A DNA stretch of 63,866 bases from Glycera tridactyla. Lineage: Eukaryota. Positions 1-63,866 of this stretch are shown piece after piece. The stretch's first letter is position 1, and each line of letters starts with the position of its first letter. Position numbers and translations under genes: made by a program. The notes beneath the pieces were generated by a model, which worked only from the letters and a program-made list of their open reading frames with translations, did not search any database and had not been told where the DNA came from. The stretch is taken from positions 76,136,001 to 76,199,866 of the forward strand of contig OZ286471.1 of assembly GCA_965644265.1 (NCBI GenBank), in the 5' to 3' direction.

Positions 1-610
1 AATTAGATAGCTGCATTCATTGTGATGTTATCGGCCGGAAACCACATATGACCTTTTTGCACTCAAGTGACCTTGAAATCCGATGTAGCAAACCCAAAAT
101 CAAATCAGTTCTGTCTCATGGTACTGTGAATGGACACGTCGAGTTTCAATTAGATAGCTGAATTCATTGTGATGTTATCGGTCGGAAACCACATATGACC
201 TTTTTGCACTCAGGTGACCTTGAAATCCGATGTAGCAAACCCAAAATCAAATCAGTCCTGTCTTTTGGTACTGTGAATGTACTCACCAAGTTTCAATTAG
301 ATAGCTTTAGTCATTGTGGAGTTAGTGCCCGGAAACCACATATGACCTTTTTGCACTCAGGTGACCTTGAAATCCAATGTATCAAACCCAAAATCGAATC
401 AGTTCTGTCTTCTGTTATTGTGAATGTACACACCAAGTTTCAATTAGATAGCTTTAGTCATTGTGGAGTTATTGCCCGGAAACCAAAAAATCACGCACCC
501 ACGCACCCACGCACCCACGCACGCACGCACACTCATCCATAGCACATCCGCACAGAGGGTCAAGGCGAAAACATACTGCCCCGCTCGGGTAACCGAGGCG
601 GGGCACAAAA
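1..610 (+). mobile_element. Non-autonomous Helitron/Helentron-like (HINE/pearl-type) element, 5' part outside the window
   Basis: 147-bp tandem core (AATTAGATAG recurs at 1, 148, 295, 442), then a (CACG/CACC)n microsatellite at about 493-533, then a GC-rich hairpin TGCCCCGCTCGG-GTAA-CCGAGGCGGGGCA (577-605) followed by an A-run. This layout is known for bivalve HINE/pearl elements; the family assignment is inference. Confidence 0.55.
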
Positions 611-615
611 ATCCC

Positions 616-1245
616 TCTCATTACCAGATATGGACAGGGCATGCCGAATCTGACCAAAATCATGAAACGCAATTGGCATATACTCCAAAACTCACCGATC
701 ACCAGGGAGATCGTTGGCCAGAGACCACTAATCGCGTACAGAAGATGCACCAATATTAAAGAAATGCTAATAAGAGCAGAGGTACAATACCCCCTGCAAG
801 ACACCACCACCACACCACCCGCAATACCAGATAATAAATGCAAAAAAAGCAGCCTGCAACATTTGCAACGCACTACAACGAAACAAACTGTTCGTATGCC
901 CAAACACCAACCACACACACGAATTCAGCCAGAAAGTCAACTGCCAAACTAGCAATGTAGTTTACCTACTATTCTGCAAAGAACACAAGATGCAATATGT
1001 GGAAGAAACCAAACGTGCATTCAGCATACGCCTCAAGGAACATGAAGCAGATATTCGTCACCAACGAGACAAGCCGGTGTCAGCACACTTCAACCAACCG
1101 CACAGAAGCAAAGACAGCCTACAATACCACATAGTGGAAGCCATCCCAAGTCACCAAGACCAAGACACAACCGAAAAAAGAAGGAAGAGAGAAAGAAATT
1201 GGACTTATGTACTCAGAAGTTTCGCGCCTATGGCCTTAATAAAAT
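616..1245 (+). mobile_element. Penelope-like retroelement 3' fragment (linker plus GIY-YIG endonuclease), degenerate
   Basis: PNLTKIMKRNWHIL...PLIAYRRCTNIKEMLIRA, then NCQTSNVVYLLFC..QYVEETKR..RLKEH..PVSAHFN..RERNW across a frameshift (ORFs 641-952 and 990-1289). Confidence 0.8.
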
Positions 1246-1279
1246 GGGGAAATAGAATATGTTCATTTTATTTGTTCAA

Positions 1280-4200
1280 TTCCGATTAGTAGCTAAATAT
1301 TGCCCAGCAGTGATATGTCTCCAGGAAACCTTCATGCAAAAAGATATCGAACTCCGTGGATATATTACTTATAATATAAAAGCCACCATTGATCATGCAA
1401 ATCGACCGCATGGAGGTGTGGCTCTGCTTGTCAGGCAGAACATCCCACAATCACAGATCCCACTGACTACAACTTTGAAGGCAGTGGCTACCCGAATCAC
1501 ATTGGATAGGACAATCTCAATTTGTTCAATCTATCTTCCCCCTAGCGAAACTATTACTGTGGGAAAACTCAATAGAATTTACGATCAACTATCAGCCCCA
1601 GCCATAATGCTGGGGGACTTCAATGCACATGATGCTATATGGGGAGGAAAAAATTCTGACGCTAGGGGTGATGTGGTTGAAGAATTCATCAACCATAAAA
1701 ACCTAAGTATTTGGAATGATGGCGCCCCCACCTATTTTCACCCAGGGAGTGGATCTTTCACATCTATTGACCTCTCAATTTGCCATCCATCTCTTCTGCT
1801 GGATTTTACCTGGCAGACAGAAACTGATCCACATGGCAGTGACCATTTCCCTATCATACTGAGTAATGACAACAAGATCCCTGACAGGCTACCAACATGG
1901 AATCTCACAAAAGCAAACTGGACTATGTGTGACAGTCTATGTAAGGAAAAATTATCCAGTGTGGACATTTTGAGTGCAGATGATCCCATTCAAAACTTCA
2001 CAGAGATAATGCATGGTGTAGCGTTACAAACTATCCCCAAGACCTCTCCTTATCAAGGACAGGCTTCCAAACCATGGTTCAACGATGATTGCAGAGAAGC
2101 TATTGATGAAAGGAAACAAGCATTGAAAGACTTCTCCAGAAGACCTGCTGCGGACTTATTGACTGAGTACAAAGTACTGAAGGCGAGGTCTCGTAGGACA
2201 TGTCGCAGCAGTAAGCATCACTGTTGGAGGGAGTTTGTATCAGGACTCGATTCAAAGGCTTGGAACATGATTCAACGAATCCATGGAAAGGGTAGAGGCC
2301 CACGAATCCACCATCTAAAAAAAGATGATCATCTGATCACGCAACCTCAGGATATTTCGGAATCACTAGCATCACAATTTGCACAAAATTCATCCTCTGA
2401 GAATCACTCAGAGGAATTTCAAAATCATAAAGAAAAGGCTGAAGGAAAACAACTTGATTTAACATCTGATAATACAGAAGAATATAATCAGCTCTTTTCG
2501 ATGACTGAACTAGAAACTGCATTGAATGCATCCCATGATACCTCCCCAGGTCAAGATGACATCCATTATCAAATGTTGAGACATCTGCCAGCCTGCTCTT
2601 TGCAACTGATGCTTGATATCTTTAACCAAATTTGGGAGACTGGATGTTTTCCCACTTCATGGGCAGAAGCCATCGTCATCCCCATAGCAAAGCCAGGTAA
2701 GGATCCATTTGATCCTGTAAATCACAGACCAATAGCTATCACAAGCTGTGTCTGTAAGACCATGGAAAGAATGATAAATAAGAGGTTGGTTTGGCACTTG
2801 GAGTCGAATGAATTGCTAACACCATATCAGAGTGGTTTCCGGAAGGGCAGAAATACACTGGACAACCTGATAAGGTTTGAGACATTTATTCGTGAGGCCT
2901 TTGTTCAGAAGCAGCACTTAGTTGCAGTTTTCTTTGACATGGAGAAGGCTTATGACACCACCTGGAAATATGGAATTATGAAAGATCTACTCCAAATGAA
3001 CCTTAGAGGCAGAATGCCCATTTTCATAGAGAAGTTTTCGAGGGATCGGTCTTTCCGTGTCCGAGTTGGATCTACTTTCTCAGATAATTTCGACCAGGAA
3101 ATTGGGTCCCTCAAGGAAGCATTTTATCAGTTACCCTTTTCAGCATTAAAATGAATAGTATCGTTGAATGCCTCTCCCAGGACACCAATTGCTCCTTATA
3201 TGTAGATGACTTTCTTATCTGCTATGGAGCTAGACAAGTTCGGGTAGTGGAGAGGAAACTACAGCAAACCCTATACAAACTTCAAGACTGGGCGGACAAG
3301 AATGGCTTTAAATTTTCTAAAACCAAAACAGTTTGCATGCATTTCTGTAGATCAACAAGGCATCATGATGAACCTGAGCTCTTTCTAGGTGGATCAGCAA
3401 TACCAGTAGTGGAACAAACAAAGTTCCTAGGCCTGGTCTTTGACCGACGATTGACTTTCAAACCCCATATTCAGCAACTCAAAGTCAAATGCCTCCGGGC
3501 ACTTGACATGCTGAAGGTGTTATCCCACCTTGACTGGGGAGCTGATCGGGAAACACTGCTCATGGTTTACAGATCTCTTGTTCGATCTAAATTAGAATAT
3601 GGGTGCATGATTTATGGATCTGCATGCCCAACCAACCTCAAAATGCTTGATACAGTCCATAACCAAGCCTTACGCATATGCCTCCGAGCTTTTCGGACAT
3701 CACCTACTGAAAGCCTACATGTGGAAGCCAATGAACCTTCACTTCATCTACGAAGGATAAAGTTAGGTCTCCAGTACTGTCTGAAATTGAAAGCAAACCC
3801 ATCGAATCCAACACATGAGAGTGTCTTCAGGCCTAAATATAAACAGGAATTTCAAGAAAATCTCCATGTCATTGCTCCTCTTGGAATAAGATTCGAAAAT
3901 CACTTTGGAAGTTGTGACTTTGACACACTCCCAATATCACAGATGGATCCTGCTCAGATTGCAGACTGGGACTGTGACATTCCACAAATACATCTGGACT
4001 TGACTCAGTCCACAAAGGAGAACACCAACCCATTGCTATACAAAAGTAGATACCTAGAGATTAGGTCACGTTATAGTGATCATGAGGCCATCTTCACAGA
4101 TGGATCCAAATGTGACAGCAAAGCATCTGCAGCTGTTCATACAGAATCACAAACTTATTACTGTAGATTACCTGATTGGTCGACAGTGTTCTCAGCTGAA

Positions 4201-4877
4201 CTAAGAGCCTTACTAATGGCTTTCAAATACTTATCAAGGTCGGAAAAAAGTTCATAATTTTCACAGACTCCCTGTCATCTCTGCAGGCCTTGCAGGGAAA
4301 TCTCAGGAACTGTATACTCTTGCAAATCTTGCAAGAGTATCAAATAATCAAAGATCATCAAAAGACTGTCAGACTTTGCTGGATTCCGAGCCATATCGGA
4401 ATTCCTGGAAATGAGGCAGCCGATAAAGCGGCCAAAAGGGCTCTAGGTTTGCCAGTCACTGAGATGGAAATCCATTATTCTGACTTCAAACCAAGAATAA
4501 AGCTCTATATCGACCAACTCTGGCAGAATGAATGGGGAACCAAAAAGAGAAATAAATTATATCGCATCAGACCAAAATTGGTGGACAGATTCCCCGTGAG
4601 AACTATGAATAGAAGAGAGGAGATAGTACTTTCCCGTCTGAGGATAGGACATACATATCTCACCCATTCACACCTTCTGAAAAAACAAGGCAATCCTAAT
4701 TGCTTTGCATGCGGATGCCATCTCACTGTCAAACATTTATTGCTCGACTGTAGAAAACTATCGCAAACTGGAGTAAAGTATTACACTGTAGAAAATATGA
4801 CACAACTTTTCATGAAAGTCGATCCAACAGACATATTTGGTTATTTGCATGAATTGGGAATATTTAGACAAATATGA
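1280..4877 (+). mobile_element. I-group (I/Nimb/Loa-like) LINE ORF2: APE endonuclease, RT, RNase H, C-terminal Cys/His motif; 5'-truncated, two frameshifts
   Basis: APE motifs CLQET, GDFNAH, SIDLS, SDHFPI. RT motifs QSGFRKGR, FFDMEKAYD, YVDDF. RNase H motifs FTDGS, AEL, FTDS, WIPSH..GNEAAD. C-terminal RLRIGH..C..C..H..C. Frame breaks near 3104 and 4244. Confidence 0.93.
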
Positions 4878-4879
4878 AT

Positions 4880-5103
4880 CGTGTGCATGCTAACCCAGTG
4901 CATGCCGACTGGGATATCAAAGGCCGGCCGTGTATTTAGGAGCCTTTTCCTTCACGCACGTTAAAGATCCACTGCTGTCTTTCGCAAAGAGTAGGGACAG
5001 CCCCCGGCATGCAGTGACTCTTTTTCTTCAGCATTTTCAGTTTTTCAGTCCGATATAACCCAAGCGGTTTTAAGTGACGTTAAACTAAAACAAACAAACA
5101 AAC
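4880..5103 (+). mobile_element. SINE-like family A 3' segment with (AAAC)n tail, directly after the LINE stop codon
   Basis: Homologous to 27795-27996, 39615-39826 and more distantly 55510-55610. Ends GTGACGTTAAACTAAAA(CAAA)n. Confidence 0.7.
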
Positions 5104-7419
5104 CTCCGATCAATTTTAAAATCGTTCAAAGTCTTTTAGCTCAATTGAAAAAGTTCCAAACTGGCCAAAAAGTTAAAGTGGATCAAAAACTCAAAGTGAG
5201 GCTATCCAAAATGGCGGACGTAAATCCAAAATGGCGGATTGTTTACATCCAACCGATCAGCAAGAAAGATCTAGATCGGTCTGAAACTTGTCCACAACAT
5301 TTCAAAGCTCAAAAAGAAAGCAAATTCAGCTGCTTTTCTTTGCATAAACAAACCGTTTACAAACACCGAATTTTGATGGCCAAAAAATTTTCCAAAAACA
5401 TTTTCCTTCAAGAGTAACGTTCAACGTGACATAGCACATCATTCAGCATTAAAATCTCGAAGTGGTCACAAGTGACAGGTTGGTCTCAATAGAGAGGTTT
5501 TCCTCTAAAAGTAGGTCACGGGGTTCAGGATCAAATCACGAGACTCAGGGTGCTTAGGGAGGATCCGTGCTTAGGGTACTCAACGCTTAGGACAGAAAAT
5601 GCGCTGTAGAGAACCGGACAAGTCCGTAAAAAGTCTAGATTCAAGTCTGGCATATTCCCCAACAAAAACTGAACAGATTGAAAGGTTCTCTGTTAGAATG
5701 ATTGAGAGGGACAAGAAACATCAAATCAGCTGTGCGTGCTATTTGTGACCAAAAGCATGGCTTCACCTGAGCGGTGACCTCGTCAGTACAGACATGACAT
5801 TGAGCACTATTGTTGGGGCTGCCAACTGATGTCGATTTCCAGCTCTGCGCACATGGACTAGGCTGAGCTTCTGATACCAGAACACACAGAATTTGAAAGA
5901 GATAAAATGCTGTTTCTGTCTAAAACATTCATTAGAAAGTGTCTTTACATTGAAAACACTGCAAAATGTTTGCCTATTGACACAGTCGGTGCCACAGTGA
6001 TAGAATTGAATTATTCAATACACTGCATCACACCATGCTTATTTCGGACATATAGGGCTATATCGAGAAGTTCAGTAGTTCATTTCGAACGCTCCCCTCA
6101 CTCAGCAAATCCAGCGAGTTCAAGCGTCTTTCAGACAATCTGACAGCACTCTGCTTAGCCCTGTTCCACCCATACTGGCGTACTGCGCCGGGAACAACAC
6201 TGGAAGAACACGGCCCAGTTCCTGGTAGTTCTTCTAGTTCCACATGTTCCAGAAAGTTCCACATGTTCACCGGAACAGCACAGGGAATTCACAGACGGCC
6301 ACAGACGGTATAAAACGGAGAATGGCTAATAAATGCATGGGGCATGGGGCATTTTACGGGGCAATACTTTAAGCATCCAAAATATCCGAAACACAGTTTC
6401 ATGACCATGTATGCTTGAAAACGAGTATTATCAATGCAAAGCATAGAAAATCCGGCAGCATGTTATGGCATGGTGCTAAAATGGCCAGAGGAGCAAAATG
6501 TTACAGAGCTCCTAAAATATGCAACCTATCAGCTCCTACATAAACTGACAAACTCAATCACTGACTTACTTTGTGCACAGGTTTTAGTTGTCAAACTATG
6601 AGGGAAGCATCATCTTATCCAACGCAGCTATGTTGGATGGGATAGATGACTTTCCCTTGCTTCTCAACCGTAGGTGCGCTCTCTCCAGGGTAGAATCTTC
6701 AAGAGCCAGTCTCTCGGCAGTGAAAGGTTTTATAAAGCTACCCTGGAGAGGCAAGCAGGTACGTTGACATGAGCGGGAATGTTAATGTCAACCCCCCCCA
6801 AACCAGAATGCTTCGTATAGACATGCTTTTCCAGCTGAACAGATCTATTTCAGTCGGATTTCTAAAGAAAGTATGTCACTTTCCAGAGCGGAATCTCTGA
6901 CTAGACTCACAGGGATACGTTCAGGGAACCTCACAAAAGACAAATCGAGACGACATCCGGCCTCGAAATGATACAAAAATCGAGGTAACTTTTCACCGAC
7001 TAGAGATACATTCTCCTAACTTGATATATGATTCGGCCCCGATATCATAGATATCATATAAACTTTTGGACGTCCTAACTCCATTTTTGAAGAGATGGCG
7101 CCTATTTAACCGATTTCACCTAGATTCATGACAAGTAGGGCTCCAACCGAGTTCGCAACTTCATAGACGCATACCTCGATCGCTAGTTGCCATGACAACG
7201 TATTAGTCAAAATACTTTAACATTTAGATGGAAATAAACGCATCACACAGAAATACGGTGACTTATATGTGATAAAATGCGTTATTCACCCATCTAATGA
7301 GTTTATTTCCCAATCTCAGGACTGAATAATAGTACTGAGGGCCTCAAAAGGAAATCCGCGGATTTCGCTAAATGGAATCCCTATCGTTCTCATACTAGTT
7401 TCTGATAACACGCGTGGTT

Positions 7420-7530
7420 AGTGTTACAATAGTATTTTTAACAGTAAATGACCTCTCTATAAAGATCACCTGCCTATAAAGACCACTTTTTGATGCGACC
7501 CAAGGCAGTCTTCATAGACAGGTTGGACTG
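7420..7530 (+). mobile_element. Partial Tc1/mariner/pogo-type MITE (CAGTCGAACC family)
   Basis: Right TIR ...TAGACAGGTTGGACTG|TA and AAAGACCAC subrepeats shared with the copies at 43596 and 46021. Confidence 0.65.
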
Positions 7531-8088
7531 TATTTTAATTTTCATCCGGACTTGGTTGAATGGCAACGACGCGGTGAAACCTGCGACGAGAGATCGGCCT
7601 AGATATCACACAAAGTGGTCTGTCATAGGTGGTTTTTGGGCCGAGGTATGTTCGACTATGTCAAGTAGAAATACTGCTGTGAAGAAGCAGTCTCTCATCA
7701 GGGGTGGTCTCGTCGCAGGTCTGAGAGAATGGATGGATAAGTAGAGCTATGAGTATCTAGCCCCCGAACTTGAGGTAACAACATGAGGAGAGAGCCAGAA
7801 AGAGATTAATATACAGCAGTCAACAGAAAGCTGAAGCTTCCACACCACATGCTAGGTATGTTAATTTGCCTGATCATCAAAATGACAGCATTTCATTTTT
7901 GACCTCTTACAGTTCATTATCTATTTCAGGGTTACAAAGGACATAAACAGGTATCAAGAATGGTAAGATATCCATGTACCTCATTTGCTCATTAGTACAA
8001 GATACATTTAATCACAATGACTCTGATGACAGCATGGGCAAATTGTGACCGCTGAAGGTATAATGGGCAACTGTGTGAAGTCAATGTA

Positions 8089-8196
8089 GTTGGTTGGTTG
8101 GTTCTGGTTTAGAGTCACGTCAGCACCATCTGGGCTATATTGTGACGCCCATGCAATAGGCATGGGTGGGATCTTCCAAGACTCCTTCTTGGTCCC
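8089..8196 (-). mobile_element. SINE-like family B 3' fragment
   Basis: Reverse complement of GGGACCCAGAAGGAGTCTTGGAAGATCCCAC..CATGCCTATTGCATGGG..AATATAGCCCAGATGGTGCTGACGTGAC..(AACC)n. Confidence 0.7.
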
Positions 8197-8363
8197 AAAC
8201 TGAAGGTGAATATATGTAAAATTCACACACTCGAGGTGTAATTTCTGGGATAGAATTAGAGGTGGTACAAAAGCCTAACCAAGCAGATCATAGTTAAGTT
8301 GACTGCATACCTGAAATGGCATCTTGTGGGGCTGTGATTTTCATATCATTTCACCTTCCGTTA

Positions 8364-8475
8364 GGGACCCAGAAGGAGGAGTCTTGGAAGATCCCACTCA
8401 TGCCCATTGCATGGGCGTAACAATATAGCCCAGATGGTGCTTACGTGACGTTATACCAGAATCAACCAACCAACC
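8364..8475 (+). mobile_element. SINE-like family B 3' fragment; further copies at about 8636-8745, 20838-20968, 23484-23550 (-), 31102-31218, 33163-33275 and 41188-41290
   Basis: Conserved GACCCAGAAGGAGG.GTCTTG..GATCC.ACTCATGCCCATTG.ATGGG.GT..CAATATAGC.CAGATGG core plus (AACC/AAAC)n tail in at least 8 places. Confidence 0.75.
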
Positions 8476-8949
8476 ATTAAGTTGACTGCCTTCAGCATGA
8501 ATTGAAATTCTCATGTAAAATTTCGTGTATATTTGTGCCTCCGAGATGAGGGAAAATGATTCCCCATGACCTGTTCTATCACCCGAAATGTCGCCTTGAG
8601 TATCCACTAATTTGATGAAATTCTACCTTCCCTTGAGGACCCAGAAGGAGGTGTCTTGTATTATCCCATGCCTATAGCATGGCTATCACAATATAGCACA
8701 CAGGGCGCTAAAATTACGATGAAACCATATCCAATCGACCAGTTCATTTCAAGAGGAATTGTTGATCATATAGATAGGAGATGTGAAATATAATTTCATG
8801 AAAAACGTTCAGCGCTGACCACCTGTCAAGTGGTATACTCGCTCCATTAATGTAGTTAATTCATATTCATGCCATTCATATTCAGGATACTCAGAAATGG
8901 CACCTTGAGGTCCGATAATCGCCTGGGGAGAGATTGAATTTGTCACAAC

Positions 8950-9370
8950 AGTCCATGTTAGAATGTGTCGAGTTGATCTATATCCTTTCTAAGGAGGACC
9001 ACCACCTCAAGCCCGTATAGTGGCCGTGGCAACACGTAAAGTGAGTAGATCTGATATGAGACCATGGGCTCCGGGCTTTTGACCCTATGGAAGTCAGTGC
9101 CTAGGAGTGAGCGGCTCACTGTCAGTATCTGGGATTGACTTGAACTTCCTCCCAGGTCAGACGGAGGCAAAGAACTTATATACCAACTTCTTTGACGGAG
9201 GCAGGTATATAAGTTCTTTGACGGAGGCAAAGAACTTACGGAGGTGAGTAGAAGGGTCCATCTGGGGATGGCCACAGACATTACGGAAACCCTCAAATGT
9301 GTGCATTATGTGACGGACACCCACATCGCGTGCTGTGGTTGGTCGCGCTCCATCAATTTTAAGTAGGTTA
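8950..9370 (-). mobile_element. RTE/RTE-X-like LINE RT C-terminal fragment, degenerate
   Basis: SLLGTDFHRVKSPEPMVSYQIYSLYVLPRPLYGLEVVVLLRKDIDQLDTF resembles the post-RT region (..Y...V.P.LLYG.E) of RTE-type LINEs. Confidence 0.6.
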
Positions 9371-10653
9371 ATCAAATATTCGGTGGTACTTGGTCATACA
9401 TCTGTACATGTACTGGATGGTCGTGTGTGATTCGTCGTGAATGTGGCCACCATATGCCTGGCGATCACAAGCTCTAGAAGTCAGATAAGGACAGCTAGCG
9501 GCCGAGGTTCACCTCTACATGGTGTTCGTAGTCCACGACCGAATATCAGAGTCCACGGTTTTATCACAACGCACCCGCTAACCCGGTCCATCTCCGCTCA
9601 AGCCTGGCACCTGGCACTTCCCATTCCGTGCGCTGGCATCACCCATCGCGGCCGTGATCATATATTCAACGTGAACGTGAGTACTTGTGTATTTTATGCC
9701 TGTAACTGGCAAATATAGCCAGATCGCTCCAAACCTGTCTACTGCTCTTGCTTGTCTACTGTCACGAGAGACTGCGCGTACGTGCGCGCACGCGCTACAG
9801 TACAGTGGCCTAGTTGCCTCAAGTGTCAGTAGGCGTCCCTGAACACGACTCAGTTCCCTACGTCGCCGCTAGAGCCCCCCCCCCCCCCCCCCGGTCGCGA
9901 AAAAATCATGTCTGAGTTGAAGAGACGTTAAGCCAAAGTCAATCTATCAATTAAAGCTCGTGTCAATCCGAGGATTCGCGATGACACATCCAGGGAGAGG
10001 GGGTTTTATTCCTCTTATTTGGTCGGCCTCATTCATTCAAGATGTGGCTGCCCTCATCAATGGATACATGGCTTCCACATTCCCACCTGGGTCTGCAGTG
10101 TCGGAGGCTGCTACCTGCATCAGTACCTCCACCTTGTAGATCTATGATTTATCACGAGTGCACGAAAATAGCATGAATGAATGGTGAATCGGCATGTCAC
10201 GGTCTGGATCACAACCTCGAATCTGACTCAACAGTGGTGATGTACATCCATCGCCGCAAAACAGCTGGGATGGAACTTTGTTTGTGATCCTATCACTGTT
10301 TTATCTTCCGTCAAGAACATTGATCAGGGATGTGATTGGCCGGAAACTAAAAACCCTGACAATCTGACCGGAGGCACTTTTCAGCAAGACTGAAATTGCT
10401 GACTAATGGCGAGTACTACTCCAAACAAACTCTTTGCTCTATCTCGACTAATTCTGGTCCGATTTCCATGATCTTACCTATCACCTGTTGTATCCTCGTT
10501 CCCATATGTAGTGATTCGCCCATTTCGAGACAGGCAGCCACGCCGAGAGGTAATCTACTATCAGTTGACCTCCACAAGTTCACTGCGTGACTGTCACACT
10601 AGTCTCACATCAATCAATCAATCAATCGAGTGATCGACCAAGTAGTCAGGTGA

Positions 10654-11461
10654 ACTCTGTCAAATCCAAATGTGGCGGGAACGTTTCAGACGCCAACTTC
10701 GTCAATTTTCGTCTGATTTGACTTTTGATTGCAGGAATGGATTGTACCGGTCTTCCGGCGATTATCGGACCTAGTCTCGGGTGTTATGTATGCTTGAGAA
10801 AGAGTCAAGAATAACATGATGCAAGGCATCAAAGTTCGCCTGCAAAAAGTGATCTAGACTCGCTCGAGGAGCGTTGCGTATACAGGGAAGGCCATTCACC
10901 AGGCACGAGCTGTTTGCCGAGAGCCAACCACCCGCATGATGGATTACTAATAATGCGCAGCAGAAACGCATGTTTGGTGGTGTTGTCATGGGGATTTCTT
11001 TCAAATTCTGCTGTATACACCAGTAACAAAATATGTGGCGTTGAGTAGAAATAAAGTATGGTAATATAGTATGGTTCTGCTGGTTTGCAGTAATTATAAG
11101 TCACGGGGGATCATTAGATGCCCATGAGACACCATCTGAAATAGGTACGTAGAAACACATGTCACCGACCAAACCCCATATCAACGCCTGCCCGCCTTGC
11201 AGGCGCAAATCACGCCGTCATTCCATTGCATTTTTGCGGCGAATTTGCTGCCATTATCGGCGAATATTTGTATACGAAACAGTGACGATGGGGTCGTCCT
11301 ACTTGCGTGAAATTGACATATTTGGCGTTCTAAGGTGAAATATGAAAGGGAACATCAACGTTATCAGTCGTCGGATATGTCTGTGAGTCTCATTTCAATC
11401 CAATGCGAATTCGCGATGGTAGTGCGAAACACGTACCCGCCACGGTAAAGTTTGACAGACT
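10654..11461. mobile_element. MITE family D (TIR ACTCTGTCAA...TTGACAGACT), long copy; other copies at 27139-27478 and 40638-41076
   Basis: Three copies start ACTCTGTCAAATCCAAATGT.G.GGG.ACGTTTCAGACGC.AACTTCGTCAAT and end TT(G/A)ACAGACT. TSD not resolved. Confidence 0.7.
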
Positions 11462-11519
11462 TTAGTCGATCTATCAATCAATCAGTCAATCATTATCCCT
11501 TCTTTCTGCTCAATTGTAG

Positions 11520-11660
11520 ATGGGCGGCTGTAAAAACTGTCTTCTGGTATGCACGGTGATGCTGGCACTAGGTGTCGCTGTTCTACTCAATGTCACCGTA
11601 CCAAAGGGCTTCCAGGAGCCGCTCAAGCTCCGTGCCTTGATGGCTACTGCAAAACTCGTG
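11520..11660 (+). CDS. AADAC-like coding exon 1 (signal anchor, MGGCKNCLLVCTVMLALGVAVLL...KLV)
   Basis: ATG preceded directly by a pyrimidine tract and AG (11518-11519). Donor GTAAGT at 11661, phase 0. Confidence 0.8.
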
Positions 11661-12561
11661 GTAAGTGTGTGTGTGCTTCTGACAGAGTGTGAGGTATTCC
11701 AAAAGTGTGATATCTTAGCAGATTTGGGGATAGTCTGGCATAGTATGGGATATTCCGGCAGCATGTGGGACATCCAAACATTGTGTGATATTCTAGCAGA
11801 GTGGCGGATACTCTGGCAGCATGTGGGATATTCCGGCAGTGTTGGATATTCTGGCAGAGTGTGGGTTATTCTGACAGAGTTCGGGATATGCTGGCATAGT
11901 GTGGAATACCCAGGTAGAGTGTAGGATATCCCAGAAAAGTGTAGGATATCCCAGCAGTGTGTGGAATATCTTGGTATAGTGTGTGATATCCTGGTAGACT
12001 GGGGGTCATTCCGACAGTGATATTCTAGCAGAGTGTGTGATATCCTGGCATAGTGTGTGATATCCTGGTAGAGTGTGGGGTATTCCGACAGTGATATTCT
12101 AGCAGAGTGTGTGATATCCTAGTAGAGTGGGGGTATTCTGACAGTGTGTGATATTCAAGCAGAGTGTGTGATATCCTGGCATAGTGTGTGATATCCTGGA
12201 TGAGTGTGGGGTATTCCGACAGTGATATTCTAGCAGAGTGTGTGATATCCTAGTAGAGTGGGGGTATTCTGATAGTGTGTGATATTCAAGCAGAGTGTGT
12301 GATATCCTGGCATATTGTGTGATATCCTGGTAGAGTGGGGGTATTCCGACAGTGTGTGATATTCAAGCAGAGTGTGTGATATCCTGGTAGAGTGGGGGTA
12401 TTCCGACAGTGTGTGATACTCAAGCAGAGTGGCATATATCCGGGTAGAGTGAGGGATATCCCTGTAGAATTCGGGATATTCTGGCAGAGTGGGGATATTT
12501 GGCAGTGATGTGACACCCACTGGGATATCTCAGTGACATTTTCTGAATGCTCTATTTTTTG

Positions 12562-12633
<72 letters not shown>

Positions 12634-12696
12634 CACATATTGACAGATAGAGGATGCGCATGGAGGAGGAGGGGACCAAGAAGAAAGAGATGGGGA

Positions 12697-12735
<39 letters not shown>

Positions 12736-12843
12736 GGAGGAGGAGGAGGAGGAGGAGTAGCGCCTCAGTTGGAGTACTCGTTTGTTGTTATGACAAGGGA
12801 GAAACTGTTATCTATTCTAGAATGTCTGCCTGTGATACTCTGA

Positions 12844-12883
<40 letters not shown>

Positions 12884-13459
12884 CTCGCGCGTGTACGCGC
12901 AGTGAGCGAAATCGTGACATTTTGACGAAACGGGGGATGCGCGTATGCCCGAGGGTGCGCGTATGCATGATTCGTGCAAACGCGCACCTTGTCGAAACTA
13001 TCTGTCATTTGCTTTATTCTTCGCCTTATCACGTGGAACGAAGCACTTACCAACACCCAGCCGCCATTTTTCTTGATGATGTAAATATTAACTTTATTTC
13101 TCCCATGATGCCTTGCGACCGCGAACCCTAGTCCCAACAGAACCGTCTGCGATCGTATATTTGTATGGCTCAAATAGAGAATGAGGTCGGGGTTGGAGGG
13201 AACAGGGTACGCACGATTAATATTTTTCAACATCTCCCATCATGCAATGCGCGGAGAAGACGGATACAACATGGCGATTCGTTGACAATGATGAGTAAAA
13301 AGATCGATTTCTCGTATTTTTCAGTTTATTATCGGCGTTTCATCGGCGTTTGTCAGCGAATATCAGGGGTGTGCGTATGCGCGAGGACATGCGCGTATTC
13401 CGACATTTTGACGAAACGGGGGATGCGCGTTTGTCCGAACCTGCGCGTACACGCGCGAG

Positions 13460-13507
<48 letters not shown>

Positions 13508-14897
13508 CATGTATATTGCTGCTTTTCACCAGGGAGCTAAAAAACACTTAACATTGGGAATACAGATTTATATAGGTATAGATTTGTGAGAAAGATGTCA
13601 AGAGTTTATCATTTCCTTGTTTCAGCGCAGTGTTGATGAATTTATCAACGGGCCAGAAGACAGCATCAAAAACATGCGGCTTCGGATGGCAAATAAGGGA
13701 CTGGGTGCCAATAGCACGGGTGTCAAGGTGGGTATATCAAGAGAGTCCTCATCCAGAACTTAGTGCAGCTCCTTATTTCCTGCTCTGTTTAGAGAAAACA
13801 TCGCTGTTGTANNNNNNNNNNNNNNNNNNNNNNNNNNNNNNNNNNNNNNNNNNNNNNNNNNNNNNNNNNNNNNNNNNNNNNNNNNNNNNNNNNNNNNNNN
13901 NNNNNNNNNNNNNNNNNNNNNNNNNNNNNNNNNNNNNNNNNNNNNNNNNNNNNNNNNNNNNNNNNNNNNNNNNNNNNNNNNNNNATTTCAGCCATGTGAC
14001 TGCGTGTCTTGGTCCCCAAGTTCTTGTGTGCAGGGTTTGTTCTGAAGGGGACAGGGTGTCCAGCCTTCCTAGATCAGGAATATGTGGCATTTCATGATCC
14101 TACAGACTGATCAACATACACCATTAAGCTACAATTATTGAGTCAATCAAGTAGTCGATCAGTCAGCCAGTAAGTCAGTCAATCGATCAATTATTCAATC
14201 AGTCAGTAAGACAATCGATCTATCAGACAATTAATCAGACAATCAATTGATCAATGGCGGCAGTTGTGTATGTGCATTTCAGACACGTGACACGGGTTTT
14301 AACGGAGTTGATGTACGTATCTACGTGCCGGAGGCTGGGGTGGTGTCACCTGCAGCCGTCATCTTCTTCCACGGCGGAGGATGGGTGTTTGGCAGTTACA
14401 GTGAGTGGAAACTACCCCATCCTCCTCCTCCCCTTGCTCATCCTCACTCCCCCTCATCCTCTTTCTGCACCTTACCCTCCCAATCTTTTCATTCTCCCTC
14501 TCCTCTTCATCCCCCCCTCCTCCTCCTCCCCCTCCCCCTGCTCACACCCTCCTCTTCCTGCACCTTACCCATCCCATTTTCTCATTTTCCTCCGCTTCCA
14601 CCTCCTCCCCCATCTTCTCCCACAGCAGTGGATGGGTGGTGGGCTGATACCCCCTCCTCCTCCTCCTCCTCCTCCTCCTCCTCCTCCTCCTCCTCCTCCT
14701 CCTCCCCCGCCTCCTGCACCACATCCTCATCATCATCGTCATCGCCGTCATCGTCGTCGTCGTCGTCGCCACTTCTGCCGTCATCACCATCTGTCATCGC
14801 TTCACTTCCTCCTCACTTCCTCCTCACTTCCTCCTCACTTCCTCACTTCCTCCTCCTCCCCACTGTCACTGCCTCCCTACCTCCACCTTCTTCATCA

Positions 14898-14930
<33 letters not shown>

Positions 14931-17900
14931 TCGTTGTCGTCATCGACGTCTATGTCTTCATTGTCATCATCTCTGCATCATCACACTGGTGATTGTCATG
15001 CTTGTAGCCATCGAGCGCCTTATGATGTACTGAGCTGTTGCCAGTGAGTCCACGTCTTGTTGTGTTGCAGATGGGAGTTTTCATGAAATCATGCTGGAAA
15101 TGACACGCCGTCTCAAAATCACCGTTATCTCTGTCGAGTAAGTTGCATTCTGTAGAGGATAACAGGAATTAGTTCCAGGAGATTCCACCAGGGTATTTCA
15201 ATGTTGTTCCACATTTTGGCGCCTGCGATGAGTTTACCCCCGCTTACAAGAAGAGGTGGGTTGGAGTGATCCCCTTACAAATGAAAGGGGGGCCAGCTTA
15301 CATTGTAAGTGACACCTCTCCACTGGAGGTCACCAGCCAACACTCTCCCTCGCTCTTGTCAGCTGAAGCACCCCACTCCTAGCATCCGTCGTGCGCCTGC
15401 TCTTCAACCTTGTCATATATGACCTAAAACCCACAGCTGAATTCTTCCTGAAACTTGGTGTCACTTTCCTTCCCTTTTTATGAGATCAATACCATGGGAA
15501 TGAAAAGAATATTCTTCACCCCAAATACATCCGTCATACATTTTGAAAACTGGATTTTTTTCTTTACCCTTTTCACTGGTTGCCACCTTGAGCTTCCCCT
15601 TGGACTCTGTATAATCATGTCCTACTGGTCCGATTTTCAAGGAGATTGCATCAAATTCAACCCACACATGATGAATAACTGGACACCAGCTTCCTGTCAA
15701 GAGAGAGTGGGTTGTGGATCTCCAGGGAAATCAAGATCATTTCCTGGACTATCATGGACAGGTTGTTATCGCCACATGTTCGGCTGTGTTGTAGTGACCT
15801 GATTTTAGCCTGCGCGAATCCACCAGGGTCCTTGAAGAAAGCTCATCTAGCTACAGTATTTCTCAGATCACCCCAGGAGATACCTCATCAGATTGGTTCA
15901 CAAGCATTCCGCCCCCTCTTCTATCATGAGTGGAGGTGCACCACTACCTGACTGAAATAATTGATATCAATTCTAGCTGAGATAATGAGATGCATCAGAT
16001 ACGGGGGATACACAGAGCCAACGTTTTCATGCTTTTGCTTACTGAATGATTGTCCATGTCTGTTCACTGTAGCTATCACCTGGCCCCACAACAGAGAAAC
16101 TGTTATCTCCACCATTTGCCACTAGGTATCACTCTAAGCAGTAGTCACCTTACTGAATGATTGTCCCATGTCTGTTTACTGTAGCTATCACCTGGCCCCA
16201 TAAGAGGGAAACTATTATCTCCACTATTTGCCACTAGGCGTCACTCCAATCTGTAGTCACCTTACTGAATGATTGTCAATGTCTGTTTACTGTAGCTATC
16301 ACCTGGCCCCAGAACAGAGAAACTATCATCTCCACTATTTGCCACTAGGCCTCACTCTGACCAGTAGTCACCTTACTGAATGATTGTCCATGTCTGTTCA
16401 CTGTAGCTATCACCTGGCCACGGAACAGAGAAACTATCATCTCCACTATTTGCCACTAGGCCTCACTCTGACCAGTAGTCACCTTACTGAATGATTGTCC
16501 ATGTCTGTTTACTGTAGCTTTCACCTGGCCCCAGAACAGAGAAACTATCATCTCCACTATTTGCCACTAGGCGTCACTCTAACCAGTAGTCACCTCACTG
16601 AATGATTGTCCATGTCTGTTCACTGTAGCTTTCACCTGGCCCCAGAACAGAGAAACAATCATCTCCACTATTTGCCACTAGGCGTCACTCTGACCAGTAG
16701 TCACCTTACTGAATGATTGTTCAAGTCTGTTTACTGTAGCTTTCACCTGGCCCCGGAACAGAGAAAATATTATCTCCACTATTTGCTACTAGGCGTCACT
16801 CTGACCAGTAGTCACCTTACTGAATGATTGTTCATGTCTGTTTACTGTAGCTTTCCCCTGGCCCCAGAAGAGAGAAACTATTATCTCCACTATTTGCCAC
16901 TAGGCATCACTCTGACCAGTAGTCACCTCACTGAATGATTGTCCCATGTCTGTTTACTGTAGCTATCACCTGGCCCCAGAAGTGGGAAACTGTTATCTCC
17001 ACTATTTGCCACTAGGCGTCACTCCAATCTGTAGTCATCTTACTGAATGATTGTCCATGTCTGTTTACTGTAGCTATCACCTGGCCCCAGAACAGAGAAA
17101 CTATCATCTCCACTATTTGCCACTAGGTATCGCTCTAACCAGTAGTCACCTTACTGAATGATTGTTCATATCTGTCTACTGTAGCTATCGGCTGGCCCCG
17201 GAGCACCCGTACCCGACACCATTTGATGATTGTGTGGCTGCCACCAAATACCTCCTGGATAATGCAAACAACTACGGTATTGATCCTGACCGTGTGGCTC
17301 TTATGGGTAAGTAGAATAACGTAGCACGAACACATCAATATTGAATGAAATTGCTATGTACAACGAGACGGGCCTGCTGTTGGATCTCATGAGGCCTTCC
17401 CACGGCAGTTCTGCCTTGTGGTATATTGTAATTTTATTGGATATTCATACATTCTTGCATTTATACCACAGGTTATTCTGCTAAGACTTGATTTCCTGAG
17501 ATGACTACCTTTGCAATGAGACCACCGACATGATTGTCTGTCTAATTCATGGTCCTACGTTGGCTTCCTGCATTCAGTGGTTATCCTTTGCCTTCATAGT
17601 TGTCTATAAAATGTCACTTGAGAAGCTGTGGTGTCTCAGAGAAACCGTGGTATAGAGGATAACAGCATTTAGTTCTCAGAATTTCCATCTGGGTATTTCA
17701 TTGTATTGACACAAGGTGGCACTTGCACTGAGCTGACTACTACTTCTTGTTTCTATCACTACCGTGAACGCGGAAGATAATCCAAAGTGCTTTTCTGTGA
17801 TCAACATAATGTATCCAAGTCATTCAGATTATAGCTGTCCAATCAAGTACAAAACTTGCATTGTCGCCTAATATACATGTACTCGAATTGCAGCCACTGC

Positions 17901-20900
17901 ACTATGAGCTATTCAATCCTCTGATTCACTCATATCATTATTTTCTGCATTATGCCTCAAAATGGGTAATATGAAAGTATGTCCATGCCTATCTATATAT
18001 TAAGTCAATGCATATATGTATATCATAATTTGATTGAATCATTGTATTATTCATCTAGCAAATGAAAATGAACAATCAATAAGGAACATTGCCACTAGGT
18101 GTCACTCTAACTGGTTGGCACCTCACAAAATTGCTGTCGATGTCTATATTTGACACAATGCACCTTGTCAGTGTCTCTCACGCATTTGCCAATATCTGTA
18201 GTATGAAGGTCGATTAACTGAGCATCACATATATTCATTTATTTATAGATAGGAGTGCCATGACCAATCATGTATGTGTACTAAAAAATACTAACTACCA
18301 ATTACTGATAAACTGCTGTCATTTGGGGTCTTGTATGCCCGTCAGAGGCCGGGGGTCTATCTGCAATATACGCTAACAGAAAAATGCTGAATTATAAAAA
18401 ATAATTGTATGACCTATGACTCGAAAATGAAAATTTGTTATTGTTTTTGTTGTTAGTTCATCATCATCATGAATTCTATTGTCAATACTGTGACATTTGG
18501 TTGCTAGGTGACAGTGCAGGTGGTAACCTAGCAGCGGCAGTTTCCCTGCTGCTGAGAGATGAAGACTACGACTACCAGCCCAAGCTACAGGTTCTGCTGT
18601 ACCCAGCACTGCAGGCGGTCGACTTCCTCACACCATCCTACCAGCTCTACCACCATGAGTGCCTACTCTCCAAACCTCTCATGGTCCGCTTCTGGTTATG
18701 GTGAGTAATGGCACCATGCATGATTCTTTTCAACATACCAGAATTTTAACTATATCTCAATGATAATTCTGGTGAACCATCTTTCGTAATAGTGAGATAG
18801 GACCTAAGTACCTTTTAGTGAAACAGGGTTCTAAAAAGGTTTAGAAATTCTGCCAGACAGAACATACAAGGGTTGGCTGGATGACATATTTCTGAAATGT
18901 GTTGTCTGATGTTCAGAGTTTGGCTCAGGGGCCAGCCTTCCATGGGCCTCAGGTGGGTTGGTTGCCATGGAGAATTGTGCAATGTTGTCATCTACTTTGG
19001 TTGTGACCTACAATAAAAACACTGATGAAGCAGATCACTTTGGGCACTTCTACTACTTGCTCATGGTTGTGGTGGTCTTACCTGCTTTCTCAGCCCTCCC
19101 TACCAGCCTGCAACCATACCTCACTGTACTCTGCCACAGACATCAAGATTCATTCGCTAGGGAATCTATTTAGTTAGATTGGTGGCCATAGTTTCTAGAT
19201 GACTGACAGAGATATTCAATCATATTTTCTCACACAGAGATAGGTTTAGCATTTCATATGTGTTGATTTTCTGTTTGAAGCATGATGCTGAAATATCTGA
19301 GGACATCATGATGAGTTCTCAGTCAATCAGAGTATTCTCTGTCCGATTTTGCACTGGTCATCGATCAAGTATGCATTTAATATGTCACATTCAACAGTAA
19401 ATGCCATATTAATTGCCGATACACAAGTGGAATCATATCTCAAGGTCAATGAGCATCCTGGACCGGCGTGCAATGGGTCTGGGGTTCAATCCCCGGTCCT
19501 ACCATGCAGGAATGTTTCACCCCCATCTTCGCTCCTCCTTGGCAGGTGGTCTGATTTAGCCTACTCAAGTGCAGAAAGTGGACATTATGCCCAGGCAGTG
19601 GAAGATTTATTCACTATGTAACTAAAAGCTGCAAATTTTGAAACAGGATTCTGGTGAAATATTGAATTTAATTGAATTTCTTTATTCAAAAAGCAATGAA
19701 CATATGTCATCCTACATGCATGTTTGGTCAATTTCATAAACGTAGGCAGGAATCTCTAATACACGAACTTGAAGAGAAAATAAAAAAAGTATATAGATAA
19801 ATCGAATAGGCAATAAACAGATGCCAATATTTAAATAAGATAGAATTAGCTTGTGCTTATTTAAACAGAAAGTGTATTGAAATACCAAAATGTCTTCTCC
19901 AATAAATGAAATTGAAACCGAGCACATAGTATGTACTCCTATGGTCTCTGCACTCCTGAAACCTTGATGACTTTTCTTGGTGGTATTGCTCTTTCAGTAT
20001 GTGATATGATACGACTGTTTAGGTATGCATTTGGTGACCTGGATGACTTTGAAGAAGCCATGATCAACATGCATACATCACCTGATGTGAAGAAACAGTT
20101 ATCAGCCAGCAGATTGGACCATGCAACCCTAGGTGTCAACACTCAGTCATCACAGTCCGACTATGAGGAGACTGACCTGGACTCTGGTAACAGCACTCTC
20201 TGGGCTGAGATAGTTGACCTGTTTGAGGACCCCTATTATGCGCCCCTGATGGCTGATGACCTCAGCGGTCTACCAAAGGTTAGCTTCATCAATTATATTT
20301 TTGGAATGAATCTCATTTCAACAATTGCAATCTTTCGTCGCCTTCACTGATCAGCTGCTAATGTATATGAGGAACATTGATTTGAAACATAGTGAAGATT
20401 TTCAGAACAAATGTTGCGCTAGATTGAACAAAGAATTGAACAAATTACCTACACATTTCTAAGGGCTGTTTTTTGGATGTTTTTGTGAAGCTCATTTGGA
20501 AGTTGACATTTTTTAATCCAACCAAAAATTGAGTATTTTTCAGACCGTATTTATTTTCTAATTTGAATGATGTGTTTTTTTCAAAGCATCGCTATCAGGG
20601 TTGGGTGTCATCTTCCAGAGATTTACATGGTCATGAATGCCATCTCATGGTGCATCAATTAATTTGATGTAGGTGGAGGTGCGTCTGAACTGTCAGCTTA
20701 TTACTTGCACATGACAATTTGTTTTGGTTCACACCAGGGTGTGTAGGTTAAAGCCTGCTAACACTGCAACCAACCGAGCAACCAAAACCCCCAGAAATGA
20801 CACCTTCTGTGTCTGCGAATATAATAGATCTTCCGTTGGGGACCCCGAAGGAGTCTTGGATGATCTCATTCATGCCTATTGCATGGGTGTCTTAATATAG

Positions 20901-21296
20901 CCCAGATGATGTTGAGCAGGTGCAGGACGACTATGCAACTGACCAACCGATCAAAACAACCAACCAATCATCCTATTTTATCCTACCGAAAAATACACAA
21001 CTGAGGATACAAAAAATATTTTTTACAGTAGCATTCATCAGTCCGAAATGACTCAGTCACTGAAATCATTTCACCCAGTATATTTGTGTGTATTGCAGGC
21101 TTATGTGCTGACGGCCGAACAGGACGTCCTGCGTGATGACAGTATCTGGTATGCGCAGCGATTACACGCAGCCGGAAACGATGTCACACATATACACCTG
21201 GACTATGCCTTCCATGGTCTCCTCACTATGAACATGTTCAAAGATTATCATCGTGCATGGCAGAACGTCTATCAATACGTCGAGAAGGAACTGTAA
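11520..21296 (+). CDS. AADAC/NCEH1-like GDXG (HSL-family) carboxylesterase, 8 coding exons, 398 aa, apparently intact (gene span including introns)
   Basis: Exons 141+102+118+67+122+193+256+198 = 1197 nt, all GT-AG with compatible phases. N-terminal hydrophobic anchor, HGGGW oxyanion motif, SVDYRLAPEHPYP, GDSAGGN nucleophile, DVLRDD acid and FHG histidine. Orthology not established. Confidence 0.92.
11700..12530. repeat. Intronic minisatellite, about 19-bp subunit (AGAGTGTGTGATATCCTGG-like) with larger periods
   Basis: GTGATATTCTAGCAGA recurs at 12017, 12091 and 12222. Confidence 0.85.
12567..12757. repeat. (AC)n, (ACG)n and (AGG)n microsatellites
   Basis: Seen directly. Confidence 0.95.
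12877..13466. mobile_element. MITE with 26-bp perfect TIR inside a (TA)n microsatellite
   Basis: CTGTAGTCTCGCGCGTGTACGCGCAG / CTGCGCGTACACGCGCGAGACTACAG, with (TA)n on both sides. Confidence 0.88.
13626..13727 (+). CDS. AADAC-like coding exon 2 (RSVDEFINGPED...STGVK)
   Basis: TTTCCTTGTTTCAG acceptor, GTGGGT donor, phase 0-0, open frame. Confidence 0.7.
14283..14400 (+). CDS. AADAC-like coding exon 3 (HGGG motif)
   Basis: TRDTGFNGVDVRIYVP...IFFHGGGWVFGSY; TTTCAG acceptor, GTGAGT donor. Confidence 0.92.
14420..14990. repeat. Low-complexity (CCT)n/(CAT)n/(CGT)n tract
   Basis: Seen directly; explains the poly-Ser/Pro/His ORFs here. Confidence 0.9.
15071..15137 (+). CDS. AADAC-like coding exon 4 (GSFHEIMLEMTRRLKITVISV)
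   Basis: TTGCAG acceptor, GTAAGT donor, phase 1-2; joins exon 5 to give SVDYRLAPE. Confidence 0.88.
16040..17184 (+). repeat. 111-bp tandem array derived from the intron 4/exon 5 junction (10 extra acceptor copies)
   Basis: CTGTAG|CT at AG ends 16072, 16184, 16295, 16406, 16517, 16628, 16739, 16850, 16962 and 17073; the true acceptor is at 17184. Confidence 0.95.
17185..17306 (+). CDS. AADAC-like coding exon 5 (YRLAPEHPYPTPFDDC...RVALMG)
   Basis: Conserved HSL-family segment; donor GTAAGT at 17307. Confidence 0.93.
18508..18700 (+). CDS. AADAC-like coding exon 6 (GDSAGGN nucleophile)
   Basis: GDSAGGNLAAAV...QVLLYPALQ; TTGCTAG acceptor, GTGAGT donor. Confidence 0.95.
20023..20278 (+). CDS. 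AADAC-like coding exon 7
   Basis: YAFGDL...DPYYAPLMADDLSGLPK; TTTAG acceptor, GTTAGC donor. Confidence 0.9.
21099..21296 (+). CDS. AADAC-like terminal exon 8 (catalytic Asp and His)
   Basis: AYVLTAEQDVLRDDS..FHG..EKEL*; TTGCAG acceptor. Confidence 0.93.
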   Translation, partial: AYVLTAEQDVLRDDSIWYAQRLHAAGNDVTHIHLDYAFHGLLTMNMFKDYHRAWQNVYQYVEKEL

Positions 21297-21524
21297 ACAA
21301 CAATGTGAAGATTATTTCAGACAATACTCGACATCTGTTAGAAGACATCAGAAGGAAAAATATCTATTACTGCTTGAAGTCGTTTTATCTATAAAAAAGT
21401 GGGAGTGTGTATTTATACGGTTTTATCATTCAACTGAACTGCATTGAGAGGGCTCATCTGTACCTTCGAGAACTCTGTTTTACCTGAACAGTTTTCTCAT
21501 CCATCTTCAAAAATGTGAAAGAGG

Positions 21525-21530
21525 AATAAA
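21525..21530 (+). terminator. Candidate polyadenylation signal of the AADAC-like gene
   Basis: First AATAAA I found after the stop codon, about 230 nt downstream; no transcript support. Confidence 0.35.
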
Positions 21531-22039
21531 AGATAACGATGTTCAGATCCAGGATCTCATCCATTCATTTCCTACTCGAACACTCACAGATTCAAACCAA
21601 GTGTTTGATGCCTGGATCAGGATCGGGATTGGGATCACTCACTGTTTTCTTTTGTTACCCAGCTGGCTACTAACAATTTTCTTATGAAAAAACCCCAATA
21701 ATCTACATAATTTGTCTCTAAATGGTGAGCGCCTGTGATCCCACTTTCCAACCTACCCGGGACCGTTTGACATCTCAAGATTTTAACATCAAAATCTCAT
21801 CAGATGGGATTATTTATTTTTTTCGATCACATTGATGGCTTGTTGTTGTATTTTTTCTACTTCCATGACGTTGTTGTTCATTTTCTGTGGTTGTTTATAT
21901 TTCGAGAAATATGTGTGTTTGATTCTGAATGTGAAGTGGATGATTCGGAAAATAAAGAATTATATTCTTTCATGAATAATGAATGAATCTTATCACAATG
22001 CATGACAAACAACAGTGCATGTCTCTGTGTTATACAATG

Positions 22040-23470
22040 CAACCCAGACCAAGTATGGATACCAAAATGTGACATAGATCAAGTATGGACATCACAATGT
22101 GAAATAGAGTAAATATGGACATCACAATGTGACCTAGTTCATGTATGGTCATCACAATGTGACCTAGATCGAGTATGGACACCACAATAAGAAATGAATT
22201 AGACATGGTCATCACGATGTGACATTAGCAGAGATGCCAACCATTACGATTTTGGCGTAATGATTACGATTTTCACCCCCATATTACGCCATTACGATCT
22301 GGTAGTCAATTATTACGCTTTTTGGAGGTGACTGGTACTGCACCCTGCTACAGTCCATTCCATTTCATAATGTGACTCCCTAATGCCTCACGCCTACTCA
22401 CCAGAGTGGCATCATTTGGGCATACTCCAATGGAAACTATACTAACTGTGAAGGGAGCCAACTATAGGTAAATTCTTCGGTCAAGGGGCTCCTGTTGAGC
22501 GAGGGTGTTGTCCCCATGACAACCACTTGCCAGCAACACTCCCATCCCTACCCCTCACCCGGCAACATCCCAGAGACATTAGATAGGGAGACGCATCATT
22601 CTAGTAGGGTACAAGATAATCTGTTCCATAATACCCCTGCAGGTTAGAGTATTATATGCTGTGCCACTGACCATTTTTTCATGGCCTTCAAGCAAAGAGC
22701 CTATACAAGCTCTTTGCTTCAAGTCAGGTTTCATTGAGCAGTCTGATAAGTGCCCCCCCCCCCCACCCTCCTCTCTCGTGCGGAAAGTTGGCATCTCTGC
22801 ATTAGGTATGTGACATACATTAAGTATGGACATCACAATTCGACATCGATTTGGTATTTGATATCACAATATGGCGGCGGTCAGTTGGGTCGGAGTGACA
22901 TTGAGTCCTTCCTAACCAATCGCAATATGGCATTGATCAGGTATGAATATCACAATGGTGCATTGATTAGGTATGAATATCACAATATTGTATTAATTAG
23001 GTATGAATATCACAATGTGGCATTAATTAGGTATGAATATCACAATGTTGCATTGATTTATGTATGAACCCCACAATGTGGCATTGATTAGGTGAGGACC
23101 CCACAATGTGGCATTGATTAGGTGAGAACCCCACAATGTGACATGGATTAGGTGAGGAGCCCACAATGTGACATGGTTTAGGTGAGGACCCCACAATGTG
23201 GCATTGATTAGGAGAGGACCCCACAATGTGGCATTGATTAGGTGAGGACCCCACAATGTGGTATTGATTAGGTGAGGACCCCACAATGTGACATTGATTA
23301 GATGAGGACCCCACAATGTGGCATTGATTAAGTGAGGACCCCACAATGTGACATGGATTAGGGGAGGACCCTATAATGTGGCATCGATTAGGTAGGGACA
23401 GCACAATGTTGCATGGATTAGGTATGGACCCCGCAATGTGACATTGATTAGGTATGAAGAGCCATTGATC
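22040..23470. repeat. 30-bp minisatellite (CACAATGTG core), interrupted by a MITE; a related array lies at 34130-34440
   Basis: CCCACAATGTGGCATTGATTAGGTGAGGAC-type units at 22920-23470; GTATGGACATCACAATGTGACATAGATCAA-type units at 22040-22225. Confidence 0.9.
22229..22799. mobile_element. hAT-like MITE, 13-bp TIR CAGAGATGCCAAC, flanked by a CATTAG duplication
   Basis: TIRs at 22229-22241 and 22787-22799; CATTAG at 22223-22228 and 22800-22805. Confidence 0.8.
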
Positions 23471-23819
23471 AAGTTGGGGATACAGATGGGGGAGTCTTGA
23501 ATGAGCCAACCCATGTCCATTGCATGGGCATCCAGGTATAGCCTAGATGGTACGCACATCTGGGACATGAGGCAATCGATCGATCAAGCAACAAGTCTAT
23601 TAATCAGACATTAAATGTCACTATAAATATAATGAGATGAGCTTATTTCAAGGATTGGTATGAAAGAATAGGGTTTCGAAAATGAACCCGAGATAATGAG
23701 GAGTCAGAGAGATTTTCAAATAGAGGCAGCTGCCAGTTCAGGTGCACCACCATCTGAAATAGTAGAGGTAATCCTAGCTAATCTTGCAACAAAACGAAAA
23801 GCAAATCCACCAGTATGAA

Positions 23820-25799
23820 GGGATATGCCACTAGGTGATATTCTAACCAGTAGTCACTTTACTGAATAGTTGTCTATTCACTTTAGCTATTGCCTGGCTG
23901 CAGAACAGACATACTATCATCTCCACTGGTTGCCATCAGGTGTCACTCTAACCGGTAGTCACCTCAGCGAATGATTAGGCCTATTCGACTGGTTGATTTC
24001 GTTGAGTGTGCGTTGGCAGAAATGTAGCCCATCCGAAAAGCAAAACGTGCTCAACGACCCGGCCATACTCAGCAAAACTGACCAGTCAAATGGGGCAATT
24101 GTTCATGTCTATTTACTTTAGCTATCAGCTGGCTGCAGAACAGAAAGACTATTATATCCACTGAGTGCCACCAGGTGACAATCTAATGGCTAGTCACCTC
24201 ACTGAATGGTTCTCTATCTACTGCAGCTATCAGCTAGCTGCGGGACAGAGAAACTATTATATCCACCAGTTGCCACTGGGTGTCACTCTAACCAGTAGTT
24301 ACCGCACTGAATGATTGTTCATGTCTGTTTACTGTAGCTATCGGCTGGCTGCGGAACAGCTGAACTATCATATCCACCAGTTGCCACTGGGTGTCACTCT
24401 GACCAGTAGTTACCACACTGAAAGATTAATCATGTCTGTTTACTGTAGCTATCGGCTGGCTGCGGAACAGCTGAACTATCATATCCACCAGTTGCCACTG
24501 GGTGTCACTCTGACCAGTAGTCACCTTACTGAATGATTGTTCATGTGTGTTCACTGTAGCTATCGGCTGGCTGCGGAACAGCTGAACTATCATATCTACC
24601 AGTTGCCACTGGGTGTCACTCTAACCAGTAGCTACCACACTGAATGATTGTTCATGTCTGTTTACTGTAGCTATCGGCTGGCTGCGGAACAGCTGAACTA
24701 TCGTATCCACCAGTTGACACTGGTGTCACTCTAACCAGTAGTTACCACACTGAATGATTGTTCATGTCTGTTTACTGTAGCTATCGGCTGGCTGCGGAAC
24801 AGCTGAACTATCGTATCCACCAGTTGACACTGGGTGTCACTCTAACCAGTAGTTACCACACTGAATGATTGTTCATGTCTGTTTACTGTAGCTATCGGCT
24901 GGCTGCAGAACAGCTGAACTATCATATCCACCAGTTGCCACTGGGTGTCACTCTGACCAGTAGTCACCTTACTGAATGATTTTTCATGTGTGTTCACTGT
25001 AGCTATCGGCTGGCTGCGGAACAGCTGAACTATCATATCTACCAGTTGCCACTGGGTGTCACTCTAACCAGTAGCTGTGTCACTCTAACCAGTAGCTACC
25101 ACACTGAATGATTGTTCATGTCTGTTTACTGTAGCTATCGGCTGGCTGCGGAACAGCTGAACTATCGTATCCACCAGTTGACACTGGTGTCACTCTAACC
25201 AGTAGTTACCACACTGAATGATTGTTCATGTCTGTTTACTGTAGCTATCGGCTGGCTGCGGAACAGCTGAACTATCGTATCCACCAGTTGACACTGGGTG
25301 TCACTCTAACCAGTAGTTACCACACTGAATGATTGTTCATGTCTGTTTACTGTAGCTATCGGCTGGCTGCAGAACAGCTGAACTATCGTATCCACCAGTT
25401 GCCACTGGGTGTCACTCTAACCAGTAGTCACCTTACTGAATGATTGTTCATGTCTGTTTACTGTAGCTATCGGCTGGCTGCGGAACAGATGAACTATTAT
25501 TTCCACCAGTTGCCACTGGGTGTCACTCTGACCAGTAGTCACCTTACTGAATGATTGGTCATGTCTGTTTACTGTAGCTATCGGCTGGCTGCAGAACAGC
25601 TGAACTATCATATCCACCAGTTGCCATTGGGTGTCACTCTAACCAGTAGTCACCTTACTGAATGATTGGTCATGTCTGTTTACTGTAGCTATCGGCTGGT
25701 TGCGGAACAGATGAACTATTATTTCCACCAGTTGCCACTGGGTGTCACTCTGACCAGTAGTTACCGCACTGAATGATTGTTCGTGTCTATTTACTGTAG
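23820..25799 (+). repeat. Second 111-bp acceptor array (13 conserved plus about 3 degenerate units) upstream of pseudogene exon 5
   Basis: CTGTAG|CTATCGGCTGG at AG ends 24337, 24448, 24559, 24670, 24780, 24891, 25002, 25134, 25244, 25355, 25466, 25577 and 25688; degenerate copies at 23886, 24121 and 24226. Confidence 0.95.
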
Positions 25800-26009
25800 C
25801 TATTGGCTGGCCCCTGAGCACCCATACCCGACACCATTTGATGATCGTGTAGTCGCTACTCAATACCTCCTGCCGAATGCAAACAAGTACGGTATTGATC
25901 TCAGGCGTGTGGCTCTTATGGGTAAGTAGAAGAATGAAGCAAGAACGCAAGAAAAATGTCAGGAGTGGATTCTGATTTACTTATCAGAGAGAGTGTGAGA
26001 AACCAAAGT

Positions 26010-26800
26010 GGGGTCATATATTTCCTCAACATTACCGGTCAAATGTGAGGTCCCTCAAGGATCTATATTTGAGCCACTTTTGTTTAGTCTATATATCAAT
26101 GACATACCGGCCAGGTGAGGTGCTCCAACTGTAATCTACCTTCAGCAGTTGAGATGAGTTTGGAAGCAGATACATTATTGTATCCAGACGCCATTATTGT
26201 AGTCATACCCACCAGATATTCTAAGAAATAACCTGAATGCCATTTTGTGTGCAGTTATCAGATGGATACAACTGAATCGATTGTCGTTGAATTTAAAGAA
26301 AACACACTATATGTTACTCGGGCTTCCAACCCATTGTCTGAGTTTGTTGACTTCGATCTATCTGTAAACGCAGTGAATCTTGAGGGGGTTGTGTGTATGA
26401 AGTATCTCGGTATATACCTTGATCCTTCACTCACATTCAGACACCACGTTGCTCATTTTAGATCAAAAACGCTTGGCAAGATTGGCGTCACTATTACTGT
26501 ATACAACACTGTATACCACATTATTTGATTATGGTGACATAACTTTCAACTGTTTGTCCCCACGTGACAAGCTCACAGAAGCTACAGAATATAGCTTTAC
26601 GGTGTATTGCCAGAAGGCCTTGGCGCTACAGTACGAGACAGTTACATCCTGACCTGCAGATAGTAACAGTGAAGCAGCCGCGTGATGAACGTAACACTCA
26701 TCACGAACAACTTTTTCAGCCACTCTCCCGCCGGGGGAGCAGACTGGAAAAATCACTCTCCCGTAAAAGATTCACTCCCCCGAATTTCTTCAAAGAGTGC
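26010..26800 (+). mobile_element. Degenerate CR1/L2-type LINE RT fragments
   Basis: EVPQGSIFEPLLFSLYINDIP (about 26047-26108) and KYLGIYLDPSLTFRHHV..FDYGD, broken by stops and frameshifts. Confidence 0.7.
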
Positions 26801-27794
26801 AAGGAAAACAAGCTCAAAGGAGGCTATCCTGAGAGTAAGTTATTTGTGTGAGTAAATGCCTTATGATGTGAATTTCAAGTTATCCATCAGGTGACTGACT
26901 ATCTAAGTAACACCAAGCATTTTCTGCTCAGGTTCATCCTTCAGAATCGAACTCGTGCAGGTATATGAAAAGTCATCTTGCAAGGAATGGTGTTTTTTGT
27001 TGTAGGAGTCAGGATTGTGTTGTTCTGTCATCACAAAAAATTTATAACTTTCCGATCAACTAAATAATTCACACTCTCCCATCTACAGAGTGAGTCTGGT
27101 CTTTTGTCATGATAAGATACACATGAAGAAAATACTGAACTCTGTCAAATCCAAATGTGGCGGGTACGTTTCAGACGCTAACTTCGTCAATGCTCGTCTG
27201 ATTTGGCATTTAATGGCACAAATAGGTGGTACAGATCCTCCGGCGATTATCGATCCTGGTCTCGGGTAGTCTGCCTGCTTTAGAAGAGGATTATGCGAAC
27301 ATTTCATTGCATTTCTTTGGCGAATCCGCCACCATTATCGGCGTTTATTTGTATGCGAAACAGTGAAGATACGGCCGCCGCACACACCACGAAACCAGTG
27401 TGAAATTAACATATTTTGCGTTCTAAGGTGAAATATACAAGTGAACCTCGTCGAGACCACGATTAAGCTTGACAGACTTTATCTGGATCTTATACAGCAA
27501 ATCCAAGTTGTGAATGAATCGACATCGATCATTCACATGGCACTCGCTCCCGCTTATTGCCTTCGGTCAAGATTCATAGGGTAAAGTACAAAATGTCTGA
27601 AAATATTCCGATATCGTGCAGCAAAGGCCTGGGATGATCATGTGAAAAATATTCCCTGTCTCATTGGAAATGGACAATGATGCTTTCAAAAACCATTTAC
27701 GAGCACTTGGGTTCAGTAAGACACTGTCTCCATGTCAATGCACCGACTCACCAATACACTCATATATTGACATATCTATATTCTGTTCAATGCA

Positions 27795-27996
27795 ACCCAG
27801 TGTGTGCCGACTGGGATATCAACAGCCGGCCGTGTTTGTAGGAGTCTTTTCCTGTGTGCATGTAAAAGAACCTCGGCTGTCTTCCGTAAAGAGTAGGGTC
27901 GACCCCCGCAGCAGTACCTCTCTTATTCAGAATTTTCAGTCCGATATAACCAAAGGTGGTTGAAAGGACGTTAAACTCAAACAAACAAACAAACAA
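27795..27996 (+). mobile_element. SINE-like family A copy
   Basis: Homologous to 4880-5103; GACGTTAAACTC(AAAC)n tail. Confidence 0.7.
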
Positions 27997-28099
27997 TCCA
28001 TTCAATGCATCAACCTGCCATGTATCTAGTCTCATATTTGGGTGTAAACTTCCATATCAACTGGTTTTTTACTAGAATCATAGTTGCCTCACTGTAATT

Positions 28100-30095
28100 T
28101 CATGCAATCTGCTTTTCATATAGCTTCAATGTTATTTCAGCTAGATGAGATTGTTAGTAAGGTTCAAACTAAATGAGATTGATTTTACGTGTCTCCATCA
28201 TCACTATCTGTACTCATTCTACATCGAAACTACATTCTCAATTTCACTTCAAAGGTATTTGAAAAAATGATAGCCTCACAGCTTATTTTGTATATGGAAA
28301 ATCAGTATCTCGATGGAGCACTAGAGTCAGCTTATAGAAGACAGCATTGAACTGAGACTGCACCAGTCAAAGTACACGATGACATCACAATGGCACTGGA
28401 TCAACAGAGGTCAGTCATCATAGTGCTACTTGATTTATCAGTTGCTTTGATACAGCTGATCACAGTATTTTTCTTACTAGACTCAAGACAAGAATAGTCC
28501 TGGGAGGTACAACATTGAAATAGTTTCATTCTTATCTAAATGTTCGAAAGCGGACACTTATATCTCCCTCCAATCTAACTGGAAGTTGAGATAATCAAAG
28601 TCACATATCTGATTTCAATCTCACCAGCTGACCAGTGATCTGAGATGTGAGGTAATGACTACATACCCACATCACAGGGGTCCTATCTGGAGGAGTGGCA
28701 GGGGCGGTCTAACTGCCACCAACCTGCATATGATTACTCACAGCACACATCCAGAAAAGTTGCAAATTTCAAACCTAAATTTTCCAAATTCATTTTTGTG
28801 CGATTATTCTCATATTCTGTACAACGTTGTTATCCAATTAATATGTATGGAAGCTGTGAAGAGCCCATGAGTGACAGATCATTATGAAAAATGAGATGTA
28901 AAGTATCACCCCTATTGGTTACCATTGGTAGTGAGGAGGCCTCGTTGACAGAACTAGAATCATAGGGCCATCTGTGCATGCCCGGACCCCTACTTCACCC
29001 CTCCCAAGACTGGAGAGGAGGTAGTGAGGAGAGCCCGTATTGCCTGATATCAAGATTAGGAATGCACACATCGTCCCAGTTGGGCATGCCAGAAACATCA
29101 GAACTATATTTGATGATAGTTTGACCATGAATAAACAAATGACCATGGCCTGCCAAGCAGCAAACTTCCAAATCTGTAGGATAGGACGTATCCATGCATA
29201 CCTATCCTATGAAGACTCAAAGACAGTCGTACATTCACTTGTTACACCTCAAATTGATGATGGTAATGCTTTGCTTATTGGTCTGCCTAAGGATAAAATC
29301 AGAAAGCTGCAATATACCTTCAATGCAGCAGCTCATGTGGTAGCTTCTGCCGAAAAGTGGGACCACATTAACCCAGTGTTGGAATAACTCCACTGGTTGC
29401 CAGCAGAGCAGAGAATCATCTATAAGATCTGTCTTTTCATGTACAAAGCTCAACATAACTTAGCCTCAGAATATCTGAGCAATCCAATAAAATGGCAAGT
29501 TGATCATTATGATCGATGATAAAAATGGCCTTTGAATATGCAGGCCCGAAACTGATGAATTCCTTACCACAATAGATGAGAGATCCAGCCAGTCTGAATA
29601 CATTCAATTTCTCACAAAAAACCTATTTTATCAGAAACTATTATGACGCAGACTAGACTGGAATGATCACTGAACCTACAGCAGCAGCATCGATAATTCA
29701 TCTATTTTGACCCATCTAAAATGTGAGTGTGTGCATGCACACGTGCATGCACACATGCATGCCTGTGTGTGTTTGCATTTCATGTATGCTGGTGTGTGGA
29801 TCAAGCAGAATGAATAGACTTACTGCCTGCGGCTGGCAGCAGGTCTGGTCCTCCCCTGAATGTTGGGATCCACCTACCTGCTGGTCGTTGTGGTCATGCA
29901 CTTGTCAACAAAACACTTCATTATCTGATCCCATTATTGTAATTGTGTATTATCTATTTCTTTGGTAATAATTATATTTTATCATGGAGTCTTGTAGACA
30001 TTTGTTATTCACTTGTGAAGTGCCTTTGAACATGCTATGGATATTGGCGCTATATAAATCACTATTGTTATCATTATTATTACTATCATTATATA
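28100..30095 (+). mobile_element. Fragmented L2-clade LINE (RT plus 3' tail) with internal insertions
   Basis: SAYRRQH*TETAPVKVHDDI..VLLDLSVAFDTADH (about 28325-28480); LQYTFNAAAHVV..DHINPVLE*LHWLP (to about 29460); L2-like tail GTGAAGTGCCTTTGA..GCGCTATATAAAT(TAT)n at about 30015-30090. Confidence 0.8.
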
Positions 30096-33000
30096 TGCAT
30101 GTATGTATTGCATATACTGGAAATTCGTCATCAATCCTCCGATATTTGGTTGCTAGGTAAAAGTGCAGGGGCTAACCTAGCAGCAGCGGTGTCCATGCTG
30201 CTGAGAGATGAAGACTAGGACTACCAGCCCAAGCTACAGGTCCTGATATACCCCCCACTACAGGCGGTCGACTTTCTCACACCCTCTTACCAGTTCTACC
30301 AGCATGAGCGCTCACTCTCCAAAACTATCATGGTTCGCTTCTGGCTCTGGTGAGTAATTGTAAAATGCAACGATGCTCTCTAACATTCCATGATCTTGAC
30401 AATATCGATGAAAATTCTGGTGAATCATACTTCACAATATTGAAACAGGGCCCAAGCCTGCTGCCACTCATGCCTTCCTGGGGCAGGCTACTTGGCAGGT
30501 GTCCTTTGGGCACTTCTAATACTGGGTTGTGAGTCTGGTGGTCTTACCTGCTTTCTTAGCCCCCCCCCCCCCCCCCCACGGCCTGCAAATATACCTTACT
30601 GTACTCTACCATGGACATTAACAGTCATTCACTGAGCCACAGTGATCAAAATAATTTCTCTTCAGTTGCTAAATGACTGATAAAAAATACAATCAAAATT
30701 AATGAAATACAGATAGAGTATAGCATTTCATATATGATGATTTTCTGTTTTTAAGAATTTTTAAATATTATAAAACATCATAATGTTTTTTTCACTAAAT
30801 CAGAGTATTCTCTGCAATGAATCTGTCACATCCAATAGTAAATGTCATATTACGTAGCCGATAAATGCTTGGAATCATATCTCGAAATTAATGAGATGGC
30901 AACAGGAAGTAGGAATCACCTCACTGCAAGTGCCAACTTGTTGAACTCAATTCTGTTAACTCCGTATGGTGGAGACCCTGTGGAGTGCCCAGGGAAGAAT
31001 AGGCCCCACATGCTTCCATATGTGTCGTTAGAGGGGACTAAGTAGGAGCTCAGAGATGACACTGAGTGTTTGTGAATTTCATATATTGTTGCCCGCTGTA
31101 AGGGACCCAGAAGGAGGGGTCTTGAATGATCCACTCATGCCCATTGTATGGGTGTCACAATATAGCAGAGATGGTGCTGACATGTCAGTTAACCCCAAAC
31201 AAACAAACGAACAACAAACAAGGAATGAAATCGGATTATCTCATTAATCTCATCGATCATTTATTCAGATCATTATGGTCATCCTCGACCAGGAATTGAT
31301 CCCATTCACCCCATATATCTAGGACAGTTCATAGTGTTGTGCAATTCACCAAACAAATTATCGGATAGCTGGAATGGCTTTGATGTGAATAGAAAGCCAG
31401 AAACCATTCCTGACATACCTACACTTTATCACCAGCCATTGAGGAGTGAGGATCAAACCCATACATAACTCTTTTGGTCTATCGCTGGTCTTAGTGCCTG
31501 ATGTCATAATAAAAGCTATATAAATTACACAGTTTGGTGCTGCCAATATACATTTCAAAACATTGCACATTGTGACATCAACGTGGATATCCAGTGTACC
31601 AATCCTAGTTTCACAGAGGGACACAGTTACCACAAAATGTCTGACCTACTGGCTGCCATTTAGTTCAGTGATCTCTGCACTCTCAAATCAGTAATGATTT
31701 TTCAGATTGGGATTTCATTTACAGTACATGATATGATATGTCTGTTTAGGTATGCATTTGGTGACCTGGATGACTTTGATGAAGTCATGATCAACATGCA
31801 CACATCACATGAGGTGAAGAAACAGTTATCAGCCTGCAAGTTGGACCATGCAACCCTAGGTATCAGCACTCAGTCTGACTATAAGGAGACTGACCTGGAC
31901 TCTGGCAACAGCACTCTCTGGGCTGAGATAGTCGACCTGTTTCAGAACCCCTACTTCCCGCTCTTGATGGCTGATGATTTCAGCCATCTTCCAAAGGTTA
32001 GCATCATCGATTATATACTCTATCCTACGATGTTAATTTCGATCACCCTATTATCAATGTCTTTTTCACAAATTCTTGCAAGATGGAGATAAATCGAGCA
32101 GTAGATAAATCAATTCATCATAAATCATCCCATCAACTTCATGGCCACCATTTTACACACAAATAACACGCACATTTCTTAGAGTTGATGTTTTTAAATG
32201 TCTCAAAAGAGCTCGTTTGAGGTTGACATTTTGTAATCCAACCCGAAATTGAGTATTTTCAGACTATATTCAGTTTCTTGTTTTGAACAATTTGCTTGAT
32301 CAAAGCATTGCTATTAGGGTTTGGTGTCAGCTTCCAGCTACTCACATGATCATGAATGCCATCTAACAGTCTATCAATTGATTTGATGTTGATAGAGGTG
32401 TTTCTGAACTGTCAGCTATCTACTTCCACTTGACAATTTGTTTTGGTTCCCCATCATTCTGTACTCAGACTCAGGGTGTGTGCGTTGAAGCCTGCAGTGG
32501 ATAGAGCATTCATCCCTCATCGATCTTAGAACTCTTGACTTGAATTTGAATTTGGAACTTTTATTTTAGCTCTTTGTGAGAAGGTCCTGGGAGATCATAT
32601 CTTTCCCATAAAAGCACAAAATAGACATATGCAAATACAGATGGCATATAACATGGTACATAATGGTATATGATAAAATGACATGTATGGATAAGAAGAA
32701 ATCAGATCAAATATTTCCAAACAAANNNNNNNNNNNNNNNNNNNNNNNNNNNNNNNNNNNNNNNNNNNNNNNNNNNNNNNNNNNNNNNNNNNNNNNNNNN
32801 NNNNNNNNNNNNNNNNNNNNNNNNNNNNNNNNNNNNNNNNNNNNNNNNNNNNNNNNNNNNNNNNNNNNNNNNNNNNNNNNNNNNNNNNNNNNNNNNNNNN
32901 NNNNNNNNNNNNNNNNNNNNNNNNNNNNNNNNNNNNNNNNNNNNNNNNNNNNNNNNNNNNNNNNNNGCACTTAGGTAGGTAAATATCTCGACTATAGAAG

Positions 33001-34519
33001 TATTATTGTTGGTGGAAAGCTGTGATCAGCTATTCCTTGGCTGCCGCACATGCATAATTCTTCGGTTTAATGCGCAGCATTGTACTCCAACGATCCAACC
33101 AACCAGACAACCATAAACCCTCCGGAATGACACCTTGAATTTCAGTTTCTCCTCCCATTATGAACCCAGAAGGAGAAATCTTGGATGATCCTACTCATGC
33201 CCATTTGCATGGGTGTCTCAATATAGCCCAGATGGTGTTAACAAGACGTTAAACAATCGACCGATCAATCAATCAAAACAAGTGACCATCCAACCAAACT
33301 CTTTTGTATATTTCTGTGTATTGCAGGCTAATATAATGACAGCCGAGTAGGACGTTCTGCGTGATGATAGTACCTGGTATACGCAAAGATTACATGCAGC
33401 TAGAAATGACGTCACGCATGTACACATGGAGTTTGCCTTCCATGGTCTTCTCACTATAATCACATTCGAAGACTGTCATCGTGCATGGCGGAACGTCTAA
33501 GGATATGTTGAGAAGGAACTGTAAATAACTCTGTGAAGATTATTATAATCAATATTCAACATCTGTTGAAAAGTAAATCAGAAGGGAAGATATTCACTAC
33601 TGCTTGAAGTCATTTTATCTATAAAAAGTAAGAGTGTGTATTAAAAGAGACTTTCAAAAAACACTGTTCGAGTCTAGTATCTCATTGGTTTTCCTCTTCC
33701 TACTTGAGCACTCACAGAATCAAACAAAGTCTTGGATCTCTGAACCTGGATCGGGATCACTCACAATTTTCTTTTGGTACCCAGCTGGCTACTAACAATT
33801 TTCATATGTAAGAATCAATAATTCACTTAATTTGTCTCCACATCGTGAGCGCATGTGATCCAAATTTCCAAGATCAAAATCCCATCAAATGGGTTCATGA
33901 ACATTTTTCTCGATCACATTGATGAATTGATGTGGTCTTTTCTCTACTTTAATGACGTTGTTCATTTTCTGTGATTGTTTATATTGCAAGAAATATGTGT
34001 GTTTGTTTGTGAAGTGGAAAATTCTGAAAAAAAAAGAATTATATTCTTTCATGAATAATGAATGAATCCTATCGCAATGCAGCAAGAACAGTACAAGTCT
34101 GGGTGTTACAATGCTACTCGGAATAAGTATGGATATCTAAATGTTGCATAAATCAGGTATGAGTATCACAATGTAACAATGATTGGGTGTGGACATCCCA
34201 ATGTGAAATGGACATCCCGATGTGACAAGGTCAAGTATGGACATCACAATGTGACATCAATCATGTATATGGTCATCAAAATGTGACATAGATCAAGTTT
34301 AGACATCTCAATGCGACATATATTATGTATTGATATCATGATGTGGCATAGATCAAGTATGGACAACACGATATTGCATTGATTAGGTATGGCCATCGTA
34401 GTATGACAAGGATCAAGTATGGACATGATAATGTGGTACAGCTCATGCAATAGCACCACAATTTATCATATAGTCCTTGTGCTTCCAGGCTGCCTAATAA
34501 CAAAGGGCTCAAGAGAACA

Positions 34520-35420
34520 AAATCAGAAGTAGAAGATAGAATGAGCTTGACTCAGTTTTTCGCCACAACCAGATATTACTCTCCAAGGAAACATCTATTG
34601 CCAAAAGTTTGGAACAGCTATGGGCAGCCCAGTCCCCCCCCCCTCCCCCACCCTATAATGACAAACATTTTCATGGAGTGGCTAGAGGAAAAATCTATTG
34701 TAACCGCACCTCTGAACTGTAAGCCGCAACTGTGGAAAAAGTATGTGGACGACACCAATAGCATCAAATTCACACACGAACCAGAAAGTGAGGGGAAGAT
34801 TCCGTTTCTTGACACTCTTATTGTGAGAAGAGAGGATAGGATGGCTGTGTCAAATTACTAGCTTACAGGAATCCACACACACTGACCAATGTCTGGTATT
34901 TGACTCCCACTGCCCATTACATCATAAACTAGATGTTGTGAGGACCTTACGTGACAAGTGACAAGAGCTTCGAGTAAGAGCACATAAGAAATGCCCTGAT
35001 GCAGTGCCAAAAGGAGAAATAGAAGATATGTGAGATCGTCTATACTTTCCTCTGTAACCACTGCCAATCAAAATATGTAGGTGAGACTGGGAGAGCAATT
35101 GGGATCTGAATTAACGAACATAAAAAAAGTGATGAAAGAGTCAACAAAGATCCAAACATGAGCTAAATGGAAGTCCTCAATAAAAGAACGCCAGAAATCA
35201 GCAATCACCGATCATGTAGTAGCCATCAACCAAATCATAATCCAGAAGGAAAGCCAAATTGTGGGCCAAGAAAGTGATAAATTTCAAAGATGTGTCAAGA
35301 AAAGCATTTACATCAGAATGGTGGGTAAAGAAGATCCAATAACGACTGCACCAGATCGTCGCAACACCACTTAGCGGCGATCAGTTTTGAACAAGATGGC
35401 TGTCAATCATCGAAAACTGT
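34520..35420 (+). mobile_element. Heavily deleted Penelope-like element (RT and GIY-YIG remnants)
   Basis: NIFMEWLEEK..WKKYVDDT..IKFTHEPESEGKIPFLDTLI, plus a frameshifted YVGETGRAIG..RINEHKK..SAITDH segment. Confidence 0.75.
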
Positions 35421-37102
35421 CTAGTCTGTCGAGAGCGGGCTCAGATAGCGCACTATTAGAGTCCGTTTATATCAAATCAGGACAGTTGTGTCGTTACTTG
35501 TGATTGGCCCCTGGCTGTGCACTGACACCCAGCTAGTACCTGTCAATTGCGNNNNNNNNNNNNNNNNNNNNNNNNNNNNNNNNNNNNNNNNNNNNNNNNN
35601 NNNNNNNNNNNNNNNNNNNNNNNNNNNNNNNNNNNNNNNNNNNNNNNNNNNNNNNNNNNNNNNNNNNNNNNNNNNNNNNNNTGGTAAGTTGGTTGGTTGG
35701 TTTGACGTTGATTGGGCGTTGAGTACATGATCATGATAATGATTGCCACGGTGTGTAAAATTAACTGAAAGTAAAGCTACTCACACATATGAATATGAAT
35801 TTAGCTGTATCTTGCAAAGGGAACATGTACAAATTGGGAACCAATCAACATGCACATGAACCATGCTAACACAAGACAAATGGCACGGTGTATTTGGGTC
35901 ATTTGAAAAATGAGATTTGATCGATTTTTTGTGAACAATTAGGACAGCGTGAAAGATCGCCTTCTGGAATATCTGAATATAAACTGCTCAAGAGGAATGG
36001 ATTTATCTCACCGTTGGCGATAATATTGATAGTTCGTCAGTTTGGGTCGACGACGATGATGATGTTGTTATAGTCGTACGTCGTCATCGTTTTCGTCATC
36101 ATCGTCTCTCTCCCTCCCCCCCCCCCCCCTCTCTCTCTCTCTCTCTTCACACTACCAGCCCTAGTTAGACTGACCCGCCCCAAGTGGCGGCGCCTGGAAC
36201 AGTGAAATCTATCAGGCCAGAACTGGCCTGATTGATTTCATCGGAGCATTAGCTATGAACAGTCCCAATTCGGTCGCGCCGGTGGGACTGTCCGGAGAGT
36301 CTACGAAACTGTCAACAAAGTGAGTGAGAGTTTGTTGGTCATGTAAGAAGACTCACGTAGTTCTGCAAACGGGGAGCGATTTAGAAGTCAGTTCCAAACA
36401 CGCCGATTTCTAGTTCGAGCACTGAGACGAAAAAAAACACCTGTCCAACCTGACCACCAGAGTCTATCTCAATTTGTCAAGAATTGATTTTGGCGGACAT
36501 CAAAAAGGTGAGTGGGACCTGCAATTTGCCAGACTTGTTGATGGTCCAGCTTGTACACTAGCTAGGTCACTTCTGTCTTTGGCATTGGCTATATCAGAAA
36601 AAAGTGGACATTCATTGATAGAAGTTTTGATACTGGCTGCTTGAATCTGTTTGTTGACCAAAATGTTTTGGTATTGTCCACTGAGTTGCTCAATTCAAGG
36701 TGGTGGAATCTGCCTGCGGCATGGGAACCACAGTCTAATGCAGACTAAGTCAATGCATAAAGATGAAACAATGATCAAGTATGGACGGGCATTACAGACG
36801 TTATGTTCTGGGGTTGAAATTGCAAAGTGACATAGATATGGTTCATGTGTCAAACTTTGCGCTTCCCGTCATCTTTTGTTCGGGGTTTGCGTGGGAGATG
36901 CCTGCAGGGGACAGAACATATAATTTCATTCTTGACATGCCAACTTGTGTCATCCTCCAACTACAACCAAACACGGAGGTGTTCTGTCCATATTGATTGC
37001 TTTGTAGTTTTATGTCAGATTAGAATCATCTTGGCTACAATGAAACACCAATACAATGGACCAAAAAGATGGTATCAGGTCCTGATTGACCCATTCTAAA
37101 TC

Positions 37103-37188
37103 CAGTCGAACCTTCTCTACAGACCACCTCTCTACAGAGGCAACTCTTTGATGCGACTGAGGGCGGTTTGCATAGAGAGGTTCGACTG
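37103..37188. mobile_element. Short Tc1/pogo-type MITE (TIR CAGTCGAACCT)
   Basis: CAGTCGAACCT...AGGTTCGACTG|TA; same family as 43596 and 46021. Confidence 0.75.
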
Positions 37189-37396
37189 TATTTCAATGGG
37201 AATGGTCCGGCAAATCAAACTGTCACATTGATTACACTAGTTCATGAGTGTCGGGTATGTTTCAAAGGAGTTTTCATCTATCATATACTCTATATATCTC
37301 ACAAGAAAATTACTCATTCATGGCAATTTTATGAAAAATACACCACATTAGGAGAATTGACCAGTCTCGAGCTAGTTTGATGATCATACGTCGCTT

Positions 37397-38505
37397 CCCA
37401 GTGAACATGACCGAAATGGGCCATTTATGGGCCATTTGAGGATTCCCCATCTCGACTGATCAGGACCACTTCCGGCTAGCCAGATGACCCGAATGGTACC
37501 ATTTGGTTGCCTAAATGGTGACCATAATGTTTGCACACGGAGACCGAAATGGGCCATTTCGGTTAGCCATAACTGGTACTTAAATGGGCCCATTCTGGGC
37601 CATTTGTGGCAAGACATTTCATTGCCATATCCATCCCTGAAATGGACCAGCTTGGTCAGCCAAAACTTGGCCAGATGTGGGCCAGATGATATCCATTTAG
37701 CTTTCTTAATCCTAGCCATAGAAGACCCATTACCCACTCACCCTGTCATCATAGGTTTGTTTTTCAAAGCATATTCACAAATGAACACAAACAAAAATAT
37801 AGGGAGGTAATTTTTATTAAAGGACCTTACCATGGAACCTCCAGATACAGAACAATCTATGAATAAAGTAGTCAAAATTGCTTCAACCAAGCCCAGTATT
37901 AAGCAAAATCCCATAATGACTTTTGAGAACACATGTGTCAGGTATAGTGTCAGCAGAAAAGGCAAGGCATTGAAATGGTATGGAAATGGTTCTGATATGG
38001 CTTGCCATTTCGAACCACATGGTCAATACATCACCTATTATCACTCAGGTTTCAACACAAATTCCGCCAAGATGAGGCAACTGTGCATCACAATTTACTG
38101 TCAGTTATCACAAACATGATCATAATATCTAATTTCAGACAGATACAATTGGCTCCAATGTCTTTGATACCTACTGTTATGCCTGATGTGTCTTGAGAAC
38201 TTCTCTTCTGTTGTTGATACATCCTCATGCAATCCAGCAATGTAGACCCAACTGTTCCAAATGAATGTATGAGCATCATCATGTGCCATAGCCACTGAAC
38301 TAGTGTTTTCACTGGCAGTCAATAGATGGTGTCTCAGCTTGCAAAATGGCTCAGTTCAGGCTGACTTATGGCAAGCCATATCTGGCTTGGGAATGGCAGC
38401 CGGAAATGGGCCATTTGAGGCATTAAATGGCAAACCATAAGCCATTTCTGCCATATCTTGCCAGAATACAACCAGAAATGGTCCATTTCGGTCATGTTTA
38501 CTGGC
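37397..38505. mobile_element. CACTA/EnSpm-like non-autonomous element (CCCAG termini, TT flanks)
   Basis: About 29-bp TIR CCAGTGAACATGACCGAAATGGGCCATTT vs AAATGGTCCATTTCGGTCATGTTTACTGG (2 mismatches); repeated subterminal AAATGGGCCATTT palindromes. Confidence 0.7.
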
Positions 38506-39614
38506 TTAGTTCATTTGTATTCGGTATGTAGGGATATGTGTGTATGTACTGACAGCTACAGTCATACGTCGAGCGAGCATCTGTGGATTTAAATAATTTT
38601 CACCTTTTTTTTTAGACACAATGGAGCAGTCCCAACTGATCCCACCCACGTCTATGCAAAGGAGACTCAAAATAGTCCAGTATATATTGTTATTATCATA
38701 TAAAATAACCAAACACCAAACTACTTAAAAACCTTATTCACAAACATCGCATGTTCAGAGTTTGTGAGAGAGGTGCCTGGAGTAGACAAAACACCCAGCT
38801 TCCATCACTATGCAAACCGCAGATACCAGGCACACCAGTCCTAGGTTACTAGGACTGCGGTTAGGTTTGCCAGGTTGTGTGATGGCATTGTACTGCGAGT
38901 ATAGGGCATACCATGATTGTAAAGCTGGTTTGAAGCTGACAGTTCGTAAGTGAACTCATGGGTTGAGTATTCTCCAAACCTAATGCTCTTCATTGTTTCA
39001 AGTACAGCGCTTTGCAAGAAACAGCATATCTATCAGGCTTCGGTATCGGCTTCCAGTCAGTTACATAATCACATATACCATCCTCGGGTTCATTATATTC
39101 ATGCTAAGTAGTTACAGGTGTTTCTCAAATGCCACTTACTTCCAATTGACCAGCTTTCAGGTTCCCATCATCTTGTGTTCAAGGTTTGTGAGAGTGATGT
39201 CTGCAGTAGAGATAACATCTAGCTTTCATTGCCATATGGCATACATAATCCTATAGGCTGACGCGCCATTGACACAAGATCCATTGGTATTATACATGGC
39301 ATTGACTGTGTCCATCCAATCTATCACACAGAACCTGGTGTTGAGGTATGGAACTAATCTGGTCGTTCCATCTGATGGAAGCAAGGTGATGCTGCATCAA
39401 TATCGCCATTCAGCTCCCATTAGATATACACGCGCAAACTTGAACTCGAATTAATAACTCAACATACATGTATATTCATAATTGTCAGGAGCATTGACAC
39501 TGCGTCTGCCATCATCATCATCGTTGTGACCGTATCTGTCGTGGGCGTCGTGTTCTTCAATGTCATAGAAAGCTACCATCTGGCCTTGCACCGCGATAAA
39601 TTCGAACCTGCCTG

Positions 39615-39826
39615 AGAGAGTGCATGCCGACTGCGATATCAAAGGCCGGCCGACTACTCAGGAGCCTTTTCCTTTACGCAAGTTAAAGATCCACTGCTGT
39701 CTTTTGCAAAGAGTAGGGATGGTCCCCGGCAGGCAGTGACTCTTTTCTTCGGCACTTTCAGTTTTTTTCAGTCCGATATAACCCAAGCGGGTTTAAGTGA
39801 CGTTAAACTCAAACAAATAAACAAAC
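39615..39826 (+). mobile_element. SINE-like family A copy
   Basis: Close match by eye to 4890-5103. Confidence 0.75.
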
Positions 39827-42800
39827 TGCCTGAGAGACCACCTCCATAAAAAGACCACCTCCCAAACCCCAAGGCTATTACTACCTCTCTATGAAGATCA
39901 CCTATCGATGAGGACCACTCTTTAATGCGACTTAGAGTTCAGCATTTTCACGCAAAATCATATCTAATGCTGTTATTTGCTTCTCGATATACGTTGCCTT
40001 TAGATATATCATATTCATATTTTATTGTTCTACCGATTCACACATGAAGCTGCATACACGTGAACCACACTGCTATTTCACAGAGAGTGTGGGAAGATCG
40101 CCGGCAGGAGTGTTTCGATCTTCAAACAAAAAATTTCCTATGCATGGAGAAAACGAAAAAATATCCTGATGAAAAAAGTACGAAAAAACGTTTTAAATAC
40201 TCTCTTTTATTTCAACTATTTTCTGGATATGTTTTAGATCGGACCATATCTTGAGTCTCGATTGATCCTGCTAGTGTTTGCGTTTGTGTTTGACCCTACT
40301 CAATCAACCAATCAATAAATCATGGACATATCTACGAGGGAAATCTTAAGAACAGAAGTGCCCCCCCCCCCACTCCGGTCTGTAGCGTTGTCGGGACGCG
40401 TCCAGCACAGCAGTGATGGCCGTCACGCACGAGTGAGCACGGGTTATAAACTCTCGCCCTTTCTGCACCATCGCGCTCGATCGACCGTGACACTCACACA
40501 GTCTATATATAGCAAGTCTTGTGACTGTTATATAAGATCATACAAATTTCAAAATTATGAAATAGTCCGACATTTGTCAGATGACAGTCTTCATCAGAAT
40601 GAATGCGACCCGTGCGGATGAATGCCACAAAGACTAAACTCTGTCAAATCCAAATGTAGGGGGTACGTTTCAGACGCTAACTTCGTCAATATTCGTCTGA
40701 TTTGACTTTTAATGGCAAGATTTGATTGTACTGGTCTTCCGGCGATCATCGATACTGGTTTCGTGTATTCAGTGTGCTTTTGAAGAGGGCTACGCCATCA
40801 TTTTATCGCATTTTTTGTGACGAATCCGCTGGCTTTATCGTCTGCTCTTTCCTATGTGAAACAATGGAGATACGGCCGCCACATCTACCGCGAAACTAGC
40901 GTGAAATCGACATATTTGGCGTTCTGAGAAGAAATGAGCAAGGGATCTTCGCCGAGATTACATTTCTAGCCGTCGGACATGTACACCACGCCCGTCCTTA
41001 AGTTTCATTTCAATCGGAAGCGAATTCGCGATGCTGGGGCGAAAAACGTACCCGCCACGACATAGCTTAACAGACTATGAAGTTTAGCCTCATAGTTGAA
41101 AACCATGAGAATGATCTTGCCATATTCGATGACAAGTTTTCAATGATTTCTGCTTCATTTGCACCTTCTTGGTTTATATCAGACTGAATCCAGCAGAAGG
41201 AGTCTGGAAGGATCTCACTCAGGCCCACTGTATGAGCGTCACAATATAGCCTATATGGCGTCGACGTGACGTTAAATCAGAACTGACCATCATCATCAGG
41301 TCCCTTGTTCCTGGAGGAGAGGCCGGTGGGGCTTGTGGGATCAAGAACTGGCTTACAGCAAGGTTCTAACGACTCTACATGACCCAAACTGCACCTGAAG
41401 CCAACAGTATCACGATGGCGAGTCCCTGATCCGTGAATCGAGGTCAATCAATCGATTATTGATCCATTATAGTCCATGAGTTGCAGTTTGATGTAGATCC
41501 TGCGATCTTCCTAATTTCACAAGTGCTAACGTAGACTGTATAAGAGTGGAGTGGGAAGGTTGGACTGACAAATGCGAATCAATTAGGTGCAGACTGGTGT
41601 TCAACTGAGTACCAAGCTTCATACCATTGACCATGGTTTCTTCCCGGATGGGTGACCAAAATGGAGACAAACAGACAGGGAGACGGGGAACGGGCATGAC
41701 AGTGAGTACAACTACATAACATCGGGGTGACCCCCCCCCCCCCCCCCCTCCCCCCCGGCCACCGGACTAGGACGCGGCAGTAACGTCTTTGGAATAGCAA
41801 CAAGAACAACAACAACAACAACAACAAGAGGTTGAATGCTGACTCCGGCTCACGTGCGGATTGCGCTGAGATGGATTAGTCATACCTGAGCTGCGAGCTC
41901 GCGCTATATAATCAGTACAAGCTGCAGTGAGCGTCTCATTACTGCGGCAGTCACCAAGCAATACACACATACTGACAGGTGTCTGGACACTACTGACCGA
42001 CTGGCACANNNNNNNNNNNNNNNNNNNNNNNNNNNNNNNNNNNNNNNNNNNNNNNNNNNNNNNNNNNNNNNNNNNNNNNNNNNNNNNNNNNNNNNNNNNN
42101 NNNNNNNNNNNNNNNNNNNNNNNNNNNNNNNNNNNNNNNNNNNNNNNNNNNNNNNNNNNNNNNNNNNNNNNNNNNTCTCTGCCTCTCCTCCTCTCTCTCC
42201 CCTCTCCCCCTATCCCTCCCTCTCCCCCTCTCTCGCTCTCCTTCTCTCTGCCCCTTCCTACCCCTCGCTTTTCTCTCTTCACTCTCTCTTCACTATGCAC
42301 CCCCTAACCCCTCCCTCTCTCTGCTTCTCCCCATATCCTCCCCCTCCATTCATCTGGTTCGGTTGAGTGGAGGTGTTCGGATCCTACATGGATCAGTGAC
42401 TGCGTCCAAAATACTGGTGTATTGACTATACCGATCAGTGCGCGCGTGCAAACTAGAGTGAACCATGTAGATATAGTCAGATACTATTCCTCCGCGGTCA
42501 TCCCGCCTCTAGTCACAGTACCACTCGACTCTGATTCACAATGTGATGCCACTTGCTTCACGGATGCGCTGAATACGACGAGGATTTACGTGGGAGGGTT
42601 GAATACTGAGTGCCCAGGTTCTCCGTCACAAATCGCGAAGATCGGACCTGAATTGAACTAATGGTGGTGGTTGCGACGGTGGCGGAGGCGGCGGCGGTGG
42701 TGGTGTTGCTAGTGGTGGTGGCGATGAAGGCGGTGGCGGTGATGGTGGTGTTTGTCTGTGTGGGTGTTTGCCTGGTCAGGATTTAGTAAACATGCATCGA

Positions 42801-43595
42801 TCCAAACAAAGCCTTACGTATTCTTTGTGATCCCCATACTCCGAAATCTGGAAGTTCTGTGTTCTACAGATATCACTCACTCAAACCCTGATCACAAAAT
42901 AATGAGGAACCAGAAATGCTAATGTATCAGTTCGTATATTCTGACAGGGCTCAATTCGAGCATAAACGCCGGACCCTTGCGCGATGTGGACGGCCTAGTG
43001 GTGGGTGAACATTTGAGTATGGCTTCCTCTGGTTCTTGGTTGAGCAGGTGTCAGGGATATCACCGCGGGAATGTCAACAAGGCCATTCGATGCCTCATAA
43101 AGCATCTGTAGTCTGAATTCACTCCTCTTCTGTAGTGGTTCCATGTGGACCCCCCCCCCCCCCCCTCAGCAACCTGATCACTGTCCCTGGGGTTTTATCA
43201 TTGTTGCGCACAATAAATCTGGCAGCGCTGTACTGAGCTGCCTCACATTTCTTAATGTTCTTCTGAGTATGGGGATAACGATATCGAATTCTCATTGTGT
43301 TAGACGCTTATGTGCACATATTTACATATGGCCCAAAAGGATGATATTACGTGTTAGCACAAACGAATACTAAAACGGCAAACATATACAATGACAGTAT
43401 TTACAATTAATAGTTGACATCAAATCGTCATGAATAGTTAAAATTACGGCATCAACAGATATCTAGAGAAACAATATGTAATCATCAGTACAGATATGCA
43501 AAAATATTATACAAAGAAAACAAGATCCCATGCACATGCCCTATATTCTGCTATTGGTCTGACTGAGAAGGTTTAAAAGTGGTGAGTTTCATATA

Positions 43596-43772
43596 CAGTC
43601 AAACCTCCTCTAAATACCACCTCTCTATGAAGACCACCTCTCTATAAAGACCGCCTGAGCTGCGACCGTGGTAGTATTTTCAACAGTAAATGGCCTCTCT
43701 ATAAAGACCACCTGCCCATAAAGACCGCTTTTAGATGCGACCGAAGGCAGTCTTTATAGACAGGTTTCACTG
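43596..43772. mobile_element. Tc1/mariner/pogo-type MITE with TA TSD
   Basis: TA|CAGTCAAACCT...AGGTTTCACTG|TA; AAAGACCACC subrepeats. Confidence 0.85.
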
Positions 43773-43859
43773 TAGTAGCACTTCGTTGGGTTGAATCCAA
43801 GTTGCCATCTAATTTGCCAGTCTGTGAGAGCATCTAGGTCTGGCTGCAGTTTAGATTAG

Positions 43860-44206
43860 TCACTAAAAGAGTCTACAATTCGATAGAGCGGGCTGTCATC
43901 GGCAAATAATCCAGTGGCGGATTTCACTGATTGGGGCAGGTCATTGATGAATGATAAGAAGAGTAAAGGCCCTGAAACTATGCTCTGTGAGACTCCAGAC
44001 TCAAGACAAGCGGGAGAAGATGTTTGATCCTCGATAGTCACGTGTTGTGTTCTCTGGTTCGGGAATCCCTTGATCCACATCCATACATTACCCCTGATGC
44101 CATAATGGTGCCATTTTAGCATTAGTCTCCGGTGGGCAACAGAATCAACTGCCTTACTAAAATCAAGAATGATAAGGTCAATCTGTCGTTTGTTGTCTGA
44201 GGTCAA
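43860..44206 (-). mobile_element. LINE (CR1/L2-type) RT fragment
   Basis: ILDFSKAVDSVAH..YGIRG..SGVSQSIVSGPLLFLSFINDLP..FADDS. Confidence 0.85.
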
Positions 44207-44227
44207 TCATGGTGACAATTAGCCGTG

Positions 44228-44390
44228 TTTCGCGATACTGTTCGATCTCAGAACATCTGTTCGATCTCAGAATATCCACCAAAAACCTTCAGGGTAGGGA
44301 ACATTTCTAGGTTGGCTATTGTAAGTGTAGGACTGACCAATGGACTAATGATATTCTGAGATCGAACAGTATCGCAAAGGTTCCATTGTA
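44228..44390. mobile_element. MITE remnant with internal inverted repeat and one Tc1-like end
   Basis: GCGATACTGTTCGATCTCAGAA at about 44232 is inverted at about 44354-44375; the right end reads AGGTTCCATTG|TA. Confidence 0.5.
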
Positions 44391-46020
44391 TCCGCATATA
44401 TGTTTTGTCTTGTGAATTGTGCATTATTTGTGATGAATATATGTCTGATAGATATAGGGTTTGCAATTTGGACAACAAAATGCATTTGGCTTGAAATTGT
44501 TGGCGATTGTACTAGTAATTTACAGTTACGGACGTGTGAGGCGGCCATATTGGCAGCCATTTTGAACTTGAGCATGACGATAATCATAATCTAACTCAAG
44601 TCTGATGATTCCATCAGTTTCCTGGTCTCAAATGATATATTTGAACATTGCTTTTGTAATTGTTATTTTCATACTTGCAAGAATATGGCATTTTTTGTTT
44701 GCGTCAGTCATTTTGGACGCCATTTCGGATTTCATACCCGTAAAATGTTCAGGAAAAATGCCACCCTAATTTTTTTCAAAGCTCATGGTACCTGCTATCA
44801 AAATCAAATGAGTTTTTGCTTTTAACCAAAAAAAAAACAAACCCCTTTTTCTCGACATAGGCGCCTACACTATAAAGGATGGGTCCCACCAACAATCCTA
44901 TGACATTCCCCCAGATCACCTGACACCGAGTTCAGCTGTCGACTGGAAGGAGTTGACAGATCAAATGAGATATTTCGATTGCACATAACTGCTGAACTCT
45001 GGTCGAAATCGTTGAATTCAGATAGGTATAGAGATGTACCTGGAATGTCAGCCACTCCCAGTTGACGACCAGAGGTCGTTCTCCACCATCTTGTGTTTAG
45101 GGTTCGTAAAAGTGATGTCTGCAGGAAACAGAATGTACAGTAGGTTTTACGTCACCAGGAACACTCAGCAGCTCAAACCAAACAAAACAAACCAAACTGT
45201 CGTAATTTGTTCCTCAAGTACTATTTGGCGAATGGGACAGCGATATCTACTCTGTGGCGATATCATGCAGAGGCGTGGGGGGGGGGTGGAACGAGTCCCT
45301 AGCAACAACTGATTGTGATGTCATAGTGAGGGCCAGCAATGGCGACGATCAAAGGCTGTTTATCTCTTCCAAACACAATCATGTCTATGCTATAACGAAG
45401 TACGTCGTTCATTAATGGCCATTATTGCAAGCACATCACACGTCAATTCTTGTGAATACGACAGCGGCACGCAAACCAAAGTTAGGTGAATGGTACATCG
45501 CGTATACGATCCGCCCAAGAAGATATTGTCAGTTGATTGTTGCATCGACGCCGTGATCAGTATCTATGACGTCACAATGAAGCGCGTTACGATTGTATAG
45601 TATTATGACGTCATCATCGTCAACGTAGCGTCGTCGGATTTCTCCCCGAATGCGTCGCACTCCTGTGAGTTTCTTTTGGTTTTTGAAGTGTGTCTGGCAT
45701 ATTCTCTGATTCTGGCGGTGGTAGTGGTAGTGGTAGTGTGTCTGCATGTGCCATAAAGGTGGATTTGTGTCTGCATGTGCCATAAAGATAGCGATGGCAT
45801 CCACTTACTGTGTGAGCGTGATCCGAGAATGGTAAAACAGTATGAACTGTCGCGTTGCATTGGCGCTAGCCGTTGACCAGTTAGCCAGGGGCTAATATTT
45901 AGTTACCAGTTTTCAGCCAAACTGACATTGAGGAAGTGGACCGAAACTAGGTCCAAAGAAGACACGGATTTTATCACTTATATAGCTCATGCAGTCATGA
46001 TTAATCGCGGTTTTATTGTA

Positions 46021-46198
46021 CAGTCGAACCTGCTCTAAAGACCACCTCTCTATAGAGACCACCTCTCTATAAAGACCACCCTGAGCTGCGACCGTGGTAG
46101 TATTTTCAACAGTAAATGACCTCTCTGTAAAGACCACCTGCCCATAAAGACCGCTTTTTGATGCGACCGAAGGCGGTCTTTATAGACAGGTTCAACTG
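46021..46198. mobile_element. Tc1/mariner/pogo-type MITE with TA TSD
   Basis: TA|CAGTCGAACCTG...CAGGTTCAACTG|TA; close to the 43596-43772 copy. Confidence 0.88.
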
Positions 46199-46878
46199 TA
46201 TATCACAGGAGGGTCGAAACTCACACTACACAAATTCAAGTATGCAAAACTGAAAATCTAATCAGTGCTTTAGTCACACTTGCTACAAGAAATACAAGTA
46301 GCATTGTACCACTGCCTGGCATCCAACTCATATCTCTGACCATCAATCATTACAAGAATATTATTCAATAATAATATTAATAATAATAATATTTAATAAT
46401 AATAATATTTAATGATATTACCGTCCAGTGATGCATTTTCGGGCGCATCCTGCTTATTTCATGCACTCTACAAACTGAGAATGATTCATTTGTCAATTCA
46501 CTGATGAGTCCCTGAGATGCAAGAGGATCAGGAAGTTCCCATGCACTCTGTAAGTGTTCGTCTGTGCTGTTAAAACTAGTGAATATGTTCATGAACATGT
46601 TTTCCTGAATGAATTTGTTATATGTTATGAAATGCACTTCTGGTACCCTCTTATGCATTTCAAGACTCACCTGATGCATCACAGGACCCATTCTGGACAG
46701 TCAGTTGGGTTCCCTGAAATGCATCATTCTGGTGAAAATACATCACTGCTGTCGAAGCAATCAAACCAGGCACTGAAATTTTACTTGCGAACTTGGGAGG
46801 ACGGTCAGGCGGTCATCATGTAGGAGATCCCCGTAGTAGTCTTGTAGCTCAGTCTATTCTACTACTTCAATACGCAGT

Positions 46879-47538
46879 ATTTTTCCAAAATGGTTAGAAA
46901 CAGTCTTGGTATCAACCTTAGAATAAATCTGAGCATCAATCTATCTGGCTTGAAGCATCTGATATATGAATAAGATGAATAACAATGCAAACAAAATTCA
47001 ATTTATGATTGGCAATTTATTGTAATAAGTATGTCTCTGTAGCACACACAGGAACAACATTGTTCCGAAAACAGAAATACTCGTGCTCAAAGACACAACC
47101 ACTTGGTCAACCATGTTGACGAAACAAGCTTGAGTATCAAGCGATTTCAAGCCTAAGGCTTGTACCAAGGCTTGAAAGCCAACAAATCCCGAAGGCTTGT
47201 AAGTGAAAATACAACAAGCCCAAGGCTTGTACTGAGGCTTGAAAGCCGGTGTTGCCCGAAGGCTTGTGATCCCAATTTTTTCACGGATGCTACTACTTGG
47301 AAACCGTTTAAATAATTCAAAATAAACCCAGTCCCAATTTACGTGTAAATTTTTTGAAATTACTTCCAAGCATCCCAAAATTGGAAAAAATTGAGTTTAT
47401 CAGAAAAACTGATGACATACAAAAATATATATACAGAACTCAAAATTACAGGTCGTACATCAAATATCATATCAAGATGGCGGAAATGATTATCTTGAGT
47501 CGATGGAAATGGAGATGGAACTACTGCAGGCCGTTTGC
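46879..47538 (-). repeat. Split direct repeat B2 (660 bp)
   Basis: Matches 47911-48570 at offset 1032; minus-strand AATAAA at 47016-47021. Confidence 0.95.
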
Positions 47539-47592
47539 TGAACAAACCCCGAACACAAGAAAGAAGAGGTGGAGTCTTGGGGAAGGTGGTGG

Positions 47593-47914
47593 GCAATCTA
47601 ATCGAAAGTGAGACCGAGATACAGTCGACGCCACGTTATATACCCCACGGCAGCGCCCTCTACATAGTCAAAATCTGAAACAAAATTCTTTAAATGAAAC
47701 ATTTTGTAACAAACAATTACAAATACAAAAAGGTAGAAGGTTCGCTAATGGTACGTAAATTCTAAATTGTTTGAAGAAGGAATCCGAGAGAAAAACGAGA
47801 GAGGAGAACCACCCCCCTCCTCTCAAACATGATCACGTGATCTAACCAGTTCTCTCGGTCACGTGTTTCTGCTCCAATTTACGAAAAATTTATTTTTAAA
47901 TAAAAATATGATTT
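47593..47914 (-). repeat. Split direct repeat A2 (322 bp)
   Basis: Matches 53894-54215 at offset 6301. Confidence 0.95.
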
Positions 47915-48570
47915 TTCCAAAATGGTTAGAAACAGTCTTGGTATCAACCTTAGAATAAATCTGAGCATCAATCTATCTGGCTTGAAGCATCTGATATATG
48001 AATAAGATGAATAACAATGCAAACAAAATTCAATTTATGATTGGCAATTTATTGTAATAAGTATGTCTCTGTAGCACACACAGGAACAACATTGTTCCGA
48101 AAACAGAAATACTCGTGCTCAAAGACACAACCACTTGGTCAACCATGTTGACGAAACAAGCTTGAGTATCAAGCGATTTCAAGCCTAAGGCTTGTACCAA
48201 GGCTTGAAAGCCAACAAATCCCGAAGGCTTGTAAGTGAAAATACAACAAGCCCAAGGCTTGTACTGAGGCTTGAAAGCCGGTGTTGCCCGAAGGCTTGTG
48301 ATCCCAATTTTTTCACGGATGCTACTACTTGGAAACCGTTTAAATAATTCAAAATAAACCCAGTCCCAATTTACGTGTAAATTTTTTGAAATTACTTCCA
48401 AGCATCCCAAAATTGGAAAAAATTGAGTTTATCAGAAAAACTGATGACATACAAAAATATATATACAGAACTCAAAATTACAGGTCGTACATCAAATATC
48501 ATATCAAGATGGCGGAAATGATTATCTTGAGTCGATGGAAATGGAGATGGAACTACTGCAGGCCGTTTGC
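47911..48570 (-). repeat. Split direct repeat B1 (660 bp), overlapping the YR stop codon
   Basis: Direct copy of 46879-47538. Confidence 0.95.
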
Positions 48571-49575
48571 CCCATAGCTGCCTAAAGAGCCAGACGGCCC
48601 AGAAAGACATACAAAATGAGGACGGACATAGACTTTAAAGGCATTTGATGACCAGCGACCTTGAATTCTAATGTTTTCTTCAGAAAAACCTTCGGAAACC
48701 CAGTCTGTACAGCGACCAATTCTAAATGAATGGCTGGAGAACTTTTTGTTAACAGAAACAAATTGGCCAATCTTTTTGATCCAGAAGTTAACGTACTGGC
48801 TGGTAACAGGAGCGTTGTGAATCATAAATAAAGGACCATCTTGATGTCCCCGGAACATTAAATATCGTATCATGTGACGAACAGGGCATAGCTCGGATAC
48901 TTCAGAAGGTTTAACAACAAAACATTGAGGGTTTTTTGAAAATTTGAAAGATCTAATGGTGATCTTAAAGCAAACTGAACCATCGTTATCATGTGTTTCA
49001 GATAGGTCCTGTCTCAACAGAAAGTGATTAGTGAGTACATTGGTAAAAGCGTATTCAGAGATACGCAAACACAAAGTGTACGCCCAGATAAACATGGTTT
49101 TGAGAAGGATGCTCTCAAAGCCAGAGAGATCGATAAGATCAATGCGATGGACAAACAGCCATAATGTTTGTTTGTCAATAGGTACTCTTGAATCATTGGT
49201 TATGGGTAGCTTTTTGTTAAGACCACTTAACATTTTGTTGGATATGTATGATTTGCAATAATCATCAAAATTATTAATTTTTAGGAAATGAGAGATAGCT
49301 GAAAGTCTTGATCTGACGGATGAAGACTTAAAGCCTTTTGAGTGCAAATGAGCTATGTATAATGCAACTAGTTCGTGTGAAAATGGCATGCCTACCTCAT
49401 ATGAAAATTGACAGAAATCGTTCCACGCAAGATGATATGACTTCCATGTAGTGGGAGCATAAGACCGGTAAACAAGGAGGTCTACCAAGGACCACAAATG
49501 CGAGGATCGAGATGCCTGGCTATATGGATTGGATGGATCGCCAAACCCGCAGTTCTCAAGGTATCCTGTGAACAT
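48553..49575 (-). CDS. Tyrosine recombinase (phage-integrase family) of the Ngaro-type element, 340 aa
   Basis: LCLRISEY (R), HSFRIG (HxxR), GRWSSNAFKVY (catalytic Y); N-terminal T..SY..AW..F SAM-like region. Confidence 0.93.
   Translation of the reverse strand: MFTGYLENCGFGDPSNPYSQASRSSHLWSLVDLLVYRSYAPTTWKSYHLAWNDFCQFSYEVGMPFSHELVALYIAHLHSKGFKSSSVRSRLSAISHFLKINNFDDYCKSYISNKMLSGLNKKLPITNDSRVPIDKQTLWLFVHRIDLIDLSGFESILLKTMFIWAYTLCLRISEYAFTNVLTNHFLLRQDLSETHDNDGSVCFKITIRSFKFSKNPQCFVVKPSEVSELCPVRHMIRYLMFRGHQDGPLFMIHNAPVTSQYVNFWIKKIGQFVSVNKKFSSHSFRIGRCTDWVSEGFSEENIRIQGRWSSNAFKVYVRPHFVCLSGPSGSLGSYGANGLQ

Positions 49576-63866: not shown

What the first reader, a model, noticed from the sequence alone, without database searches (positions are those of the whole stretch)
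16040..17306. Satellite built from a 3' splice site: ten decoy acceptors stacked in front of the real exon 5
Seen: each 111-bp unit contains the intron end (..ACTGAATGATTGT.CATGTCTGTTTACTGTAG) plus about 22 nt resembling the exon start (TAT CAC CTG GCC CCA GAA CAG vs the true TAT CGG CTG GCC CCG GAG CAC). Only the last acceptor leads into the real exon and its GTAAGT donor. The unit is exactly 37 codons, and each carries an in-frame TGA (ACT GAA TGA), so upstream acceptor use gives a premature stop before the catalytic Ser. Units 1 and 10 also contain CACTAG|GTAT, an AG|GT resembling a recursive splice point. Inference: a copy-number-variable poison-acceptor array could tune esterase output through NMD, or it tests how exon definition picks the last acceptor. 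I know of no description of this arrangement but cannot search.
Basis: partly seen in the sequence, partly recalled or inferred. Interest (0 to 1): 0.85.

Follow-up and report, generated by a model that had tools for sequence, protein, structure and literature searches.

The report
Splice-acceptor "mirage" minisatellite in esterase intron
A 111-base piece spanning the end of an intron and the first 22 bases of an esterase exon has been copied ten times in a row, giving ten look-alike splice acceptors; this kind of repeat is already known as a "mirage" in amphioxus, and here it looks like a tolerated by-product of repeat instability rather than a regulator.

Summary
A 111-bp tandem array (10.5 units, 16038-17199) repeats the last ~89 nt of an intron, its CTGTAG acceptor and the first ~22 nt of exon 5 of an intact arylacetamide-deacetylase-like esterase gene. 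All ten decoy acceptors match the real one (AG 17183-84) in pyrimidine tract, branch-point candidates and AG-free zone. Each would lead to a stop within 28 codons.

That paralogue is a 5'-truncated pseudogene with three in-frame stops. The two arrays share unit length, phase and derived bases. They differ from each other (19/111) as much as the flanking paralogous DNA does, and their units fall into two array-specific groups on a tree. So the array predates the duplication, evolves in concert, and persists without any gene to regulate.

Such arrays are published as "mirages" in amphioxus (Adh3, globins, TnC, PGBD5), where splicing is reported normal. Donor-side versions exist in human F7, 6-16 and CBS. 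This scan has already noted the same kind of array in three other pieces of this genome.

No transcript of this gene could be found, so acceptor choice is inferred. Verdict: new member of a known kind; regulatory reading unsupported.

The parts
16038..17184 (+). 111-bp acceptor minisatellite (array 1). It holds 10 decoy acceptors at 16072, 16184, 16295, 16406, 16517, 16628, 16739, 16850, 16962 and 17073. The last unit ends in the real acceptor AG at 17183-17184.
   Evidence: TRF; BLAST of the unit against the window; acceptor list; unit alignment
17185..17306 (+). Exon 5 (exon C) of the esterase gene, encoding (D)YRLAPEHPYPTPFDDC...ALMG. It is followed by the donor GTAAGT at 17307.
   Evidence: Pfam Abhydrolase_3, E=1.3e-12; tblastn with the Pecten AADAC-like protein; sequence
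15071..15137 (+). Exon 4 (exon B). Its donor GT at 15138 must pair with the acceptor at 17184.
   Evidence: Sequence and reading frame
11520..11660 (+). Exon 1 (ATG, membrane anchor, VPxGxxEPxKL motif), with donor GTAAGT at 11661.
   Evidence: tblastn with the N-termini of homologues; sequence
14283..14400 (+). Exon carrying the HGGG oxyanion-hole motif (exon A, probably exon 3).
   Evidence: Motif scan; tblastn; splice sites
18508..18700 (+). Exon 6 (exon D), carrying the catalytic motif GDSAGG.
   Evidence: Pfam Abhydrolase_3, E=7.4e-12
20023..20278 (+). Exon 7 (exon E).
   Evidence: tblastn; splice sites and frame
21099..21296 (+). Last exon (exon F), with DVLRDD and the catalytic His region, ending in the stop codon.
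   Evidence: Pfam; tblastn
23823..25799 (+). Paralogous 111-bp acceptor minisatellite (array 2). It has about 17 acceptor-bearing units. The first three are degenerate, with a ~125-nt insertion between the first two. It also has a four-unit higher-order repeat.
   Evidence: TRF
25800..25921 (+). Exon C' of the pseudogene copy (YWLAPEHPYP...).
   Evidence: tblastn, 80% aa identity to exon C
30153..33521 (+). Remaining pseudogene exons: D' (30153-30350), E' (31745-32008) and F' (33318-33521). They carry three in-frame stops, and GDSAGG has become GKSAGA. No copies of exons 1-4 lie upstream.
   Evidence: tblastn; relative-rate comparison
18089..18145 (+). Solo 57-nt fragment of the unit's intronic part (79% identity) in the next intron.
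   Evidence: BLAST; alignment

Best explanation
This is a 'mirage' minisatellite. A roughly 111-bp segment made of the last ~89 nt of the intron and the first ~22 nt of exon 5 was duplicated in tandem, then amplified and homogenised by unequal exchange or replication slippage. This happened before a segmental duplication produced the downstream pseudogene copy. The array lies wholly inside the intron. The splicing machinery most likely uses the last acceptor, for two reasons. That acceptor is the only one followed by the real exon body and, 122 nt later, by the only strong donor (exon definition). The decoys can also fold into a local hairpin that the real site lacks. Any use of a decoy would give a stop codon and probably mRNA decay, so the array is at most a small cost to the gene. 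It is a by-product of repeat instability, not a regulatory device. Shown: the anatomy, the shared origin of the two arrays, concerted evolution, the intact host gene and the dead paralogue. Inferred: which acceptor is used, and neutrality.
For: Array anatomy.

Host gene: it is intact, with canonical GT-AG junctions and the HGGG and GDSAGG motifs.

Second array: it sits at the identical boundary of a paralogue that lacks exons 1-4 and carries three in-frame stops. That paralogue is more diverged from an outgroup than gene 1 is, at 64-65% against 77-81% aa identity.

Shared origin: both arrays have the same unit length and phase, and both read GAACAG where both real exons read GAGCAC.

Rate of divergence: the two array consensus sequences differ at 19/111 sites. 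The two real terminal units also differ at 19/111, and the flanking paralogous DNA is 74-83% identical.

Concerted evolution: the tree puts the core units of the two arrays on opposite sides of one branch (support 87/89); two degenerate edge units of array 2 fall outside its core group. The real terminal unit of array 1 is the outlier of its array. Array 1 shows a 7-unit duplication and array 2 a 4-unit one.

Not coding: all six reading frames are closed in every unit.

Hairpin: decoys fold into a hairpin around the AG. MFE is -8.5 to -19.5 kcal/mol in array 1 and -19 to -27 in array 2. The real acceptors fold less well than their shuffles (z +1.3 and +1.65).

Literature: amphioxus mirages, including an acceptor-side one in globin BflGb6, do not disturb splicing and show concerted evolution with edge units excluded (PMC3087553; PMC3902484). 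In human F7, only the authentic site next to the exon is used among identical copies (PMC1557585).
Against: No RNA evidence could be obtained for this gene, so acceptor choice is inferred.

The decoys are indistinguishable from the real site in pyrimidine content (13-14 of 20), in branch-point candidates (CTTAC/CTCAC at about -32 in all, CTRAC at -47 in most) and, in nine of ten, in the ~39-nt AG-free zone. Decoy 10 lies only 233 nt from the donor, so some leakage is plausible. In human 6-16 and CBS the proximal pseudo-sites are indeed used.

The last 35 intron bases differ less between the two arrays (3/35) than the rest of the unit does (16/76). My estimate is that this difference is not significant; I did not run a test.

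The hairpin is weak in the functional gene's array (z from +1.6 to -2.3, only one unit beyond -2) and strong in the pseudogene's. That fits a mutational property of the repeat better than a selected mask.
Confidence: 0.8

Rival explanations
1. Regulatory poison-acceptor array. Decoy acceptors capture a share of transcripts, or hold spliceosomes unproductively. The products are removed by NMD, and copy number sets esterase output.
For: All ten decoys look as strong as the real site and all lead to a stop. Decoy 10 is within exon-definition range of the donor. Arrays of this kind vary in length (PMC3087553). Proximal pseudo-sites are used in human 6-16 and CBS.
Against: The same array is at least as large in front of a pseudogene exon that has no upstream exons to splice from. 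The two arrays diverged at the flank rate. Published mirages splice normally. Earlier scan notes report several other such arrays in unrelated genes of this genome, which points to a mutational habit rather than a gene-specific device. I did not check those notes myself.
Confidence: 0.08
2. A dispersed satellite or a repeat derived from a transposable element landed in the intron next to the exon. The resemblance to the exon start is secondary, for example through gene conversion.
For: A solo 57-nt fragment of the intronic part of the unit lies in the next intron at 18089-18145. The unit contains an imperfect inverted repeat.
Against: Within the 64-kb window the unit occurs only at the two homologous exon boundaries plus that one fragment. 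Homology runs without a break from the intron into a conserved coding motif, YRLAPEH. The inferred ancestral unit matches the exon at 20/22 positions. There is no Rfam hit and no match in the metagenome scan.
Confidence: 0.04
3. Assembly artefact. The array, or its length, is a product of misassembled repeats.
For: A published amphioxus mirage was misassembled in a draft genome (PMC3087553). The window contains several N gaps.
Against: Units carry ordered, unit-specific variants and higher-order duplications. Two independent arrays with array-specific substitutions lie at homologous sites. There are no N runs in or next to either array.
Confidence: 0.04

Closest known systems
Amphioxus 'mirage' minisatellites, especially the acceptor-side array of globin gene BflGb6 (Ebner et al. 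2010, PMC3087553; first named for Adh3 by Canestro et al. 2002)
   Same: A tandem array whose unit is the 3' end of an intron plus the 5' part of the next exon. Units are of about 100-160 bp. The real exon sits at the proximal end. There is concerted evolution inside the array, with the boundary units left out. AG/GT signals are repeated.
   Different: Here there are 10 units (3-6 in BflGb6), in an esterase gene of a genome that is not amphioxus: the best protein matches are about 50-60% identical, to scallop proteins. A paralogous pair of arrays dates the structure to before a segmental duplication. Splicing could not be checked here.
Human donor-side boundary minisatellites: F7 IVS7 37-bp VNTR, 6-16 (IFI6) intron 2, CBS IVS13, LMNB2, PDGF (Borensztajn et al. 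2006, PMC1557585)
   Same: A minisatellite whose terminal unit spans an exon-intron boundary, so that an authentic splice site is accompanied by many identical pseudo-sites. The site next to the exon is normally the one used.
   Different: Those arrays repeat donors, not acceptors. In 6-16 and CBS the two nearest pseudo-sites are used. The 5'-to-3' scanning mechanism shown for F7 cannot simply be carried over to acceptors.
Poison exons / regulated unproductive splicing coupled to NMD
   Same: Use of an alternative site would introduce a premature stop.
   Different: Known cases are single, conserved, regulated events supported by RNA evidence. Here there is neither RNA evidence nor extra conservation, and the array persists at a pseudogene.
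Intron gain by tandem duplication across an AG|GT proto-splice site (Rogers model; potato RdRp case, PMC4974935)
   Same: A tandem duplication that includes splice signals. The first and last units contain CACTAG|GTAT.
   Different: No new intron has formed here. The AG|GT matches the donor consensus at only 5 of 9 positions and lacks the +5 G (my own count).

Membership tests
Mirage minisatellite (tandem duplication of an intron-exon boundary) | Head-to-tail array with a minisatellite-sized unit | tested here: met
   Period 111, 10.5 copies, 91% matches
Mirage minisatellite (tandem duplication of an intron-exon boundary) | The unit spans an intron-exon boundary, so the splice signal is reiterated | tested here: met
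   Each unit holds a branch-point candidate, a pyrimidine tract, CTGTAG and about 22 nt of exon start
Mirage minisatellite (tandem duplication of an intron-exon boundary) | The authentic site is the copy that adjoins the exon body | tested here: met
   The gene model by homology keeps frame only through 17184 into exon 5 and its donor
Mirage minisatellite (tandem duplication of an intron-exon boundary) | Concerted evolution within the array, with boundary units escaping homogenisation | tested here: met
   Identity is 92-94% within arrays and 81% between them. On the tree the real terminal unit of array 1 is the outlier of its array, and the degenerate edge units of array 2 fall outside its core group
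Mirage minisatellite (tandem duplication of an intron-exon boundary) | Regular splicing is not disturbed (decoys silent) | not testable with these tools
   No same-species transcript or protein was found
Mirage minisatellite (tandem duplication of an intron-exon boundary) | Length instability or polymorphism | tested here: inconclusive
   The evidence is indirect only: 10 against 15-17 units in the two paralogues, and multi-unit duplications inside both arrays. No second haplotype or individual was available.
AADAC/NCEH1-like alpha/beta-hydrolase fold-3 esterase (host gene) | Abhydrolase_3 domain with the HGGG oxyanion motif, the GDSAG catalytic Ser, and the Asp/His regions | tested here: met
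   PF07859 hits on three exons; motifs; colinear with the Pecten AADAC-like protein over residues 85-401; N-terminal anchor exon
NMD-coupled regulatory splice element (poison site) | Sequence conservation beyond the neutral expectation | tested here: not met
   Divergence between the arrays (19/111) equals that of the terminal units and flanks. The array is retained at a pseudogene
NMD-coupled regulatory splice element (poison site) | Observed alternative junctions that respond to NMD inhibition | not testable with these tools
   No RNA data could be reached
Recursive splice site | A strong 3' splice site joined to a strong regenerated 5' splice site (AG|GTAAGT-like) | tested here: not met
   CACTAG|GTATCA/GTATCG occurs only in the first and last units and matches the donor consensus at 5 of 9 positions (my count). 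The scan for donor-like sites with at least 7 of 9 matches within 260 nt downstream of each acceptor found only the real donor at 17307

The most novel reading that the evidence does not exclude
The array acts as a copy-number-dependent damper. Decoy acceptors that escape their local hairpins engage the spliceosome, yielding NMD-targeted or intron-retaining transcripts, so that array length (and perhaps temperature or helicase activity acting on the hairpins) sets esterase dosage. A broader version is that this lineage has a special mutational mechanism that amplifies splice junctions. Earlier scan notes hint at that; I did not test it here.
Probability: 0.07. Interest if true: 0.6.

Novelty: new member of a known kind. 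Interest (0 to 1): 0.3.

Why it matters
The array gives a natural eleven-way competition between near-identical acceptors, the mirror image of the human F7 donor model. It could therefore be used to ask how an acceptor is chosen when sequence cannot decide. The paralogous pair adds something the published cases lack, namely evidence that such an array can sit at a working splice site of a constrained gene for a long time (about 17% sequence divergence). Together with other notes from this scan, it suggests that mirages are common outside cephalochordates. As a single locus without RNA data, it is an ordinary example of a described phenomenon.

Tried and rejected
RNA evidence. I made three word-index protein searches: the exon A region inside a long open frame, a profile of the Pecten protein plus all exons, and a short profile of exons B-D. 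I also made one exhaustive HMMER search with exon D and two exact look-ups of window ORFs. None found a same-species protein or transcript. The best hits were two short contigs from one ENA metagenome carrying a related gene (70-77% identity). They do not reach exon C.

A metagenome scan with a 30-nt pattern from the unit found nothing. Scan notes searched by sequence were blank.

An Rfam scan of 14000-27000 gave only sub-threshold chance hits.

I tested whether the remainder of the unit (positions +23 to +76) derives from the exon. No convincing homology was seen by eye or by alignment. The unit is better read as -89 to +22.

I tested whether the 20-bp minisatellite that starts 16 nt after the exon 1 donor is a donor-side mirage. 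The best local match to the boundary was reached by 21 of 300 shuffles, so this is not established.

A coding repeat or an antisense gene is rejected: stops occur in all six frames of every unit.

The original Canestro 2002 paper is not in the held library. It is cited through PMC3087553.

Full report
1. Observation

Tandem Repeats Finder reports a 111-bp array of 10.5 copies with 91% matches and no indels at 16038-17199. Reading the sequence and listing every TACTGTAG|CT context gives ten decoy acceptors. Their G positions are 16072, 16184, 16295, 16406, 16517, 16628, 16739, 16850, 16962 and 17073. The real acceptor is at 17184. Spacing is 111 nt, and 112 nt in two units that carry an extra C.

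Each unit contains the intron end and an exon-like start, CTATCACCTGGCCCCAGAACAG. The true exon start is CTATCGGCTGGCCCCGGAGCAC, so 17 of 22 bases match. BLAST homology to the unit runs to 17205, 21 nt into the exon.

In the exon's frame every decoy meets a stop after 28 codons (ACT GAA TGA). Unit 2 meets one after 5 codons. CACTAG|GTAT is present only in the first and last units. The one correction is that two units are 112 nt, so the array is not in frame from end to end.

2. The host gene

The exon after the array encodes (D)YRLAPEHPYPTPFDDC...ALMG. It hits Pfam Abhydrolase_3 at E=1.3e-12. The nearest named protein is arylacetamide deacetylase-like from the scallop Pecten maximus. Using that protein and other homologues, I placed the following exons:
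- exon 1, 11520-11660 (ATG and membrane anchor)
- the HGGG exon, 14283-14400
- exon 4, 15071-15137
- exon 5, 17185-17306
- the GDSAGG exon, 18508-18700
- exon 7, 20023-20278
- the last exon, 21099-21296

All junctions I placed are GT-AG and keep the reading frame. One short exon between exon 1 and the HGGG exon was not found. It may lie in or near the masked stretch 13812-13984, which I did not try to fill. The gene looks intact.

No close relative exists in the protein collections: the best identities per exon are 40-77%. The species is therefore poorly represented, and it is not amphioxus. Earlier scan notes call the genome annelid-like; I did not test that.

3. The second array

TRF also reports a 111-bp array of 15.3 copies at 24098-25811. 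Degenerate units reach back to 23823, and a ~125-nt insertion lies between the first two. This array ends in an acceptor at 25799, in front of a paralogous exon at 25800-25921 (YWLAPEHPYP..., 80% aa identity to exon 5).

The downstream paralogous exons are at 30153-30350, 31745-32008 and 33318-33521. They carry three in-frame stops, and the catalytic motif reads GKSAGA. No copies of exons 1-4 lie upstream of array 2.

I used a related gene on a metagenome contig (L001) as an outgroup. Gene 1 is 77-81% identical to it at the amino-acid level and gene 2 only 64-65%. Most changes are therefore on the gene 2 lineage. Gene 2 is a 5'-truncated pseudogene.

The duplicated segment runs from the 111-bp array to a 30-bp satellite downstream of the last exon: 21569-22225 matches 33697-34289. 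The left breakpoint of the duplication thus lies in or at the array.

4. History of the arrays

The units of both arrays align in one register. Both have the same length and phase, and both read GAACAG where both real exons read GAGCAC. Independent origins would need the same breakpoints and the same two changes twice over. One array therefore existed before the segmental duplication. Combining the two consensus sequences gives an ancestral exon-like part that matches the functional exon at 20 of 22 positions.

The two consensus units differ at 19 of 111 positions. The two real terminal units also differ at 19 of 111, and the flanking paralogous DNA is 74-83% identical. Units are 92-94% identical within an array and 81% between arrays.

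A maximum-likelihood tree puts the core units of the two arrays on opposite sides of one branch (support 87/89). Two degenerate edge units of array 2 fall outside its core group. The real terminal unit of array 1 is the outlier of its array. Units 2/9 and 3/10 of array 1 are sister pairs, which indicates a seven-unit duplication. Units 6/10, 8/12 and 9/13 of array 2 pair up likewise, a four-unit higher-order repeat. This is ordinary concerted evolution by unequal exchange.

The unit is best read as intron -89 to exon +22. I found no convincing homology between the rest of the unit and the exon beyond +22.

5. What distinguishes the real acceptor

Nothing in the immediate signal does. All eleven sites have 13-14 pyrimidines in the 20 nt before the AG and a CTTAC or CTCAC at about -32. 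Most also have CTRAC at -47, and all but one have an AG-free zone of about 39 nt or more. There are two differences.
- The only donor with at least 7 of 9 consensus matches is GTAAGT at 17307. It is 122 nt from the real acceptor, 233 nt from decoy 10 and more than 340 nt from the others. Exon definition would therefore favour the real site.
- Each decoy sits in a local hairpin formed by ATGATTGTyCATGTCTGTT before the AG and AACAGnnrAACTATCAT after the exon-like part. The second arm is created by the unit junction, so it is absent at the real exon.

Folding -40 to +45 around each site gives the following:
- decoys of array 1: -8.5 to -19.5 kcal/mol (z from +1.6 to -2.3)
- decoys of array 2: -19 to -27 kcal/mol (z from -0.8 to -4.5)
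- the two real sites: -12.5 and -10.3 kcal/mol (z +1.3 and +1.65)

The hairpin is stronger in the pseudogene's array. I therefore read it as a property of the repeat that may favour slippage, not as a selected mask. It could still help to keep the decoys quiet.

6. Mechanism and rivals

Most likely (0.8) this is a near-neutral mirage minisatellite in which the last acceptor is used. I could not obtain RNA evidence for this gene. Three protein searches, one exhaustive HMMER search and two exact look-ups found no same-species product. A DNA pattern scan of metagenomes was empty.

It is weakened by three things: the array's persistence and growth at a dead gene copy, divergence at the flank rate, and the published record.

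A dispersed or transposon-derived satellite (0.04) is unlikely. In 64 kb the unit occurs only at the two homologous boundaries plus one 57-nt fragment at 18089-18145.

An assembly artefact (0.04) is unlikely, given the ordered variants in two independent arrays.

No frame is open through a unit on either strand, and Rfam finds nothing.

7. What is known

Ebner et al. [quoted passage not shown] The name 'mirages' comes from Canestro et al. 2002 on Adh3. [quoted passage not shown] It has units of 150-160 bp, three or six copies in two haplotypes, concerted evolution with the boundary units excluded, and normal splicing by RT-PCR.

Pavelitz et al. 2013 (PMC3902484) add TnC and PGBD5. [quoted passage not shown]

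Borensztajn et al. 2006 (PMC1557585) list human donor-side cases: 6-16, CBS, LMNB2, PDGF and F7. They show that in F7 only the authentic site next to the exon is used among identical copies. In 6-16 and CBS the two nearest pseudo-sites are also used.

The arrangement is thus described, and the idea of using it to study splice-site choice has been carried out on the donor side.

Earlier notes of this scan report the same kind of array in three other pieces of this genome, in VWA5A-like, chitin synthase and sodium/glucose transporter genes. They say RNA showed use of the genuine site in two of them. I took the name and the first paper from those notes and checked the papers myself. I did not check their RNA claims.

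8. Verdict

This is a new member of a known kind. The useful additions are the paralogous pair, which dates the array and shows it needs no function to persist, and the junction-created hairpin, which separates the decoys from the real site.

Noticed in passing
window 11677-12505: Intron 1 of the same esterase gene starts, 16 nt after its GTAAGT donor, with an ~800-bp minisatellite (20-bp units in a 131-bp higher-order repeat). Some units read CTGGTAGAGTG, which resembles the exon 1 end plus donor. The match is not better than shuffles (21 of 300 reach it), so a donor-side mirage is not established.
   Followed up: partly
window 18089-18145: A solo 57-nt fragment of the intronic part of the 111-bp unit (79% identity, without the exon-like part) lies in the next intron, about 360 nt before the GDSAGG exon. 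Its origin is unexplained.
   Followed up: partly
window 16038-17184 and 24227-25799: Every decoy acceptor can fold into a hairpin whose 3' arm is created by the junction between units. The real acceptors cannot. The hairpin is much stronger in the pseudogene's array (z down to -4.5) than in the functional gene's array.
   Followed up: partly
window 22046-23458 and 34220-34369: A 30-bp satellite follows the last exon of both paralogue copies. In copy 1 it has grown to 18 units and lies just before array 2, so the tandem segmental duplication is bounded by satellites on both sides.
   Followed up: no
L001:310-1478 (ENA metagenome contig ERZ23486739 scaffold_128081): A related esterase gene (about 76% nt identity in exon D) has the counterparts of exons 7 and 8 fused, with no intron between them. 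This is an intron presence/absence difference among relatives or paralogues.
   Followed up: no
window 14401-15070: The intron after the HGGG exon is nearly all low-complexity CCT/TCG/CT-rich repeats. It stays open for 260-270 codons in two frames, which gives false long ORFs.
   Followed up: no
window 1259-4877: A non-LTR retrotransposon with endonuclease, reverse transcriptase and RNase H pieces, split over three ORFs.
   Followed up: partly
window 46879-54215: A tyrosine-recombinase retroelement on the minus strand (integrase-like SAM domain, reverse transcriptase and a GDSL-lipase-like ORF). It has two pairs of 100% identical direct repeats: 46879-47538 = 47911-48570, and 47593-47914 = 53894-54215.
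   Followed up: partly
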